The notes below the pieces were generated by a model, which worked only from the letters and a program-made list of their open reading frames with translations, made no database searches and had not been told where the DNA came from. This document shows positions 1 through 64,000 of a stretch of 64,000 nt of DNA, one piece after another; within the stretch, counting starts at the first letter, position 1; each line of letters begins with the position of its first letter. Position numbers and translations under genes: made by a program. Source of the stretch: a virus (taxonomy: Duplodnaviria; Heunggongvirae; Uroviricota; Caudoviricetes); the IMG/VR virus record IMGVR_UViG_3300045988_166199, positions 9,605 through 73,604 of that record, one strand, 5' to 3'.

Positions 1-25
1 AGGCTACCAGTTTAACGTCGAAGCT

Positions 26-895
26 GTGATATCAGATCGGCCACATAATCCACCTGCAGGTGCTCTTTTTAGCGAATCAAAATTCAAACATCAATCAACG
101 CTAAAATTAATCGGAAAAATCAAAGACAAACATGATCTTTTTACAGGAGTTAATGGCAAAAAATTCCCGTACTCTACGATGTCTCATGTAGTTAATAAGC
201 CGTTTGTTCTGGCGCTTGCACCCTTTGACTCCGATTTATCATTGTCTCAAAATAACACAATCATCAATCGAGTGTTGTTTGGCATTGAGGAACCTACCAC
301 CAGAAATTTGGTGACTGGCAGCCAAACTAAAGTTACCTCAATCAAAAAGAATGAAGACGTTGAAATTCCATTAGGTATATTTACTAACGACTCATATAAA
401 GAAATAAGTGCGGTTATTTTCTCCACCACCGGCACTTTTGGAAAAGCCGTGGTTCAAAGCGGTATCGGTAGATATGTAAGGTCAACACGATATCGAGCCA
501 TTGATGTGAATGATTTCATCGCCAATGAAGGGATGAAAAACGAGGGAAAGCACACACAAAGGATAGGTCCTGATCATTTCATCACTACATATCGGCATTT
601 TTTAAATAACGAAGTCACTGGTGCGGATATTGTAGTTTGCCATTCCACTGCTCATGAAGAGACGCACTTTGACGGCCTTCATATTTACTACAATCCTTTT
701 GCGACAGTGCCACTGGACAGAAATATTTTCTTCCCCCCAGAGATAACTCATAATTTTTACGATATGGAAAAAGAACAGTCTGTTCAGAATCATCCTGATG
801 GAGCGCTGGTATCTAGACAGGTTTTTGAACCAACTAGAGCACATTTTAGGTATATCATGAAACATTGGTTTCCAGGCTTTCTAAAAGATGTTTAA
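26..895 (+). CDS. hypothetical protein (289 aa)
   Basis: Long ORF in six-frame track; no recognisable motif; followed by hairpin terminator. Confidence 0.5.
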   Translation: MISDRPHNPPAGALFSESKFKHQSTLKLIGKIKDKHDLFTGVNGKKFPYSTMSHVVNKPFVLALAPFDSDLSLSQNNTIINRVLFGIEEPTTRNLVTGSQTKVTSIKKNEDVEIPLGIFTNDSYKEISAVIFSTTGTFGKAVVQSGIGRYVRSTRYRAIDVNDFIANEGMKNEGKHTQRIGPDHFITTYRHFLNNEVTGADIVVCHSTAHEETHFDGLHIYYNPFATVPLDRNIFFPPEITHNFYDMEKEQSVQNHPDGALVSRQVFEPTRAHFRYIMKHWFPGFLKDV

Positions 896-918
896 GCATC
901 CTGCTGGTTGAATTTGGA

Positions 919-980
919 ACCTGCTTCTGTATATAAATACTAAGTTACTTATTATTATTTATACGGAAGCAGGTCTTTTT
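919..980 (+). terminator. long-stem hairpin plus T-run (copy 1 of a repeated ~60-bp palindromic element)
   Basis: cctgcttctgtatataaata ... tatttatacggaagcagg followed by ttttt; near-identical element at 49721-49785. Confidence 0.6.
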
Positions 981-1083
981 CTATGCCAACTTCCCAGACA
1001 CATTCCCTTCCGTTTCCACTTCCAAAAACTGCCACCAGTCGCTATCATCCGCTCATTGCAATAAGTAAGTAACTACCTATCAG

Positions 1084-1833
1084 GTGAGCCACATGAGCCA
1101 AATCTTTTTTGATACCATTGACAACGACCAGTACGACTTCATGACAGAGTGGAATACCGCTGTTATGGACAAGTGGGTCGCTGAAAACATTGGTTTGTCG
1201 CGCTGCAATGACGAGGCTGAACTCTTCGAGACGAAGTGGTTTGATTACCGCGACATGCATCCTCTCATGGCCACCTGTCTTTTTACGGAGGCATACAAAC
1301 GTCAGTACTCAAATATCATGCTGACGCACGGTCGCGAACACTTTGAAACAGCTCCGTTCACCACCGGGTTAAAACGCCTGCCTTATCAGGAGTTGTCGAC
1401 TGCCAATAAAACGTCGCTATGGAAAGCACGCCAGTTTGCTGATCGCTATTGCTGTTCATACGACTACTTTATCTCCACGGTTCTTTCCGCAGCTGCACGG
1501 CGTCTGTGGGACAAGTTGCCGCGCCCACAGCATTTATGGCAGCCAGAACTGATTGAGATATTCGAAGAGAAATTATCCAGACGCGCAACAACCCGTCTGG
1601 ATGACTCTCTGGTTAGCTTTAAGCATATGGGAGACATGCAGTTCAACCCGATTCAGGAAAGCTATTTTGAGTGGATTCTGGAGCGTTTGCGCATCATCCC
1701 CCGCAGCAAGCGCATACGCGCAATTTTCTCTGCTATCTGGCTAATGGAAATCGTTCCAGAGCGCCTTATTTCCGCCCACTTTCCAGAAGAACTGGAAGAA
1801 GCACGGCGGTTTATTGATCCCCTATCTAATTAA
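1084..1833 (+). CDS. hypothetical protein (249 aa)
   Basis: ORF preceded by the recurrent TAAGTAAGTAACTACCTATC motif; no recognisable domain. Confidence 0.5.
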   Translation: MSHMSQIFFDTIDNDQYDFMTEWNTAVMDKWVAENIGLSRCNDEAELFETKWFDYRDMHPLMATCLFTEAYKRQYSNIMLTHGREHFETAPFTTGLKRLPYQELSTANKTSLWKARQFADRYCCSYDYFISTVLSAAARRLWDKLPRPQHLWQPELIEIFEEKLSRRATTRLDDSLVSFKHMGDMQFNPIQESYFEWILERLRIIPRSKRIRAIFSAIWLMEIVPERLISAHFPEELEEARRFIDPLSN

Positions 1834-1876
1834 CTAATACTAGAAAACAATTTGTTTAAAAAACAAAGGAAAGCAC

Positions 1877-3217
1877 ATGACCGAACTTTGCCATACAGGA
1901 CGCGGGCTGTCCGAAGAGTTTGATGAAGATTTCCAGAACAGACTGACGGCATATTTTTGTCGTGATCACGAGTTTCTTACTCGTGCGGGAGATCTGGTTG
2001 TGCCTAGCCAATTTGCCAATGCGGCCAATGCCATATTGGTTAATATGGTTTCGGGCTATTACCGTATGTACAAGAGCGCGCCTTCTTCATCTGCGATTCT
2101 GGATATGCTTAAGCGCGCGAAACGCGATAAGACCATCCGTGAGGAACTCTTCCCGGATGTTGTTGCTGCGTTTAAGCGCATCCTTGCAGAAAAATTGTCT
2201 GATACCTCGTACATGGTTGACCAGGTATCCACATTCGCAAAAAGTGTAGCGTTTGATGATGCTCTGATTAAAGCTGCTGAACTGAAAGAGAAGGGCGACT
2301 TTCAGGGGGCGATGGCAATCATGGCCAAGGTTCAGCAGATAGGCTCGAACGAAGCGACCGGAATCTATGACTACTACACCTCCGCAAGTGAGCGATTGAA
2401 AGCGCGTGAATATGAGGCTTCAGAGGAGTATGTGCCAAACAGCATTACAACTGGACTCCCTCTGCTCGATAGGTTGCTGTACCAAAAAGGCTGGGCGAAG
2501 CGTGAAATGGTGCTCTTCATGGGGTTCGCTAAATCCGGCAAATCGACCGCAATGGGTGAGTTTTCCATAAACGCAACGCTTGCTGGCTACAATGTTCTGT
2601 ATCTCTCGCTGGAGGTTCACACCACCATTTTATCCGACCGTTTTGATGCAAGATTGTCGGAGACAGAAATGTCCAAGCTGGTGGAACGGCGCGATGAGGT
2701 TCATCGTAAGTTGGCAGAGTTGGGAGCCACGAAGGGGATTGGTAGTTTGTGGGTGGTTGAGCGTCCGTCAGGAAGTATGTCACCGGCAGATCTGGACCGT
2801 ATGCTTAACAGCATGAAAGCCAACGGCATGGTGCCTGACATGGTTGTTGTCGACTACGCAGATTTGATGCGTGCCAGTTATGACCTTCGTGATGATCGCG
2901 CCAACATTCGTAGTATCTACACCGATTTACGTGCTCTTTATGACAAGCATAACGTTGCTGGTATCACGGCGTCGCAAACAAACCGTGAAGGTGGCGCGTC
3001 AGAAGTTGCCACAATGATGCACGCTGCCGACAACATCGAAAAAGTACGTATTGCTGACCTGGTAATAACGATCAACAAAACCGAAGAAGAAGAAGCGAAA
3101 GGAGAGGCTCGTCTCTACTTTGCTGGTTCGCGTAACCAGCAGGGAGGGATCAGCATTCGCGTTAAACAAAACCTCGAACAAATGCGCTTCATTGAGCGAA
3201 TCTTAGACGTTACCTAA
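1877..3217 (+). CDS. DnaB-like replicative DNA helicase
   Basis: Walker A GFAKSGKST, Walker B-like DMVVVDYADLM, SQTNREG motif typical of DnaB/gp4-family helicases; extended RBS context AAAGGAAAGCACATG; immediately upstream of primase. Confidence 0.75.
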   Translation: MTELCHTGRGLSEEFDEDFQNRLTAYFCRDHEFLTRAGDLVVPSQFANAANAILVNMVSGYYRMYKSAPSSSAILDMLKRAKRDKTIREELFPDVVAAFKRILAEKLSDTSYMVDQVSTFAKSVAFDDALIKAAELKEKGDFQGAMAIMAKVQQIGSNEATGIYDYYTSASERLKAREYEASEEYVPNSITTGLPLLDRLLYQKGWAKREMVLFMGFAKSGKSTAMGEFSINATLAGYNVLYLSLEVHTTILSDRFDARLSETEMSKLVERRDEVHRKLAELGATKGIGSLWVVERPSGSMSPADLDRMLNSMKANGMVPDMVVVDYADLMRASYDLRDDRANIRSIYTDLRALYDKHNVAGITASQTNREGGASEVATMMHAADNIEKVRIADLVITINKTEEEEAKGEARLYFAGSRNQQGGISIRVKQNLEQMRFIERILDVT

Positions 3218-3298
3218 AAAATAAGCGTGGAGAACACCTCCACGCTTGATTCATTGGTGAAACAACTTTTCTTTTGCCAAACCACAAAAGAAAAACAC

Positions 3299-4480
3299 AT
3301 GAGCCTTTATGTTATATCAACATTTAGGTTGGTCACAATATTGCCTGTTAAAAGTGGAATTATCGTGAGCGAGCTGAAAGAGCTAATTACCGAATTAGAT
3401 TTTGAACAATGGTTGGATACTGAAGGTATCGTTTATCGACGTGGAGGCGTGAGTACTCGCGGTCGTGAAGTGAATATCAAGGAGTGTCCGGTATGCGGCA
3501 GCTCCAACTGGAAGGTATATTTCAATCTGACCAGTGGCGTCGGTAAATGCTTCGCTGGTGATCATCCCGAAGAGATTCAGTTCAATAAGCTGGTCTTCCT
3601 CAAGCACTACAGCGGTAAATCACGACGACAGTTCGAGGAATATGTGCAGAACGCTCTTCTTTCCCAGGGGTGGGCACCAAAGAAAGAAGAGATAGTGCTT
3701 GCAAGCACAGTCGAGTTAGAGGGACCAGTTGCACTCCCTCGTCATTACGATCTTCCTATAGATGGCCATCTTCCAGACTATCTGGTTGAACGAAATATAT
3801 CGCCTGAAATGGCAAAGTATTTTGACCTACGATACTGCGTCGAAGGCAAGCACGCTTATGTAGATCCGTATACAGATCAGGTTAAAGGACAGATTTTCGA
3901 TATGCGAATACTGATACCGGTTTACGATCTGGATGGGGTAATGAAGACATTTCAAGGACGAGACATTACCGGTACAGCAGAACGCCGCTACCTCTTTCCT
4001 ATGCAGCTTCCAGCTTCAGGTAAGTTTCTCTACAACGGCCACAATGCAGTCGGCAAACAGACTGTAGTTGTCTGTGAGGGGGCGTTCGATGTTATGGGGG
4101 TCAAACGAGCTATTTTTGACGAAGAAACATTACGCGATTACGTGGAACCAATAGGAACGTTCGGGATGCATCTATCTGGTAACACCACTCAGGATGCAGA
4201 AGATCAGTTGGGCGCGTTCCTGACGCTCAAGGCGCGTGGATTACGTAATGTGATCATGATGTGGGATAGTGAAAAGCAAGCTATACGAAACACTATGGCC
4301 GCAGCCAGGCGACTGACCAGTATCGGTCTTAATGTGAAAATTGCATGTTTGGGCGAGGAAGGACTCGACCCCGGCGATGCGACCCCGGGGCAGATTATCA
4401 AAGCCTACTATTGCGCAAAACCTTACTCACGACAGCTTGAACTTTTAAGCAAGGTAAAAGGCATAGCAGCATTAGTTTGA
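3299..4480 (+). CDS. DnaG-like DNA primase (zinc ribbon + TOPRIM)
   Basis: Zn-ribbon CPVCGSS..GKCF; TOPRIM-like VVCEGAFDVMG; start placed at in-frame ATG 3299 preceded by AAAGAAAAACACATG (ORF track starts at 3227). Confidence 0.75.
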   Translation: MSLYVISTFRLVTILPVKSGIIVSELKELITELDFEQWLDTEGIVYRRGGVSTRGREVNIKECPVCGSSNWKVYFNLTSGVGKCFAGDHPEEIQFNKLVFLKHYSGKSRRQFEEYVQNALLSQGWAPKKEEIVLASTVELEGPVALPRHYDLPIDGHLPDYLVERNISPEMAKYFDLRYCVEGKHAYVDPYTDQVKGQIFDMRILIPVYDLDGVMKTFQGRDITGTAERRYLFPMQLPASGKFLYNGHNAVGKQTVVVCEGAFDVMGVKRAIFDEETLRDYVEPIGTFGMHLSGNTTQDAEDQLGAFLTLKARGLRNVIMMWDSEKQAIRNTMAAARRLTSIGLNVKIACLGEEGLDPGDATPGQIIKAYYCAKPYSRQLELLSKVKGIAALV

Positions 4481-5617
4481 ACCAGTATTAGTCACGTACA
4501 CATTGACCGAAAATGATTTAACTTCTGTGTTGAAGTTGTCAGTCATTACCGCGAGGTAGGCATTCTTGGTATCTCTGAATTGCTTCAGGATGATTTGAAC
4601 GTTGTCGGTGCAAACAAACGAGGTAGCCAGATTGCCTCCTTTCTCTGAAAAATCCTTCAGGAAGGTGCAGTCAACTTTGCCATCATTAGCGGTGAAGGTA
4701 GCATCATCACCCTGCCAGGTAAATGTAGCGTTAACGCCCTTATCAATGGATTTAGCAATAAGTCGCTGGGTGGCGGATTTTGTTTTGGCTTTGGAAGCCG
4801 GCGCTCGATATTTGCCGCTTTCTTTCAGTTCTGCAATGTAATCGCAGCCTCTTTTTTCTCCTTTATCGCAAGCAGTCTGATAAAGGTCGGCTGCTTTTTT
4901 ATAGTCCTTTTTTACACCTTCCCCATTCTCATACATAATGCCAAGATTGGTTATGGCGTCGGCGTTTCCAAGTTCCGCTGCCTTTTTATACCACTTAACT
5001 GCTTCTGCATCATTGCGTTTAACGCCTAACCCATCATCGTATAGTATTCCTAATCCTATCATAGCTTCTGAACTGCCTTGGTCTGCCGCCTTTTTGTAAT
5101 AAGTAAAAGCCTTTTTATAATTCTTTTTAACGCCTTTACCATATTGGTAATACGCCCCAAGAACTGAAGTTGCTTTAACATACCCGGCATCAGAGGCTAG
5201 TTTGAAGTATTTAATGGCGAGTGCATGATCTACTTTACCAAGCATCCCCTTTTGATAAATAGCACCAAGATTGTTGTAGGCTCTACCTTCACGAGCATCC
5301 CCCGCAAGTTTGTAGTACTCAACAGCTTTATTTAGGTCTTTATCTACACCCTCGCCAAATGTGTACATAACTCCAAGTGCATAATATGCTACTTTATCTC
5401 CCTTTTCTGCAGCTAGATCAATCCACTTCTTGGCCTCAACTACATCCTTATCAAAACCATTGACACCATCAAAATAATTTGTACCTAACTCACTTTGTGC
5501 TGCGGTATCCCCTGCGGTAGCGGCTTCTATCAGCGTTTGTTTATTGTCTGCGTTAACGAATCCAGAGTTAAAAAGCAAAGTTAATGCCAGCAACGATGAA
5601 GATTTTATGTATTTCAT
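4472..5617 (-). CDS. secreted Sel1-like repeat (SLR) protein
   Basis: N-terminal signal peptide; about 7 tandem Sel1/TPR-like repeats (A.YYLG.MY..G.GV.KD...A..WY.KAA); opposite strand to flanking replication genes. Confidence 0.75.
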   Translation of the reverse strand: MKYIKSSSLLALTLLFNSGFVNADNKQTLIEAATAGDTAAQSELGTNYFDGVNGFDKDVVEAKKWIDLAAEKGDKVAYYALGVMYTFGEGVDKDLNKAVEYYKLAGDAREGRAYNNLGAIYQKGMLGKVDHALAIKYFKLASDAGYVKATSVLGAYYQYGKGVKKNYKKAFTYYKKAADQGSSEAMIGLGILYDDGLGVKRNDAEAVKWYKKAAELGNADAITNLGIMYENGEGVKKDYKKAADLYQTACDKGEKRGCDYIAELKESGKYRAPASKAKTKSATQRLIAKSIDKGVNATFTWQGDDATFTANDGKVDCTFLKDFSEKGGNLATSFVCTDNVQIILKQFRDTKNAYLAVMTDNFNTEVKSFSVNVYVTNTGSN

Positions 5618-5850
5618 GTTTTTTTGTTCTGTTGATATAGGATGAACAGTTTAGACGCGGCAAGCGTCAAGTGTGCGAAAAGGGTACTTAAATTTAGTTA
5701 ATCTGTCAGCTTTGATAATTTAATTTATGAACTGTAAAGTTGATGTGATATTAATCACCGATGGAAATAATGAGCTATGGAATTATTGTGACACGGCTCG
5801 TGTTTTGGTTAACTAATACCTACGATAAATATAAATAAAGGGAAGTCAAA

Positions 5851-6264
5851 ATGAGCAAAAAGAAGTTGATTTTAACAGGTGCTTTATTGTCTTTGTTTGC
5901 ATTAGTTGGGTGTAAGCCTACAGACGAGAAGGCTATTACTCTGGGCCAACAGGCAATTGCGGATGATATGAAAGATCCCACGTCGGTGATGTTTAGGAAA
6001 GATAAGTTTGTCAGGACTGATCATGATGATGGGAGTGTGACAGGCTTTGTGTGTGGTGAATTAAACGCCAAAAATGGCTTTGGTGCATACGTGGGCTATC
6101 ACTCATATGTTGTTGAACTCGAAATGAAGCCAAAGGGCATGTTTTCAAAAGGGGTGGTATACAAAATCCTATCGAAGTCGTTGGCACCTAATGATCCTCA
6201 TGATTTACAGCGTTATAAGCAGGTCTACAGAAAGATGTGCAACAGTGAGGCTGTAGCTCATTAA
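5851..6264 (+). CDS. putative lipoprotein (137 aa)
   Basis: Signal peptide with lipobox LVGC. Confidence 0.55.
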   Translation: MSKKKLILTGALLSLFALVGCKPTDEKAITLGQQAIADDMKDPTSVMFRKDKFVRTDHDDGSVTGFVCGELNAKNGFGAYVGYHSYVVELEMKPKGMFSKGVVYKILSKSLAPNDPHDLQRYKQVYRKMCNSEAVAH

Positions 6265-6389
6265 AGGTGAATGCTGGGCTGCGGATACGCCCGGCATCTT
6301 AGTATAAAGAACTATTGCACCTAAAATGATAAGTATATACATACTTAAGTTTTTGTAAGAATACTTTCATCCGTTAGCTAGGAGTTGGT

Positions 6390-7172
6390 ATGAAAGAAGA
6401 AATTAAGAGATTAGCCTGCAACATCATTGATAAAACTGGTTTAGAAATCAGCGAGAGCAATCGGCTAGACATCATTGGAAAAGCCGTCAATACGGCAATG
6501 GATCATATCGCCACTCGTTTGGTCGAGATCCCGCTACCGGGGCTACCTTATCTGAAGGTTAAGTTGTGCGTATGGGGCGAACCTGCACATGCACGACGTT
6601 CTGCATTAGTTGTTTTTGTACGCAAAGAAAACTTACGAACTCTAAAAGTGCAGGTTGGGACGTGGTTTGATGGCAGAGTCATCTATACAGATACCATTAT
6701 CTGTCCTCCAGGTGACGAACATATTGAAGCCGTTATTCGAGAATCAATTCGAGCTATGCGTAGTTTAGCTTTGCTGGAAGACAAGCAAAACTTTGAAGAT
6801 TACTTGCTGTCGGTAAAAGCTGAACCAACATTGTCTCTGAAAGCCGATTTCGTCACCCCGACAAATCTGTTGGAGGTTTTGATTAATAAAGGGGCTAATG
6901 ATGCTGTAAATCTAATCAGGGAGAGCGAATATTCGACTCTTTGGGACATGTGCAAAAGCCAGTTGGATCTTGTGCATATCATTGTTGATGCGGGTAAGGC
7001 GTGTGATGGCGTAATGGCGGAATTTGCTGGGAAGATGGTCAGGATTGCTAACGAATTACCGATGATAGAGCAAGAGGCCAAATCATACGCCACCAATCAT
7101 GTCACAGAGCTTCTTGCCCCCTATCGCTTAGAAAGCGATCAGCGCAAGATGATTAGCTGGGGAAGTTGGTAA
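6390..7172 (+). CDS. hypothetical protein (260 aa)
   Basis: ORF with RBS-like ggag upstream; no motif recognised. Confidence 0.5.
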   Translation: MKEEIKRLACNIIDKTGLEISESNRLDIIGKAVNTAMDHIATRLVEIPLPGLPYLKVKLCVWGEPAHARRSALVVFVRKENLRTLKVQVGTWFDGRVIYTDTIICPPGDEHIEAVIRESIRAMRSLALLEDKQNFEDYLLSVKAEPTLSLKADFVTPTNLLEVLINKGANDAVNLIRESEYSTLWDMCKSQLDLVHIIVDAGKACDGVMAEFAGKMVRIANELPMIEQEAKSYATNHVTELLAPYRLESDQRKMISWGSW

Positions 7173-7239
7173 GCTCTCTGTGTGTCGTTTTTTACGCAAA
7201 TAATGATAGGTAAGCACAAGATTATTTCTGGCGGTAATT

Positions 7240-7710
7240 GTGAAAGCTGATTTGTCAAAAATCCCTTCTATTTCAGGAAATAACGGTTATTCACTTCGTT
7301 GTGAGGAAGTAAAGATAAACGGTGAGTCGGCATATTGCAGCTACTCCGTTTGCCAGCACACCATTCTTGCCTTCAAAGAAAACCGTCTTCCTCGAACGTC
7401 TTTCCAGTCGTGCGCAACCGCTATTAAAGCAGGCAAATGCAAGGCGTTAAAAATGATGGTTGAAGAGATTCGTAAAGGAGAATCTCTGTATTACGAAGAT
7501 ATGACCGCACTCATTAAGGAGGTTGAAGAACGGAATAAACAAGCCAGAACTATAAAACGAAAACGTGACAGTGTAACGATTAATAGCATGGTTAAGAAGA
7601 GCGCCACATCACAAACAGCGATCACTGACGTGTATGCGGCGTTGATTGAAGAAACAACAAAAGAAACACATGAGCAAATCGATCAACATATGGAGGCAAA
7701 ACAACAATGA
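7240..7710 (+). CDS. hypothetical protein (156 aa)
   Basis: ORF preceded by GATAGGTAAGCA motif; stop overlaps ligase start. Confidence 0.45.
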   Translation: MKADLSKIPSISGNNGYSLRCEEVKINGESAYCSYSVCQHTILAFKENRLPRTSFQSCATAIKAGKCKALKMMVEEIRKGESLYYEDMTALIKEVEERNKQARTIKRKRDSVTINSMVKKSATSQTAITDVYAALIEETTKETHEQIDQHMEAKQQ

Positions 7711-9029
7711 AAAAGTTGATCGCACTTAAGCATAAGCTGGACGAAATGAAAGCTATGGGAACCAATGCAAAAAAAGAGGCATTGGCCAACATGGATGACT
7801 TTGAACAAAGCATGGTTTCATTGATGCTCAACCCTTTCATCCGTTTTGGGGTAAAGAAATACAAAGTGGCAGAGCCGCTTAGTGAGTCCGTCCCAAGTGA
7901 CGAAAAAGCCATTGATGTACTGAATAAGCTGGCCTCTCGCGAGCTGACGGGGAACGCAGCAATAGCTGCTGTTGAGTCTATCGTGGCGTCAATGTGCGCC
8001 GATGGGCAGGACGTCTTCCGTCGTTTCCTCTTAAAAGATCCGAAAGCTGGCGTTGGGATTAGCCTATGCAACAAGGTTTTTGAAAATCCCATTCCGAAAT
8101 TCGAGGTGCAGCTGGCGTCACCGTATAAAGAAAAAGGCGACAAATACCCCTTCAAGCCAAACCCTAAAGCAAAATGGCCGATGATTGGCAGCCTTAAGCT
8201 CGATGGTTTGCGAGTAATTTGCGAGGTTATTGTTGACGAAGAAGAGGTTAACTTCCTTTCTCGTACTGGTAATCCAATCACGTCTCTCGATCACCTAAAG
8301 CCAGCCATGCTCGAATTAGGCAAACTTTCAGGCCACAAACACATCTTCTTCGATGGTGAAGGCACAGCCGGTTCATTTAACCAGTCCGTATCTGCATTGC
8401 GCAAAAAGAACGTGCAGGCAATTGGCGCTATTTATCATGTTTTCGACTTCTTCCTACCGGAATGGCGAGCACAGGCTAAATCCAAAGAGTATGCAAAGAC
8501 AGGTATGAAGCTGAAAGAGCGCCTGGCTATGCTCGTGGCGTTGTTCAAAAACGATCGCAGTGAAGGCTACGCACAAGACATTCACCTGCATCCGTTCTAC
8601 ATCATCCATAGCCACGAAGACTTCATCGAACGCTTCATGAAACGCCTGGACGATAACGAAGAAGGGGAGATGGGCAAAGATCCGAACTCTGTTTACGAGT
8701 TTAAACGTACCCGCAGCTGGTGGAAGTTAAAAGACGAAGATTCAGAAGATGGTGAAATTATCGATTTTGAGCCGGGCGACCCGGACTCTGGTTTTGCCAA
8801 CACGCTTGGGAAAATTGTTATTCGTCTTGAAAACGGCGTCATCGTTCGTGCGAGCGGCATTAAGCATAAATATCTGGACGAGATCTGGAACAACAAAGAG
8901 AAGTACCGTGGTCGTATTGTCGAGGTTCATTGTCACGAGAAAACACCTGATGGCAGCTTACGCCACCCACGACTGAAATGGCCGCGTTGCTTACGCGATA
9001 CCGAAGATCGAATCGGAGATAAAGAATGA
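7707..9029 (+). CDS. ATP-dependent DNA ligase
   Basis: Motif I KLDGLR (KxDGxR adenylation lysine), motif V-like SWWKLKDE; T4 ligase-like. Confidence 0.8.
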   Translation: MKKLIALKHKLDEMKAMGTNAKKEALANMDDFEQSMVSLMLNPFIRFGVKKYKVAEPLSESVPSDEKAIDVLNKLASRELTGNAAIAAVESIVASMCADGQDVFRRFLLKDPKAGVGISLCNKVFENPIPKFEVQLASPYKEKGDKYPFKPNPKAKWPMIGSLKLDGLRVICEVIVDEEEVNFLSRTGNPITSLDHLKPAMLELGKLSGHKHIFFDGEGTAGSFNQSVSALRKKNVQAIGAIYHVFDFFLPEWRAQAKSKEYAKTGMKLKERLAMLVALFKNDRSEGYAQDIHLHPFYIIHSHEDFIERFMKRLDDNEEGEMGKDPNSVYEFKRTRSWWKLKDEDSEDGEIIDFEPGDPDSGFANTLGKIVIRLENGVIVRASGIKHKYLDEIWNNKEKYRGRIVEVHCHEKTPDGSLRHPRLKWPRCLRDTEDRIGDKE

Positions 9030-9241
9030 TCGTATTAAGTAAACGGGAGAAAGAAACGCTTCATGAAATAAGTAAGTGGCCGGAGTTCCCTGAGTACTGG
9101 AAGCCTAAAACGCGAGCTAAGTTAGAGCGTTTAGGGTTGGTTGCAAACGTTTCTGAAACGTGGCGCTCGGCCAACTACCAGTTAACTGATAAAGGGAAAT
9201 TATTGCTACAGCAATTAGTAGAATCAGGAGCCTTTAAATGA
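9026..9241 (+). CDS. hypothetical protein (71 aa)
   Basis: ORF overlapping ligase stop. Confidence 0.4.
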   Translation: MIVLSKREKETLHEISKWPEFPEYWKPKTRAKLERLGLVANVSETWRSANYQLTDKGKLLLQQLVESGAFK

Positions 9242-9388
9242 TTCCATACATCTCATTGGCTTTTATGGCTGGCTTCCTTATCGGCTTCGGCATCTGTCAT
9301 GATTTGATTAAGCAGGAACTTAAAACCAAAACACTGTGCATCGGAAAGCGCGTGTATCGAGTAGTTCATGAAACAAAGGTGAAAAAAT
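9239..9388 (+). CDS. small membrane protein (about 49 aa, below ORF-track cutoff)
   Basis: ATGATTCCATACATC... hydrophobic ORF MIPYISLAFMAGFLIGFGICHDL; its first 24 nt are repeated at 10250 and partly at 15045. Confidence 0.35.
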
Positions 9389-9677
9389 GAGCAAGTTAAC
9401 TTCTTGGGAATGGTGGTTGGTCACCTATTTCTTAGCGGCCGGAGTCGCATTCGCCTTTTACGTAGGTCAGTTAGTCGTAAAACTGTTGCTGATTAAATTT
9501 GCTAGTCATAAACGTATCGATGATGGTCTGTGGCGTCTTGGCACCCTGGTGGAAACTCGCTACGGGCAACTTAAGGAGAACGAAACCATTACTATCCAAG
9601 CGAAACAATTCACTGCCACCATCACAAGAACACCTAGTCGTAGAGTGGCCTTGATCAAAAAAGTCACAACCGAATAA
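9387..9677 (+). CDS. putative membrane protein (96 aa)
   Basis: N-terminal hydrophobic helix WWLVTYFLAAGVAFAFYVG. Confidence 0.45.
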   Translation: MSKLTSWEWWLVTYFLAAGVAFAFYVGQLVVKLLLIKFASHKRIDDGLWRLGTLVETRYGQLKENETITIQAKQFTATITRTPSRRVALIKKVTTE

Positions 9678-10454
9678 AAATACAATAATAAGTATTTACT
9701 TACCTATCTTTTATGTATAAGATGACTTTGTTTTCGTTGAGACGCGACTGTTTGAACTTAAATACAAGTGCAAACGAAGAAGTCTATCTGGCAGTAGCCT
9801 AATAAGCCAAACACCAGCGAGGTCAGTTTCCAGCCTCGTTACCGAAATGGGACACACTGAGCGAGTGTGATTGCAGAACGCAGGAGGGAACATGAGAGTT
9901 CCCTCCGATGAAGTAACAGAATGGGCGGTCAGTATATTTTCAACTCATATACGACTCCCGGATTCTTAGCCAATGACCGCCCATCCTGTTACGTCATTTT
10001 GTTCAATTATGTCGTTTATACTGGGTTAAAAAGCGGCGACGTAGCCCGGCTGGTATGGTTAGCCAGCACACAACGTTGAGGCCATTACATTTTTATCAAT
10101 TCTAAGGTTCTATTCACAGAGATACCGGCGAGCGTTGATATGTAACATGTTGGGCAAACATTCAATCGGAGTAGTGGCCTCAACGTTGTGAAGACAGGAT
10201 TGTTGTATAGGTTTAACCACTGTTGCCATTAGTGCCTGTTTTCACAACAAATGATTCCATACATCACATTGTATAAATTACAAAGTAGGTGCTGTCCTCA
10301 GAAACATCATCTACTTAAAGATTTTGCCTTCTATTGAGCGAAGTCGAAAACGTCTGGCACTAACGGAAAGTGCCAGTAGCGGTGTGTTTCCTGGCAGAAA
10401 CTAACACCGCCGCGATTGGCACTGTTGAGTAATAAATACTGGCAGTGCTGAATT

Positions 10455-10529
10455 GATGGTGTAGCTCAGCGGTAGAGCAGTTGGCTGTTAACCAACTGGT
10501 CGGTGGTTCGAATCCACCCACCATCGCCA
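10455..10529 (+). tRNA. tRNA-Asn (anticodon GTT)
   Basis: Cloverleaf: acceptor gatggtg/caccatc, anticodon loop ctGTTaa, T-loop ggttcgaatcc, 3' CCA; sequence differs from host asn tRNAs. Confidence 0.8.
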
Positions 10530-10534
10530 ATTTA

Positions 10535-10621
10535 GGGGAGTTAGTCCGTAGAGGTAGCGGGACAGACTGTAAATCTACTGTCATTGCGACTCGGGTGGTT
10601 CGACTCCATCACTCCCCACCA
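10535..10621 (+). tRNA. tRNA-Tyr (anticodon GTA)
   Basis: Acceptor ggggagt/actcccc, anticodon loop ctGTAaa, long variable arm, ggttcgactcc T-loop, CCA. Confidence 0.8.
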
Positions 10622-10625
10622 AATT

Positions 10626-10701
10626 GCCGGTTTAGCTCAGTTGGTAGAGCGCCTGCCTTGTAAGCAGGATGTCAGCGGTTCGAGTCCGTTAACCGGCACC
10701 A
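10626..10701 (+). tRNA. tRNA-Thr (anticodon TGT)
   Basis: Acceptor gccggtt/aaccggc, D-arm tagctcagttggtagagc, anticodon loop ctTGTaa, T-loop ggttcgagtcc, CCA. Confidence 0.75.
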
Positions 10702-10925
10702 ATACAACGATAAGATCATTACGGTTAATCGTCGTTCATGTGCACAATGACTGGTCGAAAGGTAGTGATCTTACCGTTGTGGTGGATTCGCAGACTGATG
10801 CGATAGCTTTCTTGGATGTTAGGGAAATGCGGCCGCAAATCTTCCCTTTCGCGAGCGGTGATCGTCCGTAGTCCTAATTGGCTGCACCGTATGCCGGAGA
10901 TTCAGTACCGGCCACCACAACGGCC

Positions 10926-11012
10926 GGAGAGTAGGGAGCATGGTGCTCAAGCGGTCTTGAAAATCGTCCCATTGTGCAAACGATGATGGTTCGATTCCAT
11001 TACTCTCCGCCA
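10926..11012 (+). tRNA. tRNA-like gene with long variable arm (possibly tRNA-Ser, anticodon TGA; atypical D-arm)
   Basis: Acceptor ggagagt/actctcc, T-loop ggttcgattcc, CCA end; anticodon stem weak and D-loop short, so isotype uncertain. Confidence 0.5.
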
Positions 11013-11167
11013 GACACAGCGTTGAGCGGTTTGGCCTTTTAATCAACTCGATTAAGACTCCGCTAACATAAACCAGACCGCTCAACGCTGTGATTGACAA
11101 TTACGGCAGACGTTCTTAACCATAGCTTGCTAACATCCTAGCAACACTTTTTTTCAGCGCAATATTC

Positions 11168-11190
11168 AAAGGGGCTTCGGCCCCTTTTCT
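11168..11190. terminator. hairpin terminator (bidirectional)
   Basis: aaaggggc ttcg gccccttttct. Confidence 0.5.
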
Positions 11191-12402
11191 TCAAAAAAGT
11201 TTTATAAATTCATAATTCTGGTCAATTAAGGATTCAATACACACCATGCAAAAATCTACATCGTTAAAATCAGGTGTGTAATATTCATCCTCATAACATT
11301 CATTTAGACCTTCAATCAATTTTTCTTTAAAAACTCCCCACGTTTCAATATGAACCATTTCCATATAAGGCGCATGTGTATGTACTTGCAATACATCCCA
11401 GGTGTCTATAACCTCGATCCGCGGCTTGCAATTAATTTTTTCTAAATATGCCCTCCCAGAATTGTAAATTTTCGACATTGATGCCCCAAAACCTGATGGT
11501 TGGTAATGAGTGTAAATGTCATAAATTTTTTGTCCTATTCTAGGGAGTTGAGAAGCATTGGATATTTGTGGCGAATGAAAGTATCGCTCTATGGAAGAAA
11601 ACGCAGAAACATTAACTAGAGTAATCGTATATGGTGCTAAAGTTCTCTCGTTCAAATTTCTACATAAAATAGCAAACCCATGGCTATTAGTCTTTTCACC
11701 GTCTGAGGACATTTTTGCCATGCTGGCTTTAATAACATTCAATTTCGAATGTAAACGAGAAGTGGAAGTCGGTTGATTATACATTTCATCATCATACAAA
11801 CATATATGAAACCCGCCAAGATGACGAAATGAGAACTTGAGTGCTTCTTCCGCAATAACTAATTTATTAATATCTAAAGGAGTAAGTGATACGTTACCTT
11901 GTAAATCATAGCAAGGTTCTAAACATAGAAAGTTTTTCTTCTGCCACACGATCATATTAAAAATAAAGTGTCTAACCAAAGGTGGCCAGTCAGGTGATAT
12001 AAGTACATTGGTAATATCTCCATCAGACAAGTATGACAAGTAACTTTTTAGTTCCGCAGCATATGCCACTAGCTCAGTTCCAGCTTCCCTTGTTGGTGTT
12101 GAAAAATTTTTTAACTCAATAAGAACTAAGGATTCATTCTCTGTTGAATAAGCAACGACATCAGGTCTTAATATCTCAGATTTTGTTGCTGAGATATTCT
12201 CATCATCTGTCATTAAATGTAACAATGTTATGTTCTTTAAACAAAACTGATAACTCTCCTTAATTTTTTTCTCTTCGGGTCTTTTCGGATTAAATTCATT
12301 TAATTTATCAATATTGATGATTGAATTATATAATCCATCTTGATCAGATAATTTGTCAATTATCCAATTTTGCATTTCCTTTTCGCTTAAAAATATTGAC
12401 AC
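11191..12402 (-). CDS. hypothetical protein, downstream partner of Abi-like gene (403 aa; AbiGii-like size; possible PD..(D/E)xK-like motif)
   Basis: Co-directional, 26-bp spacing from upstream gene; AT-rich codon usage; segment ILRPDVVAYS...LVLIELK compatible with a nuclease-type D...ExK motif (inference only). Confidence 0.55.
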   Translation of the reverse strand: MSIFLSEKEMQNWIIDKLSDQDGLYNSIINIDKLNEFNPKRPEEKKIKESYQFCLKNITLLHLMTDDENISATKSEILRPDVVAYSTENESLVLIELKNFSTPTREAGTELVAYAAELKSYLSYLSDGDITNVLISPDWPPLVRHFIFNMIVWQKKNFLCLEPCYDLQGNVSLTPLDINKLVIAEEALKFSFRHLGGFHICLYDDEMYNQPTSTSRLHSKLNVIKASMAKMSSDGEKTNSHGFAILCRNLNERTLAPYTITLVNVSAFSSIERYFHSPQISNASQLPRIGQKIYDIYTHYQPSGFGASMSKIYNSGRAYLEKINCKPRIEVIDTWDVLQVHTHAPYMEMVHIETWGVFKEKLIEGLNECYEDEYYTPDFNDVDFCMVCIESLIDQNYEFIKLF

Positions 12403-12428
12403 TAATTAGGCTCCCGTTAAACCAAAAA

Positions 12429-13295
12429 TTAAAAATCTTGCTTTACTTTATCCATGGTCAGAATTTTGCTAATAATTGAAGATTCAAATCCATCTAAACC
12501 TGAGAGAAAGTTAATTAGCTTTTGGATATGTTGTTCTTTAGGTATAAGTATATATTTTATATCATTGAACTCAAAATCAATGCCAAACTTTGAAAATTTT
12601 GAGCTAATTTTTGCTTTGTCATCAGAAGTGATAACACGCTCCAAACTCAGACTAGGCCATAAATCACCAATAAAAGGAGCTGGCACATAACGCCACTCTT
12701 TCTCGTCTGCATATATATAATTCTCTATTGTTTTATTATCTTTTCGCTCTAGCTTGCCTCTGTAATTTTTCATATAACGCAGTAAATTATATAGATCAGA
12801 ATATTCTGCTTTCAATTTCTCAAACTCTATTCTGTTTTTGGTATCTAAATTTCCTCTAGCCTTCCAAAGCGGCACCAACTTATTTTTAATAAGTCGAATT
12901 CTGGCATTGTATTTAGAAAATATTTCACTACTCTTATTCATATATAGAACTGGGTGTAGACCTTTCTTTTCCGCCCAAGACTTAGTTAGCCCAAGACCGA
13001 ATTCTCCATATTTTCCGCTATGATCTCTGATTTGTGATAGTTTTATGTCACAAAACGATACCATTGGTACTGCAAACCTCCTGCGTCCCCCGACTCCTCT
13101 TATTTCCTCGCGAGCAAGAAATGGTTTAAAATATTTCTCAGCCAATATGCTATAGAAAGCATCTTCGTTTTTTGTAAAATGAAACAACGTGGTTGGATGA
13201 AGACTATAAACAGATTCAACATTCGCATCAGGATTTTCAAGGATAGTCATTTTACACCTTGTGGAAAGCCAGTTTAGTTCTGTAAATAGTATCAC
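12429..13295 (-). CDS. abortive-infection-like protein (AbiGi-like, 288 aa)
   Basis: Motifs LFHFT, VPMVSFCDIKLSQ, YGEFGLGL.K.WAEKKGL.PVLY resemble AbiGi-type proteins as recalled from memory; AT-rich; first gene of a two-gene operon. Confidence 0.55.
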   Translation of the reverse strand: MILFTELNWLSTRCKMTILENPDANVESVYSLHPTTLFHFTKNEDAFYSILAEKYFKPFLAREEIRGVGGRRRFAVPMVSFCDIKLSQIRDHSGKYGEFGLGLTKSWAEKKGLHPVLYMNKSSEIFSKYNARIRLIKNKLVPLWKARGNLDTKNRIEFEKLKAEYSDLYNLLRYMKNYRGKLERKDNKTIENYIYADEKEWRYVPAPFIGDLWPSLSLERVITSDDKAKISSKFSKFGIDFEFNDIKYILIPKEQHIQKLINFLSGLDGFESSIISKILTMDKVKQDF

Positions 13296-13399
13296 ACGAC
13301 AGGCGGCTATTCTTCTATCAATAAATGATAGGTAAGCACTTACTTTTTACGCACGTTAACTGTATAGTTCTTTCGGATACTCACTTGAAAGGACTCAAT

Positions 13400-13543
13400 A
13401 TGGGAAATAAATGTAAACATGCGCGTCGCGCATCTCGTCAGGTGCAGAAGTCAAATCCATACATTCACGAGCACTACCACCTCAGCTCTTTCACTAACCG
13501 CTACACGTTCCCCAGCGAAGCGCATAACGAGGCAAAGCAATGA
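13400..13543 (+). CDS. small basic protein (about 47 aa; ORF track 13325..13543)
   Basis: Internal ATG start MGNKCKHARRASRQ; stop overlaps glutaredoxin start (ATGA). Confidence 0.3.
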   Translation: MGNKCKHARRASRQVQKSNPYIHEHYHLSSFTNRYTFPSEAHNEAKQ

Positions 13544-13785
13544 CGATCACTATCTATGGACGAGATAACTGCTCATACTGCAAACGTGCGGTCGAGCTGG
13601 CGAAGCAGCTTCACGGTCACGGTTTTGGCGATTACGAATACATCGATATTGTGTCTGCTGGGATAGACAAAGAGAAATTGAGCGCCCTGGTTGGCAAGCC
13701 GGTGGAGACCATACCGCAGGTGTTCGTAAATGGCGAATCTATCGGTGGCTATACGGAATTCGCCGCTCTGGTGAGTACATTATAA
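13540..13785 (+). CDS. glutaredoxin-like protein (NrdC/NrdH-type)
   Basis: CxxC active site CSYC near N-terminus, 81 aa thioredoxin-fold pattern, C-terminal GG.YTEF; followed by terminator. Confidence 0.8.
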   Translation: MTITIYGRDNCSYCKRAVELAKQLHGHGFGDYEYIDIVSAGIDKEKLSALVGKPVETIPQVFVNGESIGGYTEFAALVSTL

Positions 13786-13788
13786 TTA

Positions 13789-13811
13789 AGAGCCGCTTAG
13801 GCGGCTTTTTA
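13789..13811 (+). terminator. rho-independent terminator
   Basis: agccgc ttag gcggc ttttt. Confidence 0.7.
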
Positions 13812-13977
13812 CATGAAAGTGTGCGCTCAAATCAACTATATCTATGAAAAGGACAGTTATAAATATTAAAAATATCTAAAATCCCTTCCGATATATGAAT
13901 TATCAGATTAAAATTTCACACAATGTGCTTTTAATGAGTTATTATTTCACCTTTTGTTGCCTTTACAGTTTAGGTTT

Positions 13978-14967
13978 TCACGTCACGATTATTCTTTTAC
14001 CTTGTCTATCTTTAATCTCAGTCACATACCCTTTCAGTGCCTCTTCATTTAGTAACAGAGCCTCTAATTTCATATCACCAATGATAATGGAGTATATAAG
14101 GTTATAATATGCACATAGTTTTTCATGTATTTCAGGAGAAATGTTTCTACCACGGTGATAATCCATTCCATAAACCGAATCAATTCCTGAGTTCACTATC
14201 TTCATCTGAATTTCAAAAAAATCATTATTTAAATCAAAGTAAACAATAGGGACCTCATATCTTCTGCTAGAAAAATCCATTGGTGATAGATAGTTAAGAC
14301 CATTTGCACTGACCTTCACTTGAATTCCAGCCTGTATACCTGAATTCGACGTTGGAGCAGAAATAAGTAATTGAGAAAGTGGGTCTCGTTTGTCTATCCA
14401 CACAATGTCCCGTTGAGTATCATTAGGTTGATATTTAGTAGGATAGTTAATTTTCGTATAGTTGAGTCCAGTCCCAACAGCTTTATAATTAGACAAACTA
14501 TCTGTGAAAGGGGTATATCTCTTTGCTAATAATGCCCAGTTTTCATTTTGTTTCGCGTTTTTTTCACATTCTTCAACAATGAGTGCTTCCGCAATTTTAC
14601 CTAATATTCTCATAGTTGTTTTATGGGGATCTAGTTCGATAATGATGTTTGACTTGATCACTCCTTCTTCATTAATACCAACAAGACCTAACTCTTTATC
14701 CATGAGTTCAAATAAATTTTCCCCATGCTCAATTGCTAACAAAGCTGAAGGTCGTGATAATAATGAAGAGTTATTCCAATCTCCGAGGGAGATATCCAGA
14801 CCTAAATCAATACCTTTAGTCGTCACTACTAGCTGAGGTTTGGGAGGCGTAGCCCCTAATAACTCAGATAGCGTGTTGACTTCCGGTGTCTCTTTTATCA
14901 TTTTTCTTATCCTGTTGCAGCGATCGCATGACAATACTATAAAACCAGCCATTTTCAAGTAAATCAA
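13978..14967 (-). CDS. hypothetical protein (329 aa ORF; likely start at internal Met MIKETPEV with AGGA RBS)
   Basis: Long AT-rich ORF between glutaredoxin and integrase; no confident domain. Confidence 0.55.
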   Translation of the reverse strand: MIYLKMAGFIVLSCDRCNRIRKMIKETPEVNTLSELLGATPPKPQLVVTTKGIDLGLDISLGDWNNSSLLSRPSALLAIEHGENLFELMDKELGLVGINEEGVIKSNIIIELDPHKTTMRILGKIAEALIVEECEKNAKQNENWALLAKRYTPFTDSLSNYKAVGTGLNYTKINYPTKYQPNDTQRDIVWIDKRDPLSQLLISAPTSNSGIQAGIQVKVSANGLNYLSPMDFSSRRYEVPIVYFDLNNDFFEIQMKIVNSGIDSVYGMDYHRGRNISPEIHEKLCAYYNLIYSIIIGDMKLEALLLNEEALKGYVTEIKDRQGKRIIVT

Positions 14968-15044
14968 TTACCTTTTAGGTGATGAAGATAAAAGTGAAGC
15001 CAACCCCTCCGTTCGAAAAGATAGATTCAAAAAAATCGCCCCCC

Positions 15045-15077
15045 AATGATTCCATACCTACTATGTATGGAATCATT
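15045..15077. promoter_or_regulatory. perfect 12-bp inverted repeat with 9-bp spacer upstream of integrase (candidate recombinase core site or operator)
   Basis: aatgattccata cctactatg tatggaatcatt; left arm also occurs as direct repeats at 9237 and 10250. Confidence 0.5.
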
Positions 15078-15175
15078 ACTGAAAATGAGTTACTTTTACT
15101 CTTGATCCTATAAGAATCTATGCCTAATATACTGTTTACTTATACAGTGCATCGGCGTAACTCGGTGATTGTCAT

Positions 15176-16279
15176 ATGAAAAATAGCTTTGACAGAGCAC
15201 GCGCTGCGGAGAACACCTCAAAAGAGGCGATTGAGTATCTCGAAAGAGCATCTCAAATGCAGGCCGTTATGATCTCCCAGGTCAGCAATGACATGAGATT
15301 CTCGGACGCATTCATGTTATTCACTCGCTTATCTCTGCTGATAACAAGACGTCGGCCAGAGATCGCTGTTCATTGTATTTTGATACATGTTTTGCCGCAC
15401 ATTGCCGATGTAAAAGTAAGTGATATTAATAGGTTCATGGTGAACCAACTGGTCAACCCACTAATACTGGATGGCAAAATTGTTATGGGTCGCCGCGTTT
15501 TCTCTCTGATGAAGCAGTTCCTCAGCTGGTGCGCCTTCCAGGGGATGATCGACGTGTCACCGTTAAACGATATGTCACTTAACAAAGTTGCCGGTGGCGC
15601 AAAGCCCACACCTCGCGAGCGGAAGCTGACCGACGCAGAGGTATGGGTGTTCTGGAATATATGGGACTACTTCAATGTGTGTGCTGGTACAAAATGGGCG
15701 GCCAGGCTATGTCTTGTATCCGCAAGACGACCTGACGAAGTACTGCGGGCTAAAAAAAGTGAGTTCAATCTTAAGCGTGGGGTTTGGAATCAAGGCAAGA
15801 GGAACAAATCTGCCCGTGAGCATTCTCTGCCTTTAAGCTCATTAATGCGCACATGTATTGAAGAGTTGTTCGAATATGGTAAAGACAGCCAGTGGCTCGT
15901 GCCTTCGAATAAAAAAATCGGGAAAGACCTTCCTATGTCTAAAGTGGCAATAGCCCAGGCATTACGTCGTATTCTGGAACGACCAGAACTGATGGAGCTT
16001 GAGCCATTTACACCCCGAGATTTGCGCCGTACTGCGCGTAGTTACTTCCCAGCATTAGGCATAAGCCAGGAGGTATCACGTAAAATCATGAACCACAGTC
16101 TTGAGGGGATAGATCGGGTCTACGACCGGCACGATTATATGGACGAGATGCGAGACGCCTTAGAAAGTTTCTCGACGTACATCGCATCAATCGTAGAGCA
16201 ACCGGATTTAGACGAAATTGACCACAAATTTAAGGGAGATCGTCTATCAACAGAGCTTATTCGTGTAAATTTTTCATAG
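15176..16279 (+). CDS. tyrosine-type site-specific integrase
   Basis: C-terminal catalytic motifs: R in LVSARRPDE, RDLRRTARS box II, NHS...RVYDRHDY with tyrosine nucleophile; lacks a recognisable P4-type N-terminal arm-binding domain. Confidence 0.8.
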   Translation: MKNSFDRARAAENTSKEAIEYLERASQMQAVMISQVSNDMRFSDAFMLFTRLSLLITRRRPEIAVHCILIHVLPHIADVKVSDINRFMVNQLVNPLILDGKIVMGRRVFSLMKQFLSWCAFQGMIDVSPLNDMSLNKVAGGAKPTPRERKLTDAEVWVFWNIWDYFNVCAGTKWAARLCLVSARRPDEVLRAKKSEFNLKRGVWNQGKRNKSAREHSLPLSSLMRTCIEELFEYGKDSQWLVPSNKKIGKDLPMSKVAIAQALRRILERPELMELEPFTPRDLRRTARSYFPALGISQEVSRKIMNHSLEGIDRVYDRHDYMDEMRDALESFSTYIASIVEQPDLDEIDHKFKGDRLSTELIRVNFS

Positions 16280-16666
16280 AGACTTTATGGCCTCAACAAC
16301 CTTTTGTGATGCGCCTTTCTCTTTACCGAATCGCTCGTTATATGCAGCAAGAACCTGTTTTTCGTCCTCGTTAAGAGGAGCAGTGCCTTCTTTGTATAAA
16401 AATGCTGCGAGTTCGGGTTGGCGTTCTTCCAGCACCATCATCATAAGACGACTTGGCTCAATACCCAGTGCCAGCGCCAGCGGACGAACCTTATCGATAG
16501 GCAAAGGAATTTTGCCGCTTTTAATTAAAGAAAGGTTGTTGGCGTTTTTATACCCAATTGTTTTGGCTATCTGGGCCTGGCTCATAGGTGAGGATTCAAT
16601 CAACCCTGCGATAAAAGCAGCGTAGCGACTTTCTATAAATTCAATCTTGTTATCAGACATGGTCAC
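16274..16666 (-). CDS. XRE-family helix-turn-helix transcriptional regulator
   Basis: HTH motif SQAQIAKTIGYKNANNLSLIKSGK; convergent with and overlapping integrase 3' end. Confidence 0.7.
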   Translation of the reverse strand: MTMSDNKIEFIESRYAAFIAGLIESSPMSQAQIAKTIGYKNANNLSLIKSGKIPLPIDKVRPLALALGIEPSRLMMMVLEERQPELAAFLYKEGTAPLNEDEKQVLAAYNERFGKEKGASQKVVEAIKSL

Positions 16667-16911
16667 AACCTTTGCGCGTTCAATTCTCTCTGGTAAGTGC
16701 TTACCGATATTACATCAAAGGTTAGGGTTGTAAAGCTATTATCATTTTTTTCGATAGGCACTTAAAAGACCGGTTAAAGGCCATTGCACGGAGAAAAATT
16801 AGCCCAAAATAGGTAAGAAAAGTAACTTGCATATGATATGAATGTATTCAGTATTGATACAAATTTTAGTAGTATTCCTTACCATAGTATAAGTTAGAAT
16901 GGATTGATTGA

Positions 16912-17124
16912 ATGAACACCACTATTTCCAGCCTAATCGCTCTTGAGATCGGACACGTACAAAAATTAGCTGTTGAGTGTGTAACAGACATCCTTACCGA
17001 TCTACCGAATGAGCAGATTCAGGTTGGTGTGAATGACACCACTGGCTTTATATTCGAACTTAACAACAAACGCTTCACGCTTCTCAATACCGGCTCCGGG
17101 TCTTTAGCCGTCAGAATCTGTTAA
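16912..17124 (+). CDS. hypothetical small protein (70 aa)
   Basis: ORF in intergenic region, followed by hairpin ctgcgcgaa...ttcgcgcag. Confidence 0.3.
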   Translation: MNTTISSLIALEIGHVQKLAVECVTDILTDLPNEQIQVGVNDTTGFIFELNNKRFTLLNTGSGSLAVRIC

Positions 17125-17222
17125 CCCCTCTTCTCCCTGCGCGAATGGCTTAGTTCCCTGTTCGCGCAGTGCTACATTAAACACACTAGTAAATAATTTG
17201 TTTTCATAACAAAGGATTAGCC

Positions 17223-19331
17223 ATGTCTAAAAAACGTTCCATCAAAGAGGTTCAGGACTTCCGTGACAGTGTAAAACGAGTAGTCGCTCTCCTTTCAGGT
17301 AAAAACATCCCTGTTGCAGAACGAGGGGACGACGCTTATGTACGCTATAACGATGATGGAGAGCCAATTCTCGTAAACATCCCATCAATCCCGGATAACG
17401 CAACACCGGCATTGATGAATGCTGTGCGCGGATTTCTCGATCATGAGGTTGCTCACATTTTGTTTACCGATATTCGTGTGTCCAACAAAATGAGAGAAAA
17501 AGGACGCGTTCCTTCCTGGTCGCTATGGAATGCCTTAGAAGACGTGTTCATCGAGCGAAAAATGGGTCAGGTCTTTAACGGAACAAGACGTAATCTGATG
17601 GCAACTCAGCGCCTTATAATCGAAAAAGTCTTTAAACCAAAGGCTTCAGAGGCTATTGCTTATTGTGGCAAAGATCAGCGCGCGCTTTTTCTAAACTTCT
17701 TTCTCTGTCCGGTTGTAAGAGCCTGGGATGGCCAAGCACCGTTCGTAGATTTCATGGATGAATACTGGCCTGTCATTGAGAAACCAATTTCATTATTAAA
17801 AAAACATGGTATCGATGTGGCCGCGCGTAACATGTCCTGCACCGAGGATTGTGTAAAGGTGGCTGCGACCATAGCTAAGATCCTCAAAGACACTGAAAGT
17901 GAAAGCAAAGGTAAGGAGTCAGCTCCGGGAAAAACTCCCGATCCTTCAGACGCTGACCAAGCGGATTCCTCTGGAGAAAGTAATGAAGACAATGAAGATC
18001 ACAAGACACATGAGATGCTAGATAACCACATATCTATAGATGATGAGTCACAAGGTAAGTACATACATGATAATAACGATAGTGATGATTCAGATAATTC
18101 TGAATCATCAGAAACAATATTCGATGATACAAAAAATGATAAAGAGGTATTAGATTCTGATACTTCCAATAGCGCGACGACAGAAGCAACTACCTCGGAT
18201 CACGAAAAAAGAAAAACGGCAGAAGACGGCTCTTCAGACATTCCCACTCCGTCCAAAATGAGTCTGGAAGAGGCTTTAGAGGAGCTTGATAGCATGGAAG
18301 ATGAAGTCGGAGGCATGACAGAAGATGCACTATCCGAAACGATTAAAAGCGAGTTAACAGAAAGCTCGAAAAGCGAATACAGGCCATACAATCGCTCATA
18401 CGACTTCATCGGTTCGATTGATCAGGCAGAAGCCCATATCAAACGGCTTATTAAAACATTCTCCGATATTGATTTAGGTGGATATCCAATCAGCCGTTAT
18501 CGCATCGTTCCTGAAGGCAACCAACTCTTCGACAAATATATTGAAAAGCATCTTTCGTCAGGTGTTTCGTCGACGCTGGCAAAAGACCTGGAGCGTGCAA
18601 TTGCAAGCAGAAACAGAGTTCAGTTTATACCGGGCCAGCGTCGGGGGCGCATTCATGGTTCTAGTATCTACAGATTAGCAATGAATGATGATCGCGTGTT
18701 TCGTAAAAAAGAAGAATCTAAGGCCGTTAACGCCTGTGTTCAACAAGTGATTGATTTATCAGGTTCAATGAGCGGCGAAACGATTAAACTGGCTCTTGCA
18801 AGTGCATATACCATCGCCGATGCGCTTGATCGAATAAATGTTCCCAACATTATCACCGGCTTCACAACATTTGGTAGTCATATGGCAGCAGGAGAGCTTA
18901 AGGCAATCAAGTATGAGTTCTCTCGCTTTGAATCTTTAATGCTACCTATCATCAAAAATTGGAATGAAAAGGCCAATTCTCGCGAAGTTCGCTCACGTAT
19001 GGGGTGCGTAGGCTACACATTCCCACTTCTTAATAACGTGGATGGTGAAAGCATAGCCAGCCTTGCATCGTTATTTTCTGGTCGCATGGAGGACAAGAAG
19101 ATCATGCTTGTTCTAAGCGATGGCGCGCCGTGGGCTGTTGGGAGAGGTTTTGACGCTCATTTGCGTTCGGTTGCGAAGCAAATTGAAACGCAGACTGACA
19201 TTGATTTGATGGCAATTGGCATCATGACTGACGCACCGGAGAGATTTTACGCAAACCATGCCCTGGTAACGAGCGTTGATAGTCTTGGTTCATCTGTAGT
19301 TACTGAACTATCTCGTATCATTTTGAAGTGA
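17223..19331 (+). CDS. CobT-like protein with C-terminal von Willebrand factor A domain
   Basis: C-terminal MIDAS motif VIDLSGSMSG; long acidic D/E/S-rich linker; N-terminal HExxH (DHEVAHILF); followed by AAA+ partner. Confidence 0.7.
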   Translation: MSKKRSIKEVQDFRDSVKRVVALLSGKNIPVAERGDDAYVRYNDDGEPILVNIPSIPDNATPALMNAVRGFLDHEVAHILFTDIRVSNKMREKGRVPSWSLWNALEDVFIERKMGQVFNGTRRNLMATQRLIIEKVFKPKASEAIAYCGKDQRALFLNFFLCPVVRAWDGQAPFVDFMDEYWPVIEKPISLLKKHGIDVAARNMSCTEDCVKVAATIAKILKDTESESKGKESAPGKTPDPSDADQADSSGESNEDNEDHKTHEMLDNHISIDDESQGKYIHDNNDSDDSDNSESSETIFDDTKNDKEVLDSDTSNSATTEATTSDHEKRKTAEDGSSDIPTPSKMSLEEALEELDSMEDEVGGMTEDALSETIKSELTESSKSEYRPYNRSYDFIGSIDQAEAHIKRLIKTFSDIDLGGYPISRYRIVPEGNQLFDKYIEKHLSSGVSSTLAKDLERAIASRNRVQFIPGQRRGRIHGSSIYRLAMNDDRVFRKKEESKAVNACVQQVIDLSGSMSGETIKLALASAYTIADALDRINVPNIITGFTTFGSHMAAGELKAIKYEFSRFESLMLPIIKNWNEKANSREVRSRMGCVGYTFPLLNNVDGESIASLASLFSGRMEDKKIMLVLSDGAPWAVGRGFDAHLRSVAKQIETQTDIDLMAIGIMTDAPERFYANHALVTSVDSLGSSVVTELSRIILK

Positions 19332-19426
19332 TTAGAATAGCCTTAATGATAAGTAATCACTTACGATATTTGATGGTATATTTATATAAGAAGTTGAAAG
19401 CTCATTAGAAAACAAAGGAAAAACGC

Positions 19427-20662
19427 ATGACTACTACTGCACTGCAAAATGAAAAAAATCCTTCTGATTACCTTGTTTGCAAGTGGTGCGGAAAATCATT
19501 TCACTATTTTAAGTCCCATGTAGCCAATGGTAATTGCGAGGGCATTCCTGAGTCAGTAAAAGATGCCGATCCTGACACCGTACTGAAAATGTACACAACG
19601 CAGTTTCCAGATGAGCCAACGCTATCGAAAAAGGCACTTGATGCAATTCAAGCTAAACGTGCCGAGCAAATAAGCGAAATGGCCAAATCATCTGGCGTGA
19701 CCAATAGCCCAGGCTATACAGGCACAGTTGAGTACAAGACAGATCTGGTCGCAGCTCACGAACTGCTAAATGTAACGGTGAAAGAACTCGGAACAAAACG
19801 TGGGACGCCGCTCATGGTTAGCGTCAACGTCAATACGCCGTTTCCAGAGTTCGTTCCAGAAGTGAAGAAGGGATACGTATATGGCGACTTCGAACTGATC
19901 AAAGACATTTTCATGATGCTTGAACTTGGCATACCAGGCTATTTGTGGGGTCATGCAGGAACAGGCAAATCTTCATTGCCTACACAACTATGTGCTTTGC
20001 TCAATCGTCCGTTAATCCGTGCCCAACATACAGCATCAATGGAAGAGGCTCATGTTACGGGACAAATTCTGGCGCGTGATGGCTCTACGTATTTCGAGCC
20101 TGGCTTGCTTGCGCTCGCAATGAAGCATGGCTGGGTTTACCTCGCGGATGAATACGACTTTGCGTTTCCACAGATTCTTGGCGTGTATCAGCCAGTGCTG
20201 GAAGGTGAAGCGTTGGTCATCAAAGAGGCGACTCAAGAATGGCGTCGCATTACTCCGCATGAACGGTTTGCTTTCATTGGCACTGGCAACACGAACGGAT
20301 CTGGTGATGAAACCGGCTTGTACCAGGGTACAAACATCCAGAACGCCGCTAACTTTTCGCGTTTTGGCATCGTTTCGAATGTGAAATACATGAGCAAAGA
20401 GGCAGAGATCAACATGTTGATAAATGCTGGCATCGTGGATGAATACGCTGAAAAGATGGTTAAGTTTGCCGGTATCGTTCGCGATGGATACGAAGAACAC
20501 CTGATCAGTCAGCCGATTGGCCCTCGTGAACTTTTGTTGTCGGCCAAGATTGGAATGATGCGAGGCGACTTTGTGACAGGTATTGAGCGTTCTTTCATTA
20601 ACAAACTCCCTTCAGCTTCTGCGCAAGCGGCACGTGAAGTTGTTCAAAAAATATTTGGTTAA
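19427..20662 (+). CDS. AAA+ ATPase, CobS/MoxR-like
   Basis: Walker A GHAGTGKSS, Walker B VYLADEYD; N-terminal Cys-rich CKWCGK...H...C segment. Confidence 0.75.
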   Translation: MTTTALQNEKNPSDYLVCKWCGKSFHYFKSHVANGNCEGIPESVKDADPDTVLKMYTTQFPDEPTLSKKALDAIQAKRAEQISEMAKSSGVTNSPGYTGTVEYKTDLVAAHELLNVTVKELGTKRGTPLMVSVNVNTPFPEFVPEVKKGYVYGDFELIKDIFMMLELGIPGYLWGHAGTGKSSLPTQLCALLNRPLIRAQHTASMEEAHVTGQILARDGSTYFEPGLLALAMKHGWVYLADEYDFAFPQILGVYQPVLEGEALVIKEATQEWRRITPHERFAFIGTGNTNGSGDETGLYQGTNIQNAANFSRFGIVSNVKYMSKEAEINMLINAGIVDEYAEKMVKFAGIVRDGYEEHLISQPIGPRELLLSAKIGMMRGDFVTGIERSFINKLPSASAQAAREVVQKIFG

Positions 20663-20664
20663 TC

Positions 20665-20868
20665 GTGCGTAAAGGATGTTTCGGCTCTCTTATCGCTGCT
20701 TCTGAAACTGGCAAGGCTTGTCTGGTGTGTCCAGACAAGCCCGATTGTCACCAATCAGCAAAAGAAGTTGCGATTTCGATGTATGGGAAATTCGTAGGCT
20801 TCCCCAATGACAAAATCAAAAAAACCAGAAAGGTAAAAACACATGAAGGCTCTGATGGTTCGAACTGA
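20665..20868 (+). CDS. small Cys-rich hypothetical protein (67 aa)
   Basis: ORF between AAA+ gene and polymerase; CxxC-like cysteines; overlaps polymerase start. Confidence 0.3.
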   Translation: MRKGCFGSLIAASETGKACLVCPDKPDCHQSAKEVAISMYGKFVGFPNDKIKKTRKVKTHEGSDGSN

Positions 20869-23800
20869 CTTCTCTCTTGGGGAGTCGGCTCTAAAAGCAG
20901 AAAACGCGGTGAAGATTGCCAGAGAAGCTGGCTACACCGCTGTAATTTCGGCAGATAGCATGAATATTGCGAGTGTTATTCCACTACAACGTGCCGCTGG
21001 TGACGACATGGCGGTTATTTGTGGTGTGAAACTAAACATTGTTGATGATCCCACATACGAGCACCGGGCTAAACTTGCTAAAGAGTCTATGGGATGTATG
21101 GAATCATTAGAGCGTGGGCGGAACTACTCCTTTACCGCTCTAATTAAAAATGAGCAGGGATATCGAGACATCTGCGAACTAATGACGGCGGCCAACACAC
21201 GAGAACAGTTCTACTTTGTACCGCGTCTCTCGCTCGAACAGTTGGTTTCTACATATGCCAAAGGCAACATCATCCTGCTCACTGCCGACATCGGTAGCGT
21301 GTACCAACGCAACGATTTTGCAAAAATCATAAGCTCACTGATTACAGCGGGTGGAAAAAACAACTTCTATAGTGTGGTTTATCCGCACCCTACCCCATTC
21401 TACGACCAGATTAACGTCCGGGCGATGAAAGTCGCCAGCGCACTGAAAATAGAGCCAGTAGCGTTCTATCCCGCTTATTACGAATCGATCGACGATGCAG
21501 ACATTAAAGACATTGCGCACATGGTTACGAACAACATCAAAATCGACCAGCCGCATCGTCTGCGTATCCCCCACCAGCGAGATAACGCCGTCAATGGTCG
21601 CCGCCATCTCCTTGAGGCGCTGAAAGCCTTCTCCGTTCGCATGGATGTGCCGGTAACAGCCGCAATGGCCTCAACAACGCAGGATACCATTATCGATGCC
21701 TGCACATGGCGCTGGCATGAATTGCCACCAGCACTGCCAAAGATGGCAGACGACGAGCCTGCAACGCTGATGAAACTGGCCGTTGCTGGGCTGCGTAAAC
21801 GTCTTACCACAAAAGAGTTTGGCTACACACCACCGGCTTCTGAGAACAGGGTTTATGTTGAGCGACTTAAGTACGAAATGGACACGCTTACTCGCCTGGG
21901 ATTTTGTGGTTACTTCCTGATGGTACGCGATCTGATGAATCACAGCCGTGAAACTGGCATTCCTGTCGGGCCTGGTCGTGGTTCCTCCGCTGGCTCTTTG
22001 GTGGCATGGTGCATAGGCATAACCAACGTCGACCCTATCCGTCACGGTCTTCTGTTTGAACGTTTCATCAACCCTGAGCGTCTCGACTTGCCAGATGCGG
22101 ACTTGGACTTCAGCCAGGCACGTCGCCATGAGGTGATCGAGTATCTGAATGAACGCTACGGCGAAGATTACGTTGCAGGCATTCCGAACTTCACCTACCT
22201 GGGCGCGGCCTCTGCACTACGTGACACCGCTCGTATTTATGGTGTGGAGTCCGCAGATATGGCGGTATCAAAAGAACTGAAGAACGTCGAGGATGATAGC
22301 CTTCCATTGGAAGAGCTGCGCGAACAACTGGCAAGCCTCGACAAATACGCGACAAAATATCCTGATGCATTCAATGCAGCCTGCAAGTTACAAAGCCTTA
22401 TGCGTGGCTATGGTAGACATGCGGCAGGGATGATCGTAGCAGGTGTTCCTCTGACAGAACGAACACCGGTTGAACGACGTGGTGACGCGCGTTGTATCGC
22501 ATTTGACAAGCGTTACTGCGAGGCTATGGGCCTAATTAAGCTGGACGTACTTGGCCTGGCGACTCTCGATTTGCTCGATAGTGCAAAACGCTACATTAAA
22601 GAGAACACAGGTGAGGATATCAATCTTGATGCCATTTCTCTTGAAGATCGCAAGGTGCTGGATGGTTTTGCTGCTGGGTACACTCAAGGTGTTTTCCAGC
22701 TTGAATCAGGCCCAATGCGCAAGCTGCTTAAAGATTTAGGTGGTGGAATTGAGCCAATGAGCTTTAAAACGGTCGTTGCTACGACTGCGCTCTTCCGGCC
22801 GGGGCCAATTCAGTCAGGCATGTTGGATGATTATGTTTCTGTCGCCAAAGGCTTTATGACGCCGGAATCATTACACCCCGTTCTTGATGAACTTACCGCA
22901 GAAACAAATGGCGTGATTCTCTATCAGGAACAGACGATGAACGCGACTCGATTGCTTGCCGGCTTCACAATGGCTGAAGCTGACGGCGTTCGTAAAGCGA
23001 TCGGCAAAAAAGACATGGAGAAAATGAAGAGCATGGGTGAGAAGTTCATCGTTCAGGCTCAAGCTGGCTGGATCGACGTTGAGCTGGAAGATGGCACTAC
23101 ACAGCGCATTCACCGTGCGGAACATTTTAAATGCGAAGACGGAACTCTGAAAACTGTCGAAGAGGCACTTGAGTTCGGTGCAAAACTACCTATAAACGCA
23201 GTACGCGTTACAGCGTCACATCCAGGGCTATCAGAGATGAAAGCGAAGGAGATCTGGACCGCATTCGAAAAGAATGGTGCCTACCAGTTCAACAAATCAC
23301 ACTCTGTTGCTTACTCCTTAATCAGTTATCAATCTATGTGGTTGAAAACTCATTATCCCGCAGAGTTTTTCGCTGCTGCTCTCACTATTCTTGGCGAAGA
23401 TAAACACCAGGGGCTGGTTAAAGATGCGCTGACCTATGGTATTCGCGTATTGCCACCAGACGTTAACATGTCATCTAACCGAATCGAGATCCGCACGCTT
23501 GAAGATGGCAGCCAGGTGCTGTATGCGCCCTTCTCTGCTGTGAAGGGGTGTTCTGAGAATGGCTGCCAGGCCATCATGAGAGCGCGAGAAAAGGTTGGCG
23601 GCAAATTCGAGTCACTTGCGCAATTCGAAGAAGCTGTCGAGAAACGTGCCTGTAATAGTCGAGTGCGCGAATCGCTGCAAAAAGTAGGGGCGTTTGCATC
23701 CATCGAGCCAGGTAGTCTGCCAGCAACTGATCCAGAGCGCCTCCGCGACCAGGCTGAATTGATGGGAAACCTTGTCATAGATGCAGTTAAAGCCTCACGT

Positions 23801-24361
23801 CCGTTTGAGATGAACCCCAAACGTTCGGCTGAGATTAACGTGCTCATGACACGGATGGCGGCTGAAATGGGCTTAGGTGATGAACTAATCCGCCCCAGCA
23901 TTGGTATTAAGCCGAAAATCATGATCATTCTGGACAATGCGAACGGCAATGATGCTCGAACCGGTTACTTTATGGAGAACGGATACGACGATTTTAAGGC
24001 CAAGCTATTGACGGCTGGAGATTTACGCATGGGCGATCTCTATGTCACAGGCGTTTGCAAGAAGGTTAAAGACAAAGAAAAAGACTACACCAAAGACGAG
24101 ATCGGCCAGTTCACCGACTTTATGCGTGAAGAGATCAATCTGGTGCGTCCGACCTATGTGCTGACGTGTGGCAGCCGGGCAACGTCGCTCTTCAACAACA
24201 AGATCAAACCATCCGACCTGGTTGGACGCAAAGAGTATCTGCCGGAGCTGGATGTGACTGTTTTCTACGGATTTAACCCGAATATTTTGTACTTTCGCCC
24301 AGAGGAAGGCGAAAAGCTGGAAGCAATTCTGGCAGAGGTAGCGGAGACTATTAGCAAATGA
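20843..24361 (+). CDS. dnaE: DNA polymerase III alpha subunit-like replicative polymerase (PHP domain, DnaE family)
   Basis: Signature GPGRGSSAGSLVAWCIGITNVDP...LLFERFINPER..PDADLDF; 1172 aa. Confidence 0.95.
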   Translation: MKALMVRTDFSLGESALKAENAVKIAREAGYTAVISADSMNIASVIPLQRAAGDDMAVICGVKLNIVDDPTYEHRAKLAKESMGCMESLERGRNYSFTALIKNEQGYRDICELMTAANTREQFYFVPRLSLEQLVSTYAKGNIILLTADIGSVYQRNDFAKIISSLITAGGKNNFYSVVYPHPTPFYDQINVRAMKVASALKIEPVAFYPAYYESIDDADIKDIAHMVTNNIKIDQPHRLRIPHQRDNAVNGRRHLLEALKAFSVRMDVPVTAAMASTTQDTIIDACTWRWHELPPALPKMADDEPATLMKLAVAGLRKRLTTKEFGYTPPASENRVYVERLKYEMDTLTRLGFCGYFLMVRDLMNHSRETGIPVGPGRGSSAGSLVAWCIGITNVDPIRHGLLFERFINPERLDLPDADLDFSQARRHEVIEYLNERYGEDYVAGIPNFTYLGAASALRDTARIYGVESADMAVSKELKNVEDDSLPLEELREQLASLDKYATKYPDAFNAACKLQSLMRGYGRHAAGMIVAGVPLTERTPVERRGDARCIAFDKRYCEAMGLIKLDVLGLATLDLLDSAKRYIKENTGEDINLDAISLEDRKVLDGFAAGYTQGVFQLESGPMRKLLKDLGGGIEPMSFKTVVATTALFRPGPIQSGMLDDYVSVAKGFMTPESLHPVLDELTAETNGVILYQEQTMNATRLLAGFTMAEADGVRKAIGKKDMEKMKSMGEKFIVQAQAGWIDVELEDGTTQRIHRAEHFKCEDGTLKTVEEALEFGAKLPINAVRVTASHPGLSEMKAKEIWTAFEKNGAYQFNKSHSVAYSLISYQSMWLKTHYPAEFFAAALTILGEDKHQGLVKDALTYGIRVLPPDVNMSSNRIEIRTLEDGSQVLYAPFSAVKGCSENGCQAIMRAREKVGGKFESLAQFEEAVEKRACNSRVRESLQKVGAFASIEPGSLPATDPERLRDQAELMGNLVIDAVKASRPFEMNPKRSAEINVLMTRMAAEMGLGDELIRPSIGIKPKIMIILDNANGNDARTGYFMENGYDDFKAKLLTAGDLRMGDLYVTGVCKKVKDKEKDYTKDEIGQFTDFMREEINLVRPTYVLTCGSRATSLFNNKIKPSDLVGRKEYLPELDVTVFYGFNPNILYFRPEEGEKLEAILAEVAETISK

Positions 24362-24494
24362 ATAAAGAAAACACCATAAAGGAGGCCAAAGAGTTTATGA
24401 AAGTAAACAAGATTGGCGATGTGAGATAGTACAGGCTGAAACGCTAGACCAGAGTCACTCTATCCAACATCTTGGGTAAGAAAGTCGCATAAAT

Positions 24495-24525
24495 AAAAAA
24501 CCCGCCAATCGCGGGTTTCATTTAT
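24495..24525. terminator. bidirectional hairpin terminator
   Basis: aaaaacccgc caat cgcgggtttcattt between convergent polymerase and opposite-strand gene. Confidence 0.7.
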
Positions 24526-24579
24526 TAATTGCAGATTCCGTGTAGTGATAGTTATTAATTATCTTCCGCCAATAAGACA

Positions 24580-25170
24580 TCAACTTAACTCTTTTATCTG
24601 CTTCCAAGTTTCAATACCTATTTCAGTTAAAGCATTAAAGTAATCGTTTTTTATTTCCGCATACTTGGAATCATCAAAGTTCAGATTACCATTATTTTTT
24701 TCTTCGACGCATTCCATGAAAAATTTAAGTGCATCATTACATTTATTAAAAATAGTTTGCTGATGAGTTTTTTTAGGATTAAGCAATACAATTATCTGAT
24801 TGCATTGAATCATTACAATTTTCGCCAGTTCGTCCCCAGCTTGTTGATATGTCGGGATTGCCTGCGGATTTATCGGTCGTTTTAATAAGTTGTAATTCAT
24901 ATCGAGATTCGCATAAAACTCACTACTTCTTGACCTTAGCTCTTGAAGCCAACGAAGTCTTTCTGCGGTAATTATAGTTGCTTTTAATTTTTTATCTTCA
25001 ATAGCAGCAGCAGAATTAATTTGTTCGTTTGTGCCTCGATATAACAAATATGCACCAATAGCAGCGCCTGCAATAGCTGATATTGAAGATATTACAGCAA
25101 TCCAAATAGCAGAATGGTCAGGTTTCGTGTTCTCTGCTATTTGCTTTAATAAATTATAAATATCAAACAT
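24580..25170 (-). CDS. membrane-anchored hypothetical protein (196 aa)
   Basis: Single N-terminal TM helix (IWIAVISSISAIAGAAIGAYLLY); AT-rich; opposite strand to the flanking module. Confidence 0.6.
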   Translation of the reverse strand: MFDIYNLLKQIAENTKPDHSAIWIAVISSISAIAGAAIGAYLLYRGTNEQINSAAAIEDKKLKATIITAERLRWLQELRSRSSEFYANLDMNYNLLKRPINPQAIPTYQQAGDELAKIVMIQCNQIIVLLNPKKTHQQTIFNKCNDALKFFMECVEEKNNGNLNFDDSKYAEIKNDYFNALTEIGIETWKQIKELS

Positions 25171-25414
25171 GAGGATAATATTTCCTTTTAATTTGAATAA
25201 TTAATGATAAATGCTGTGCGGAAACATGAAGATTCTATCCTTTTCAAAACCCATATTTCTTTCGATTAAATCCACGAACACAATAGGAGAAACTCCTGCA
25301 ATTAACAAGCCCTAAGAAATGGTTGTTCGAGCAGATAGCATAACGGTCTATCTTGGATTAGCGTTAATTTAAGCTCTATAATCAATACATCATGATAAGT
25401 GAGAATCTATCAAA

Positions 25415-25846
25415 ATGAGCACCAATATATACGAAAAAATCATGTCCGATCTCGAGTTTGACCGAGACAATCTGGAAGAAGTCTGGCGTAGACAACCCCG
25501 CCTGTTGATGGAATATGGCTCAAAACTCGCCCATGCAGAAAGAAGTGTCGCAGAAGCAAAACTTAACCTTGAAGCTGTTGAAGCAAAGCTATACGACACA
25601 GAGCGTAAGAACTTGAGTATGAACGGCATTAAGTTCAACGAATCTGTACTGGACGCTAAGGTTAAAACAAACCCACAGTATCTGTCTAAACGGCAGAAGT
25701 TGGATGAAGCACGGCACATCGCAGACATATACAAACATGCTGTCGCCGCCTTTTCGCATCGCCGAGACATGATCGTTCAGGCGTCAAAGATGGCCATCGT
25801 TGAATTAGAGCGATTAGGCTCTGAACGCTTTATTACTCCCCGTTGA
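25415..25846 (+). CDS. hypothetical protein (143 aa; possible UvsY-like recombination mediator)
   Basis: Size, helical pattern and position upstream of SSB and recombinase genes; similarity to UvsY is weak and from memory. Confidence 0.45.
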   Translation: MSTNIYEKIMSDLEFDRDNLEEVWRRQPRLLMEYGSKLAHAERSVAEAKLNLEAVEAKLYDTERKNLSMNGIKFNESVLDAKVKTNPQYLSKRQKLDEARHIADIYKHAVAAFSHRRDMIVQASKMAIVELERLGSERFITPR

Positions 25847-25963
25847 TTTTTGATAGATAATAAGTAAGTACTGATCTATCATTTAACAGCTCGAAAGAGC
25901 CACGAATGAACGAAAGCCCAACGCGCATAGCGCCATCGGCCAAATCACAACAAGGAGAAACAC

Positions 25964-26992
25964 ATGTCTAAGACATTACTTGATTTGCTTAACAAAACTC
26001 GTGAAGACATTGCCGCCAAACGTGGTAACAACGTTGATCTGACTCGCTTAAAAGACGGCGTCAACTATATCCGCATCTTCCCGAATAAAGACGACCCAAA
26101 CGGTAAGTTCTTCCAGACTTTCGGTATGCACTACGTTAAGTATCAGAACGAGGAAGGTAAAGAAGCAACCAACGCTTATATTTGTGAGCAACATACTCAC
26201 GGTCGCGCTTGTCAGCTATGCGAAATGGTGATGGAAGGTCGCGCTCGTCACAAGGGTAACAAAGCAATGGAAGAACGCATCGGTCAAATGCGTGCCACTC
26301 CTCGCTACCTGGTCAACGGCATTCTTTCTGCTCGTGAGGATTTCGCAGATGCTGAGAAATGCCAGTTAATCGAGCTGCCGTCTACTGTATTCGATGATAT
26401 CTGCAAAGCAATCACCGAAGACATCGCTGATGATATCGGCAATCCACTGAGCAAAGAGGAAGGCTACGCATTCCTGATTAAACGTACTGGCTCTGGTCGC
26501 GATACCAAATATGACGTCTCGCCTAAGCGTAAAGTCTACAAAGGCGATATCGAAGATAAATTCTGGAACACCCAGCATGATCTGATCGCATACGCAAATC
26601 AGGCTGATGAAACTCGTCTTCTGTCGACAGTTCGCACTATGGGTCGTCTGATTGGCATCGCTGCACCAACTGCCGCAGCATCTGCACCAGCAATTTCCTC
26701 AACCGCGAAAACATCGGCTGCGGCACTACCTGGATTTGGCTCTGTCACTGGTCATACAGAAGGAGCGACGGCTGTAGCAACCGCGCACACACCGGCTTCT
26801 GAACCAACCAGTCTGGTTGATGAAGAAATCCTCCGTGCCGTTGAAACTGAATTTAAACCAGAGGCAAGTTCCGCTGCCGTTGCCGTATCAGTCAAAGAGT
26901 CTGAAGCAGTCGCAGCGACATCTGTAGCAACCGCATCTGCGACGGAAGATGAAGGTCTGGATGAGCTACTGAGAGAGCTGGACTCTCTGTAA
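25964..26992 (+). CDS. single-stranded DNA-binding protein, T4 gp32-like
   Basis: Zn-binding-like H..C..C motif (CEQHTHGRACQLC), Ala/Ser-rich linker and acidic C-terminal tail ending DEGLDELLRELDSL, as in gp32. Confidence 0.65.
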   Translation: MSKTLLDLLNKTREDIAAKRGNNVDLTRLKDGVNYIRIFPNKDDPNGKFFQTFGMHYVKYQNEEGKEATNAYICEQHTHGRACQLCEMVMEGRARHKGNKAMEERIGQMRATPRYLVNGILSAREDFADAEKCQLIELPSTVFDDICKAITEDIADDIGNPLSKEEGYAFLIKRTGSGRDTKYDVSPKRKVYKGDIEDKFWNTQHDLIAYANQADETRLLSTVRTMGRLIGIAAPTAAASAPAISSTAKTSAAALPGFGSVTGHTEGATAVATAHTPASEPTSLVDEEILRAVETEFKPEASSAAVAVSVKESEAVAATSVATASATEDEGLDELLRELDSL

Positions 26993-27007
26993 TCCCATTA
27001 CGTGACC

Positions 27008-27038
27008 AGTAAGGCGTCTACGGACGCCTTACTTTTTG
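27008..27038 (+). terminator. rho-independent terminator (GGCGTC stem family)
   Basis: agtaaggcgtc tacg gacgccttact ttttt. Confidence 0.7.
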
Positions 27039-27052
27039 GAAGGAATGTACCG

Positions 27053-27997
27053 GTGAATTATCTCTTCGTAGATGGCAATAGCCTGGGTTATTACCACCAA
27101 CAATCTGACAAATTGCACAACGGCGAAATGGAAGTACAGGCTGCTTTCGGCTTTGTTAAGAACGTCCGTCGTTATGCCTCCATCCTCCATGCCCGACCTA
27201 TGATTCTTTGGGATGGATTTAGTGACAAGCGTCGCGACTTTTACCCGGACTACAAAGCAAATCGCGACGACGATCCTGATATGAAAAAGATGAAGGAAGG
27301 CTTTGCTATCCAGAAGCCATACATCCTCAAAATGATGACCGCGCTTGGAGTTACCCAACTCATTGCAAAAGATGCAGAAGCGGATGATCTGGCCGGGCTG
27401 CTGGTATCCCGCATGGCACCGCAGCCAACCGTTGAACACATCTATCTGTTAACAGGCGATAGCGACTGGCTTCAGTTAGTTCGTGAAAACGTAAGCTGGG
27501 TAAGCCTGCGTGAAGACGCCAAAAACAAGCAGGTTAATTTTGAGCAATTTGCGGAGCTGACAGGATTCGCTACTCCTCGCGCATTTTTGGAAGCAAAAGC
27601 ATTACAAGGCGATAAATCGGACAACATTAGCGGTGTTGGTGGCATTGGTGCTGGCGGTGCGAAAGAGCTGCTGCATGAATGGGGAAGTGTCGCAACGATG
27701 GTACGCGGCATCAACGACGGCTCAATCGTGGTTGACAAAGGACGCCATAAGACCGCCTTCAACAAACTAGCGAAGAATGCCTTCAACGAGAAAACAGGCT
27801 GTCGAATGCTCGAAGCGTTCAAGAGAAACATCACGCTAATGAACCTGATTGAGACGAAGTTTCCGCCTACCGAAATCGAAACAATCAAAGGCAATCGTGA
27901 CGTGAAAGCATTCGAGCAACTGTGCTACGAGCTGAATTTCCGTTCGTTCCTTGAAGACCTTGAAGTGTTTGTTCTTCCATTCGAAAGGTATTGCTAA
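27053..27997 (+). CDS. 5'-3' exonuclease / flap endonuclease (T4 RNase H / Pol I N-terminal domain family)
   Basis: FVDGNSLGYY motif, acidic metal-binding residues, helix-hairpin-helix GDKSDNISGVGGIGAGGA; start set at GTG 27053 after RBS ggaagga (ORF track 27002 overlaps terminator). Confidence 0.85.
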   Translation: MNYLFVDGNSLGYYHQQSDKLHNGEMEVQAAFGFVKNVRRYASILHARPMILWDGFSDKRRDFYPDYKANRDDDPDMKKMKEGFAIQKPYILKMMTALGVTQLIAKDAEADDLAGLLVSRMAPQPTVEHIYLLTGDSDWLQLVRENVSWVSLREDAKNKQVNFEQFAELTGFATPRAFLEAKALQGDKSDNISGVGGIGAGGAKELLHEWGSVATMVRGINDGSIVVDKGRHKTAFNKLAKNAFNEKTGCRMLEAFKRNITLMNLIETKFPPTEIETIKGNRDVKAFEQLCYELNFRSFLEDLEVFVLPFERYC

Positions 27998-28263
27998 TGC
28001 TTAAATCGATTATTAATGGCGCTACAACCACCCCCACCCAACTGGCAAAAGAGATTGTCTTTTATCACGGTGAGTACGCTGTCATCGCACTGCCGTCAAT
28101 TCTGGGCGCTGCCGGAATGAAAGCGACAGATCGCGAGTTTGGATTAGTCAGCGAGCAGGTCGTAAAAATCCTCGCTCGTGTATCCAGACTCCTTAATCAC
28201 GATGCGATTGTATTCGACGAATCCGCCGCTTTAAAACGAATCAACGAAACAAAAGGAGCCTGA
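27991..28263 (+). CDS. hypothetical protein (90 aa)
   Basis: ORF tightly packed between FEN and recombinase genes. Confidence 0.4.
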   Translation: MLMLKSIINGATTTPTQLAKEIVFYHGEYAVIALPSILGAAGMKATDREFGLVSEQVVKILARVSRLLNHDAIVFDESAALKRINETKGA

Positions 28264-28265
28264 TC

Positions 28266-29339
28266 ATGGCAAAAGGAAAATCCGCACTGGCACTTGCTCT
28301 GAAAAAGAAAATCGGTAGCAACGACGAAATTCAGAAAGTAACTCATTGGATTGATACAGGCTTTCCACCGTTAAACAAAGCTATTTCTGGTCGTTACGAT
28401 GGCGGCTTCCCATGTGGTCGTATCGTCGAAGTATTCGGCCCTCCAAGTGCAGGGAAAACGTTCCTTGCAACAGCAGCAATGATCTCCGCACAGAAACAAG
28501 ATGGTCTGGCGGTATTCCTCGATCATGAAAACAGTTTTGACGTTGGCCTGGCTGTAGCCAATGGCCTGAACGCAGATGAGGATGACGGTCAGTGGGTATA
28601 CAAGCAGCCAGATACCTTCGAAGACTCTGTAGAGTTGATCGGCACAATACTTAAATTGGTTCGTGATGAAGAGCTTATCCCCGAATCAGCACCTATCTGT
28701 ATCGTGGCTGACTCTCTTGCGTCTATGGTTCCGAACTCCAAAGCCGAGAAGTTCGAAAAGATGGCTGAAGGCACTGCCAAAGACAAAGATCAGCTAAACA
28801 TGAACGACAATACGGCACTGGCTCGTGCGACGAGTGCGAACTTCCCTACTCTGGCTTTGTGGGCACGCAAATACAACGCCTGCATCATCTTCTTGAATCA
28901 GGTTCGCACAAAAATCGGTGTAATGTTTGGCGACCCTACTACGTCGCCAGGTGGAGATTCACCGAAGTTCTACGCTTCTGTACGTATCCGTCTTGGTGCA
29001 TCGGTGATGAAGGATGGTAAAGAGAAGATCGGCCAGGACGTAGGCGCAGAATGCATCAAAAACAAAGTTGCACCACCGTATGGCAAATGCACCTGGAAAT
29101 TCTACTTCGATCCTACTCGTGGCCTCGACGTTATCGAATCGCTCGTCGAGTACATGCTGGAAGAAGGATACCTGCCAAAGAACGCCAGCGGGCGAGTTGA
29201 AATTGGTGACAAGAAATACACCAAATCGCAGATCGTTGAGATGTATCGGGAGAAGCCACTGGCTGAAATCATTGCGGCTTTGCAGGCAATCGACGACCGA
29301 AGAGCAAAAGACAACCCCACCGAGTCAGTAGAAGAGTAA
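28266..29339 (+). CDS. RecA/UvsX-like recombinase
   Basis: Walker A GPPSAGKTF; RecA-fold pattern (ICIVADSLASMVP, IFLNQVR). Confidence 0.85.
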   Translation: MAKGKSALALALKKKIGSNDEIQKVTHWIDTGFPPLNKAISGRYDGGFPCGRIVEVFGPPSAGKTFLATAAMISAQKQDGLAVFLDHENSFDVGLAVANGLNADEDDGQWVYKQPDTFEDSVELIGTILKLVRDEELIPESAPICIVADSLASMVPNSKAEKFEKMAEGTAKDKDQLNMNDNTALARATSANFPTLALWARKYNACIIFLNQVRTKIGVMFGDPTTSPGGDSPKFYASVRIRLGASVMKDGKEKIGQDVGAECIKNKVAPPYGKCTWKFYFDPTRGLDVIESLVEYMLEEGYLPKNASGRVEIGDKKYTKSQIVEMYREKPLAEIIAALQAIDDRRAKDNPTESVEE

Positions 29340-29343
29340 ACAC

Positions 29344-29369
29344 AAGGCGTCCACAGGACGCCTTTTTTA
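29344..29369 (+). terminator. rho-independent terminator (GGCGTCC stem family)
   Basis: aaggcgtcc acag gacgcctt ttttat. Confidence 0.75.
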
Positions 29370-29431
29370 TCTCTTGAAAATATATAAGCACTTACTTATT
29401 ATTTTCGCATAACAACCACATAGGAAAACAC

Positions 29432-29632
29432 ATGATCAAAATCTATCTATTGGCAGTAGCCACAGGCCTTTCAGTGGCTCTCATCTACGGTTTACTGGTT
29501 CCGTCGCTGATTTCTACCAAGAGTGATTTAGCCGTCATGTTTGGAGTTATCGTTGGTTTTGGTGCTCCTGTAATCGGTCTTATTGCTGGTCGTAAGTTTA
29601 TCAACTCATTAATCAAAGCAAAGGGGAAATAA
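29432..29632 (+). CDS. small two-TM membrane protein (66 aa)
   Basis: Two hydrophobic helices; 4-bp gap to SPFH gene. Confidence 0.5.
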   Translation: MIKIYLLAVATGLSVALIYGLLVPSLISTKSDLAVMFGVIVGFGAPVIGLIAGRKFINSLIKAKGK

Positions 29633-29635
29633 GTA

Positions 29636-30466
29636 ATGAAGAAAGGTTTACTTGCAGTTGCTCTGGCGGCTATTTGCACAATGGGTCTTACTGGCTGTGA
29701 TCGCGTGGAGCCTGGATACGTTGGCATCAAAGTAAACAAATTAGGTGAAGACAAAGGGATTGGTGAAGTGGTTGGCGTTGGTCGCCAATGGACAGGTCTT
29801 AACACCGAACTTTACGTATTCCCGACCTTCAAACAAATGAAGACCTACGACGAGCCGTTCACATTCCAGATGAGTGACGGTACTGCTATTGGTCACAAAA
29901 TTGGCGTTGCGTATCTGGTTAATCGTGACAAGGTAACGACGGTGTTCCAGACCTATCGCAAAGGCGTAGACGATATCACCGAATCAGATCTGCGTCAGAA
30001 AATTGCCGACTCTCTAAACCGTTTGGCCAGCCGTATGACCACCGACTCATTTATCGACGGTGGTAAGGCACAATTGCTGGACAACGCACTGAAAGATATT
30101 CAGAAAGAGATGTCTCCGGTTGGTATTGAGGTACTGAGCCTGTCATGGGTTGGAAAGCCTGATTACCCAAAAACCGTCATTGAATCTATCAACGCCAAAG
30201 TAACGGCTAACCAGCGTACTCTGCAACGTCAGCAGGAAGTTGAACAGCGTAAAGCTGAGGCGAATATGCTACGTGAACAGGCTAATGGTGAAGCTGATGC
30301 TATCCGTGCTCGTGCGCAAGCAGAAGCCGACGCCATTCGTCTGCGCGGTGAAGCTCTGCGTCAAAACCCGAACGTTATGGAGCTGGAAGCCATCAATAAA
30401 TGGAATGGCCAGTTACCGCAGTACATGACTCAAGGGGCTAACACTCCTTTCATTACAGTGAAATAA
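29636..30466 (+). CDS. SPFH/band-7 (stomatin/prohibitin-like) domain lipoprotein
   Basis: Lipobox LTGC; band-7 core; C-terminal coiled-coil with QRQQEVEQRKAEA...EADAIRARAQAEADAIR repeats. Confidence 0.7.
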   Translation: MKKGLLAVALAAICTMGLTGCDRVEPGYVGIKVNKLGEDKGIGEVVGVGRQWTGLNTELYVFPTFKQMKTYDEPFTFQMSDGTAIGHKIGVAYLVNRDKVTTVFQTYRKGVDDITESDLRQKIADSLNRLASRMTTDSFIDGGKAQLLDNALKDIQKEMSPVGIEVLSLSWVGKPDYPKTVIESINAKVTANQRTLQRQQEVEQRKAEANMLREQANGEADAIRARAQAEADAIRLRGEALRQNPNVMELEAINKWNGQLPQYMTQGANTPFITVK

Positions 30467-30482
30467 CTCCCCTTAAAAGTTC

Positions 30483-30508
30483 AGGCGTCCAGTTGGACGC
30501 CTTTTTTA
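30483..30508 (+). terminator. rho-independent terminator (GGCGTCC stem family)
   Basis: aggcgtcc agtt ggacgcct tttttat. Confidence 0.75.
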
Positions 30509-30557
30509 TCGCAATTATCTTATTAAGAAAACAATTTGTTTAAAGGGTTAAGAAAAT

Positions 30558-30983
30558 ATGACAGCTATTAAGAAACTCTACGATGCCGCAAACGCGGCTC
30601 TGGATGTTATTGATGATGAAGTATCAAAAGGCTTTCCTGAACCTGATTGGGCGCATCAGCTACGAAACGCTATCGCCGAAATGAATCCACCAGATCCGAC
30701 CACCGAGGAGACAGACTGGCAGCGATTCATCCGTATGTACGCTCAGGAAATAGGTCCAACGCCAACGGCAGAGCAGGCAATGCTGCTGAAATACTTCAAA
30801 GAGGCGGGAGAGGATTTACCAATTGATGACTCAGCATATTGGTTCCACTGCGCATGGCGTAAGTATGACGTGATATTCACACAAGGCATGGGAAGCAAAG
30901 ATATGGTTGTGTGGCATCTACTCCATATAGACACAGCCGTTGACAGAGTTATTGAACAGTTTTTCCCTAAACAAGAAGATTGA
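30558..30983 (+). CDS. hypothetical protein (141 aa)
   Basis: ORF preceded by AAAACAATTTGTTTAAA palindrome and RBS. Confidence 0.5.
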   Translation: MTAIKKLYDAANAALDVIDDEVSKGFPEPDWAHQLRNAIAEMNPPDPTTEETDWQRFIRMYAQEIGPTPTAEQAMLLKYFKEAGEDLPIDDSAYWFHCAWRKYDVIFTQGMGSKDMVVWHLLHIDTAVDRVIEQFFPKQED

Positions 30984-31038
30984 TCGCCTATTCATAACTA
31001 ACAAAATAAGTAAACACTAACCACAAAAGGAAAAACAC

Positions 31039-31314
31039 ATGAGAGTTTTAGTTCGAATCGTTACCAGCACTGTCTATGACGTGTTTCCGCTTTTTATGGT
31101 CAAAGCCGATGGCCTTAACGACGAAGAAACTGACGCGCTGATCCAGCGTATTCTCGTTGAATATACAGGTCATGACGCTGATTCAGTGATGGTTGATGAT
31201 GATGGTGTTTGTTGGCATAACGGCAACTGTTGGTACGTAGAAGAGACTCAACAAATCAGTGATGAAGATGCCGAACATCTTGAGCGTATTTTAAGCATCA
31301 GCACTTTTGAGTGA
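31039..31314 (+). CDS. hypothetical protein (91 aa)
   Basis: ORF with AAAGGAAAAACACATG start context. Confidence 0.45.
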   Translation: MRVLVRIVTSTVYDVFPLFMVKADGLNDEETDALIQRILVEYTGHDADSVMVDDDGVCWHNGNCWYVEETQQISDEDAEHLERILSISTFE

Positions 31315-31353
31315 GTTTACAGTAAAATTTATATAAGTTAGTATCTACCTATC

Positions 31354-31533
31354 ATGAAGATTTTTATTGAATACTTGTTACTCATCGTTTCAATAGCTTT
31401 TGTCATCGACTGCATTTTCACTGGTGTCATTCGTAAAGTCTTTTCCCCGGTGCACGACGTAGTCATAAACGCTTTGGCTATCGTGCTCGTATTTAATTCA
31501 GCATTTGATGTAATCAAAGAGGTGGCAGCATGA
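31354..31533 (+). CDS. small membrane protein (59 aa, below ORF-track cutoff)
   Basis: MKIFIEYLLLIVSIAFVIDCIFTG...; stop overlaps next start. Confidence 0.3.
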   Translation: MKIFIEYLLLIVSIAFVIDCIFTGVIRKVFSPVHDVVINALAIVLVFNSAFDVIKEVAA

Positions 31534-31865
31534 AGGCCATCCCATTCGCGCTGTTGTTCCTTTCTTCGATCGTTGTGGCCGACACCACTGTTTATCAGTG
31601 TGAAATGTCTGTAGCCGACGTTAAGAATGGCGCTCTTACCGACGTCATAAAAGCACCATATGGAGCGATGGTCGTAGACAGCGGCGACCAGTTCTATGTT
31701 GTGCGTGACGATCGAGTGTTGTCATCCCCATATCTCACAAATCGTAATGGCAAATTAACCGGCGTCGGAGAAGACCACTTCGTATACAACAAATACAAGG
31801 GCTTCTATGGCGTTCACGCTTCTCAGCAAAGCTACCTTTTCGATGACTGCAAGGAGGTTGGATAA
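31530..31865 (+). CDS. secreted hypothetical protein (111 aa)
   Basis: N-terminal signal peptide MKAIPFALLFLSSIVVA. Confidence 0.5.
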   Translation: MKAIPFALLFLSSIVVADTTVYQCEMSVADVKNGALTDVIKAPYGAMVVDSGDQFYVVRDDRVLSSPYLTNRNGKLTGVGEDHFVYNKYKGFYGVHASQQSYLFDDCKEVG

Positions 31866-32120
31866 TGGCATTAACACTGGCAGGTCTGGAAATCGAGAAA
31901 ACAAGCGGCTACTGGCGTGCTAAGGGTTCAAGCAGCCTGGCATTCTTGAGCGTCTGGAACGTGAAGATGGGTATATCGTCCACCAGCGGCGTGAATGGCG
32001 TATGTACGATCCAGAAACAGGAAAACTGACTACAAAAGCCGGAACACTTTGGGGTCTGTTGAAGAAAATACACTAAATGCAAACTGACTGCGGCACGTTC
32101 CGCAGTCATATTTCATAGTC

Positions 32121-32657
32121 GTCACCGCTGACAGCATACACAATCAACTGCCGCTGATAGCATATCGAGAGTCTATCTCACCGCTCACAGCATACTTTAC
32201 TCGATTTTTTACCGCTGACAGCATACTTAAGACATTGCATGAATAATGTGTACCGGTATGGGTATAACCAGAACAAAATTACCGCTGGCAGCATACGAAG
32301 GTCTGACATATGCCATTAATTACCGCTGATAGCATATCCAAACAAAAATTCCTCAATAAAACACCGCTGACAGCATACGTTCTATCAGGGGGCAGCAGGC
32401 AATAAATACCTTTCACTACAAGTAATCAACGCAATGGGAATAGAATGTTAGTGAGCGCAAACCTATATGGAATGCACTCTTCGAGGTTAGTAACCACTGG
32501 GGAGGTTTAAAAGAGCATTGAGTGGTGATAGATGATTTACCGCTCACAGCATACGTTTATCTCACTATACCGCTGGTAGCATATCTTTAACCGTTCACAG
32601 CATACTTTTCAGAAAAATAGCCGCTGATAGCATACATTTCACCGCTGACAGCATATC
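32121..32657. repeat. iteron array downstream of rep (about 12 copies of ACCGCTGACAGCATAC-like 16-19 bp repeat in two clusters; incA-like)
   Basis: Copies start near 32124, 32151, 32180, 32211, 32281, 32322, 32363, 32539, 32569, 32590, 32620, 32641. Confidence 0.85.
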
Positions 32658-33750
32658 AAAGTAGTTTGAGACTATTGGAAAGGATCTCAATCATCTTGAT
32701 ATTTTCAGGCGTCAAATTCTGCGAAAGTTCGGTTATCTTATTGATAATGTTCTGTTTGGCATCAATTTCCCCGGCTTTCTCATCTAGTTTTTTGGGTTCG
32801 ATGTCTTCAGGTTTTGGCGGTGCGACTTTGAGTTTTGGATTGCGGCTGTGAATCTGGATATAGATCGACCGCCCTCGCTTAATCTCGCTGTATTCGAGAT
32901 AACCCAAATCTTGGAGAGCTTTTAAGCCGTTGCGTATAGTCTGATTCTGCGAGCTGACATTCCTGCTACTCAAATTGAGTCGCGCACGCAATCGAGCAAG
33001 CGATACCGGCGCAGGCTTGGTTGGAAGACTTTCGATGAAGGTGTACAGAGCCTGTGCTGTTTCTTTGCGTGGTAGCTTATTGATAACCTTTAACTGCAAA
33101 AGAACCTTATGGTCAAAGCGATATAGTTCGGCCAGCTTCGGTTCTGCATAGAACACCACCGTATCTTTCTGCTCGTTGTAGTCCACGCTATTGATGAGGT
33201 GCACCATCAGAAGCGAGATCTTGTTAGAGCCGTCGACGTTCTTTTCTTCATACGTTCTCTGGAAAGACAGAGTTGTACGCATGATCTTCAAAAGACTGTT
33301 TGTAAGCCGGTCGCGGAGTGTTTTGCGGATCTGTGACGATGGATAGCCACAAAACTTCGCAAATTTCGTGATGCTTAACTCGACACGACCGTTAGGTTCG
33401 CCGTATTCTGCCAGCGAACGCACAACGCCCACCCACGTTTTGAAATCATGATCCATGTCCAGGCGAGGACCGGTTATCTTGATATCGGAATAGCCTTCAG
33501 AACGGGCTACTTCGAGCTGGACAAGCTCCTTTGAAGCATCGATCTCATTTGGCTTGTTACGTTTACTGTATTTTGTTCCCTTAAGCGTGGGGACGAACAA
33601 CCCCAGTCGCATCAACGCAATTGGTTGGACTGTATTGTTGCTATTAGGGACAAGTTCCCCTGTGTACAATTCAAGGGAACCTTCTTCAAAGTTGTCGAGA
33701 TTATCTTCTACTTCTTTGTTATTTTTACCTTTTTTATTTTTTGTGGACAT
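32656..33750 (-). CDS. plasmid-type replication initiator (RepA-like, iteron-binding)
   Basis: Gene flanked on both sides by iterons; start placed at internal Met MSTKNKKGK (RBS aaggtg); basic N-terminus; ORF track extends to 33870 across the upstream iterons. Confidence 0.75.
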   Translation of the reverse strand: MSTKNKKGKNNKEVEDNLDNFEEGSLELYTGELVPNSNNTVQPIALMRLGLFVPTLKGTKYSKRNKPNEIDASKELVQLEVARSEGYSDIKITGPRLDMDHDFKTWVGVVRSLAEYGEPNGRVELSITKFAKFCGYPSSQIRKTLRDRLTNSLLKIMRTTLSFQRTYEEKNVDGSNKISLLMVHLINSVDYNEQKDTVVFYAEPKLAELYRFDHKVLLQLKVINKLPRKETAQALYTFIESLPTKPAPVSLARLRARLNLSSRNVSSQNQTIRNGLKALQDLGYLEYSEIKRGRSIYIQIHSRNPKLKVAPPKPEDIEPKKLDEKAGEIDAKQNIINKITELSQNLTPENIKMIEILSNSLKLL

Positions 33751-33770
33751 GTGGACACCTTTGTCATTCA

Positions 33771-33872
33771 ACCGCTGACAGCATACTTGATTTGCCGCTG
33801 GCAGCATACCAAAAACAGTTGGTAGCATACGGCGAACCGTTGACAGACTATCAATTACCGCTGGCAGCATAC
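33771..33872. repeat. origin-proximal iterons (3 good and 2 degenerate copies)
   Basis: accgctgacagcatac (33771), gccgctggcagcatac (33794), accgctggcagcatac (33857), plus degenerate copies. Confidence 0.8.
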
Positions 33873-33911
33873 ATGAACATGGCTTCAGACCAGTCGTGGC
33901 GCGGCTTACAG

Positions 33912-33984
33912 CGATCGGGGATCTTATTTGATCTATACAAGGATCTATCTATGGATCTCTTTATTAGGATCTATCCTGTGGATA
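33912..33984. promoter_or_regulatory. origin-like region: six GATC sites (GGATCT heptamer repeats) plus DnaA-box-like tgtggatat
   Basis: GATC at 33912, 33919, 33929, 33941, 33953, 33967; atatccaca (reverse strand) one mismatch from TTATCCACA; arrangement resembles P1 oriR. Confidence 0.6.
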
Positions 33985-34071
33985 TGTGAATAATTAAAAC
34001 AGGCATTTACTACCTTCGGCGCACCTGGTGGGTTATCGTTGCCTCGGCTAACAATCACAGAAAAATGACAT

Positions 34072-34716
34072 ATGGATCTAAAACGCACGCGCTGGGTTCG
34101 TCGTCTTGAAGACGGCTCCTACACTATTGAATCAAATTCCAACCTGAATAAGCAGAAGTTGCTTTGTGACATCTGCGGTATAGCGGCGAAGTGCCCGATC
34201 TACGAAACCAGAATTAAACTTGATAAGGCTGGTGTGAATTTTCATTTAAACAGTTGCATCAGGTACGTTCCATTGCTCGCATTTCGTAAACCGATCATCG
34301 GATTGGATGCTCCCTACTTCAACACACTCCGTTCAGGTGTGACGTGGCGAGATCGTTTATCACCAGACAAGCTGATTTGCCTCGTATCCGCAGACACAGG
34401 GAAAATCATCCGTTTTGGGAAAGTAGACAAGGTTTACTCAGGCCCAGTAGACGAAATGTTGCGGAAACACAGCCGGTTTAATCATCTCTGTATGGGTGGT
34501 GAGAAAATCGAGAAGGTAGAAGAAGTGATCCGCAAATCCTACGGACACTTTCTGACCAAAGATAGCCTGCTCACCGCAATCTACATCAGACATGTAAAAC
34601 GTGAGTTCGACCTCGAATACCACAGTGAAGAAGAGCTTAACCTTGTTGACCCACGTCCAAAAGCTGGCGTCATAAGCATAAATGCAGCGCGTAAAAAGCC
34701 CACTGACGCGCTGTAA
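34072..34716 (+). CDS. hypothetical protein (214 aa)
   Basis: ORF next to origin; Cys-containing N-terminus; no motif recognised. Confidence 0.5.
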   Translation: MDLKRTRWVRRLEDGSYTIESNSNLNKQKLLCDICGIAAKCPIYETRIKLDKAGVNFHLNSCIRYVPLLAFRKPIIGLDAPYFNTLRSGVTWRDRLSPDKLICLVSADTGKIIRFGKVDKVYSGPVDEMLRKHSRFNHLCMGGEKIEKVEEVIRKSYGHFLTKDSLLTAIYIRHVKREFDLEYHSEEELNLVDPRPKAGVISINAARKKPTDAL

Positions 34717-34970
34717 CCCTCCAGATCGTATATTGGCGTAGATAGAATCTACGCCCCCTCAAAATAGCTCTCATAGCGTTCTACAGTGATCCTGTCTTAT
34801 TTTTAGTCATACAGACAAGCAAAGTTGCGCCACGATAAATAGGTATATACTTACTTATAAATTTTGTATATTAAGGCGCTCGTTTCATTCCTAACATACC
34901 GTTATGCATAGTTGTTTACCTCCTCATTGCTCTTAGAATTTGTATCAAAATAACCACAAAGGAAAAACAC

Positions 34971-36056
34971 ATGACTTTGCCATACGGCGTCATTTCTGAC
35001 TGCCACTACCACAAATGGGATGCGTTCTCCACGACGAACGCTGAGGGGCTTAACTCCAGACTTGAAATACAGTTGGAAGCAACGAAAGAAGCAGCCATCG
35101 CCATGAAGAAGGCCGGTTGTAAGTACATGTTGGTTGCCGGTGATACATTTCACGTCCGAGGAACTGTGTCCCCTTCTGTTTTGCATTACGTAACTGAAAC
35201 GTACAAGTGGATTATCAACGAGCTTGATCTGACAGTAGTAATGCTGGCCGGTAATCACGATCTTGAAACCAACGATTCAGTATATAGCGCCAACGCAGCA
35301 GCATCGCTGAGTTCTATCGGCGTGGTAATCGTATGTGGCAAGCGCCCACACTCAATAAAAATTGGTGATGTGACTGTCCACCTGATTAGCTGGCGTAACA
35401 ATCATGCGGAGCTTATCAGCGATCTGAAAGCATTACGTAAGAGCGTAGAAGGTGATAATCATGACGTTGTTATCCATACATCCATTAACAAAGCCATTCC
35501 AACAATGCCTGACGTCGGTATCGATGCGCAGGAGTTAAAGGATATCGGCTTTCGTCTCGTGCTTAGTGGGCATTACCACAACCACAAAGAGGTCATTCCT
35601 GGAGTTATCAGTGTCGGTGCACTGACTCATCAAAATTGGGGAGATGTTGGATCTCTGGCTGGCTACATGATCGTAAACCCGGACGGCAGTTTCAGTCACT
35701 ACGAAACCAGTGCGCCTAAATTCATTAACCTGGAAGATGATGTTGCTGATGACCAAATTCGCGGCAACTACGTGCGTTTCCGCGCCGTAATTGAGAACGA
35801 TGAAGAAGGCATTAAGTACCAGAACATCCTCAAAACAATCGGTGCAAAAGGTGTCGTGTGCAACTTCATCCGTAAGTCATCAATGATGGAAGGTACAGCC
35901 AGCACAACTGAAACCAGCAAAATCGATAGCCTGGGAGAGTCGGTATCTGCTTATTGCAAGATTGTCCACGATACTGACGGCGGATTTGATCTGAGCAAAT
36001 TGGATATTTTGTGTCAGGAAATCCTCACCGAAGCGGAGAGTTCGGAGGCTGTGTGA
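34971..36056 (+). CDS. SbcD/Mre11-like nuclease (T4 gp47-like, calcineurin-type phosphoesterase)
   Basis: Phosphoesterase motifs DCHYH, VAGDTFH, LAGNHD. Confidence 0.8.
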   Translation: MTLPYGVISDCHYHKWDAFSTTNAEGLNSRLEIQLEATKEAAIAMKKAGCKYMLVAGDTFHVRGTVSPSVLHYVTETYKWIINELDLTVVMLAGNHDLETNDSVYSANAAASLSSIGVVIVCGKRPHSIKIGDVTVHLISWRNNHAELISDLKALRKSVEGDNHDVVIHTSINKAIPTMPDVGIDAQELKDIGFRLVLSGHYHNHKEVIPGVISVGALTHQNWGDVGSLAGYMIVNPDGSFSHYETSAPKFINLEDDVADDQIRGNYVRFRAVIENDEEGIKYQNILKTIGAKGVVCNFIRKSSMMEGTASTTETSKIDSLGESVSAYCKIVHDTDGGFDLSKLDILCQEILTEAESSEAV

Positions 36057-36285
36057 AGCAAAGTCGTTATGGGAGCTTTCGAGACTTTGCCATCACGATG
36101 AAAAGACTTGAACGAGGCCAGACGGTGATGTTTCACAAGCCCTACCCGCCACAAGGAAATCCCGTAGCGTTTTATCTTGGAAGGTTAACAAGAAAAGGCG
36201 TATTGAGGCGCAGATCCTTCCCGGCGCATACGGAGTTCAGATTGAAAGAAGGTCAAAAGCTAACACACGGTATCAAAGGTGTTAT

Positions 36286-38202
36286 ATGAAGTTTTTAAAG
36301 CTCCAGGTTGAGAATTTTATGGCTATCGCCAGCGCGGAGGTCGAGTTAGATCAGCGTGGTTTAGTGCTTATTCAGGGTGTTAATAGTGATGATAGTTCCG
36401 CATCAAGTAATGGCTCTGGAAAGTCAACTCTAATGAATAGCCTGATGTGGTGTCTTTATGGCGAAACAGCTCATGGTGTGAAGGGTGACGATGTGTTGTC
36501 TACCGACCATGAAAAGAACTGTCGTGTTGCAGTAACCATCGAGGATGAAGGCAAGAGATACGCAATCATTCGTCACCGTAAACACAAAGAGTTCAAAAAT
36601 CGTCTTATCGTTCGTGGTGAAGATGGCGATATGACGAAAGGCAAAGATGCGCTGACGCAGGAGTTCGTCGAGCGTCTGATCGGTGCATCTAAAGAGGTTT
36701 TCATGGCTTCCATCTATGCGAGCCAAGAAGCTATGCCAGATTTACCTGGAATGTCCGACAAAAACCTCAAAACCATCGTAGAAGAAGCCGCTGGCGTTGA
36801 CAGACTGACACGCGCCTACGCTATTGCTCGTGAGCGAGCTAATGCAGCTGCCGCACGTATGGATGTGGTTAAAACCAAATTGGAGTCGACAATCTCGACC
36901 ATTGAGGCAACACAGTCAGAAATTGAGTCAGCGAAAGCCTCCTCTGAATCATGGGAGCAAGAGCGTTCTAAACGTTATGACGATGCCCTGGCTGGGCTGG
37001 CCAGTGCCGAAGTTGAGTTAACGGAAGTTGAACTTGAGATCCGCACTCTTCCCGAACAGATACGTGATACCGAGAAGGCAATCGAAAGTGAGCGCAAAAA
37101 GTTAGCCTCAAAAGAAGAACATGACGCCAAGTTGCTCAAAGTTCGTGGTGCGATAACTGATATTCGGGCAAGCATCAAAGCTACAGAAAATAGTCAGGCT
37201 GATGCAATGAACCGCGCGCGTAATTTTAAGACCAAAGCAGAAGAGGTTGGTACTAAAGTGGGATCACCATGCCCTACTTGTGGCAAAGCCTACTGCGAAG
37301 AAGATCTATCAACGGTGAAGGAGAATTTCATTGAACAAGCACGTCAGGAAATTGGTCAGGCAAAGACACTTGCAGAGGCAATGGCTAAACACAAAACGAA
37401 TCTTGAGAAAGCGTTAAGCATTGAGTCTGCCCTTGTTAAAACGACACCTGATGTAACGGCTATCATTGCCCGGATTGAAGAGCTTACGAAACAACTCTCA
37501 TCTTTGCGTCATCGTGAGAAGGAGGTTGTTGCTATTGAGTCTCTTGTGACTCGTGCTCGTACTGAGGTCGATCGTATATCAAAAGAGATTAATCCGTTTA
37601 TTGCTCTTATCGCCAGACACGAAGATAACTTGGTATCCAGTAAGTCTACCTTCAAGTCCTTAAAAGATGAGTTGAAGGCTATTCAGGAACAAACGTTGCT
37701 ATTGGAAAAAGCTCGTCAGGTCTACTCTCCTGCCGGGGTGCGTTCTCATATTTTGACGTCTGTTACGCCTTTCCTGAATACACGCACTGCCGAGTATCTC
37801 AATACGTTGTCTGACGGGAATATTACTGCTGAGTGGTCGACGATGGATGTCACTAAAAAAGGTGAGTATCGCGACAAATTCAACATTAGTGTGCAGAAGA
37901 AAGGTTCAAGTAAGTCGTTCCAGACCCTCTCTGGTGGTGAGAAGCGGAAGGTTCGCATTGCGTGTTCTTTGGCATTGCAGGATCTGGTTAGTAACCGGGC
38001 GAGTAAAAACATCGATTTGTTTATCGGCGACGAAATTGACGATGCACTCGATACAGCCGGTCTTGAACGCCTCATGGGTATTCTGGAGTCCAAAGCTCGC
38101 GAGCGAGGTACTGTGCTGATTATCTCCCATAAAGAGATGAAGTCATGGTTCCGGGAAACTATTACGCTGGAAGTTAAAGAGGGGCGCAGCTATGTCGTTT
38201 AA
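36286..38202 (+). CDS. SbcC/Rad50-like ATPase (T4 gp46-like)
   Basis: Walker A GSGKST, central coiled coil with CPTCGK zinc hook, signature LSGGEKRKV, Walker B LFIGDEIDDALD. Confidence 0.85.
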   Translation: MKFLKLQVENFMAIASAEVELDQRGLVLIQGVNSDDSSASSNGSGKSTLMNSLMWCLYGETAHGVKGDDVLSTDHEKNCRVAVTIEDEGKRYAIIRHRKHKEFKNRLIVRGEDGDMTKGKDALTQEFVERLIGASKEVFMASIYASQEAMPDLPGMSDKNLKTIVEEAAGVDRLTRAYAIARERANAAAARMDVVKTKLESTISTIEATQSEIESAKASSESWEQERSKRYDDALAGLASAEVELTEVELEIRTLPEQIRDTEKAIESERKKLASKEEHDAKLLKVRGAITDIRASIKATENSQADAMNRARNFKTKAEEVGTKVGSPCPTCGKAYCEEDLSTVKENFIEQARQEIGQAKTLAEAMAKHKTNLEKALSIESALVKTTPDVTAIIARIEELTKQLSSLRHREKEVVAIESLVTRARTEVDRISKEINPFIALIARHEDNLVSSKSTFKSLKDELKAIQEQTLLLEKARQVYSPAGVRSHILTSVTPFLNTRTAEYLNTLSDGNITAEWSTMDVTKKGEYRDKFNISVQKKGSSKSFQTLSGGEKRKVRIACSLALQDLVSNRASKNIDLFIGDEIDDALDTAGLERLMGILESKARERGTVLIISHKEMKSWFRETITLEVKEGRSYVV

Positions 38203-38935
38203 ATTAAGCCGCTCGCAGTTTTTGCAGGTATTTGCAGTGATGCAGTCGATAAAACTGATCAATGGGCATACTTCCAATGGTGCGGCTCCACGTATTCTGT
38301 GGGGCAGCAACAATATTGACGGAGTACAATTCGCCGCGTTGCTTGGTCTAATATCCGAGACGCCATTGATGCAAAGTTTGAAATCACTACCACCTGGATG
38401 TATTGCGCCGATCCTGATTAATCCTTTTGTTGAGGGGGGATATCTTCCCAACGTCGGGCCTGGGTTTATTGCATCCCATGAAACTGAAGATCTTAACATT
38501 AATAGCGAAGGGTTCTTTGGGGGAATGGGTGCGCATCACTGTATGGCTTTCACGAACCTTATTCGACTTGCCAATAAGCGGGTGGATAGTTTGGCATCGC
38601 CAGGTGATGCTTTTACTGGTTTCCTTATCCAAAGGAGGGATAAAAAGTACAGTGCGGACAAACTACAGTTTGTTGGTAAGTATGGAGAAATGGTAGAAAT
38701 CGAACTTCAGCTCCCTCATGTTTTAGCAAACGATAGTGCAGACAGTCGGAGGCTGTTGGGCATCATGCGTCATTTCATAGCAAGTGGTGTTAAACATGCC
38801 GCAGATAAACGTGTCACGCAGGAAAATGAGTATTCAGACTTTGCAAACTATCCCCAACCAACGTTGCAAACGGCAATAGTAGCCAATTCGTTGGAGGCGA
38901 GATTATTGGAAAACCCTATATGGGGAACATGGTAA
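38192..38935 (+). CDS. hypothetical protein (247 aa)
   Basis: ORF overlapping SbcC-like stop; no motif recognised. Confidence 0.5.
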   Translation: MSFKLSRSQFLQVFAVMQSIKLINGHTSNGAAPRILWGSNNIDGVQFAALLGLISETPLMQSLKSLPPGCIAPILINPFVEGGYLPNVGPGFIASHETEDLNINSEGFFGGMGAHHCMAFTNLIRLANKRVDSLASPGDAFTGFLIQRRDKKYSADKLQFVGKYGEMVEIELQLPHVLANDSADSRRLLGIMRHFIASGVKHAADKRVTQENEYSDFANYPQPTLQTAIVANSLEARLLENPIWGTW

Positions 38936-38944
38936 GGAGACTAT

Positions 38945-39514
38945 ATGAGTAAAAAAATCAGCGTAGTTGGTGTTGATCCCTCAATGAGCAACTTTGGGCT
39001 TGCTGTGGGCACTTTAGACCTTGAGACGGACGAACTTGAGATTCACGGCCTTACTCTTGTTGAGACTAAAGCGGGGAGTAACAAAAAGACCGTTCGTGTG
39101 AACAGTGACGATCTGCGCCGCGCCAGTGAAATATGGCGTGTTGCGAAGCCAATCATTGATAAGGCAAATATGGTTTTTTGTGAGCTACCGGTTGGGAGCC
39201 AAAACTCTCGTTCGCAGACGTCTTACGGTATTTGTATCGGTGTACTTGCGTGTGTGGATAAGCCATTGATCCAGGTTACTCCAAACGAAATCAAGCATTT
39301 TGTCGGCAATAAACTTACTACATCGAAAGAAGAGATTATCCAGTGGGCTACGAAAAAACACCCTAAAGCACCGTGGCTGCGTCGTAAGCAATCTGGACAG
39401 GATGTTCTCGTGAACAAAAACGAACATTTGGCTGATGCGGTGGCTGCCATCCATACCGGTATGCAAACAGATCAGTTCCGCCAGGTGCGCGATGTTCTTA
39501 AGTCTCTCATTTGA
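38945..39514 (+). CDS. RuvC-like Holliday junction resolvase
   Basis: N-terminal VVGVDPS...G.AVG, acidic residue in CELPVGS, C-terminal HLADAVAAIH, consistent with RuvC fold. Confidence 0.6.
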   Translation: MSKKISVVGVDPSMSNFGLAVGTLDLETDELEIHGLTLVETKAGSNKKTVRVNSDDLRRASEIWRVAKPIIDKANMVFCELPVGSQNSRSQTSYGICIGVLACVDKPLIQVTPNEIKHFVGNKLTTSKEEIIQWATKKHPKAPWLRRKQSGQDVLVNKNEHLADAVAAIHTGMQTDQFRQVRDVLKSLI

Positions 39515-39548
39515 TTTCATTGATAGGTAAGTGCTTATCTATTAACAT

Positions 39549-39580
39549 GGGCCACTATATTTAGTGGCCCTCTTTATTTG
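39549..39580 (+). terminator. hairpin terminator
   Basis: gggccacta tattt agtggccc tctttattt. Confidence 0.6.
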
Positions 39581-39587
39581 GTGATAC

Positions 39588-41903
39588 ATGATAAGCATCG
39601 TAAAACGTAACGGCCAAACAGAGCCGTTATCCGAAGAAAAATACAACCGCGTCGTAATGTATGGCGTAGAAGGCATTCGTGGTGTAAGCGCATCCGCTGT
39701 AGCAATGGGAGCTGCGGCCAGCATTTTTGATGGGATTACCACCAGCCAGTTGCATGAGGCTTTGGTTAAATCTGCCGCTGATTTGATCTCACCAGAAGCA
39801 CCAAATTACTCACAGGTGGCTGCCCTCCTGAACATTTTTAAAATCCGCAAAGATGCCTTCGGTCGTTACGACTATCCGAACTTCTACCAACACATTGTCA
39901 AGAACGTTAACAAGGGCGTTTATGACAAGGATTTGCTGACACATTATTCGTTTGAAGAGATCGAAGAACTCGGCAATTACATTAAGCCGAAACGTGACGA
40001 TCTTTTTGGCTATGCAGCTACGGTGCAGTTGCAAAGCAAATACCTCGTTCAAAACCGTGTTACTGGTGAGATTCATGAGGGGCCGCAACATATCTATATG
40101 CTGGTAGGCATGTGTCTGTTCCAGAATTGGGAAGACGACTGCGCTGGCAAAACACGTATGGAGATGGTCAAAGGTTTCTATGACGTTACAAGTACGTTCA
40201 AACTGTCTCTGCCCACACCAATCATGGCCGGCGTCCGTACTCCAACCCGTCAGTTCTCCAGTTGTGTGCTGATTGAGTCTGGCGATAGTCTGAAAGGGAT
40301 TAGTGCAGCTTCAGCCGCAATTATCGACTACGTTTCACGTCGTGCTGGAATTGGTATTGGTTTTGGCCGTATCCGTGCGCTGGGCAGCAAGATCCGCAAT
40401 GGTGAAGCCACCCATACCGGAGTTATTCCATTCCTGAAGCATTTCCAGACGGCTGTTAAATCTTGTTCGCAAGGTGGTGTTCGTGGTGGCGCAGCAACAG
40501 CGTTTTACCCGATCTGGCATCTTGAAGTTGAAAGTCTGCTGGTGGTGAAAAATAACCGTGGTATTGATGAAAACCGCGTTCGCCATCTTGATTACGGCGT
40601 CATGAGTAACCGTCTAATGTACCGTCGACTCGTCAGAAGCGAGAACATCACTCTGTTCAGCCCGCATGATGTGCCTGATATGTACGAAGCCTTCTTCACA
40701 GACCAGGATCTGTTTGAAAAGCTGTACCATAAATACGAAGCCGATGATTCAATTCGCAAGAAGTCAGTACCTGCCATTGAGCTGTTCTCATCTCTGATGC
40801 AGGAACGAGCGTCCACGGGCCGAATTTATATTGCGAACGTCGATCATATTAATGAGCATGGCGCTTTCATTCCTGCTCTTGCACCTGTCCGCCAGTCAAA
40901 CCTGTGCATGGAGATCACTCTACCCACTCGTCCACTGGCATTTACCGACGACCCGAACGGTGAGATCGCGCTATGCACTTTATCCGCTTTTAACCTCGGA
41001 GCCATCCGTTCACTGGAGTCTCTTAAAGAGGTGGCGTTCTATGCCGTTGCTGCACTGGATTCGTTACTGGATTATCAAGACTATCCGATGGAGGCAGCCG
41101 AAGTGCCTGCCAAAGCTCGTCGTAGCTTGGGAATTGGTGTAACCAACTTTGCTTATTACCTGGCAAAGAATGGCGTTCGTTATTCTGATACCGCTGGCAA
41201 TAAACTGGTGCATGAAACGTTCGAAGCTATCCAGTATTACCTTCTTGATGCCAGCTGCCGACTTGCTGAAGCAAAAGGTGAGTGTGACTGGTTTGAGCAG
41301 ACCAAGTACGCAATTGGTCAGTTGCCGATCGACCATTACCGTTCTTCATTAGACGAAAGTGGCGAAACCAACTTTGAGTTAAAGATGCCGTGGGAAGAAC
41401 TGCGTGAACGTATTGCAAAATACGGCCTTCGCAACTCCACACTGACGGCACAAATGCCATGCGAGACTTCCAGCCAGATCACTAATTCCACCAACGGCAT
41501 CGAACCGCCTCGTGGCCCGGTGTCGGTGAAATCTTCTAAGGACGGCATCGTTAAGATGGTCGTGCCTGAGTTTGAAAAACTGAAGGAACAGTATGAATAC
41601 CTGTGGGATATGCCGGACAACCGCGGCTATCTGACAAAGGTGGCGATCATCCAGAAGTTCTTTGACCAGGCTATTTCAGCCAATACCAACTATGACCCTT
41701 CTCGCTTTGAAGGCGATAAAGTCCCAATGATGACGCTACTGTCAGATTTGCTTCTCGCCTACAAGATGGGAGTTAAAACGCTTTACTACCACAACACCAG
41801 AGATGGGGCAGGAAAGCGTGATGACGACGAACCGAAGAATCCACTTACGCAAGCTGTTGCCGTCGAGCCAGAAGATGAGTGCGACGGAGCCTGCAAAATC
41901 TGA
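39588..41903 (+). CDS. nrdA: ribonucleoside-diphosphate reductase alpha subunit (class Ia)
   Basis: ATP-cone N-terminus (VKRNGQTEP), active-site region PTRQFSSCVLIE and NLCMEI, close to E. coli NrdA throughout. Confidence 0.95.
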   Translation: MISIVKRNGQTEPLSEEKYNRVVMYGVEGIRGVSASAVAMGAAASIFDGITTSQLHEALVKSAADLISPEAPNYSQVAALLNIFKIRKDAFGRYDYPNFYQHIVKNVNKGVYDKDLLTHYSFEEIEELGNYIKPKRDDLFGYAATVQLQSKYLVQNRVTGEIHEGPQHIYMLVGMCLFQNWEDDCAGKTRMEMVKGFYDVTSTFKLSLPTPIMAGVRTPTRQFSSCVLIESGDSLKGISAASAAIIDYVSRRAGIGIGFGRIRALGSKIRNGEATHTGVIPFLKHFQTAVKSCSQGGVRGGAATAFYPIWHLEVESLLVVKNNRGIDENRVRHLDYGVMSNRLMYRRLVRSENITLFSPHDVPDMYEAFFTDQDLFEKLYHKYEADDSIRKKSVPAIELFSSLMQERASTGRIYIANVDHINEHGAFIPALAPVRQSNLCMEITLPTRPLAFTDDPNGEIALCTLSAFNLGAIRSLESLKEVAFYAVAALDSLLDYQDYPMEAAEVPAKARRSLGIGVTNFAYYLAKNGVRYSDTAGNKLVHETFEAIQYYLLDASCRLAEAKGECDWFEQTKYAIGQLPIDHYRSSLDESGETNFELKMPWEELRERIAKYGLRNSTLTAQMPCETSSQITNSTNGIEPPRGPVSVKSSKDGIVKMVVPEFEKLKEQYEYLWDMPDNRGYLTKVAIIQKFFDQAISANTNYDPSRFEGDKVPMMTLLSDLLLAYKMGVKTLYYHNTRDGAGKRDDDEPKNPLTQAVAVEPEDECDGACKI

Positions 41904-42008
41904 CATATGGTGGGGTATATCCCCACCTTCTCTTTGATTTGTAAGCCTTGTTTAAACAAATAAGATAACAACTTGTTTAAACATATCAAAAAGCAAAAGG
42001 AAAAACAC

Positions 42009-43151
42009 ATGTCATATTCAACGTTCCGTTTGGGTGCTAATGATGCAACCAAAGAGCCTATGTTCCTCGGACAATCTGTCAACGTGGCACGTTACGATCA
42101 GCAAAAATACCGTGATTTTGAAAAGTTGATTGAACGTCAATTGTCTTTCTTCTGGCGGCCGGAAGAAGTTGATATTTCGAGCGATCGTATCGACTTCAAC
42201 ACGAAGCTGCGGGACCACGAACGTCACATTTTTCTGAGCAATCTCCGTTATCAAACGTTACTCGATTCAGTTCAGGGACGTAGCCCAAATGCAACGTTGC
42301 TGCCGCTTATCTCTATTCCTGAACTGGAAACGTGGGTTGAAACATGGTCTTTCTCTGAGACTATCCATAGCCGCAGCTACACCCACATTATTCGTGGCAT
42401 GGTGGACGATCCGAGCATTGTTTTTGACGGTATTGTTACGGATGAAGAAATCATCAACCGAGCGATCAGTATCTCTGCTGAATATGACAGGCTTTATGGG
42501 ATGACCTGCGAGCGCCAGTCGTTAGGTGAGAAAGAGTTTGAACGTCTGTACGTAAATGAATATGGCTGGGAGCCATACCCTTTGCACCGTCAGCTTTTCC
42601 GCACGTTGGTGTCCATTAATGCGCTTGAGGCGATCCGTTTCTATGTAAGTTTTGCATGTACGTTTGCCTTTGGCGAACGGAAGTTGCTTGAGGGTAACAC
42701 CAAAATTATGCGCTTTATTGCCCGTGATGAAGCTCTGCATTGCGAAGGAACTGAACGCATGATCCGCTTCATGCGTACCGGTCGCGAAGGTTTATTGTGG
42801 AAAGAGATTGCTGCTGATGAAGAAAACGTCATTTACGACACCATGAAATCAGTCGCCGAACAAGAAATGAACTGGGCAGACTATCTCTTCAAAGACGGTT
42901 CGATGATTGGTTTAAACGCGGATATTCTGAAGACCTATGTAAAATACCGAACCAATCTGGCTATGAATCGTCTTGGCCTGAAGGCTTTATTTCCAGAAGT
43001 TACCACTGATCCGCTGGTCTGGATGAACAAGTGGTTGTTAACCGACACACTGCAAATTGCACCACAAGAGGCAGAGCAAAGCACATATCTGGTAGGTCAG
43101 ATCGATTCTACCGTGGATAAGGCTTCTCTAAGCCAGTTTGCAGACCTGTAA
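42009..43151 (+). CDS. nrdB: ribonucleoside-diphosphate reductase beta subunit
   Basis: Diiron/tyrosyl-radical motifs (e.g. [18 protein letters not shown]); start at ATG 42009 after AAAGGAAAAACACATG. Confidence 0.9.
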
Positions 43152-43228
43152 ACCGATACAAAGCATTATGTGGCCTGGCAACGCTGGGCCACAATGGATC
43201 ACAAGAATTAAGAAGGAACAAAACTAGC

Positions 43229-44098
43229 ATGAACTTTACCAAACTGACTGACCACCTGAAACTTGCCACCGATCGACTCATTGGATTTAAGCCAGAACCA
43301 TATGAGTTGCATGAAGGCCATGGTGTAGCCACTGAAAGTATTTACAAGATGGTCGATCAGTTTCATGAACTCTTCCAGCATCCGAGACGCGTTATGCCGA
43401 CACCAGAGCTGCTTCGTCTCCGTGCAAGCCTGATTCATGAAGAAGCTGTAGTGGAAGGTATTCCAGCCGCAATGAATGGGGATATTGAGCAACTGCTGGA
43501 TGCAATGGCCGACTTTTTATACGTTGGTGTTGGTACGATGGTCGCCATCAAAGGTGGTATTTCTACCGGCATGACCTATTACACGCAGGAACAGAGCATT
43601 GATCGCTTTATGCAGACAATTTTTGTGCCTGGTAACACTGTTTTCGATGATATGGCAATGCCATTTCAGGAAGCTCGTGAGGCGTCATGTATGCTCGAAG
43701 AGCTGGCAGATAAACTTGAGAACAAGACTGTTAAGGATTCTGAGCTGATTCAGGAACTGCGCCGTGTCATGAACAAAATCTATGTGGCGTGCATGATGAC
43801 CTATCGACTGGCTGATTTCCTCGGCATCAATGTAGTCGAGCTGGTTGGCGAAATTCATCGGTCTAACATGACAAAATTATGGCCTGCTGATGTCGAGGAA
43901 CGTCGCCAGGCTGTGGCCAACTGCAAATACGACTCTTCAGACCTGGGATTTCGCCATGCTGATGGTACCGATAAGATGATCGGTTTTCGAATTTCCGATG
44001 GAAAGATTCTGAAGTCTCCAACCTATAGTGATGTCGATTTATCCTCCTTTGTTGAGCAAGCTAAAGCCTCAGCAATGTACGGAATGATCAAAAAATAA
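43229..44098 (+). CDS. putative all-alpha NTP pyrophosphohydrolase (MazG/HisE-like), tandem-domain
   Basis: Two helical segments with acidic E..E...D patterns (EEAVVEGIPAAMNGDIEQLLDAMADFLYV); weak assignment. Confidence 0.45.
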   Translation: MNFTKLTDHLKLATDRLIGFKPEPYELHEGHGVATESIYKMVDQFHELFQHPRRVMPTPELLRLRASLIHEEAVVEGIPAAMNGDIEQLLDAMADFLYVGVGTMVAIKGGISTGMTYYTQEQSIDRFMQTIFVPGNTVFDDMAMPFQEAREASCMLEELADKLENKTVKDSELIQELRRVMNKIYVACMMTYRLADFLGINVVELVGEIHRSNMTKLWPADVEERRQAVANCKYDSSDLGFRHADGTDKMIGFRISDGKILKSPTYSDVDLSSFVEQAKASAMYGMIKK

Positions 44099-44167
44099 TT
44101 GTAGGTAGTTATCTATCTATGTATATTGTGTTGGCGCGTTAAATTCCTGAAGCAACTATTCGTTTTT

Positions 44168-44193
44168 GGTGGCCATAGGCCACCATTTTTTTT
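44168..44193 (+). terminator. rho-independent terminator
   Basis: ggtggcc atag gccacc attttttttat. Confidence 0.7.
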
Positions 44194-44270
44194 ATCTATC
44201 TGGCCTTGTTTCCTCAATAAATGTAAACTCACTTAATGAATAAGTGATTACTTATCTTTGTGAGGTTTTT

Positions 44271-45374
44271 GTGTCACTCCTTTTGAATCGTGAGCATACG
44301 AACGGTCAGGTAACAAACGCATCGTATGCAAAAGTTATTGAGACGGTGCTTAAAAGCGGCGTGCAGGCTGATGATCGCACAGGCACTGGTACTTTAAGCA
44401 CCTGCTACGTTCCCTCTTACTACATGCTTACTGGTGGGACTGTGCCGCTTATTTCTGGAAAGGCGGTAAATCTTAAGCCACTGCTTGTCGAACTTGAGTG
44501 GTATCTGAAAGGCACGGGCAACATCCAATTTCTCAAGGATAACGGCGTTAAGATTTGGGATGCATGGGCCGATGAGAATGGCGATTTGGGGCCGGTTTAC
44601 GGTAAGCAGTGGCGTCGATGGGAAGATACCCGCATCGTGAGCCATAGTGAATATCTGAGCAAGATCGCTACTTTCCGTGAACGCGGGTACAAAGTCGAGG
44701 GATACCTGGGTATCAGTGAAGATCGCGTAGTGCTGTCCCGTGAAATCGATCAGCTACAGCGTATTGTCGATACACTGCGCACGAACCCTACCGATCGTCG
44801 CATCATGCTTAACGCATGGAACGTAGGCGAGCTTGAGGATATGAAACTGCCACCTTGCCACTTTGTCTTCTCTTTGTGGAGTCGTGAGCTGGATTTTGAA
44901 ACCCGTTTAACGATGGCAACTGACATTGGTCTTCAACACAGTCGCCTCGGTTACGAGTCTATCTACACCAAGATGCTATACGATCTGGAGATGGACGGCA
45001 GTGTTACTGAAGCTGAACTGGATGAACTTGGAATCCCCAAACGCATCCTCAACTCCTGCCTCGTACAGCGTAGCGTAGACACTTTTGTTGGTATGCCATT
45101 CAATATTGCTGGCTATGGCATTCTCACTCATTTTCTCGCGAAGATTACGGGTCACATGGCCGGTGCATTTGTGCATTTTGGCTTTGACGTGCATTTGTAC
45201 AACAACCACATGGAAGGTGTGTGTGAGCTAATGAAACGACAGGCTCCAGAGCATTCAGATCCGGTCGTTATTTTCCCTCATGAATGGTCAGAGTTGGATG
45301 ATTTCAAATGGGACGAAGTTTTAATTCTTGGCTATGACCCTCTACCGTGGATCAAGGTTCCAGTGGCGGTGTGA
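44271..45374 (+). CDS. thyA: thymidylate synthase with internal insertion
   Basis: DRTGTGT, RRIMLNAWN, active-site LPPCH, C-terminal DTFVGMPFNIAGY; about 100 aa longer than E. coli ThyA; start set at GTG 44271 (RBS gagg); ORF track starts 44244. Confidence 0.85.
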   Translation: MSLLLNREHTNGQVTNASYAKVIETVLKSGVQADDRTGTGTLSTCYVPSYYMLTGGTVPLISGKAVNLKPLLVELEWYLKGTGNIQFLKDNGVKIWDAWADENGDLGPVYGKQWRRWEDTRIVSHSEYLSKIATFRERGYKVEGYLGISEDRVVLSREIDQLQRIVDTLRTNPTDRRIMLNAWNVGELEDMKLPPCHFVFSLWSRELDFETRLTMATDIGLQHSRLGYESIYTKMLYDLEMDGSVTEAELDELGIPKRILNSCLVQRSVDTFVGMPFNIAGYGILTHFLAKITGHMAGAFVHFGFDVHLYNNHMEGVCELMKRQAPEHSDPVVIFPHEWSELDDFKWDEVLILGYDPLPWIKVPVAV

Positions 45375-45375
45375 T

Positions 45376-45789
45376 ATGGCAAGAGGTATGTATGTCTTAT
45401 GCGAAATTGAAGGTGTGCTGGCAAATGCCAGCCATCGTAAATCAGTATCTGACGCGGATGCAGGCCAGCTCATTGCCGGTGATGAACTCATTTTCCCCAC
45501 CAGCCGTATGTTGCGTGGTTTTGCTCGCTCAGGGGCTGAAGTGGTGCTTATCAGTAGCCGCTCTGAAACTCTTGAAGCGCCAACTAAACGATGGCTGAAA
45601 GATTTTGGCGTTGATTATGACTGGCTTCATCTCGTACCAAATGGCACCAGTTATGAGAAGCATATTAAGCGCACATTAGCGGAGCATAAAGGCGATCTGC
45701 TTATCGCTGCGCTGGTGCACGATCCTCGACTCCGTGCCGCTTTAGCCGACTCTCACCATCGACCGGTCATCTATGAGGTGAGCAAATGA
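45376..45789 (+). CDS. hypothetical protein (137 aa), translationally coupled to thyA and DHFR genes
   Basis: ATG 2 bp after thyA stop; stop overlaps DHFR start. Confidence 0.45.
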   Translation: MARGMYVLCEIEGVLANASHRKSVSDADAGQLIAGDELIFPTSRMLRGFARSGAEVVLISSRSETLEAPTKRWLKDFGVDYDWLHLVPNGTSYEKHIKRTLAEHKGDLLIAALVHDPRLRAALADSHHRPVIYEVSK

Positions 45790-46262
45790 AGATGATCGCT
45801 GCTGTTGGCCGTAACTATGAGATCGGCATAGCGAATGAACTCCCCTGGCGTTGTTCTACCGATCTGAAGCTATTTAAGAGACTCACCAAAAACGCCACTG
45901 TCGTTATGGGGCGTAAAACGATGGAAAGTCTCAAACGCCCTCTTCCAGAGCGTCATAACCTCGTTTTGACGCGCTCTCATGGCTTTGTACCAAATGGATT
46001 CTACCCTGCTGGTGTGGATGATGTGTTGCGATTACCAGAGCCTGTGTGGGTGATTGGCGGGGAACAAATTTACTCGCTATTCATGCCGCATGTTGAAGAG
46101 ATTTGGCTCTCCCACATCGGCGTTGATGTACCAAACGCCGATGCATTCTTCCCGGCAAGCATGATGCGTAACTTAGGCTTTGTGCCTGTTGAAACAGCTT
46201 ATACCCAACGAGCCAGCGAGGAAGAGCCTGGCTTTTCGCAGATCGTATACAGAAGGTCGTAA
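45786..46262 (+). CDS. dihydrofolate reductase
   Basis: MIAAVGRNYEIGIANELPW...VVMGRKTMESL matches the DHFR N-terminal fingerprint; 158 aa. Confidence 0.9.
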   Translation: MKMIAAVGRNYEIGIANELPWRCSTDLKLFKRLTKNATVVMGRKTMESLKRPLPERHNLVLTRSHGFVPNGFYPAGVDDVLRLPEPVWVIGGEQIYSLFMPHVEEIWLSHIGVDVPNADAFFPASMMRNLGFVPVETAYTQRASEEEPGFSQIVYRRS

Positions 46263-46906
46263 TGGATTACCGGATTGGGATCACTGGTGCTCAGGGCAGT
46301 GGGAAAACAACCCTGGCTAAATATATAGACAAACATTACGGAATCCCTTACGTGGATGCTGGTGTCGGAAGTTTGATGAGCCGCCTCGGTGTTCGAGTAG
46401 GTGATTCTATGCCTCTATATGAGCGGCTTCAGATTCAAATGGAAATAGCAAAGCATATAGAGCTACTTACGCGTGGTGTTGAAGGCTTTGTTATCGATCG
46501 CACACCTGCTGATGTTATGGCCTACACGTTGGATTTGGTCGGCCATACAAATGAAGATCGGTGTATTGAGTTAGCCCTCGATATCGAAAAGTTTTGCCAC
46601 AAAACTGCTATTTCAAACTTTAACGCCATTGCTGGCTTACGCCCGGGGGTCGCTCTCTCAGAGCGAGATTACTTGCGATCACAACGAGCATCATTAGACC
46701 GTCTGTATGTCGCTCGTATTGATGCGTTGATGTGCGGGGAACTGACAAAAATTCACCTGCATCCGCAAAGGGGAGATCTGCAAACCTTCGTCGTTTCCAA
46801 CCGGTATCGCACGGTTGAAGCAAGAGCCAGATCAGTGATGAGAATGCTAGATAACGCTGTAGAAAAGATAGAAAACCGGTTCTGTGGCCGAGTGACCGTT
46901 CATTAG
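46262..46906 (+). CDS. P-loop NTPase, putative (deoxy)nucleotide kinase
   Basis: Walker A GAQGSGKTT near N-terminus; position in nucleotide-metabolism operon. Confidence 0.6.
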   Translation: MDYRIGITGAQGSGKTTLAKYIDKHYGIPYVDAGVGSLMSRLGVRVGDSMPLYERLQIQMEIAKHIELLTRGVEGFVIDRTPADVMAYTLDLVGHTNEDRCIELALDIEKFCHKTAISNFNAIAGLRPGVALSERDYLRSQRASLDRLYVARIDALMCGELTKIHLHPQRGDLQTFVVSNRYRTVEARARSVMRMLDNAVEKIENRFCGRVTVH

Positions 46907-46967
46907 AAATTGTTCGCCTCTTCGACATTGCGACAATAAAACTCTCAAAATGGGTTAAGGATAAAAA

Positions 46968-47387
46968 ATGTTTAGTGAAATGTTGCTTGAAGATGAACTG
47001 GATCGGAAAACAACAGAGGCTTTGATTCGTGTAGCGGACGAACATTCCCGGTCGCTTATGAGCGATCGAGAGGCTCGTCTGGCTATTCGTGCCATATTCG
47101 AAACTGCGCAGGGGCTTGTTGGCGCACAAGTAGGTGAAGCCATTAACATCGCCATGTCTCAGTTCAGTGAAGGCAGTAAAAAGCCTCTGTTTCCTATGCA
47201 TTTGATGCTGGCTGGTGGCACGGTGCTTTATATCTCTGTTTGTCTGGATAGCAACCAAATCAATATTCTCAACACTGTGTCAGGTAAGTGGAAAGATCCG
47301 ATTGTCTGTGAAACCAGTGAAGAAACTTTGAAAAAAGCGGCTCAATTTGTACGTAGCGCACTACTTAAGGGCGCTAAGAAGTTGTAA
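46968..47387 (+). CDS. hypothetical protein (139 aa)
   Basis: ORF with RBS; no motif recognised. Confidence 0.45.
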   Translation: MFSEMLLEDELDRKTTEALIRVADEHSRSLMSDREARLAIRAIFETAQGLVGAQVGEAINIAMSQFSEGSKKPLFPMHLMLAGGTVLYISVCLDSNQINILNTVSGKWKDPIVCETSEETLKKAAQFVRSALLKGAKKL

Positions 47388-47396
47388 GGAGTTCTG

Positions 47397-47954
47397 ATGA
47401 CAACGATTGTTGCAGGCATCGATATCGAGTCTACGGGACTGGATTTCCTTGCTGGTCATAAAATTATTGAAATCGCAATTACCCGCTATGAACTGGAGAC
47501 ACAGAGACATGTTGATAGTCTGGAGATGCGTTTTAACCCTCGCAGAAACATAGATCCGAAAGCTCAAGCCGTTCATGGCATTTCATTGGAACAGCTCGCA
47601 GCTGAACCTTTGTTGTCAAATCATGCCAGCGAAATTGGCGCTTATATGGGGGCATGTAGTGTGTGGGTTGCTCATAACGGCGAAGCATTTGATATACCAT
47701 TTATTCGACACGAGTTTTCAGGGTATGGAGTAAGACTGCCAGAAGTTCCTGTTATAGATACTATGTTATCGGGATTGTGGGCCACAGAAGACGGTAAACG
47801 TCCCCGCCTTGAAGAGTTGGCCTTCTCTCTTGGCTTTATATACGATCATGCCAAAGCACATAGTGCCTTATATGACACAAACTTAATGATGCAATGCTTC
47901 TTTAAGGCACGTAATAAGTACGGATTTTTTAAATTACCCTCTGAAATTGTGTAA
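47397..47954 (+). CDS. DEDDh 3'-5' exonuclease (DnaQ/epsilon-like proofreading subunit)
   Basis: Exo I GIDIESTG, Exo II HNGEAFDIPF, Exo III HSALYD. Confidence 0.85.
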   Translation: MTTIVAGIDIESTGLDFLAGHKIIEIAITRYELETQRHVDSLEMRFNPRRNIDPKAQAVHGISLEQLAAEPLLSNHASEIGAYMGACSVWVAHNGEAFDIPFIRHEFSGYGVRLPEVPVIDTMLSGLWATEDGKRPRLEELAFSLGFIYDHAKAHSALYDTNLMMQCFFKARNKYGFFKLPSEIV

Positions 47955-47957
47955 AAC

Positions 47958-47997
47958 AAAAGCCTACTTTAAAAAGTTTAAAGTAGGCTTTCTTTTA
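47958..47997 (+). terminator. rho-independent terminator
   Basis: aaagcctactttaaa aag tttaaagtaggcttt cttttaaa. Confidence 0.75.
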
Positions 47998-48112
47998 AAG
48001 AACAGTCGCCTTTCAATCATTTCCTGCCTGTATTTAATACTTTTCCGCCTGATAGGTTTAGTCAAAATGTAGCCATCGAAACGCAAATGTAACCAAACAG
48101 AAGGAGACTTAC

Positions 48113-48922
48113 ATGAGTTCGGTTGAAAATGTAATGACAAATGATGATCTGGACGAGCTGACAGCCATGTTGCAATCACTTGATGAACCAGTAAAAAAAG
48201 CTGCACAGGTTGAAAATACTGATGATATTGACGATCTGCTGCTCGGCCTAGATGCTGGCGTAGCCATGAGTTCTGATGATGTTGCCGAAGAACTGTTCAA
48301 TGAAGAAAAAGCAGGTGATTTCAGCTCTGCTTTAAATGAGTTGGAGTTAGCGCATGAGCCTATAAACGTAATTAACGCTGAAAGTGTTGAAGCTGCCGAA
48401 AACGAGCCAGAACAATTGGGATTTATTGAGGTTGAAGAGTGTGTTGAGGTTAATGATGAATTAAAAGTTCAACAGTCAAATGATAGCAATACAAATAAAA
48501 AAGCTCGTACTGCAAGAGGTCCTCGTTTTACTTTAAGTGATAAAGATGATTCGTTTTTCAATAAAGCGGGCTTAGAAAAAGATATTTTCTTAGACGCTTA
48601 CGATAACGCGCCTGTCAAAGCAAAGGATAAGATATTAAACCTTCTTAATTGGTTTAGCGGAGGTCCAGATATTAGTGTTTACACGGTAATTTCCATGAGA
48701 CACCTTCTCACAGAAAAGAAGGCTACAAGTAATAGTATTAAGATTGCTTTAATGAGCAATCCAGAAAAACCGTATCCGCTTAACACTGCGTCAACTCAGG
48801 CTGGGCAAATGATGGCTGTATTTCCAGCGACAGGAATTGCCGTTAGAGACGGTGGAAATCTAACATTGAACGAAGAATCACCGATCGTTAAGAAGTTTGT
48901 CGCGGAGTACACTATTGGATGA
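48113..48922 (+). CDS. hypothetical protein with highly acidic N-terminal half (269 aa)
   Basis: D/E-rich N-terminal ~130 aa; immediately upstream of Dam methylase gene. Confidence 0.5.
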   Translation: MSSVENVMTNDDLDELTAMLQSLDEPVKKAAQVENTDDIDDLLLGLDAGVAMSSDDVAEELFNEEKAGDFSSALNELELAHEPINVINAESVEAAENEPEQLGFIEVEECVEVNDELKVQQSNDSNTNKKARTARGPRFTLSDKDDSFFNKAGLEKDIFLDAYDNAPVKAKDKILNLLNWFSGGPDISVYTVISMRHLLTEKKATSNSIKIALMSNPEKPYPLNTASTQAGQMMAVFPATGIAVRDGGNLTLNEESPIVKKFVAEYTIG

Positions 48923-49105
48923 CGTTCCCCTACTGAAAATAAAGCCCATAGAGAGCTTTATAGTGCTGGGTAAGCCAATCACATACCCAGCACCACAAAA
49001 ACGCGCCAGAGAGCTTCTCGTTTGCATTTCTGGCGCGTTTTATTTGATTGCCAGACATAAAATCAAATGCAAAAATAGGTATTTACTTACCTATCGAGAA
49101 AGAAG

Positions 49106-49699
49106 ATGATTGCAGCCGAAAAAATCAAACAGCGAAAGCGCGACAACTCTCTTCGTGACCTCTGGAGAACACCTGACTGGCTGTTTTCTGCCATTCAACG
49201 TTATCTTGGAGTGACATTTGATGTTGACGTTGCCTGCAACAAGGACAATGCAAAGCTGCCTAATTTCATAGGCGTTGAGCGTGATGCTTTGAAATCTGAA
49301 TGGGGACAGCCAGGTACAATTGCCTTCCTCAATCCACCCTACTCCAAAATCTCCCCCTGGATTGATGCGGCTATACGTGAGCAGGCTCGCGGAGTTACAA
49401 CAGTGATGCTAATTCCTCAATCCCTAGATACAAAGTGGTATGAGCGTGCAACAGAGTGTGCGAATGAGACGATTATTCTGTCTGGTGGCCGCGTAGCGTT
49501 TGTCGAGCCTGACGTCAATCTGGGTCAGGTAGAAGTAAACATCAACCCAGGTGGCAGTATGCTCGTTGTTTTTCGAGGATTCTGTCAGGACGCTGGGCAC
49601 TCTATAAGCAAGATCCCTTTGGACGTCATGAAAAGTCTGGGAGGGTATGATCCTGCGAATGTGATCAGGAAAAAAAGACCATCAAAGAAGGCTGCTTAG
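49106..49699 (+). CDS. phage-type DNA N6-adenine methyltransferase (Dam-like)
   Basis: WRTPDWLF motif and catalytic FLNPPYSK (NPPY). Confidence 0.85.
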   Translation: MIAAEKIKQRKRDNSLRDLWRTPDWLFSAIQRYLGVTFDVDVACNKDNAKLPNFIGVERDALKSEWGQPGTIAFLNPPYSKISPWIDAAIREQARGVTTVMLIPQSLDTKWYERATECANETIILSGGRVAFVEPDVNLGQVEVNINPGGSMLVVFRGFCQDAGHSISKIPLDVMKSLGGYDPANVIRKKRPSKKAA

Positions 49700-49720
49700 T
49701 TTGTTCTGGCGTCTGTAATT

Positions 49721-49785
49721 AGCCTGCTTCTGTATATATAAATAACTACATATTAATTATTATTATACGGAAGCAGGCTGTTTTG
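49721..49785 (+). terminator. long-stem hairpin plus T-run (copy 2 of repeated ~60-bp palindromic element)
   Basis: agcctgcttctgtatatataaata ... tattatacggaagcaggct gtttt; near-identical to 919-980. Confidence 0.6.
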
Positions 49786-49860
49786 TATCAGAGACTCCAG
49801 ACCTGAACATCACTACAGAATCCACTAGAACCCCTTCCCAGACGCTTTAAAATCGATTTT

Positions 49861-50115
49861 ATGAACCACTTTAAGGAAACCAACATGTCATACCCGACTA
49901 ATGTCGTTGCGCTCGTAGAGAGCGATTTTCTGGCCCAGGCTCGTGAAATGATGAAAGATCGTGAGCAGGCTTTCAACTTGTACGAATGGGCAATTAAGTG
50001 CTTGCATCTTGGCGAGCATCGCGAACTTGTTGAACAGCTTTTAGGTGAGTTGATCAATGAGGTGTTTGCCTTGAATGTTCAACTACATGGTCGAGAAAAT
50101 AATCAATCGAAATGA
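49861..50115 (+). CDS. hypothetical protein (84 aa)
   Basis: ORF with RBS aaggaaacc. Confidence 0.4.
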   Translation: MNHFKETNMSYPTNVVALVESDFLAQAREMMKDREQAFNLYEWAIKCLHLGEHRELVEQLLGELINEVFALNVQLHGRENNQSK

Positions 50116-50699
50116 TAGATAAGTACAAACTATTCATAAGATGAATTGTAAGTGCTAAGATCTGATAGTTTCCAGTCGTAGACTGGAGACTCGACCTGAT
50201 GGGTGGAGGTAAGCGTCACTGGCGTCAGGTTTAAAAAAGCTCACTACCAGCGTAGAACCGGTGCCGTTTAGGTGTCGGGGAAGGGGGAACCAAAGTGAGC
50301 GGAGACAAGGGTCACTTTATGATTGTCGAGTCTGGGGTGTTTCGAGAGGTTGAATCCAGTACTCCCCTTCATAAAGTGTGGGAAGATCTCGGTTCTGGGG
50401 TGCTGTCATCCATAACTTCCCAAGTCTAAGCTGGCAGTAGACTTAGACCATAACTTTTCAGGTTATGAAAGGACCAGGTTGGTGAGGGATTTTTATACTC
50501 ACCTCCCTGGGAGAGTATTACCTGAAAAGACAACCTCTCACTTCGTTCGAGGTGAACTTCACTCACTTCGTTCGTTCAGTTCAGGTTTATAAAAACCTGT
50601 TCTGGGAAGTAATTTGTTTATTTTAATAATTATTAACACGCACGCGTGTGCGCACGCGCGAGGAAAAAAATCGGCGCGGCGCTTGATTCAGGAGTTTAT

Positions 50700-51293
50700 A
50701 TGACGACGAAGACACCATCCCGATCGCAAGCAAAAACTCGCAAAAAAGCCAAAAACAAAAATTCTCCCCGCACCAATCCCACAACGCCTGTCGTAGAGTT
50801 CAATCCCCAGCTTAAAACCGTAAAAATCTACAGTGATGGCTCTTGCCTTAAAAATCCGGGTGGCCCGGGCGGTTACGGTATAGTTCTCCAGTATCGTGGT
50901 GAGGAACGCGAGTTCTCAGATGGTTTTCATAGCACCACCAATAACCGCATGGAGATGATGGGGGCACTTATCGGGCTGGAGCGTTTGAAATATCCATGCA
51001 ACGTTATTTTGCACTCTGATAGCCAGTATCTGAAAAACGGCATGACACAGTGGATGAAATGGTGGAAACGTAATGGATGGATGACTTCTGATAAAAAACC
51101 GGTAAAGAATGTTGATCTGTGGAAACGTCTGGATGAGGACGCAAGTCGACATAATGTTCGCTGGAAGTGGGTTAAAGGTCACGCCGGGCATCGTGAAAAT
51201 GAAATATGTGATCGACTCGCGAAGATCGCAGCTTTTTCCGCAGCCGATACGCCTCACAAGAAAGACATTGGTTTTATTTACAACAAGTGGTAA
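50700..51293 (+). CDS. ribonuclease H (RnhA-like) with basic N-terminal extension
   Basis: [17 protein letters not shown], ...[33 protein letters not shown] match the RNase HI fold; start at ATG 50700 after RBS caggag. Confidence 0.85.
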
Positions 51294-51694
51294 GTAAGTG
51301 TTTACCTATCATATTAAATCATGTATCTTATCAGCGTCAGGATGACAATGTGTCGGTAAGACACAGTTCCAGGATGGAACGAGAAAGGCGGCTGGCGATC
51401 GCCAGCCGCAACTCTTTCTGACACTGGATGGAGTCCACATGGCACGTCAAACCTATTTCACTTCTGCAACTAAACGTCCTCGTTCACTACGTCAAATTTT
51501 GGCCGAATTATTTAGCGGTCGTGTTCTGTCACGTCTTGATGAACTGGAGACTACCGTTCGGTTGCTGAATGAACGTTTAGATAAGCAAGCGTCAGTTGTT
51601 GCGAACGTGGGGGCGATTGTTACCTCTGGTTCTTCACACCAAGCGAAAAATGCACGGCCTTTAGTGAAGGAGAAAAACAACAAGGACAGTTCGA

Positions 51695-51946
51695 ATGGAA
51701 AATTTTCAAAGAAAGAGGCTGAAACCAATGGCCTACGTTCTCATTATAGTTTCACTGGCGACGGTAGCCGTTCCAGCCGGCCAGAGCCTTTTGATGCCGG
51801 ATTCATCCATCACCACACCTCCGTCGACGACAATTACCACCACTCCAGTAGAGCGTCCTGTCACTCTGGATGGGATGACGGTGGATGCGATACCTCAAGT
51901 TCATCCAGTTACTCAGGATCATGTTGTGACTAAGGTGGTTGTATGA
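51695..51946 (+). CDS. small membrane protein (83 aa); overlaps alternative-frame ORF 51439..51933
   Basis: TM helix YVLIIVSLATVAVPAG; stop overlaps start of next small membrane gene (ATGA). Confidence 0.35.
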   Translation: MENFQRKRLKPMAYVLIIVSLATVAVPAGQSLLMPDSSITTPPSTTITTTPVERPVTLDGMTVDAIPQVHPVTQDHVVTKVVV

Positions 51947-52131
51947 ACTGGCTTTCAAATCACTTTGGGAAAATTTGGCTGGCAATTCTGGCTCTCATGG
52001 CCGCCGGTTGGGTATCCAACATTATAAAACTCGTTTGCTCAGGTGATCTCAAGTTTCAGGCTGGCATGACTCTGGCTCGTGTAGTTGGGATTTTTGTTTT
52101 TCCAGTCGGTTCGGTACTTGGTTATTTCTGA
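51943..52131 (+). CDS. small membrane protein (62 aa)
   Basis: Two hydrophobic segments; translationally coupled. Confidence 0.4.
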   Translation: MNWLSNHFGKIWLAILALMAAGWVSNIIKLVCSGDLKFQAGMTLARVVGIFVFPVGSVLGYF

Positions 52132-52224
52132 CGGCTGTTAGTGCATATGCATTGACCATCTTTGCGTAAGCAATTTATGAAACTAAAAAACAACTTGTTT
52201 TGACAAATAACAAAAGGAAAACAC

Positions 52225-52650
52225 ATGTTAGGTTTCTTCAAAAAGAAAACTCGTAAAGCTGTTATCGAAGTCAAAAAAATGGAGAACCGTGATGCGGTTG
52301 AGGCCACCGTGTGGGGCGCGTACATGATCTCCTATGCCGACGGCACATGTGACGCAAAAGAAATTGCCATTCTTGAGAAGACAATTGCAGCTCTGCCTGC
52401 GTTTTCTCCGTTTGCTGGTGAAATTGCCCAAATGAGCGCCAATATCCGTGCTCGTTACGAAGCGTCCCCTCGTTCTGCGAATGCGCAGGCTATGCGTGAG
52501 CTGGCTGATATTGCGGGCACTCCAGAGGCGGTCGATGTTCTGTGTCTGTGCCTTGATATTGCCGATCAGGATGGCATTGGTGAACAAGAAGAGCAGGCAC
52601 TGAAAAAGATCGCCCAGGCGCTTCAGTTGTCACTGGATGCTTATCTCTAA
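52225..52650 (+). CDS. TerB-like domain protein (tellurite-resistance TerB family, putative)
   Basis: Two ADG/DQDG + acidic helix repeats (YADGTCDAKEIAILEK; IADQDGIGEQEEQALKKIAQAL); assignment from pattern only. Confidence 0.45.
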   Translation: MLGFFKKKTRKAVIEVKKMENRDAVEATVWGAYMISYADGTCDAKEIAILEKTIAALPAFSPFAGEIAQMSANIRARYEASPRSANAQAMRELADIAGTPEAVDVLCLCLDIADQDGIGEQEEQALKKIAQALQLSLDAYL

Positions 52651-52810
52651 TGCTTGAGAGATTCCGGCTTGTGATCGTCATTGCTCTTCTGGTGATGGCG
52701 GTGTTGGTGGATTTTACGGGAAAGATGATGTCTGTCATTTCTGATGGCGTCCTCATTGGTTTGGCGATCTACTTCGCTTATCCGTTAGTTCGTAAAGCAA
52801 AGTGTTAATG

Positions 52811-52840
52811 ACAAGGGCCATTTGGCCCTTGTGTTTCGTT
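52811..52840 (+). terminator. rho-independent terminator
   Basis: acaagggcc attt ggcccttgt gtttcgtt. Confidence 0.65.
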
Positions 52841-52947
52841 GACCGAAATAGAGAGTTTGCACCTTTACGTTTAGCTTGCTCCCCTTATATGCCACATCAC
52901 AATAAAGCCAATAAGAAAACAACTTGTTTAAGCATTAAGGAAAACAC

Positions 52948-53514
52948 ATGTGCGAGAAATGCAAAGCAATAGCTGATGAACAAAACGCCCTATTCGAAGA
53001 AATGGATGCTAATGAACTTGTCAAAATGTTAGCCATTCTTCGAGGAATAGAAGACGTTTCCATATTTGAGAGACTGTTTACAATACTTAATTTTAATTCC
53101 ACCTTTGAAGAGCCAACTCAGATTGTAGCTTTGGCACACCATTTCGGTGTTCATTACCTTGCTGAAAAAGAGAGAGCTGATAAGTTGCAAGCGACTTTGG
53201 ATATGGTGAGCGAGACTCAAGGAACTGATGACGGCAACAAAAGTGAGACGATTATTGCCAGCAAAGATCGTGAAATTGCCGGGCTTAAATCCTCTCTAAC
53301 GATGTTGATGTCTGCAATCAACCTTATGTCTTCTAAAGCAGGTTATAAAATGCCATCACTAAACAGCGACGATCCGATGGCCGTTCGCCAGCTTTTAGGT
53401 GCAATGGCCGACCAGCTCGACGACACAAAGAGTCGCCTTGAAGACATGATGCGGGAGCTCACGCATCGCCATGACTTGAATAAGCAGCCGCACAAAACGC
53501 AATACGCACTCTAA
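52948..53514 (+). CDS. hypothetical protein (188 aa)
   Basis: ORF with AAGGAAAACACATG start context. Confidence 0.5.
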   Translation: MCEKCKAIADEQNALFEEMDANELVKMLAILRGIEDVSIFERLFTILNFNSTFEEPTQIVALAHHFGVHYLAEKERADKLQATLDMVSETQGTDDGNKSETIIASKDREIAGLKSSLTMLMSAINLMSSKAGYKMPSLNSDDPMAVRQLLGAMADQLDDTKSRLEDMMRELTHRHDLNKQPHKTQYAL

Positions 53515-53655
53515 TACAGCACCAGTCGACAGGGGGCGACAGCCTCCATTTTTACGCCTTAAATCTGCTGTAACGCCTATGAATGCAGCTTTTATGCCTT
53601 TTCAAGTTTGCGATAATTACACCAATCAGAAAACAAATTATTTAATGGTGTAATT

Positions 53656-54132
53656 ATGAATACAGCCCTTTCCATCATCGACGATGCCAGCTCAAACACG
53701 GCTATCGACTATCGTCAGGAAATGAATGTCATCCACGAAATCGTGGCCGAGTGCGAGAAAGAGATCGCCTTCATGTATCAGGTACACGACTTCGTTTATG
53801 GCGACGAACGCCACAACATGATTAATCGCCTGCTGAGACTAAACCATCGACCAGATGAAGATCGCTCACGTTTAAATCGAGGTTGGTTGGATAAAGTCGA
53901 TCTGGAATGGGTGAAACAGAATATTTGGGCCGAGTACTGGAGGAAGGTCACGGACATGACTAACGTTCTGCTGATTATGCCAGATTCCCGTCGCGACGAG
54001 TGGCGTGAGCAGTTTATCGAGGGCAAGCAGGAAACGATCAAGACTGACAGAACTGGCTATCAGATGAAGGTTAAAGAGTTCGTTGGTGTACCTGAGTTCA
54101 AAGTGGATACAGACATCCCTACGATGGCTTGA
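53656..54132 (+). CDS. hypothetical protein (158 aa)
   Basis: ORF; convergent with hsdR. Confidence 0.5.
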   Translation: MNTALSIIDDASSNTAIDYRQEMNVIHEIVAECEKEIAFMYQVHDFVYGDERHNMINRLLRLNHRPDEDRSRLNRGWLDKVDLEWVKQNIWAEYWRKVTDMTNVLLIMPDSRRDEWREQFIEGKQETIKTDRTGYQMKVKEFVGVPEFKVDTDIPTMA

Positions 54133-54190
54133 TCTGACAGCTATCTGCAATTTGCACAGATATCTGCCAGATCTGGTTCAGATTAATACA

Positions 54191-57100
54191 CTATATCTGC
54201 CCACCTACTCCTTTGAACTTTTCAATAAACGTGACGATTTTCTGGAAAACGGTCTGTTTTTTCGTTTTATATTGCGGGTTTAACGGACTAAGTTTTGGTA
54301 ATGTCTCGTTTAATTCTGTGCCATTTTCGGTGGCGTATTCGCGTTTTAAAGACGTGCGAATATAGCGTTTTGCTGCATCTTCATTGAGATTTTCTTCTTT
54401 TATCAATGCTTCTGCTTCACGTTGCTGTTCGCGTTTAGCAAACGTAAAGAATGCCTCAATGATACTGGCTTTGTCTGGTAAATCATCCAGGTTCGTTTGC
54501 TGAATAAAATCGACCACCAGGCCCTCTTTCGCCCGGTTCCCCAGGCTTGAACGAATTAAGCGTTTGACCTCTTCGATCATTTCGCCCTTGCCTTTATTTT
54601 GTCTGTTGTGTTCGAAAATCAGTCCAAGGATATAATCCAGGTTTATTTCCTGAGACTTCAGCAAATCGACCTCAAAAACCACGTCATCCCAGTCGGTGGT
54701 TGATTTTTCTTTTTTGTCAGCTTCTTTCTCACGGCGCTGCCAGTCGCGAATATCGTTATAGGCAGAACGATAATCCTGGAGCTTGCGTTCAGCAGGGAGA
54801 CGAATCGTTTGCAATTCAGCGAACTTTTCATCATCCACATAATGTTCTGCTTTGAATTTTTCTACTGCAACAGGATCGCTAAGATCGATTTGTTGCAGGG
54901 CTTTCAGCGTGGCAAATTCATCATAGTTTTGCAGGATGTTCTCGGTACGCAGGTATTCACCAAACAGTTTAACGAAGTCTTTCTTCTCTTTTTCACTTTC
55001 AATACTGGCAGGGTCAGGGAACCGTTGTTCCAGTTCTGCAACTACTGCCATAAAGCCGCGCTTAGCTTCACCAGTAGCAGCATCAGTAAAGCCTTCCATA
55101 TACTCTGCATAACTCTTTTCTAACACTACATTTTTGGTGTTTTTGTCACCAAACAGCGTTATGGCATCGATGGTTGAGCGTTCCAGATCGCGGAAAGTGA
55201 CGATATTACCGAAGGTTTTAGTAGCGTCATAAATGCGGTTGGTGCGGGAAAATGCCTGCATCAGGCCGTGAAAACGCAAGTTTTTATCGACGAATAGCGT
55301 GTTCAATGTTGGAGCGTCGAAGCCGGTTAAAAACATCCCCACGACAATTAATAGATCGATATCCTGATTTTTAACCCGTTGGGCTAAATCACGATAGTAG
55401 TTCTGAAAACCCTTGCTATCAGTGCTGAAATTCATTTGAAAATGGTCGTTATACTCACGAATTGCAGCGTCCAGAAACTCTTTAGCACTGCTGTCCATTG
55501 CACTGGTATCAAAAGATTCATCGGATATTTCACCAATGGCATTTTGTTCTTCATTAGCGGCAAAGGAGAAGATTGTCGCAACACGCAGTGGTTTATAGGT
55601 AGCAGATTTATTAGCTGCTTCCTCTTGTAACCGTTTAAACGTCGCGTAATAGGCTTTCGCGGCATCCACGCTGCTCACTGCCAACATAGCATTAAAACCT
55701 TTTGAGCCAGGGAAGGTACGGTGGGTTTTCTGGCGGAAATTATTCAGAATATATTGCGTGATTTCCTGAATACGCATGGGATGAAGAAACGCCTGCTGAT
55801 TTTCAGCCGCACTCAGTTTTTTCTCGTCAGTTTCTGTCTCTAAAGACTTAAACTGTGGCCGCACATCGTTGTAGTCCACCTTGAATTTGAGCACTTTTTC
55901 GTCACGAATCGCATCGGTAATTACATACGAATGCAATTCACGACCAAATACGCTGGCGGTTGTTTCTGAGCCTAAGGCGTTTTCCGGGAAAATAGGGGTG
56001 CCGGTAAAACCAAACTGATAATAGCGTTTGAATTTCTTCTTCAGGTTTTTCTGCGCTTCTCCAAACTGGCTGCGGTGGCATTCATCAAATATAAACACCA
56101 CTTGCTGATTATATACAGGCAGGTCGCTTTCTGCTTTCATCAGGTTATTGAGTTTCTGAATAGTAGTGACGATAATTTTGTTATCGTCCTTATCCAGATT
56201 TCGTTTAAGGCCTGCGGTATTTTCCGAGCCGTTGACGCTGTCTGGCGAAAAACGCTGATATTCCTTCATGGTCTGGTAATCGAGGTCTTTCCTGTCGACC
56301 ACGAAGAAGACTTTATCAATAAAGTCCAGCTCTGTTGCCAGACGCGCGGCTTTAAAGCTGGTCAGGGTTTTACCGGAACCCGTGGTGTGCCAGATATACC
56401 CACCGCTTTCCGGTTTTGACCAGTTCTTCGCTGTAAAGGAGCTCTTAATTTTCCACAGAATGCGCTCGGTGGCAGCAATCTGGTACGGTCGCATTACCAG
56501 TAGCGTCTGACTGCTGTCAAAAACGCTGTAGTTCACCAGAACATTAAGCAGAGTATGTTTCTGGAAAAAGGTAGCGGTAAAGTCTTTGAGGTCTTTAATC
56601 AGTGTATTGTCTGATTTAGCCCAGTTCATGGTGAAGTCAAAACTGTTTTTATCGCGCTTTGTGGTGTTGGCAAAATAACGGGTATCAGTGCCGTTGGAAA
56701 TGACGAACAGCTGCAGATACTTAAACAGGGAATTTTCGCTGTTAAAACTCTCTTTACTGTAACGATGTATCTGGTTGAAAGCCTCACGAATCGCCACCCC
56801 GCGTTTTTTTAGTTCGATTTGCACCAGCGGTAAACCATTAACCAGGATCGTGACGTCATAACGGTTAGCATGAGAACCCGTCTGTTCAAACTGCTGGATA
56901 ATCTGCACCTTATTGCGCATGAGATTCTTTTTATCTATCAAATAGATGTTCTCAAGACGCTCGTCATCAAAAATAAAGTCGCAAATATAGTCGATATGGA
57001 TTTTACGGGTCTTATCCAGAATGCCATCACTCGGGTTGTCCAGATACTGCTCCGTGAAACGCCGCCACTCGCTGTCATTAAACACCACACCATTGAGGTT

Positions 57101-57307
57101 CTGAAGCTGTTCCCGAACGTTGGCCAGCATCGCTGACTGTGATTTTACGGATATAAATTCATAGCCCTGATTTCGCAGGTCCTGAATCAGTTCCCGTTCC
57201 AGGTCCGATTCGCTCTGATAGCTGTCGCCTGTTTGCTCAGCTTTGATGTACTTATCAAGAACGATAAAGTTATTGGATTCAGCAATGGTGTGTGTCTGAT
57301 GAGTCAT
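54191..57307 (-). CDS. hsdR: type I restriction enzyme R subunit (HsdR)
   Basis: Helicase motifs with GSGKT-type Walker A and DECHRSQ box; 1038 aa; last gene of hsdM-hsdS-hsdR operon. Confidence 0.9.
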
Positions 57308-57428
57308 AGCGCATCCTTTGTGCCGTCTGGCAAGGGCCGGAAGGGAGTTAAGGGTGAGTTCCGGCGCGTAAAAAATAGTCTATATACTGACCGGATGTTA
57401 AGGAGGCCCGGTTGGTAGCAATGGTCAA

Positions 57429-58562
57429 TTATTTACTGACAGTTTCAGGTTTTGGGAAACTGAACAGTAAATCACGATAGTACTCGTATTGTTTCTGGCG
57501 TAACTCGATTTCACGCGGAAGACCTTCGGTGATGGAGTTGGTAAGGGTGTCGAATTTATCGAGTATAGAAACAATACGGTCTTGTTCGGTGATAGGAGGT
57601 ATAGGTATATCATAGGTTTCAAACTCTTTCACTCGGACATGAGGCACACCCGCACCTTTTTTCATTGCATGGATGTGCTCTTGTTTATTTTGTAGCACGT
57701 GGTATATAAACTTTGGTTTTACAATTTTTAAGTCGGAATGAACACTAAAGGCATCGGTTAAAAATATTGGCTGATCCCAGAAGCTGACATATCCTGCATA
57801 GGCACCAGATCTGGCTATAACGATTGTTTCACCTTGTCTGTTGCTCTCGCTATGAAAATAAGTAGGAATTGGTCCATTGGCAACTACTGGTATTTCTCCT
57901 GGTGTTGTCTGTTTTTGGGTAATTGCCGTTCCTCGCTTAAACTGAGCCACTTCCCCCAAAGTCTTCCACTCAACCTCACCCTCTTTAAAACTCAACAACT
58001 GGTCACGATAGTAGTTGTACTGTTTTTTACGCATGTTAAGCTCAGCGGTAAGCTCAGCGGTAAGTGCAGTAAATTTATCCAGAATTCGAACGATTTCAGA
58101 CTGGATGGCAAGGGATTTTTCCGGGTTTTCTGGGCAGGGGATGGGGATAAGTAGTTTATTAACTACGATAGCATCAAGTGTTGGAATGCCCGCAACTCTC
58201 ACCTTTGATTTCAGCAAACTTTGATAACCAATCAGTGCGAAATATAAAAACCTATTATTTAATAGCTCATTGTGCTCTAAGCAAAAGCATCCATCAGAGG
58301 ACCAGAAGTCAACGGTGCTATAGCCAACAGTACCTGCTGAAGCGCCAACATTGATAATCATAACGGTATTAGCCGGACGATTCGACTTATTGTAATATCC
58401 TAACGGTTCTAAGCCGCCATGAAATACCGGGAATTTTTCTTCTGCTGAAAGCAGATTTTTAGTTAGCCTTTTTCCCCGCAAGACACTCGTGACATCTCCA
58501 AGGGCTTTCCATTCCACCTCTGTCCCATCTAGCAGTTTTTCCAGATAATTTAACTCGCTCAT
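57429..58562 (-). CDS. hsdS: type I restriction-modification specificity subunit (HsdS)
   Basis: Two target-recognition halves separated by conserved helical spacers; start overlaps hsdM stop. Confidence 0.8.
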
Positions 58563-60121
58563 CCCTGCACCTCGTCACCTTCAATCTCTGCCACAATTGA
58601 GTCGATATCTTTACGCAACTGGTCGATTTTGCTGACCGTAGTTTTCAGTTCTGCATTCAGCTCAGCAATATTGATTATTTCGCGGTTATCTTTCGCTTCC
58701 ACATAGCTGCTCACTGACAGGTTATAGTCATTCGCTACAATGGTTTCAAACGCGACAGATTTTGCCAGATGAGCAACATCTTCCTTGCTGGCAAATACCT
58801 GCATAATCTGGTTGATATGGGCATCGGTCAGGATATTGTTGTTAGTCTCTTTTTTGAACAGTTCGCTGGCGTCAATAAACTGAACGTTGGTATCCGTTTT
58901 ATGTTTAGACAGCACCAGAATATTGACGGCAATGGTGGTGCCAAAGAACAGGTTCGGTGCCAGTGAAATCACGGTTTCGACATAGTTATTGTCAACCAGA
59001 TACTGACGGATTTTCTGCTCCGCGCCGCCACGGTAAAAAATGCCCGGGAAGCAGACAATCGCAGCACGACCTTTGGCAGAAAGATAGTTCAGCGCATGTA
59101 ATACAAACGCAAAGTCAGCTTTGGATTTGGGGGCCAGAACGCCAGCCGGGGCAAAACGTTCATCGTTAATCAGCGTCGGGTCATCGCTGCCAATCCATTT
59201 CACCGAATACGGCGGGTTAGAAACGATGGCATCAAACGGTTTTTCATCTCTGAAGTGCGGCTCAGTCAGCGTATTGCCCAGCTTGATATCAAACTTGTCG
59301 TAGTTGATGTTGTGCAAAAACATGTTCATACGCGCCAGGTTATAGGTCGTATGGTTGATCTCCTGACCAAAAAAACCTTCTTCGATGATATGGTCATCAA
59401 ACTGTTTTTTAGCCTGCAACAACAGCGAACCGGAGCCTGCTGCCGGGTCGTAGATTTTGTTAACGTGGGTCTGCCCGTGCATAGCCAGTTGTGCAATCAG
59501 CTTAGAGACGTGCTGCGGTGTAAAGAACTCGCCGCCTGACTTACCGGCATTTGCCGCATAGTTAGAGATCAGGAACTCATAGGCATCACCGAACAGGTCA
59601 ATCTGATGTTCGTTGAAGTCACCAAGTTTTAACCCTTCAACCCCTTTCAGAACCGCAGCCAGGCGGGCATTTTTATCTTTAACGGTGTTACCCAGGCGGT
59701 TACTGGTGGTATCGAAATCAGCAAACAAACCTTTGATGTCAGCTTCTGAAGGATAACCGTAAGCAGAACTTTCGATAGCAACGAAGATGCTGTTTAAATC
59801 TGCATTCAGTCTGTCATTAGTATTTGCTTTCGCAGCTACGTTGCAGAAAAGCTGACTGGGGTAGATGAAGTAGCCTTTGGTTTTGATGGCATCGTCTTTA
59901 ATGTCATCAGTAATTACGCTGTCATCCAGTTTCGCATAACAGATACTGTCATCCCCAGCTTCAATATAGCTGGAAAAATTTTCGCTGATAAAACGGTAGA
60001 AAAGTGCGCCCAGAACGTATTGCTTAAAATCCCATCCATCGACCGAACCCCTGACATCGTTAGCAATTTGCCAGATTTGACGATGAAGCTCTGCACGTTG
60101 TTGAATACTTGTCATTTTCAT
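58559..60121 (-). CDS. hsdM: type I restriction-modification DNA methyltransferase subunit (HsdM)
   Basis: N6-adenine MTase motif IVSNPPYS and SAM-binding DPAAGSG; 520 aa. Confidence 0.9.
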
Positions 60122-61247
60122 CCACTTATTTCAGGCTTATGTAATTGGCGGTGATTCTACAGCAACTTGGATGCTTTAGCAGTTCGGACATTAGGCAACG
60201 AATGACCTAATTAGAGCTTTTTGGAAAAGCGGTATTGTCGGTGCGATGATAGCTATGTTTGGGTGCGCGATGGTGCAATACAATGACGGTGAAAAGGTAA
60301 GCATCCAGTCTGATGGCTGGTATGGGCTGGATAGCCTGCAAAAAACCGCAGATAAAGCCTGTCAGCAATATGGAAAGTCTAAAGCCGTATATCAGCATAG
60401 CGCGAACGCTAATCCACATCTCGCGCCCGGCACGGGCGTTCAGAACACTATTTGGAAATGCGAACCATAACGCAGGTTGGCTTTTTACATCTTGGGCCGA
60501 ATACTGATTCCGCGCTAAGTTGTTTGTGCGGAAGTGACACTGTGGAGCTTAGAAATAGTAAATACTGGTGGGCAACAAATTGAGCCTTCACACGCTCACC
60601 AGCACACACAAAAAATGGTTAAACAGCAAGGGAGTTAATATCTCATCGCGACATTAAATAAGCCAGCGCACGCCTCTGTTTATCACTGACTTGAAAAACC
60701 ATATCAGAACCACGATGAAGACAATCGCCAGCACTTGGCTAAGAACAGGCGCATTTAAAAATGCACTTAGAAACTGAAAAAATACAATCATCAAGGTAAT
60801 CCTCGTCTAATGTAAAGCTGTGTGCTCTCACGTTGACGTAGAAACCCAACCTCTATATAGTTGGATTCGGTGAAAGAAAGTCGTTAACGTGAACTTACGG
60901 CACATGTTTTCGGTATAAAAATCAGGGAACTGTGAATTCCTTGATGTAGTTGGGGCCTGTAATGCAGGCCCTATCTATTAATGTCATGATTACATCTCAA
61001 ATTTTCTCCTTATCATTATTATTTAATAAAATTCAATTAATATAATATCCATTTCCTGTGTGTGCAAACACAGTATGAGGAAAATGGCCCCGTTGCAAGT
61101 GCATAACTTTGTGGATAACTCTGAAGGCGAATTTACATTTCGGCGCACCGCAAGCCAGATAAGCTGTGCGCAAAAAGCAATGGGGTGAGAAAAAAACTTT
61201 GAAGATATTGCGGCGACTAAATAATAGCCGTTATTCAATTATTCTGG

Positions 61248-61511
61248 ATGGGATTTAATATGAACGAATGGAACATAGCAGCCAAAAGCCAGGAAGAAAG
61301 GAATAAAGTTAACGTTGACCTGGCTGCCAGGGGGGTTGCCTACAAAGAGCGATTGAACATACCCGTCATAGCGGAACAGGTAGCCCGTGAGCAACCTGAG
61401 AACCTGCGCACCTATTTCATGGAACGGCTACGGCACTACCGGCAGTTAAGCCTCCTGCTGCCAAAAGGAAACGATCCGGTATATCAGAAAGAAGATATAG
61501 CCAAAAAATAA
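61248..61511 (+). CDS. hypothetical protein (87 aa)
   Basis: ORF upstream of UmuD'-like gene. Confidence 0.4.
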
Positions 61512-61609
61512 CGCGCCACCAGGCGAGCGCAAAGCATCGCGCTATTGCACACTTCAAGCATCTTTAATGTATACTGTATGGATAAACAGTACTCTGAGGT
61601 GAAAACGCT

Positions 61610-61999
61610 ATGGGCTTCCCTTCTCCTGCGGCGGATTATGCTGAGAGCCGTATTTCTCTTGATCAGCAGATAATTAGACATCCTTCAGCGACCTACTTCT
61701 TGAGGGCAGCTGATAGTCATCATCATGAGGGAATATTACAGGGTGCATTGCTGGTGGTCGATTCCTCACTTACCCCGGTTGATGGTTCTCTGCTTGTATG
61801 CGCTCTGGATGGGGAATATCGCGTAAAAAGATACCGGAAGTATCCACGTCAGCATCTGGAGGATTTAAGAACCGGTAAGAAGGAAGCATTGCCAAAGGAT
61901 GACGATGGATGCACGGGCAGCAATGCCGTGTTTGGTGTGATTACTCACATTATCAACGACGCAAGAAGTGGCGAGTTTGATGATTGTCCCGTGATGTAG
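61610..61999 (+). CDS. UmuD'-like protein (HumD-like, lacks the N-terminal autocleavage segment)
   Basis: Begins MGFPSPAADY, aligning with the post-cleavage N-terminus of UmuD (GFPSPAADY); Ser (ADSH) and Lys (RVKRY) dyad positions retained; no umuC follows. Confidence 0.75.
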   Translation: MGFPSPAADYAESRISLDQQIIRHPSATYFLRAADSHHHEGILQGALLVVDSSLTPVDGSLLVCALDGEYRVKRYRKYPRQHLEDLRTGKKEALPKDDDGCTGSNAVFGVITHIINDARSGEFDDCPVM

Positions 62000-62011
62000 G
62001 AGAACTGATTA

Positions 62012-62036
62012 GGCGGTGCAATGCACCGCCTTTTAT
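62012..62036. terminator. bidirectional hairpin terminator
   Basis: aggcggtgc aa tgcaccgcct tttat between convergent UmuD'-like gene and mrp. Confidence 0.7.
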
Positions 62037-63136
62037 CACACTGCGCGGAATGCGATCTCGCCAGGTATTACTTCGCCTTGCCAATACATTTGGGCAGCAA
62101 CGCGATCTGCGAGGTCACGATAAATAGCCGTAAATTCGCTATCTGGACGACTAATAACGGTTGGTGTTCCGTTATCCAGATCTTCACGAAGAGAGATATG
62201 AAGTGGCATTTGGCCTAACAACTGCGTGTTGTATTTCTCGGCCAGTTTCTGTGCGCCACCGGTGCCAAAAATTGGCTCGTGATGACCGCAGTTACTGCAA
62301 ATATGCACACTCATGTTTTCGACGATACCCAGTACCGGCACTTCGACTTTTTCGAACATCACAATGCCTTTCTTCGCATCGATCAGCGCGATGTCTTGCG
62401 GCGTAGTTACCACAACCGCACCAGTTACAGGAATGTTCTGCGCCAGCGTCAACTGAATATCACCAGTGCCCGGCGGCATATCGAGAACGAGATAGTCCAG
62501 ATCAGGCCATAGAGTTTCCTGCAACATCTGCATCAGCGCCTTGCTGGCCATCGGCCCACGCCACACCATTGCATTGTCGTCGGTGACCAGATAACCAATA
62601 GAGTTGGTTGCCAGGCCATGAGACATGATAGGTGCCATGTGAGTACCGTCCGGTGAGGTTGGACGTTGGTTTTCCGCGCCCAGCATGGTTGGAATTGATG
62701 GACCATAGATATCGGCATCCAAAATACCAACTTTCGCACCTTCAGCAGCCAACGCCAGTGCCAGGTTTACCGCCGTGGAGGATTTACCCACGCCGCCCTT
62801 GCCTGAGCTGACGGCGATAATGTTCTTAACGCCATTAATGCCTGGTTGGTTTTTGACGCGCTTAAGCGTGGCAATGTTGTACGACAGCTTCCAGTCAATA
62901 GCCTTTGCGCCAGTGATACGGAGCAGATCACCACTACATTGCTCTTTCAGGTCTTCAAAAGGCTTATTCCACACGAAAGGCATGATTAGTTCGACATGCA
63001 GTGTGTCATCCATCAACGCAACATGGTGTAACGCTTTAAGCGTAGTCAGGTTGTGTTTCAGGGTTGGGTGCTGAAAATTAGCCAGCGTACCGGCTACCAT
63101 TGCTCTCAGGGCATCCGGCGATTTGGACTCGCTCAT
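62036..63136 (-). CDS. apbC: Fe-S cluster carrier ATPase Mrp/ApbC
   Basis: Walker A SGKGGVGKSS, CxxC motif, near-identity to enterobacterial Mrp as recalled. Confidence 0.95.
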   Translation of the reverse strand: MSESKSPDALRAMVAGTLANFQHPTLKHNLTTLKALHHVALMDDTLHVELIMPFVWNKPFEDLKEQCSGDLLRITGAKAIDWKLSYNIATLKRVKNQPGINGVKNIIAVSSGKGGVGKSSTAVNLALALAAEGAKVGILDADIYGPSIPTMLGAENQRPTSPDGTHMAPIMSHGLATNSIGYLVTDDNAMVWRGPMASKALMQMLQETLWPDLDYLVLDMPPGTGDIQLTLAQNIPVTGAVVVTTPQDIALIDAKKGIVMFEKVEVPVLGIVENMSVHICSNCGHHEPIFGTGGAQKLAEKYNTQLLGQMPLHISLREDLDNGTPTVISRPDSEFTAIYRDLADRVAAQMYWQGEVIPGEIAFRAV

Positions 63137-63293
63137 CCCGTCTCCTTTATTTTAATTTGCGCAATTGTCGCCTTGTAGTGTACTCCAGCTACGACATTTA
63201 ATCATTTATGAGAAATGCTGTTATCACATGGCAGACATAAGGCCATTTTGTTACTATCAAGCCCCTTTTCACTACAAAGAAGTAATGCCTACT

Positions 63294-64000
63294 ATGACCC
63301 AAGTCGCGAAGAAAATTCTGGTGACGTGCGCGCTGCCGTACGCTAACGGCTCAATCCACCTCGGCCATATGCTGGAGCACATCCAGGCTGATGTCTGGGT
63401 TCGTTACCAGCGAATGCGCGGCCACGAGGTTAATTTCATCTGTGCCGACGATGCCCACGGTACGCCGATCATGCTGAAAGCACAGCAGCTTGGTATCACA
63501 CCGGAGCAGATGATTGGCGAAATGAGTCAGGAACACCAGACTGATTTCGCAGGCTTTAACATCAGCTATGACAACTATCACTCGACGCACAGCGAAGAGA
63601 ACCGTCAGTTGTCTGAGCTTATCTATACTCGCCTGAAAGAGAACGGTTTTATTAAAAACCGCACTATCTCTCAGTTGTACGACCCGGAAAAAGGCATGTT
63701 CCTGCCGGATCGTTTTGTAAAAGGCACCTGCCCGAAATGTAAAGCGCCAGATCAATACGGCGATAACTGTGAAGTCTGCGGCGCAACATATAGCCCGACT
63801 GAATTGATCGAGCCGAAATCGGTGGTTTCTGGCGCTACCCCGGTAATGCGTGATTCCGAACACTTCTTCTTTGATCTACCTTCTTTCAGCGAAATGTTGC
63901 TGGCATGGACCCGCAGCGGTGCGTTGCAGGAGCAGGTGGCAAATAAAATGCAGGAGTGGTTTGAATCCGGCCTGCAACAGTGGGATATCTCCCGCGACGC
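63294..64000 (+). CDS. metG: methionine--tRNA ligase (N-terminal part; continues beyond window)
   Basis: [43 protein letters not shown]... HIGH-type motif and zinc knuckle CPKC..C..CG; E. coli-like. Confidence 0.95.

What the first reader, a model, noticed from the sequence alone, without database searches (positions are those of the whole stretch)
17223..20662. CobT-like vWA protein with HExxH motif paired with an AAA+ ATPase
The 702-aa protein combines an N-terminal HExxH (DHEVAHILF), a long acidic D/E/S-rich linker and a C-terminal vWA domain with MIDAS motif DLSGS. It is followed by a CobS/MoxR-like AAA+ ATPase with an N-terminal Cys-rich extension. The function of such pairs in phages is unresolved; vWA plus MoxR pairs also occur in conflict systems.
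Basis: partly seen in the sequence, partly recalled or inferred. Interest (0 to 1): 0.5.

Follow-up and report, generated by a model that had tools for sequence, protein, structure and literature searches.

The report
Phage CobT/CobS pair, protease motif intact
This is the phage-plasmid version of the CobS/CobT motor of the vitamin B12 cobalt chelatase, but it keeps a working-looking zinc-protease site that the cellular enzyme has lost and sits in a DNA-replication operon of a host with no partner chelatase, so it is probably not a B12 gene; its real job is still unknown.

Summary
Window 17223-19331 encodes a 702-aa CobT-like protein: N-domain with HEVAH at residues 74-78, an acidic 156-aa linker, and a vWA domain with MIDAS DLSGS at 511-515. 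Window 19427-20662 encodes a 411-aa CobS-like MoxR-class AAA+ ATPase.

The window is an SSU5-type phage-plasmid. The pair is 100% identical to E. coli plasmids and occurs in 219 of 5426 complete E. coli genomes.

HExxH is present in 143 of 147 aligned sequences (the query plus 146 full-length representatives at 27-62% identity), together with conserved E106, D107 and E111. Alphaproteobacterial CobT, whose N-domain was reported to have an M48C-like fold, has DSMAL[K/R] at that position, so the site is dead there. Both proteins score far below the NCBIfam CobT/CobS cut-offs.

No CobN or B12-dependent enzyme appears in the 27-kb and 50-kb stretches read from phage Cyrano, and the window's ribonucleotide reductase is class I.

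The ATPase's "Cys-rich" N-terminus is a divergent Ros/MucR-type zinc finger. The genes always lie in a replication module: cobT, cobS, a small ORF, then dnaE.

Best reading: an early, ATP-driven vWA/MIDAS remodelling machine with an active zincin. The gene family and the peptidase-vWA plus MoxR architecture are already published; the function is untested.

The parts
17223..19331 (+). cobT-like gene, 702 aa: zincin-like N-domain, acidic linker, pre-vWA 'shaft' segment, vWA/MIDAS domain
   Evidence: ORF. Pfam CobT 1.6e-26 and CobT_C 3.2e-83. PHROG 1576, 5e-297. NCBIfam CobT equivalog 74.5 bits against a cut-off of 759.
17223..17894 (+). N-terminal domain, aa 1-224: helix, three-stranded sheet, then a helix carrying HExxH (zincin, M48-like)
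17442..17456 (+). HEVAH, aa 74-78: putative zinc-binding and catalytic motif
   Evidence: H74, E75 and H78 are each 97% conserved in 147 sequences. Alphaproteobacterial CobT has S, M and K/R at these positions.
17529..17555 (+). N103-x2-E106-D107-x3-E111 on the next long helix: candidate third ligand or site-orienting acids
   Evidence: Conservation is 93%, 99%, 97% and 99%. D107 is present in all 143 HExxH-bearing sequences and is lost in 3 of the 4 that lost HExxH. It is Q in alphaproteobacterial CobT.
17895..18362 (+). Acidic D/E/S-rich linker, aa 225-380, predicted flexible
   Evidence: 47% D+E+S, net charge -37. Only 23-40% identical, and 141-243 aa long, among SSU5-like relatives whose domains are 66-78% identical. 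Brucella CobT has a disordered linker of about 90 residues.
18363..18692 (+). Pre-vWA segment, aa 381-490, equivalent to the CobT 'shaft' that enters the CobS ring
   Evidence: The family profile aligns to Brucella CobT residues 226-618, with conserved G471, G475, L482 and F493. That span includes Q373-D414, deleted in the Brucella crystal construct and unseen in apo-CobST (paper text).
18693..19328 (+). vWA domain, aa 491-702, with MIDAS D511-x-S513-x-S515, N605 and D633 (DLSGS = nt 18753-18767)
   Evidence: all five MIDAS residues are invariant.
19427..20662 (+). cobS-like gene, 411 aa: MoxR-class AAA+ ATPase with an N-terminal zinc-finger extension
   Evidence: ORF. AAA_5 1e-15. PHROG 249, 2e-105. 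Brucella CobS 1.2e-25. NCBIfam CobS equivalog 86 bits against a cut-off of 558.
19472..19627 (+). Ros/MucR-type zinc-finger module, aa 16-67: C18-x2-C21-x9-H31-x5-C37, invariant H26, then Y56..FP..P..S67
   Evidence: Family alignment. 92 of 114 homologues carry CxxC..H..H. Pfam ROS_MUCR is above its cut-off in homologues P0441 (28.9 bits) and P0483 (28.8 bits; cut-off 25.4). The profile's best PDB hit is Ros87, 2jsp, E 0.006, with the ligands aligned. The AF2 model has pLDDT 81-94 over residues 12-88.
19847..20659 (+). AAA+ module, aa 141-411: Walker A 175-182 (nt 19949-19972), Walker B D241-E242, C-terminal Q407-K408-I-F-G
   Evidence: Alignment to Brucella CobS residues 38-315. Invariant G175, G178, G180, K181, D241 and E242. 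Q407 and R/K408 align to Brucella Q311 and R312, which contact CobT_N.
16912..17124 (+). 70-aa ORF (phrog_2627), syntenic first gene of the block in enterobacterial relatives
20665..20868 (+). 67-aa Cys-rich ORF (phrog_6337), always between the cobS-like gene and dnaE; overlaps the dnaE start by 26 nt
   Evidence: Whether it belongs to the system is not known.
20843..24361 (+). dnaE-like DNA polymerase III alpha, the downstream gene of the same block
   Evidence: Pfam PHP, DNA_pol3_alpha, finger and HHH_6. Synteny holds wherever the locus extends far enough downstream. A terminator-like hairpin follows at 24497-24519.

Best explanation
The two genes encode the viral form of the CobS-CobT motor. 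CobS-like is a MoxR-class AAA+ ring. CobT-like is its vWA/MIDAS adaptor, which docks on the ring through its N-domain and through a pre-vWA 'shaft'.

In this element the pair does not work as a cobaltochelatase. Unlike cellular CobT, the adaptor's N-domain keeps a complete zincin site (HExxH plus D107). The ATPase carries a Ros/MucR-type zinc finger.

The pair is most likely transcribed with the replication genes, from the block that starts beside the repressor and ends after dnaE. I propose an ATP-driven protein remodelling and processing machine that serves genome replication or host takeover:
1. The MIDAS site captures an acidic residue of a client protein.
2. ATP hydrolysis in the ring pulls on the client through the shaft and the acidic linker.
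3. The zincin domain cuts the client.
4. The zinc finger may hold the machine on DNA.

Shown here: the domain architecture, motif conservation, the contrast with cellular CobT, synteny, and the absence of B12-related partner genes in what was read.

Inferred: complex formation, proteolysis, timing of expression, DNA tethering, and the identity of the client.
For: 1. Homology to the CobST motor, but not orthology. Pfam CobT, CobT_C and AAA_5 match. The best PDB hits are Brucella CobT and CobS. NCBIfam equivalog scores are 74.5 against 759 and 86 against 558.

2. The catalytic-type motif is under selection. H74, E75 and H78 are 97% conserved; E106 99%, D107 97%, E111 99%, across 147 sequences at 27-62% identity. 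D107 co-varies with HExxH: 143/143 against 1/4. The hypergeometric probability is about 8e-6, not corrected for phylogeny. The N-domain is as conserved as the vWA domain, while the linker is not.

4. Residues that form the CobS-CobT_N interface in Brucella (CobT D80 and N130; CobS Q311 and R312) correspond to D73 (100%), N124 (99%), Q407 and K408 (both at least 90%, R in most). The shaft segment and MIDAS are also conserved.

5. Nothing for a chelatase to serve. The 27-kb and 50-kb stretches read from the closest annotated phage list no CobN and no B12-dependent enzyme. The window's ribonucleotide reductase is class I, with large and small chains. From established knowledge, E. coli has no de novo corrin pathway and no CobN.

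6. Position. The order cobT, cobS, small ORF, dnaE holds in every SSU5-like locus that extends far enough. It sits next to ligase, primase and helicase in phages nickie and RHEph10, and next to primase, helicase and PolA in ICP2. No terminator-like site on the + strand between the genes; a strong one lies after dnaE.

7. Zinc finger on the ATPase.

8. The general MoxR-vWA mechanism, and a published prediction of a peptidase-vWA plus MoxR pair in phages (PMC7159879; PMC7824862).
Against: - No experiment on any viral cobST was found.
- The predicted coordinates could not be inspected, so the third metal ligand is not established.
- HExxH could bind a metal for delivery rather than for catalysis.
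- Four of 147 sequences have lost the motif. Cellular CobT works with a dead site, so catalysis is not needed for the motor itself.
- ICP2-type pairs lack the zinc finger and E106.
- The window's zinc finger is a C2HC variant below Pfam's threshold. DNA binding is untested.
- Early expression is inferred from gene order only. The promoter scan was uninformative.
- The hhalign link between viral and cellular N-domains is weak on its own (probability 3.8%, E 0.011). Homology rests on the Pfam CobT match.
Confidence: 0.4

Rival explanations
1. Metal-cofactor insertion chaperone. Like NorQ/NorD, CbbQ/CbbO or CoxD/CoxE, the pair would mature a phage metalloenzyme, for example the PHP domain of the adjacent DnaE or the class I ribonucleotide reductase. 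The HExxH site would hold or hand over a metal ion rather than cut peptides.
For: CobS-like is a MoxR/AAA_5 ATPase, with a CbbQ_C domain in most homologues and NorQ and CbbQ among its PDB hits. NorD also appears among the profile's PDB hits. The gene is tightly linked to dnaE in SSU5-, nickie- and RHEph10-type phages. MoxR-vWA pairs are classically metal-insertion helpers. In Brucella the MIDAS lies next to the metal-handling subunit.
Against: ICP2 carries the pair beside a PolA-type polymerase, with no dnaE in the 12.7 kb read. An HExxH with an invariant Glu, plus a co-varying acid, is the signature of catalysis rather than storage. The cellular metal-inserting CobT has lost exactly this site.
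Confidence: 0.25
2. Auxiliary metabolic gene. Viral CobS and CobT join a host CobN to raise cobalt insertion and B12 supply during infection, the current reading in the literature.
For: Homology to CobS and CobT, with conserved MIDAS, shaft and interface residues. The hypothesis is stated in PMC8651126. Some hosts of cobST phages, such as rhizobia and Pseudomonas, do make B12 aerobically (own knowledge).
Against: Scores are far below the equivalog cut-offs. No CobN or B12-dependent enzyme is annotated in the stretches read from the close relative, and the window's reductase is class I. E. coli, Klebsiella, Salmonella and V. cholerae lack CobN (established knowledge, not tested here). It does not explain why the protease motif is kept in viruses and lost in cells, nor the zinc finger. 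The genes behave as core genes rather than niche-dependent ones in cyanomyophages (PMC9983427).
Confidence: 0.08
3. Virion assembly chaperone with peptidolytic processing of structural proteins, as proposed for jumbo phages and by analogy with the MoxR-vWA pair of the Acidianus two-tailed virus.
For: The same architecture was described and this role proposed in PMC7824862.
Against: In every lineage examined here the genes lie inside the replication module and are co-oriented with ligase, primase and polymerase genes, not with head or tail genes. In this window the block starts about 250 nt from the divergent repressor gene.
Confidence: 0.1
4. Conflict system: a vWA-MoxR defence or counter-defence module carried by the plasmid.
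For: vWA-MoxR pairs form the core of ternary conflict systems (PMC7159879). A genuine defence gene, AbiGi, lies 4 kb upstream in the window.
Against: PADLOC gives only a spurious DrmE match on the acidic linker. No VMAP, FtsH or beta-propeller third component is present. The pair is conserved with fixed synteny in lytic and temperate phages of many hosts, which is the behaviour of a core gene, not of a variable island.
Confidence: 0.07

Closest known systems
Aerobic cobaltochelatase motor CobS-CobT (Brucella melitensis CobSTN; PDB 9uka, 9ujv; bioRxiv 10.64898/2026.07.21.739949)
   Same: Same two-gene pair. The ATPase is of the same AAA+ class. CobT has the same three parts: an M48C-like N-domain, a disordered acidic linker, and a vWA domain with a shaft. 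MIDAS residues and CobS-CobT_N contact residues are conserved.
   Different: Scores are 7-10 times below the equivalog cut-offs. HExxH and D107 are intact here and dead in cellular CobT. The ATPase has an N-terminal extension of about 100 residues with a zinc finger. No CobN is seen in the element, and the genes lie in a replication operon.
MoxR AAA+ plus vWA pair with an N-terminal metallopeptidase, jumbo phage group 2.2 (Iyer et al. 2021, PMC7824862)
   Same: Same predicted architecture, and the same idea of a chaperone with peptidolytic action.
   Different: Those genes were linked by the authors to virion assembly. Here the context is replication. No direct sequence comparison with their examples was possible. 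The zinc finger on the ATPase is not mentioned in the passages read.
Viral cobST clusters of cyanomyophages, pelagiphages and haloarchaeal tailed viruses (PMC8651126; PMC9983427)
   Same: Same family. BFVD fold hits include haloarchaeal virus proteins and many 'CobT' or VWFA phage proteins. The cyanophage 'peptidase' family phrog_459 matches residues 72-128.
   Different: They are interpreted in those papers as B12 auxiliary genes. In enterobacterial hosts that reading has no partner enzyme.
NorQ/NorD, CbbQ/CbbO, CoxD/CoxE, RavA/ViaA (MoxR-vWA maturation pairs)
   Same: A MoxR-class ring with a vWA/MIDAS adaptor that remodels a client.
   Different: None of these adaptors is reported, to my knowledge, to carry an intact zincin domain.
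AAA+-coupled zincin proteases (FtsH; Wss1 or SPRTN with Cdc48/p97) - analogy only
   Same: An ATP-driven ring coupled to an HExxH protease. SPRTN and Wss1 act on DNA-bound proteins. ArdC and SprT-like proteins appear among weak fold hits.
   Different: No sequence relationship was shown. Here the protease sits on a vWA adaptor, not on the ATPase.
Ros/MucR prokaryotic C2H2 zinc finger (Pfam PF05443; Ros87, PDB 2jsp)
   Same: The family consensus IxCxxCG-x8-H-x4-H..(T/S)xExY..(F/W)P fits the Ros87 ligands and spacing.
   Different: In the window the fourth ligand is Cys at +5 rather than His at +4, and a 12-residue insert follows. It is fused to an ATPase rather than forming a stand-alone DNA-binding regulator.

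Membership tests
Cobaltochelatase subunit CobT (bona fide, TIGR01651) | Architecture: CobT N-domain, acidic linker, vWA with MIDAS | tested here: met
   Pfam CobT 1.6e-26 and CobT_C 3.2e-83. MIDAS residues are invariant.
Cobaltochelatase subunit CobT (bona fide, TIGR01651) | Full-length score above the NCBIfam equivalog cut-off | tested here: not met
   74.5 bits against a cut-off of 759; only residues 434-697 match.
Cobaltochelatase subunit CobT (bona fide, TIGR01651) | A CobN partner and a corrin substrate pathway are available | tested here: not met
   No CobN or cob/cbi gene is annotated in the stretches read from phage Cyrano, about 77 of 108 kb. Absence from the E. coli host rests on established knowledge and was not tested here.
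Cobaltochelatase subunit CobT (bona fide, TIGR01651) | Cobalt insertion activity together with CobN | not testable with these tools
   Needs biochemistry or complementation.
Cobaltochelatase subunit CobS (bona fide, TIGR01650) | Full-length score above the NCBIfam equivalog cut-off | tested here: not met
   86.1 bits against a cut-off of 558.55.
MoxR-class AAA+ plus vWA pair | AAA_5/MoxR-type ATPase with intact Walker A and B, encoded next to a vWA protein with an intact MIDAS | tested here: met
   The pair is adjacent in every locus long enough to show it.
Zincin metallopeptidase (gluzincin, M48-like) | HExxH on the helix that follows a three-stranded sheet | tested here: met
   AF2 secondary structure. 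The motif is 97% conserved.
Zincin metallopeptidase (gluzincin, M48-like) | A third metal ligand on a downstream helix | tested here: inconclusive
   E106, D107 and E111 are conserved on helix 98-117, and D107 co-varies with HExxH.
Zincin metallopeptidase (gluzincin, M48-like) | Fold similarity to solved zincins | tested here: inconclusive
Zincin metallopeptidase (gluzincin, M48-like) | Zinc binding and peptide hydrolysis | not testable with these tools
   Needs purified protein.
vWA-MoxR ternary conflict systems (Kaur et al. 2020) | A third core component (VMAP, FtsH-like, beta-propeller) and effector domains in the neighbourhood | tested here: not met
   The neighbours are a 70-aa ORF, a 67-aa ORF and dnaE. 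PADLOC gives no real hit.
Ros/MucR zinc finger (PF05443) | C-x2-C-x9-H-x4-H followed by the conserved helix; Pfam gathering score | tested here: inconclusive
   Homologues P0441 and P0483 pass (28.9 and 28.8 bits against 25.4). The window protein does not; its best match is zf-C2H2_6 at E 0.08. The window has C18-x2-C21-x9-H31-x5-C37 and aligns throughout with the family. The profile's top PDB hit is Ros87 at E 0.006.
Phage metallopeptidase-vWA plus MoxR pair (Iyer et al. 2021) | A vWA protein with an N-terminal metallopeptidase domain, encoded next to a MoxR ATPase in a phage genome | tested here: met
   for the architecture; the published description is. Sequence relatedness to their example proteins was not tested.

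The most novel reading that the evidence does not exclude
Viral CobST is an ancestral-type, DNA-tethered, AAA+-driven zincin protease. The Ros/MucR finger places the ring on DNA. The MIDAS domain grips a DNA-bound protein, such as a host nucleoid silencer, a replication block or a protein-DNA adduct. The N-domain then cleaves it, clearing the template for the phage DnaE replisome. On this reading, the cellular cobaltochelatase motor is a derived form in which the protease died and its surface was reused to hold CobN.
Probability: 0.12. Interest if true: 0.8.

Novelty: new member of a known kind. Interest (0 to 1): 0.5.

Why it matters
cobS and cobT are among the most widespread "auxiliary metabolic genes" reported in phages. 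They are close to one copy per genome in marine cyanomyophages and are routinely counted as vitamin B12 genes in virome studies, yet their function has never been tested (PMC9983427; PMC8651126).

If the viral proteins are an ATP-driven protease or remodeller of the replication module rather than chelatase subunits, many metabolic interpretations of viromes would need correcting.

The same contrast would suggest how a metabolic motor could have arisen from a protease-bearing machine, or the reverse.

This element offers a tractable test system. The same pair sits on roughly 110-kb phage-plasmids in 219 of 5426 complete E. coli genomes. Inducible relatives exist as isolated phages: Cyrano, PhiR41_1 and SSU5.

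Tried and rejected
- A single-sequence PDB search with the N-domain gave only HLA and superoxide dismutase noise. A profile of the N-domain did not reach Brucella CobT_N either. It gave one short, unexplained match to AcrIIA26.
- Foldseek against the PDB found nothing significant for the N-domain model. The CobT_N crystal structure seems not to be in that copy.
- The afdb50 library was not available.
I repeated it with homologues from the protein search.
- The homologue search with a Brucella CobT fragment returned only short fragments. These were still enough to read the motif position.
- hhalign between viral and cellular N-domains is weak (probability 3.8%). I use it only for register, together with the Pfam CobT match.
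- The PADLOC DrmE hit (E 5.6e-4) spans residues 340-533, largely the acidic linker and pre-vWA segment. I rejected it as compositional.
- The promoter scan found fewer sites than in shuffled sequence, so it says nothing about the start of the operon.
- The search for related loci returned mostly SSU5-like loci. More distant contexts came from tblastn against isolated phages.
- I considered and rejected: a prophage remnant of a host chelatase (no host copy, core-gene behaviour), and a defence island gene (fixed synteny).

Full report
**What is there**

The window carries two co-oriented ORFs exactly as reported. One spans 17223-19331 (702 aa) and the other 19427-20662 (411 aa), with 95 nt between them.

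The first matches Pfam CobT (residues 9-294, E 1.6e-26) and CobT_C, the CobT vWA domain (492-701, E 3.2e-83). The second matches AAA_5 (173-293). PHROGs place them in phrog_1576 (unknown function) and phrog_249 ("porphyrin biosynthesis"). The HExxH region also touches phrog_459, a "peptidase" family.

The single HExxH (HEVAH, residues 74-78) would be expected about 0.02 times by chance. Residues 225-380 are 47% D+E+S with net charge -37. DLSGS lies at 511-515. Walker A is GHAGTGKS at 175-182 and Walker B is DE at 241-242.

**Where the window comes from**

The 3.4-kb stretch is 96-97% identical to Escherichia phages PhiR41_1, Cyrano and CMS-2020a. It is 100% identical to 112-kb plasmids of E. 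coli from cattle, pig and human. It is found in 219 of 5426 complete E. coli genomes, always on plasmids. Protein-level relatives include Salmonella phage SSU5 and Klebsiella phage-plasmids. The window is therefore part of an SSU5-type phage-plasmid.

NCBI names the two products "cobaltochelatase CobT-related protein" and "AAA family ATPase". Older records say "porphyrin biosynthesis protein". The Cyrano record calls them "dimethylbenzimidazole phosphoribosyltransferase" and "cobalamin synthetase", a confusion with the unrelated Salmonella CobT and CobS.

**Relation to the real chelatase**

The nearest solved structures are Brucella CobT (E 7e-17 with the single sequence, 2.5e-65 with a family profile) and Brucella CobS (1.2e-25). 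Yet both proteins score far below NCBI's equivalog cut-offs: 74.5 against 759 bits and 86 against 558 bits. They are homologues of the chelatase motor, not orthologues.

A 2026 preprint on Brucella CobSTN (10.64898/2026.07.21.739949) reports the following:
- CobT_N binds the small subdomain of CobS, through CobT R34, R76, D80 and N130 and CobS Q311 and R312 among others.
- CobN sits between the two CobT domains, close to the MIDAS.

By alignment the following are kept in the viral family:
- the MIDAS residues D511, S513, S515, N605 and D633, all invariant;
- the shaft segment, with G471, G475, L482 and F493;
- the contact residues D73 (100%), N124 (99%), Q407 and R/K408 (at least 90%).

A physical CobS-like/CobT-like complex of the Brucella type is thus a reasonable inference.

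**The HExxH test**

An exhaustive search of 1.84 billion representative proteins gave 5022 hits at E up to 1e-3. Of the top 150, 146 are full length and share 27-62% identity with the query. With the query, 143 of 147 sequences carry HExxH at the same position.

In the alignment H74, E75 and H78 are 97% conserved. On the next long helix N103 is 93%, E106 99%, D107 97% and E111 99% conserved. The four exceptions (KEVAN, HQVAL, QQVAR, SQVSQ) carry four different sequences at the motif, which suggests separate losses.

D107 is present in all 143 motif-bearing sequences and absent in three of the four that lost the motif. The hypergeometric probability is about 8e-6, uncorrected for shared ancestry.

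Twenty-one N-terminal fragments of alphaproteobacterial CobT, several named "cobaltochelatase subunit CobT" by their sources, read RGxGDSMAL[K/R]xACHD at that position. So H74, E75 and H78 are replaced by S, M and K/R, and D107 by Q, while E106 and E111 are kept. Vibrio phage ICP2, only about 26% identical, still has HECYH.

The motif is a selected feature of the viral family, and it is precisely what distinguishes that family from the cellular chelatase subunit.

**Fold**

An AlphaFold2 model of residues 1-228 (41-sequence alignment) has mean pLDDT 92 and pTM 0.87. Its order of elements is helix, three short strands, then a long helix carrying HExxH, then a helical bundle. That is the zincin arrangement.

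In the viral structure library the domain recurs in many phage and haloarchaeal-virus "CobT" or VWFA proteins.

Among SSU5-like relatives the N-domain is as conserved as the vWA domain (0.75-0.77 against 0.78 identity). The linker is hypervariable in sequence (0.23-0.40) and in length (141-243 residues).

**The "Cys-rich" extension**

The extra N-terminal residues of the ATPase contain C18, C21, H26, H31 and C37. Across 114 homologues, 92 have CxxC...H...H. The family consensus is IxCxICGAxxHxIxxHLKxxHPxxTxExYxxxFPDAPLLS.

Two homologues pass Pfam's threshold for ROS_MUCR (28.9 and 28.8 bits; cut-off 25.4) and four more match weakly. The window protein itself does not pass. A profile of the segment finds Ros87 (2jsp) as its best PDB hit (E 0.006), with the Cys and His ligands in register.

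The AlphaFold2 model of the whole ATPase (pLDDT 86.5) predicts residues 12-88 with confidence, as a short hairpin plus helices joined to the AAA+ body by a flexible segment.

The window has a C-x2-C-x9-H-x5-C variant with a 12-residue insert. ICP2 and Brucella CobS lack the module. I read it as a divergent Ros/MucR-type zinc finger. Whether it binds DNA is untested.

**Context**

In every related locus that extends far enough, the order is: 70-aa ORF (in the enterobacterial group), cobT-like, cobS-like, 67-aa Cys-rich ORF, dnaE. The 67-aa ORF overlaps the dnaE start by 26 nt. No terminator-like site on the + strand separates the genes, and a strong bidirectional one follows dnaE at 24497-24519. 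The block starts about 250 nt from a divergent HTH repressor gene, next to an integrase gene.

In Pseudomonas phage nickie and Rhizobium phage RHEph10 the pair lies between the DNA ligase gene and dnaE. In ICP2 it precedes primase, helicase and a PolA-type polymerase.

So in four lineages the pair travels with replication genes, not with head or tail genes.

**Is there anything for a chelatase to do?**

The two stretches read from phage Cyrano (27 and 50 kb of 108 kb) list helicase, primase, ligase, recombination proteins, class I ribonucleotide reductase, ThyX and DHFR. They list no CobN, no cob/cbi gene and no B12-dependent enzyme.

The window's own reductase has the class I large and small chains. 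E. coli lacks the de novo corrin pathway and CobN. That is established knowledge and was not tested here.

The published idea that viral CobST hijacks host CobN (PMC8651126) therefore has no obvious partner in this host. It also does not explain the retained protease motif or the zinc finger. The literature itself states that it is unknown whether phage cobS acts in cobalamin synthesis (PMC9983427). I found no experiment on any viral pair.

**Interpretation**

The best-supported reading (confidence about 0.4) is a MoxR-class ring with a vWA/MIDAS adaptor that works as MoxR-vWA pairs generally do: the vWA domain captures a client peptide, and force is transmitted through a charged linker (PMC7159879). 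Here it is additionally equipped with an active zincin, and it is expressed with the replication genes.

The rivals are:
- a metal-insertion chaperone for a phage metalloenzyme such as DnaE (0.25);
- a virion assembly chaperone, as proposed for jumbo phages (PMC7824862) (0.10);
- the B12 auxiliary-gene reading (0.08);
- a conflict system (0.07). PADLOC gives nothing real and the third component of such systems is missing.

The remainder is "something else".

**Novelty and verdict**

The genes are already in public records. The viral cobST family and the peptidase-vWA plus MoxR architecture have both been described, so this is a new member of a known but functionally uncharacterised kind.

I did not find the following stated in the papers searched:
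- the clean contrast between a conserved HExxH/D107 site in the viral family and a dead site in cellular CobT;
- the Ros/MucR-type finger on the viral ATPase;
- the fixed linkage to the replication block in a host without CobN.

Together these turn a long-standing annotation habit into a testable question in E. coli. Interest 0.5.

Noticed in passing
window 11191-14967 (- strand): A low-GC (0.36) island lies between the tRNA cluster and the integrase gene. It carries an AbiGi homologue at 12429-13295 (PADLOC 5e-47, Pfam 4.8e-25). Next to it are an unassigned 403-aa ORF (11191-12402, in the position of AbiGii) and an unassigned 329-aa ORF (13978-14967). Phage Cyrano has only one small ORF there.
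   Followed up: partly
window 20665-20868 (+): A 67-aa Cys-rich ORF (C5, C19, C22, C28; phrog_6337, unknown function) is always wedged between the cobS-like gene and dnaE in SSU5-like elements. It overlaps the dnaE start by 26 nt. It could be a third component of the pair or a DnaE accessory factor.
   Followed up: partly
related loci, e.g. L006, L009, L018, L044-L057 (dnaE region): dnaE is one 3519-nt ORF in the window. In many related IMG/VR loci the matching ORF ends after 2364 nt. This suggests a split or interrupted polymerase gene in part of the family.
   Followed up: no
window 17125-17222: The 98-nt gap upstream of the cobT-like gene holds a 9-bp-stem hairpin, CTGCGCGAA-N15-TTCGCGCAG, with no T-run. 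Its role is unknown.
   Followed up: no
window 24497-24519: A strong bidirectional terminator-like hairpin (8-9 pairs, T-runs on both strands) lies 136 nt after dnaE and closes the block.
   Followed up: no
window 10455-11012: Four tRNA genes: Asn-GTT, Tyr-GTA, Thr-TGT and Ser-TGA. The annotated Cyrano record lists only Asn, Thr and Ser at the matching place.
   Followed up: no
CobT-like residues ~91-139 (window ~17493-17639): A profile of the viral N-domain matches anti-CRISPR AcrIIA26 (PDB 9zq6_B, residues 40-92) at E 0.0035. The match covers the 'NxVEDxFIE...F.G..N' helix. It is short and unexplained.
   Followed up: no
L001 12001-15440 (phage Cyrano OV696614.1, CYRAN_47 and CYRAN_48): The public record names the two genes 'dimethylbenzimidazole phosphoribosyltransferase' and 'cobalamin synthetase'. 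Those are the functions of the unrelated Salmonella CobT and CobS, so this is a name-collision error.
   Followed up: yes
window 39588-43151 (+): The element encodes its own class I ribonucleotide reductase: a large chain with an ATP-cone, and a small chain. By the Cyrano annotation it also has ThyX and DHFR. It is self-sufficient for dNTP supply without B12.
   Followed up: yes

What the first reader, a model, noticed from the sequence alone, without database searches (positions are those of the whole stretch)
24580..25170. Opposite-strand membrane-anchored single-gene insertion between polymerase and recombination genes
This 196-aa protein has a single N-terminal TM helix, is AT-rich, lies on the opposite strand and is insulated by a bidirectional terminator. 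That is a typical moron layout; candidates include superinfection exclusion or an abortive-infection effector.
Basis: inference. Interest (0 to 1): 0.5.

Follow-up and report, generated by a model that had tools for sequence, protein, structure and literature searches.

The report
Membrane-anchored accessory gene in phage-plasmid hotspot
A small, AT-rich gene for a membrane-anchored helical protein occupies a swap-in/swap-out slot of an SSU5/pHCM2-type phage-plasmid; it belongs to an unstudied protein family that usually sits among anti-phage genes, so it is a reasonable but unproven candidate for a new single-gene phage-defence protein.

Summary
ORF 24580-25170(-) encodes 196 aa with one N-terminal TM helix. 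Its GC is 33%, against 50% for the neighbouring dnaE. It lies antisense between dnaE and a UvsY/gp32/FEN/RecA module and ends at a bidirectional terminator (24497-24519).

The window is an SSU5/pHCM2-type phage-plasmid. Of 780 PLSDB plasmids that share the flanks, only 45-46 carry this gene. PhiR41_1 has an empty site. Other relatives carry a HicAB-like pair (PADLOC candidate PDC-M06), a DUF4365 nuclease-like gene, cspG, hdeAB or a lipoprotein. The gene is therefore accessory cargo in a hotspot, not core.

The protein is real: dN/dS is 0.2 against pHCM2 and 0.08 against Vibrio. It belongs to an uncharacterised family of about 256 clusters at 50% identity, with no Pfam, NCBIfam, PADLOC or PDB sequence match.

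The AF2 model (pLDDT 83) shows a TM helix, a stalk and a four-helix bundle. The fold is generic. The inferred topology is N-out/C-in. The TM helix has a conserved glycine-zipper-like stripe.

Homologues elsewhere have no fixed partner gene. They sit on mobile elements and next to ApeA, R-M, GmrSD/HEPN, Septu/PARIS-like ATPases, a STAND NTPase, ToxN and HicAB.

My best reading is a stand-alone membrane-acting anti-phage protein, with an Abi-like mechanism favoured over exclusion. This is inferred, not shown.

The parts
24580..25170 (-). CDS, 196 aa. It comprises a short conserved N-terminal peptide (1-19), a TM helix (~21-44) with a small-residue stripe, a stalk helix (45-~68) and a four-helix bundle (~69-194).
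   Evidence: ORF listing; homologues and alignment; purifying selection; AF2 model with pLDDT 82.8; per-position conservation.
24497..24519 (.). Bidirectional intrinsic terminator hairpin (AAAACCCGCC-loop-GGCGGGTTT). It is shared by the convergent dnaE-side transcript and the cargo gene, and forms the conserved left boundary of the hotspot.
   Evidence: Terminator-like on both strands. The same hairpin is present in SSU5 and Cyrano with other cargo.
25171..25376 (-). AT-rich non-coding leader and putative promoter region of the cargo gene. It is the right-hand part of the insertion.
   Evidence: Absent from the PhiR41_1 empty site. GC of 24526-25376 is 0.33. No promoter reached the scan threshold here; sequence read.
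24354..25376 (.). The whole segment present here but absent from the empty site of Escherichia phage PhiR41_1. This is the occupied hotspot.
   Evidence: blastn breakpoints against L003.
24358..24429 (+). 23-aa remnant ORF overlapping the dnaE stop codon. It is an internally deleted copy of the 141-148 aa gene that follows dnaE in SSU5 (SSU5_053), pHCM2, pMT1 and Klebsiella relatives.
   Evidence: Sequence. Window 24379-24525 aligns at 89% to the 3' end of SSU5_053 plus the terminator. The intact gene is seen.
20843..24361 (+). Left backbone flank: DNA polymerase III alpha subunit.
   Evidence: Pfam DNA_pol3_alpha, finger, HHH_6 and PHP domains.
25415..25846 (+). Right backbone flank: UvsY-like recombination mediator. 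It is the first gene of the gp32 / 5'-3' exonuclease / RecA module.
   Evidence: Annotated as UvsY in phage Cyrano; no Pfam hit here. The downstream genes hit gp32, 5_3_exonuc and RecA.

Best explanation
**What is shown**

- The gene is horizontally acquired accessory cargo. It occupies a variable slot between dnaE and the recombination module of an SSU5/pHCM2-type phage-plasmid.
- It encodes a protein under purifying selection that belongs to an uncharacterised family.
- The protein has one TM helix and a four-helix bundle.

**What is inferred**

- The topology is N-out/C-in. A conserved ~19-residue peptide faces the periplasm. A stalk of variable length holds the four-helix bundle in the cytoplasm.
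- The conserved residues (R71, W74, R79, D90, N131, Q137, Y170, W189) should cluster at the membrane-proximal end of the bundle.
- The protein acts alone as an anti-phage or anti-mobile-element protection factor. It would be made from the resident plasmid-prophage.

**Mechanism I commit to**

The mechanism is Abi-like. The cytoplasmic bundle recognises an infection cue, such as a phage protein or nucleic acid at the membrane. The TM helices then pack through their conserved small-residue (S31/G35/G39, glycine-zipper-like) face into an oligomer. That oligomer leaks ions or depolarises the inner membrane and stops phage development.

**My probabilities**

| Claim | Probability |
|---|---|
| Accessory cargo | 0.95 |
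| Defence or competition role | ~0.6 |
| This Abi-like membrane mechanism | ~0.35 |

The confidence value given for this explanation (0.35) is that of the full statement, including the Abi-like mechanism.
For: **Accessory status**

- PhiR41_1 has an empty site.
- The gene is in 45-46 of 780 flank-sharing plasmids.
- In E. coli it is in 16 of 5426 complete genomes, always on a plasmid.
- It is absent from all 50,697 phage records.
- GC is 0.33 against 0.50 for dnaE.

**The slot holds defence-type cargo in relatives**

- A HicA/HicB-like pair matches PADLOC candidate PDC-M06A/B and occurs in ~343 plasmids.
- A DUF4365 gene matches the nuclease domain of an Argonaute-associated protein.

**No conserved partner gene**.

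**Contexts of homologues**

- ApeA and a DpnII-MboI-like gene (L016), an EcoRI methylase (L018) and a RelA_SpoT gene (L020).
- Integrase, DUF927 and a STAND NTPase (L021), and an AAA_13 ATPase (L023).
- GmrSD plus HEPN, and SNF2/DUF1156.
- MmeI_TRD in a unit with a DUF5906 primase and HTH_17.
- DpnII-MboI.
- HipA_2/DUF3037 and AAA_15/21 in a prophage.
- An ICE with ToxN.
- A Schlafen-like gene, and HicAB plus WYL.
- A PADLOC scan of 125 neighbours hit PtuA, AriA, DrmMI, type IIG R-M, mad3/8 and several PDC candidates.

**Structure and topology**

- AF2 model.
- Family variants with an N-terminal signal peptide or extra TM helices imply C-in.
- The small-residue stripe lies at positions 25, 28, 31/32, 35/36 and 39/40. 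Small-residue fractions at those positions are 0.76-0.98, and 0.86-0.98 at the S31/G35/G39 zipper positions, across 52 diverse members.
- Stalk insertions of 11 residues (P0044, P0045) and, by my estimate, about 35 residues (P0082) occur in some members.

**Precedent**

Single membrane-anchored Abi proteins exist, namely AbiP/AbiC and PdpSau. PdpSau alters membrane potential and permeability on infection (PMC13064643, PMC10127798).
Against: - No experiment exists for any family member.
- The protein has no similarity to any known defence, Abi or Sie protein in Pfam, PHROGs, PADLOC or NCBIfam.
- DefenseFinder 1.3 found no defence system on pHCM2-like elements, which carry this gene (bioRxiv 10.1101/2025.09.12.675607).
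- The neighbourhood evidence covers about 16 contexts without a formal background test. Some contexts show nothing defence-like (L019, L022, L009).
- The slot also holds non-defence cargo: cspG, hdeAB and a lipoprotein.
- The positive-inside signal is weak. One fusion, P0040, has DUF4062 N-terminal of the TM helix and argues for the opposite topology.
- No promoter was identified.
- Oligomerisation and pore formation are pure inference from a sequence motif.
Confidence: 0.35

Rival explanations
1. Superinfection exclusion. The inner-membrane protein blocks genome entry of incoming phages or related phage-plasmids at the cytoplasmic membrane, without killing the host, as P22 SieA, T4 Imm and HK97 gp15 do.
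For: The gene is carried by a temperate element in a moron-like unit. The protein is bitopic in the inner membrane with a conserved periplasm-facing peptide and a basic, membrane-proximal conserved patch. [quoted passage not shown]
Against: Many family members are outside prophages. They sit in chromosomal islands beside R-M, ApeA and GmrSD, and in distant phyla including a Verrucomicrobia MAG. This is not what I would expect of an excluder that works through a specific phage or host entry component; that expectation rests on my own knowledge and was not tested. The bulk of the conserved protein appears to be cytoplasmic. No PHROG annotated as exclusion is matched.
Confidence: 0.2
2. Non-defence lysogenic-conversion cargo. 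The protein would be a membrane-tethered helical protein that modulates host envelope or stress physiology or signalling, benefiting the carrier independently of phages.
For: The same slot carries cspG, hdeA/hdeB and a lipoprotein in other relatives. The best structural matches are four-helix-bundle sensor domains of histidine kinases and chemoreceptors. Some homologue contexts are not defence-like, for example UmuDC plus an MFS transporter (L022) and an amino-acid kinase/GNAT gene (L019).
Against: No output or signalling domain and no conserved partner gene were found. Sensor four-helix bundles are periplasmic and lie between two TM helices, whereas this bundle appears cytoplasmic and follows a single TM helix. 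Most homologue contexts are defence- or mobile-element-rich.
Confidence: 0.2
3. A self-serving membrane toxin or lysis-timing factor. It would be holin- or antiholin-like, or a post-segregational killing factor that helps the phage-plasmid's own lysis or maintenance.
For: The layout of one TM helix plus a large C-terminal domain superficially resembles class III (T4 T-type) holins; this resemblance is recalled, not tested. The TM helix is glycine-zipper-like. The neighbouring alternative cargo at the slot is a toxin-antitoxin-like pair.
Against: There is no antitoxin or other partner. The gene is not in a lysis cassette. It is missing from ~94% of related elements, which lyse and are maintained without it. 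No holin family is matched in Pfam or PHROGs. The inferred topology is the opposite of T-type holins.
Confidence: 0.07
4. A core replication or recombination accessory of the phage-plasmid, or simply a spurious ORF in AT-rich DNA.
For: Its position lies between replication and recombination genes.
Against: Only about 6% of flank-sharing plasmids carry it, and an empty site exists. It is on the opposite strand and has foreign composition. It is not spurious: there are full-length homologues in about 256 clusters, and dN/dS is 0.08-0.20.
Confidence: 0.03

Closest known systems
Lactococcal AbiP/AbiC group and staphylococcal prophage protein PdpSau (single membrane-anchored abortive-infection proteins)
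   Same: All are a single gene with no partner, carried on a plasmid or prophage as accessory cargo. All have one or two N-terminal TM helices followed by a soluble domain. PdpSau changes membrane potential and permeability on infection, and AbiP needs its TM anchor (PMC13064643, PMC10127798).
   Different: There is no detectable sequence similarity; Pfam and PADLOC give no AbiC/putAbiC hit. The soluble domain here is a plain four-helix bundle, not the AbiP/PdpSau fold with its OB-like nucleic-acid-binding region. No phenotype is known.
Prophage superinfection-exclusion membrane proteins (P22 SieA, T4 Imm, HK97 gp15)
   Same: These are small inner-membrane proteins encoded by morons of temperate phages and expressed from the prophage. 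Each is sufficient on its own.
   Different: No sequence or PHROG relationship was found. This family is widespread outside prophages and across phyla. Its conserved part appears to be cytoplasmic.
Four-helix-bundle ligand-binding domains of chemoreceptors and histidine kinases (Tar, Tsr, PcaY, TorS, NarX)
   Different: Identity is 4-17% and no Pfam 4HB_MCP/TarH hit is found. The protein has one TM helix, not two, and no HAMP, kinase or MCP output domain. The bundle is inferred to be cytoplasmic. Designed helical bundles score almost as well, so the fold is generic.
PDC-M06 (HicA/HicB-like pair), the commonest alternative cargo at the same slot
   Same: It occupies the same position, on the same (opposite) strand, and uses the same terminator in SSU5, pMT1, Cyrano and many E. 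coli and Enterobacter plasmids.
   Different: It is a two-gene toxin-antitoxin-like candidate system that is unrelated in sequence and has no membrane component.

Membership tests
Moron (independent accessory transcription unit in a temperate phage genome) | Inserted between two genes that are adjacent in related genomes | tested here: met
   PhiR41_1 has dnaE and the UvsY-like gene ~95-125 bp apart. The window has an extra 24354-25376. The gene is present in 45-46 of 780 flank-sharing plasmids.
Moron (independent accessory transcription unit in a temperate phage genome) | Nucleotide composition differs from the surrounding genome | tested here: met
   GC 0.33 and GC3 0.25, against dnaE GC 0.50 and GC3 0.52.
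Moron (independent accessory transcription unit in a temperate phage genome) | Own terminator | tested here: met
   The hairpin at 24497-24519 is terminator-like on both strands. It belongs to the slot boundary and is shared with other cargo.
Moron (independent accessory transcription unit in a temperate phage genome) | Own promoter, with expression from the repressed prophage | tested here: inconclusive
   A 206-nt AT-rich upstream region exists. No site there reached the sigma-70 scan threshold. Expression cannot be tested with these tools.
AbiC/AbiP (Pfam putAbiC; PADLOC AbiC) | Sequence match to the family profile | tested here: not met
   No such hit for the window protein at E<=1 in Pfam or PADLOC. 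It is not among the families listed for 52 diverse members.
AbiC/AbiP (Pfam putAbiC; PADLOC AbiC) | N-terminal TM anchor plus a soluble domain, single gene | tested here: met
   This is a resemblance in layout only.
AbiC/AbiP (Pfam putAbiC; PADLOC AbiC) | Abortive-infection phenotype; nucleic-acid binding | not testable with these tools
   Needs phage challenge and biochemistry.
Known anti-phage defence systems (PADLOC-DB 2.0, DefenseFinder 1.3) | Match to any catalogued defence protein model | tested here: not met
   PADLOC gave 0 families. A published DefenseFinder screen found no system on pHCM2-like elements, which carry the 84%-identical gene (presence in pHCM2).
Superinfection-exclusion proteins (SieA, Imm, gp15, Sie2009-type) | Sequence match to an annotated exclusion family | tested here: not met
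   PHROGs gave only phrog_24982 (unknown function), plus weak hits to families of unknown function and one peptidase at E=0.078. Pfam gave none.
Superinfection-exclusion proteins (SieA, Imm, gp15, Sie2009-type) | Blocks genome entry of the superinfecting phage | not testable with these tools
   Needs DNA-entry assays.
4HB_MCP / TarH-type sensor domains | Four-helix-bundle fold | tested here: met
4HB_MCP / TarH-type sensor domains | Profile match, periplasmic location between two TM helices, and a downstream signalling domain | tested here: not met
   No Pfam hit. The protein has a single TM helix and ends after the bundle. Family variants imply that the bundle is cytoplasmic.
LemA (N-terminal TM helix plus helical bundle, ~190 aa) | Pfam LemA profile match | tested here: not met
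   Not reported at E<=1 for the window protein. It is not among the families listed for the 52 members.
Class III (T4 T-type) holin | Profile match, and a location in a lysis cassette | tested here: not met
   No Pfam or PHROG holin hit. The neighbours are replication and recombination genes.

The most novel reading that the evidence does not exclude
The protein is the enterobacterial representative of a previously unrecognised, widespread family of stand-alone anti-phage proteins. The family has about 256 clusters at 50% identity, from Gammaproteobacteria to Verrucomicrobia. In this reading, a membrane-tethered cytoplasmic four-helix bundle senses infection and a glycine-zipper TM helix executes membrane failure. 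It would be a new single-gene defence family, and it would also be the only defence gene on the long-'cryptic' S. Typhi plasmid pHCM2.
Probability: 0.3. Interest if true: 0.6.

Novelty: new member of a known kind. Interest (0 to 1): 0.42.

Why it matters
SSU5/pHCM2-type phage-plasmids are common in E. coli, Shigella sonnei, Klebsiella and S. Typhi, and their homologous module is also on Yersinia pestis pMT1. They are usually called cryptic.

Showing that the dnaE-uvsY gap is an exchange slot gives a concrete place to look for what these elements contribute to their hosts. The slot holds a HicAB-like PDC-M06 pair, a DUF4365 nuclease-like gene, cspG, hdeAB, a lipoprotein or this membrane protein.

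If the 196-aa protein protects against phages, three things follow:
- It would add a compact, single-gene, membrane-acting family that is absent from current defence catalogues.
- It would explain part of the persistence of pHCM2-like plasmids.
- It would matter for phage-therapy host-range prediction.

If it does not protect, it remains an ordinary hypothetical accessory gene.

Tried and rejected
- **Family searches.** Pfam, PHROGs, PADLOC and NCBIfam scans gave nothing usable. The only hits were phrog_24982 (unknown function) and sub-threshold YfbR-like and DUF5820 hits, which I treat as chance.
- **Structure searches.** A PDB sequence profile search found nothing below E=0.3. Foldseek against viral and PDB structures found nothing at E<=0.001. 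The afdb50 library was unavailable.
- **Conserved partner gene.** I compared upstream and downstream neighbours from six contexts. None are related apart from identical contigs. A possible paralogue in L030 was checked and rejected.
- **Guess about a neighbour.** I guessed that the neighbour L010:2797-3447 was AbiC-like. Pfam, PADLOC and NCBIfam did not confirm this.
- **Cassette-end repeats and RNA elements.** I found only a 13-nt inverted repeat that is not conserved in pHCM2, and a sub-threshold Trp_leader hit that is simply the terminator.
- **Literature.** Searches by protein accession and for pHCM2 or SSU5 accessory genes found no study of this gene. pHCM2 antigens HCM2.0043 and HCM2.0069c were reported as immunogenic, but I did not map them to this gene.
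- **Tool limits.** The search for related loci failed with the diverse alignment and returned only 10 genomic loci with the closer one.

Full report
**1. The observation**

- Gene GC is 0.33 and GC3 is 0.25. The neighbouring dnaE has GC 0.50 and GC3 0.52, and the whole window has GC 0.45.
- There is one strongly hydrophobic stretch, with a Kyte-Doolittle 19-residue mean of 2.0 at residues 21-40.
- Downstream of the gene, the hairpin AAAACCCGCC/GGCGGGTTT at 24497-24519 scores as a terminator on both strands. The 1.2-kb region has 5 terminator-like sites against 0.7 expected.
- The flanks are DNA polymerase III alpha (20843-24361) on one side. On the other are a UvsY-like gene, a gp32-type SSB, a 5'-3' exonuclease and a RecA-like protein.

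The ORF is a real gene. Full-length homologues exist at 84% identity (pHCM2) and 67-68% identity (Vibrio fluvialis, Pseudidiomarina). dN/dS is 0.20 and 0.08 respectively.

**2. What the window is, and whether the gene is core or accessory**

The region is 96% identical to Escherichia phage PhiR41_1. It is 83% identical to Salmonella phage SSU5 and 80-81% identical to Klebsiella relatives. The window is therefore an SSU5/pHCM2-type phage-plasmid.

The presence/absence data are as follows.
- A tblastn of the protein finds nothing in 50,697 phage records.
- It finds 46 plasmids. Eleven are E. coli at 100% identity. About 32 are Salmonella at ~84%, including pHCM2 of S. Typhi CT18. The remaining three are Klebsiella oxytoca, Citrobacter and Enterobacter.
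- The flanking DNA is found in 780 plasmids, but only 45 cover the insert.
- In complete E. coli genomes the cassette occurs in 16 of 5426, always on a plasmid (15 of them 101-113 kb, one 72 kb) and never on a chromosome.

The boundaries of the insertion are clear.
- PhiR41_1 has the two flanking genes ~95-125 bp apart. The window has an extra ~1.0 kb, at 24354-25376.
- Window 24379-24525 is not part of the cargo. It is the 3' end of the gene that follows dnaE in SSU5 and pHCM2, plus the terminator.
- The window keeps only a 23-aa internally deleted remnant of that gene, at 24358-24429.
- The terminator hairpin is shared by SSU5 and Cyrano, which hold different cargo. It is therefore the fixed left edge of the slot.

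Relatives hold other cargo at the same position.
- A HicA/HicB-like pair lies on the same opposite strand in Cyrano, SSU5, pMT1 and many E. coli plasmids. It matches PADLOC candidate system PDC-M06A/B, and its B component occurs in ~343 plasmids.
- A DUF4365 gene resembles the nuclease domain of Argonaute-associated proteins and occurs in ~38 plasmids.
- cspG, hdeA/hdeB, and a small gene plus a lipoprotein in Klebsiella also occur there.

The gene is thus one allele of a multi-allelic accessory hotspot.

**3. The protein**

No curated family matches it.
- Pfam gives only sub-threshold noise. NCBIfam gives nothing. PADLOC gives nothing. PHROGs gives phrog_24982, of unknown function.
- All public names for the protein are 'hypothetical protein', and the exact sequence is seen on 797 contigs.
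- A word-indexed search found 45 clusters. An exhaustive profile search found 256 representatives at E<=1e-3 and 56 at E<=1e-30.
- Fifty-two diverse members share no Pfam family, and the profile hits nothing in the PDB by sequence.

AlphaFold2, run with a 32-sequence alignment, gives mean pLDDT 82.8 and pTM 0.65.
- The helices are 4-14, a continuous helix 19-97, then 106-128, 135-159 and 167-194.
- This amounts to a TM helix, a stalk and an up-down four-helix bundle.
- Foldseek gives no significant hit.

The fold is generic and does not assign a function.

Conservation is informative.
- Across the deep alignment the near-invariant residues are L8, I11, R71, W74, R79, D90, L130, N131, Q137, Y170 and W189.
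- From the helix order, E70-R79 (ERLRWLQxxR), the 130-134 loop (LNPxK) and the C-terminal ETWxxIKxL should all lie at the membrane-proximal end of the bundle. This placement is inferred from secondary structure; I could not inspect coordinates.
- The TM helix carries a stripe of small residues at positions 25, 28, 31/32, 35/36 and 39/40. Small-residue fractions at those positions are 0.76-0.98, and 0.86-0.98 at the S31/G35/G39 zipper positions. This is a glycine-zipper-like pattern, typical of tightly packed TM oligomers; that link rests on established knowledge.
- The stalk tolerates insertions of 11 residues (P0044, P0045) and, by my estimate, about 35 residues (P0082).

On topology, the positive-inside signal is weak: 2 K+R before the TM helix and 4 after it.
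- Some family variants add a cleavable-looking signal peptide and a Cys-containing segment (P0051, P0057, P0064; also the ~260-aa forms in Proteus, Enterobacter and Trabulsiella).
- Others add one or three extra TM helices upstream (P0069, P0068).
- All of these place the bundle in the cytoplasm.
- One truncated metagenomic protein, P0040, fuses a DUF4062 domain N-terminally. That would imply the opposite topology. I leave this unexplained.

**4. Genomic company elsewhere**

No neighbour is conserved across contexts, so the family travels as a single gene. The contexts are overwhelmingly mobile or defence-type.

| Context | Neighbours |
|---|---|
| Vibrio ICE | TrwC/TraG and ToxN |
| Prophage accessory region | HipA_2/DUF3037 and an AAA_15/21 ATPase pair |
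| Metagenomic contig (P0035) | GmrSD_N plus HEPN; SNF2 and DUF1156 |
| L012 | MmeI_TRD beside a DUF5906 primase and HTH_17 |
| L013-L015 | DpnII-MboI-like genes |
| L016 | ApeA immediately downstream |
| L018 | EcoRI methylase |
| L020 | RelA_SpoT enzyme |
| L021 (Proteus island) | Integrase, DUF927 and a STAND NTPase |
| L023 | AAA_13 ATPase |
| L030-L032 | Schlafen-like gene and transposase |
| L033, L035 | HicAB plus a WYL regulator |

A PADLOC scan of 125 neighbouring ORFs hit PtuA, AriA, DrmMI, type IIG R-M, a type II methylase, mad3/mad8 and several PDC candidates.

Three contexts show nothing of the kind: L019, L022 (UmuDC plus an MFS transporter) and L009 (an island just after glmS). 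I could not compute a background rate, so this is suggestive enrichment and not a statistic.

**5. Most likely function**

- **Shown:** accessory hotspot cargo; a selected protein; a single TM helix plus a four-helix bundle; a solitary gene; defence- and mobile-element-rich neighbourhoods.
- **Inferred:** the protein is a stand-alone protection factor made by the resident plasmid-prophage and acting at the inner membrane.

I favour an Abi-like mechanism, at about 0.35. In it, the cytoplasmic bundle senses an infection cue, the TM helices oligomerise through the small-residue face, and membrane integrity fails. Three points support this.
- The conserved part is cytoplasmic.
- The family is widespread outside prophages and across phyla, which is less like an excluder tailored to one entry pathway.
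- There is precedent in AbiP/AbiC and PdpSau, which are single membrane-anchored Abi proteins. PdpSau alters membrane potential on infection, and AbiP is triggered by a tail protein (PMC13064643, PMC10127798).

The rivals are:
- superinfection exclusion at DNA entry, about 0.2;
- a non-defence conversion function, about 0.2, which is credible because cspG and hdeAB use the same slot;
- a self-serving toxin or lysis factor, about 0.07;
- a core function or a spurious ORF, about 0.03, which the data contradict.

**6. Comparison with what is known, and novelty**

As a genomic feature this is a textbook moron in a hotspot. As a protein it belongs to none of the families it resembles in layout.
- AbiC/P, Sie proteins, LemA, T-type holins and 4HB_MCP sensors all fail the sequence test.
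- It is not in PADLOC 2.0.
- A published DefenseFinder 1.3 screen reported no defence system on pHCM2-like elements, which carry the gene.

I file it as a new member of a known kind: mobile-element-borne single-gene membrane accessory or candidate defence proteins. Function is unproven. Interest is moderate. It is a clean, cheap candidate for a phage-challenge experiment, and it marks a well-defined exchange slot in a clinically common phage-plasmid family. Nothing here is mechanistically surprising yet.

Noticed in passing
window 24358-24429 (+): A 23-aa ORF overlapping the dnaE stop codon is an internally deleted remnant of the 141-148 aa gene that follows dnaE in SSU5 (SSU5_053), pHCM2, pMT1 and Klebsiella relatives. 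The 3' end of that gene and its terminator survive at 24379-24525.
   Followed up: partly
window 24354-25414, and loci L003-L005, L026-L029: The dnaE-uvsY gap of SSU5-type phage-plasmids is a multi-allelic cargo slot. It is empty in PhiR41_1. Elsewhere it holds a HicAB-like PDC-M06 pair (~343 plasmids), a DUF4365 nuclease-like gene (~38 plasmids), cspG, hdeAB, a Klebsiella lipoprotein cassette, or the 196-aa gene (46 plasmids).
   Followed up: partly
L026 1-296 and L027 1-296 (E. coli plasmids NZ_CP062814.1, NZ_CP134368.1): In these relatives the PLSDB table lists an 'HNH endonuclease' CDS close to the 3' part of dnaE, and dnaE itself is not listed. This could be a homing-endonuclease insertion or split in dnaE, or just the incomplete gene table.
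   Followed up: no
protein P0040 (metagenomic, 1273-nt contig): A family member has a DUF4062 domain fused N-terminally to the TM helix and bundle. This is the only domain fusion seen, and it conflicts with the N-out/C-in topology inferred from the other variants.
   Followed up: partly
L021 (Proteus alimentorum), L022 (Enterobacter MAG), L023 (Trabulsiella guamensis): Enterobacterales genome contigs carry ~260-aa versions of the family. These have an N-terminal signal-peptide-like segment and a Cys-containing extracytoplasmic stretch before the TM helix. In Proteus the gene sits in an island with an integrase, DUF927 and a STAND NTPase.
   Followed up: partly
window 24522-24534 / 25296-25308: A 13-nt inverted repeat (TTATTAATTGCAG / CTGCAATTAACAA) brackets the gene. 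At least its left arm is not conserved in pHCM2, and it is probably chance in AT-rich DNA.
   Followed up: partly
window 24492-24588 (-): There is a sub-threshold Rfam Trp_leader match (27.8 bits against a gathering score of 41). It is simply the terminator hairpin and not a leader.
   Followed up: yes
L009 (Pseudidiomarina sp.), 5582-10900: The family member lies in a run of small hypothetical and membrane-protein genes immediately downstream of glmS. This is the classic attTn7-type island position.
   Followed up: no
window 29432-30466 (+): The backbone carries a 66-aa membrane-protein ORF followed directly by a gene that a near-identical plasmid annotates as SPFH-domain. This pair is conserved in pHCM2 and the E. 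coli relatives.
   Followed up: no

Follow-up and report, generated by a model that had tools for sequence, protein, structure and literature searches.

A two-gene cassette of a membrane hairpin and an SPFH-domain lipoprotein on an SSU5-like phage-plasmid of Escherichia coli

The SPFH scaffolds (HflK/C, prohibitin, stomatin and flotillin) are understood structurally as membrane cages, and their clients and purposes in bacteria are largely open. HflK/HflC, prohibitin and erlin share with the phage protein described here an N-terminal anchor, an SPFH domain, a long wall helix and a C-terminal closure, and they have the non-cytoplasmic orientation that was also predicted for the phage protein. 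HflK and HflC form a pair of paralogous SPFH proteins, each with an N-terminal transmembrane (TM) helix, whereas the phage cassette held one SPFH gene, with a putative lipid anchor in place of the TM helix, and a dedicated two-TM hairpin that is absent from HflK/C. The SPFH–NfeD operons (QmcA–YbbJ, YqiK–YqiJ and PH1511–PH1510, the last of which encodes an archaeal stomatin) resemble the cassette in the tight coupling of an SPFH gene to a small membrane protein and in occasional fusions of the two. However, the phage partner has about 60–80 residues and lacks the NfeD/OB-fold, the gene order in the cassette is partner and then SPFH, and QmcA faces the cytoplasm, whereas for the phage SPFH protein export as a lipoprotein is predicted. 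The conceptually nearest system is PspA–YdjG/H/I (SamGHI) of Bacillus subtilis, in which small membrane proteins are reported to recruit an SPFH protein in the response to membrane stress (PMC8581546; bioRxiv 10.64898/2026.02.06.704340). In contrast to the phage protein, YdjI/SamI is cytosolic, has no lipobox and is linked to PspA, and no homology between the partners was detected. The gene pairs SSU5_061/SSU5_062, CYRAN_56/57 and P88 gp11/gp12 are direct orthologues of the cassette (PHROG 1130 plus PHROG 200) and show no structural difference from it. Such orthologues are already deposited under the annotations "membrane protein" and "lipoprotein / stomatin-like / SPFH". A literature search returned annotation-level mentions only, and neither a published function nor a paper describing the pairing was found in it. 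According to a 2026 paper, why a phage carries it "remains unclear" (PMC13239085).

The cassette was examined in a stretch of 64,000 nucleotides (the window) from an SSU5-like E. coli phage-plasmid, and SSU5 itself carries the same cassette. The features are listed in Table 1. The sequence-only reading had described a small two-TM protein followed after 4 bp by a lipobox-bearing SPFH protein with a coiled-coil tail, the two being bracketed by terminators of one stem family. This outline was borne out except for the gap, which measured 3 nt (TAA-gta-ATG). The two ORFs shared a frame, with a stop codon and a single further codon in between, and both were preceded by Shine–Dalgarno-like sequences.

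Table 1. Positions of the cassette features in the window.
Feature	Position	Strand	Remarks
Upstream intrinsic terminator	29344..29364	+	Stem GGCGTCC/GGACGCC followed by a T-run; terminator scan
Sigma-70-like promoter TTGAAA-17-TATTAT	29374..29402	+	10/12 match to the consensus
Palindromic core TAAGCACTTA, candidate operator	29385..29394		Inside the promoter spacer; putative function
Hairpin ORF, PHROG 1130	29432..29632	+	66 aa, partner subunit; ORF list
SPFH/Band-7 lipoprotein ORF, PHROG 200	29636..30466	+	276 aa; Pfam, PHROG, AlphaFold, Foldseek
Lipoprotein signal peptide and lipobox	29636..29701	+	Residues 1–20, LTGC, Cys21 (29696–29698), Asp22 at +2
SPFH domain	29702..30262	+	Residues 23–209 by Pfam; AlphaFold
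Single long helix	30170..30364	+	Residues 179–243, AlphaFold secondary structure
Downstream intrinsic terminator	30483..30502	+	Stem as in the upstream terminator

The assignment of the larger protein to the SPFH family was settled by the domain search, in which Pfam Band_7 (PF01145) was matched over profile positions 2–176 of 176 with an E value of 2.6e-30 (106.2 bits against a cutoff of 23.6), and PHROG 200 was matched at E 3e-108. The AlphaFold model (pLDDT 93.1) showed the SPFH alpha/beta fold followed by one continuous helix of 65 residues, which confirmed the proposed coiled-coil tail and corresponds to the wall-forming coiled coil of the SPFH cages. Past this helix were a short helix and a tail W256-x-G258-x-x-P261, in which the three named residues were near-invariant among 113 sequences. 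Foldseek placed HflK/C, prohibitin and erlin at the top (E 2e-14 to 1e-12), with stomatin, flotillin and QmcA ranked below them; the QmcA–YbbJ complex (8z5g) was matched at E 7.5e-8. Moreover, 64 PDB matches had E values of 1e-3 or lower, and the best 50 of them consisted of SPFH proteins and of the major vault protein, which is structurally related to them. HflK was the sole PDB entry matched by sequence (E 0.007).

The N-terminus of the larger protein agreed with the lipobox rule [LVI][ASTVI][GAS]C through MKKGLLAVALAAICTMGLTG-C21, so that the lipobox could be read directly from the sequence, as had been proposed. The motif C-D-R was found at this position in all 93 close homologues in which it could be located, and the lipobox cysteine was invariant in the family alignment (A5). 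A lipobox was present in 118 of 150 family representatives; the others had an N-terminal hydrophobic, TM-like segment instead, placed immediately ahead of the same V-x-x-G-x-V-G motif. The most conserved SPFH segment, V-E-P-G-x-V-G-I-K-V, begins right after the lipid anchor. In E. coli, an aspartate at position +2 keeps a lipoprotein in the inner membrane, and the window protein carries this retention signal. The larger protein is hence predicted from its sequence to be an inner-membrane lipoprotein with a periplasmic SPFH domain. Serine and threonine were more common than aspartate at +2 in distant members of the family. Because Asp+2 is not family-wide, we argue for retention in the inner membrane only in the case of the enterobacterial clade and of the fusion and hydrophobic-anchored relatives.

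The smaller protein had two hydrophobic segments (approximately residues 7–23 and 35–51), and its AlphaFold model was a helical hairpin (helices 2–27 and 32–63, pLDDT 81–90), in agreement with the two-TM description. It matched PHROG 1130 (E 2e-25), which PHROG files under "moron/host takeover". Its conserved turn P24-x-L-I-S28...G38 was predicted to be periplasmic, and P24, S28 and G38 were each conserved in at least 90% of 25 diverse partners. The charge bias was +1.6 for the N-terminus, about 0 for the conserved loop and +3.0 for the C-terminus, and a topology with both termini inside is predicted, in keeping with the positive-inside rule. The window partner had no Pfam match, with no NfeD at E values up to 1; the 25 diverse partners gave scattered hydrophobic noise against Pfam, with no NfeD-type or Imm-type family among the 25 most-matched families, and the partner profile matched nothing meaningful among PDB sequences. 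An NfeD identity (PF01957, OB-fold) was rejected on the lack of a profile match and on length, as a protein of about 66 residues is too short to hold the NfeD OB-fold domain.

The coupling of the two genes was explored at viral and bacterial loci, and genome collections were scanned with a 16-sequence family alignment, which found members in Dyella. The family occurred in 373 of 50,697 phage records, strictly lytic phages included, and 14% of the complete genomes of E. coli carried it (approximately one in seven). At 82 of 83 viral loci a small hairpin ORF abutted or overlapped the SPFH start, and an adjoining partner was recognized by the partner HMM at no fewer than 73 of 80 diverse bacterial loci, with two more recognized by eye; the operon was thus conserved in relatives, which the sequence-only reading had put forward as a check. 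Neither of the outcomes that this reading had named as refuting it, an unsupported SPFH assignment or uncoupling in relatives, occurred. The genes were adjacent in SSU5, P88, phiP27, RCS47 (P1-like) and a Burkholderia phage, and the arrangement recurred in P2-like, Stx, P1-like, SSU5-like, N4-like, rV5-like, jumbo and crAss-like phages, in Alcaligenes and Salmonella prophages and on the Dyella chromosome, where the pair was kept in many species among non-phage neighbours. The pair belonged to early operons, close to regulators and int, in prophages such as phiP27, P88 and those of Rhodopseudomonas, and in lytic phages the cassette lay in early regions. No recognizable partner was seen in Pseudomonas TL-like phages, phiCbK-like phages and a few bacterial loci.

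Single-chain fusions, in which the hairpin, a third hydrophobic or lipobox segment and the SPFH domain formed one polypeptide, accounted for 18 of the best 150 cluster representatives at 50% identity, and further fusions were found among other matches, with one of the natural fusions in Rhodopseudomonas. The fused form was present in at least 18 independent lineages. The topology of the fusions is the one predicted if the hairpin and SPFH proteins work together. Furthermore, one Salmonella locus combined a phiP27-like partner with an adjoining KB57-like SPFH gene; such recombination of partners implies that any interface between them must be generic.

On the phage-plasmid the cassette was transcriptionally insulated, with a promoter of its own and a terminator on either side. 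The upstream terminator ended a recA-like gene (28266..29339) and insulated the cassette from it. The terminators had folding energies of −14.7 kcal/mol (z = −6.6, upstream) and −15.1 kcal/mol (z = −5.1, downstream), and their shared arm pattern GGCGTCC/GGACGCC occurred at two places only in 64 kb, both flanking the cassette, against an expectation of 0. The idea of two bracketing terminators of one stem family therefore held. The upstream terminator was kept in SSU5, Cyrano, Kluyvera and Yersinia pestis, the last of which had a compensatory change (T>C/A>G), and the downstream stem was identical in all four. Among seven SSU5-like relatives the −35 hexamer was identical, the −10 hexamer varied at one position (TATYAT/TATAAT), the spacer was nearly invariant and the flanks diverged; the promoter and the terminators had higher identity among relatives than the flanking DNA. 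Four TAAGCACTTA sites occurred in the window (0.28 expected), one of them in the promoter of a putative repressor gene (16274..16666, minus strand), and in SSU5 the site was found at the homologous promoter and upstream of nrdA. The cassette may be regulated by a phage protein that binds this palindrome in the promoter spacer. In the Klebsiella SSU5-like element pJN2-26 the same slot held other genes, which marks it as a variable cargo position.

The expression of the cassette was evaluated from published RNA-seq data for Cyrano, a 95%-identical relative. In LB the values of log2(fpkm+5) for CYRAN_56/57 were 2.3 / 3.0–4.3, and in macrophages at 6 h post infection they were 7.6–7.7 / 7.25–7.4, while the flanking genes stayed low (recA 4.05, CYRAN_58 about 4) (PMC9928086, S1 Table). 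The Cyrano cassette was a transcription unit independent of its neighbours, off in LB and induced in macrophages; several other Cyrano genes were likewise increased in macrophages (PMC9928086). Like a moron, the cassette had its own promoter and terminator and independent transcription, the last as read from Cyrano. Expression in the lysogen in standard growth, the other mark of a moron, lay at the detection floor or close to it in LB, a value that belongs to Cyrano and not to the window element, and CYRAN_56/57 were not in the authors' list of lysogen-expressed Cyrano morons (PMC9928086).

The explanation that we favour, with moderate confidence, is that the two genes specify an SPFH scaffold of two subunits, located at the inner membrane on its periplasmic side, which would buffer or partition the membrane in stress or during phage development. 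The larger protein would be exported, lipid-modified at Cys21 and held in the inner membrane by Asp+2, as its sequence predicts, so that the SPFH domain and the long helix would be periplasmic, on the same side as in HflK/C. To our knowledge, all SPFH proteins with a solved full-length structure oligomerize into a ring or dome, and by analogy the larger protein probably does the same. The 66-residue hairpin would be an integral-membrane subunit in a ratio of roughly 1:1, with its periplasmic turn P-x-L-I-S at the membrane surface beside the V-E-P-G-x-V-G-I-K-V segment, and may supply a transmembrane "fence" beyond the reach of a lipid anchor alone. Together the pair would delimit an inner-membrane microdomain, and the pay-off would be an inner membrane kept intact and energized during cell stress or phage development. 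SPFH proteins are reported as domed oligomers abutting membranes (PMC12624060), and small membrane partners are reported to recruit SPFH proteins in membrane-stress responses (PMC8581546; bioRxiv 10.64898/2026.02.06.704340). The architecture is well supported, and the client and the phenotype are guesses; stress buffering is the role that seems most likely from one published transcriptome of a relative and from analogy. We do not think that the cassette is a protease or a classical defence system; the sequence-only reading had raised modulation of membrane proteases and exclusion as possibilities. A bolder form of the proposal, which we offer tentatively and consider unlikely, is that the pair represents an ancient class of two-component periplasmic membrane cage that had not been described before and that differs from both HflK/C and SPFH–NfeD. 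This class would have been captured repeatedly by phages of all lifestyles (temperate, phage-plasmid, N4-like, rV5-like, jumbo and crAss-like) to fence off a portion of the inner membrane, possibly to protect the infected cell against superinfection or against abortive-infection effectors that attack the membrane, and in the fusions signal peptidase II would cut the precursor at the lipobox into two subunits.

Superinfection exclusion or anti-phage defence would use the same architecture differently: the scaffold and hairpin would block the entry of a phage genome or trigger an abortive response, with a logic like that of T4 Imm/Sp and T5 Llp. The predicted envelope location, the insulated moron-like cassette in a slot that differs in pJN2-26, the occurrence on unrelated temperate backbones as well as in about a seventh of the complete E. 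coli genomes, and the PHROG category of the partner are all consistent with it; the lytic phages with the cassette in their early regions would likewise profit. However, no family of PADLOC-DB v2 was matched by either protein at E values up to 0.1, and the partner, having no Pfam match, showed no detected similarity of the T4 Imm type. In its silence in LB the Cyrano cassette differs from the typical exclusion genes of prophages, which speaks against an exclusion gene under constitutive expression, and the chromosomal pair of many Dyella species has non-phage neighbours. Exclusion was hence judged possible but improbable.

The stability of lambda CII is controlled by FtsH and HflK/C, and the cassette could be an HflK/C mimic whose cage encloses or competes for FtsH or another membrane protease and tunes protein turnover, for example that of lysis–lysogeny regulators. 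The top-ranked folds, which are HflK/HflC in FtsH complexes and prohibitin, agree with this proposal, as do the PDB sequence match to HflK, a weak NCBIfam HflC/HflK signal (E 2e-7), the predicted periplasmic orientation and the early operons of phiP27, P88 and Rhodopseudomonas near regulators and int. However, the identity to HflK/HflC was only 15–18%, which is no better than that to erlin or prohibitin, and the NCBIfam scores were far under the equivalog cutoffs (18.7 against 159.4 bits for TIGR01933 and 30.2 against 134.4 bits for TIGR01932). Moreover, the single SPFH gene leaves the cassette without an HflK/HflC heteropair, and the family is also present in strictly lytic phages, which have no lysogeny decision. 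We regard mimicry of HflK/C as distinctly doubtful.

A role in lysogenic conversion, with the phage only a vehicle for a surface or vesicle lipoprotein that aids survival in tissue or stimulates innate immunity, appears very unlikely. It could account for the increase of the Cyrano homologue inside macrophages at 6 h, and a possible parallel is the "HflK/C-like" protein PM0222 of a Pasteurella multocida prophage, a protein of 25–35 kDa found in outer-membrane vesicles, with TLR1/2 signalling and a contribution to mouse virulence, whose homology to the phage SPFH family is only putative (PMC9872710). In contrast, Asp+2 predicts retention in the inner membrane and not surface exposure, and members of the family abound in lytic phages that infect environmental bacteria and in soil bacteria, Dyella for example, for which virulence is irrelevant. 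The last alternative, a lysis or enzymatic role as a spanin-like or holin-regulating pair or as a "serine protease", draws on a superficially spanin-like inner-membrane protein beside a coiled-coil lipoprotein and on the label used in several records, and it is effectively refuted by the SPFH fold throughout, with no protease domain, and by the separate holin, endolysin and Rz/Rz1 annotated elsewhere in Cyrano (PMC9928086).

The cassette is a compact and mobile two-gene version of an SPFH system, easy to transplant and with a partner unlike any described. The natural fusions predict a 1:1 complex, which makes the pair a tractable model for the anchoring and the contents of SPFH cages. Should it influence phage entry or survival under membrane stress or inside macrophages, the cassette would be a common factor, so far overlooked, in the phage–host and host–pathogen interactions of Enterobacterales; if it has no phenotype, it would be an ordinary conserved hypothetical pair.

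Several annotations can be corrected, namely "serine protease" and "hypothetical protein", together with the small ORF that is frequently not called. The only match with a protease name was a weak PHROG match (E 2.7e-4) confined to the coiled-coil tail (residues 164–257), and the "protease" label presumably goes back to COG, where the old name was "membrane protease subunit, stomatin/prohibitin homologue". The "superinfection exclusion protein" of the Vi01-like phage PhiSH19 was rejected as a partner, as this acidic protein is unrelated and has no hydrophobic segment; the true neighbour of the SPFH gene in PhiSH19 is an unannotated 72-residue two-TM ORF of another type.

This phage-borne cassette belongs to an uncharacterised, widespread type of two-gene SPFH module, unlike the described partner systems. 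It encodes a 66-aa membrane hairpin (the partner) and a 276-aa lipoprotein. The 276-aa protein is a member of the SPFH superfamily, and it matched the Pfam Band_7/SPFH profile (PF01145) across the whole profile (E 2.6e-30) and PHROG 200 'lipoprotein' (E 3e-108). The NCBIfam matches were to HflC/HflK alone and were all sub-threshold, and HflK was the sole match in the PDB sequence search (E 0.007). The N-terminus carried a lipoprotein signal, MKKGLLAVALAAICTMGLTG-C21-D-R, with Asp at +2, and C-D-R was present in all 93 close homologues with a locatable motif. According to the E. coli +2 rule, Asp at this position keeps a lipoprotein in the inner membrane, so inner-membrane retention is predicted for the 276-aa protein. 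The AlphaFold model, based on an alignment of 113 diverse homologues (pLDDT 93.1), comprised an SPFH domain (21-176), a continuous helix (179-243), a short helix, and a tail in which W256, G258, and P261 were near-invariant; all parts of the cage-forming members were present. In the Foldseek comparison with the PDB, HflK/HflC, prohibitin, and erlin ranked first (E 2e-14 to 1e-12), and stomatin, flotillin, QmcA, and major vault protein ranked lower. Therefore, the domain match, the Asp+2 signal, the fold, and the structural neighbours identified a full-length SPFH protein of the cage type, for which a periplasmic orientation is predicted. The lipobox, the SPFH/band-7 domain, and the coiled-coil tail proposed in the sequence-only reading were thus all recovered, the last as the continuous helix.

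The 66-aa partner matched PHROG 1130 'membrane protein' (E 2e-25) and had no meaningful match in Pfam, NCBIfam, or PADLOC. The alignment of 25 diverse partners gave a hairpin with a conserved turn (G-x-x-x-P-x-L-I-S-x-x-[SD]-T), and P24, S28, and G38 were at least 90% conserved. These 25 proteins had no consistent match in Pfam, with no NfeD among the 25 most-matched families shown, and the partner profile had no meaningful match among PDB sequences. The charge in the family was +1.6 at the N-terminus, about 0 in the loop, and +3.0 at the C-terminus. This distribution predicts that both termini are cytoplasmic (N-in/C-in) and that the conserved turn is periplasmic. The partner, expected to be a two-TM protein, was modelled with the two window proteins concatenated head to tail in an alignment with natural fusions, and it formed two helices (2-27 and 32-63, pLDDT 81-90).

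The features of the locus are collected in the table below. The two ORFs share one frame, and their span (29432-30466) agreed with the sequence-only reading, whereas the 4-bp gap given there was actually a 3-nt spacer (TAA-gta-ATG). A Shine-Dalgarno-like AGGA lies 6 nt 5' of the first ATG, and GGGGA lies 8 nt 5' of the second, within the end of the first ORF; this placement is consistent with coupled translation. The operon was indeed bracketed by two terminators of one stem family, whose arms occurred nowhere else in the 64 kb and were absent from shuffled sequences. The observation of the cassette was hence confirmed. Moreover, the terminators and promoter were kept in SSU5, Cyrano, Kluyvera, and Yersinia pestis elements. 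Across the SSU5-like relatives, the -35 hexamer was invariant and the spacer nearly so, and one Y. pestis terminator had a compensatory double change within its stem.

Features of the cassette, its surroundings, and the recurring palindromic core (window coordinates)
Feature	Position	Strand	Remarks
recA-like gene	28266..29339		upstream of cassette; stop precedes upstream terminator
Upstream terminator	29344-29364		hairpin + T-run; arms GGCGTCC/GGACGCC; -14.7 kcal/mol, z = -6.6
Promoter-like TTGAAA-17-TATTAT	29374-29402		between upstream terminator and first ORF
66-aa ORF (hairpin)	29432..29632	+	ORF listing
276-aa ORF (SPFH lipoprotein)	29636..30466	+	ORF listing
Downstream terminator	30483-30502		3' of second ORF; arms GGCGTCC/GGACGCC; -15.1 kcal/mol, z = -5.1
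Palindromic core	13333-13342		recurrence in window
Palindromic core	16694-16703		just after -10 of putative repressor gene's promoter
Palindromic core	39528-39537		promoter-like spacer before nrdA

Expression data were available for Cyrano, an SSU5-like phage-plasmid of E. coli LF82 whose locus was 94.6% identical to the window. CYRAN_56 (hairpin) and CYRAN_57 (SPFH) were not listed among the lysogen-expressed morons, which were defined from LB transcriptomes (PMC9928086). In S1 Table of that study, given as log2(fpkm+5), CYRAN_56 had values of 2.32 / 2.32 in LB stationary phase and 7.61 / 7.70 in macrophages at 6 h post infection, and CYRAN_57 had values of 4.30 / 3.02 and 7.25 / 7.42, respectively. 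The flanking genes at the same macrophage time point were at about 4.05 (recA, upstream) and about 4.0 (CYRAN_58, downstream) (PMC9928086). Hence, the cassette is an insulated, regulated transcription unit, independent and condition-dependent as its promoter and terminators predict, and not a constitutively expressed prophage gene. The macrophage signal need not be cassette-specific, since other Cyrano genes rise as well, including CYRAN_60/61 (PMC9928086). Their counterparts in the window (31354-31865), slightly downstream of the cassette, are a 59-aa hydrophobic ORF and a 111-aa ORF with a signal-peptide-like N-terminus, both of envelope type. The spacer of the cassette promoter holds TAAGCACTTA (29385-29394), the core of an inverted repeat, [AG]TAAG-CA-CTTAC. 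This 10-nt core (TAAGYRCTTA) recurs in promoter-like intergenic regions, with 4 sites in the window versus 0.28 expected. SSU5 had 3 sites in 49 kb (27701, 29752, and 39781 of locus L182) versus 0.08 expected; the homologous cassette and nrdA positions were among them, together with one more intergenic site. The recurrence in both elements suggests a candidate operator and control by a phage-encoded dimeric regulator, which is only a lead.

The coupling of the two genes was near-universal. A two-TM ORF abutted or overlapped the SPFH start in 82 of 83 viral loci (80 IMG/VR contigs, Cyrano, phiP27, and P88), and the lone exception was truncated by a contig end. The pair was present in P2-like P88 (gp11/gp12), N4-like Erwinia phage S6, rV5-like Klebsiella KB57 (with one intervening gene), jumbo Salmonella phage PHA46, crAss-like IAS virus, Burkholderia phi644-2, and prophages of Alcaligenes and Salmonella, and in a chromosomal, non-phage context in Dyella. 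In Stx phage phiP27 (62 aa; L002 4756-4944) and P1-like RCS47 (78 aa; L097 about 2738-2974), the partner ORF was unannotated in the reference record; such under-annotation of small ORFs conceals the pairing in databases. In the P1-like variant, at loci such as L048 (3784-4020 / 4001-4828), the 78-aa partner ORF runs 20 nt past the SPFH start. A bacterial scan with one genome per species gave 80 loci, which included Enterobacterales, Sutterella, many Dyella, Cupriavidus, Leptospira, Sphingomonas, Bacteroidales, and Saprospirales. In 73 of the 80, the partner HMM matched either immediately upstream of the SPFH gene or within its ORF. A further partner was recognised by eye in Sutterella (L116). 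The HMM was negative at L107, a Shigella flexneri / E. coli chromosome locus. At L106 of Shigella (2450-2970), IS1-like sequence stood in the partner's place beside an SPFH gene of 79% identity, so the SPFH gene survives without its partner at least there. No recognisable partner was found in Pseudomonas TL-like and phiCbK-like phages. Furthermore, fusion was repeated: among the 150 top-ranking representatives when 1.84 billion proteins were searched, 18 were single polypeptides, in which a motif-bearing hairpin was followed by a third hydrophobic segment with a lipobox-like Cys at its end and then by the SPFH domain. Others were found beyond these, one in a Rhodopseudomonas prophage. This topology is exactly that expected if the hairpin C-terminus and the lipoprotein signal peptide are both cytoplasmic, and it argues for a 1:1 functional complex. 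Uncoupling in relatives, which would have spoken against the pairing, was thus not the pattern, and the earlier description of an SPFH lipoprotein with a small membrane partner was correct by both fold and coupling. In the deposited E. coli protein P0021 (347 aa; 8 sequences in its cluster), a frameshift joins partner and SPFH, either naturally or perhaps through an error in sequencing. In Vi01-like Salmonella phage PhiSH19 (L101 2432-2650, minus strand), an unannotated 72-aa two-TM ORF overlaps by 4 nt the start of a 264-aa SPFH lipoprotein, a more distant relative. This ORF has a long basic loop without P-x-L-I-S and may be a second, different type of small partner.

The family was also widely distributed. 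Phmmer gave 2,816 cluster representatives at E <= 1e-3, of which 195 reached E <= 1e-30. Of 50,697 phage records, 373 contained the SPFH family by tblastn, among them temperate phages and strictly lytic carriers (Bruynoghevirus, Schitoviridae, Vequintavirinae, jumbo, phiCbK-like, Lak, and crAss-like phages). Homologues were present in 760 of 5,426 complete E. coli genomes; the full SSU5-type cassette was found in 195 of the 760, on plasmids of about 106-112 kb, and the remaining homologues were in prophages on the chromosome and in P1-like plasmids. Temperate phages typically carry the pair in early or replication regions: between cox and a replication gene in P88, within the block from HTH regulators to xis-int in phiP27, flanked by genes for ssDNA-binding protein and DNA polymerase A in a Salmonella prophage, and after a dCMP-deaminase-family gene, three genes before int, in a Rhodopseudomonas prophage.

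The cassette may be likened in concept to HflK/C, to SPFH-NfeD, and to B. subtilis YdjG/H-YdjI, in which the membrane-stress response is reported to include recruitment of an SPFH protein by small membrane proteins (PMC8581546; bioRxiv 10.64898/2026.02.06.704340). HflK or HflC identity was rejected, because the protein fell below the equivalog cutoffs, is encoded by a single SPFH gene, and has a lipid anchor; an SPFH-NfeD operon was ruled out because the partner has no NfeD domain. Deposited sequences of the genes already exist and fall into PHROG 200 and PHROG 1130. No paper was found on the pairing, fusions, or function of this PHROG pair, and a 2026 phage paper stated that why a phage would carry an SPFH lipoprotein 'remains unclear' (PMC13239085). 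The cassette is unsurprising in kind, but common, mobile, and experimentally tractable.

The lipoprotein would have its anchor in the inner membrane's outer leaflet, and it may oligomerise into a dome, as solved SPFH assemblies are reported to do (PMC12624060). The hairpin would be its stoichiometric transmembrane subunit, and the conserved turn would share its membrane surface with the best-conserved part of the SPFH protein, a segment that starts three residues after the Cys predicted to be lipidated. Such a complex could fence off an inner-membrane microdomain. As a best guess, its benefit would come from buffering the inner membrane, or partitioning it, under stress or as the phage develops. 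The same membrane complex might instead serve superinfection exclusion, which is unlikely, or mimic HflK/C towards FtsH, which is quite doubtful. A host-benefit or virulence role, the latter suggested by analogy with the P. multocida prophage protein PM0222, a candidate homologue (PMC9872710), is improbable. A protease or lysis function is effectively excluded: the protein is SPFH by sequence and fold, and the 'serine protease' label in several records is without support.

The region was 98-100% identical to E. coli phage-plasmids of ~108 kb and 95% identical to phages PhiR41_1 and Cyrano. Salmonella phage SSU5 was 78% identical over the recA-to-downstream stretch, and its pair, SSU5_061 'membrane protein' (66 aa) and SSU5_062 'lipoprotein' (276 aa), has the same 3-nt spacer. 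The slot after recA holds variable cargo, since in Klebsiella SSU5-like pJN2-26 (L084 4610-5510) it is occupied by two unrelated minus-strand genes (258 aa and 40 aa). The recA-like gene itself is 1074 nt in the window and 2340 nt in Cyrano (L001 3672-6011), and that of PhiR41_1 has a similar insertion of about 1.27 kb, which suggests an intein or homing-endonuclease insertion in some relatives. The deposited protein P0018 (303 aa) is a chimaera of SPFH residues 1-225 and the C-terminal portion of the 141-aa protein encoded downstream (window 30558-30983), which implies that some assembly has a deletion at the locus.
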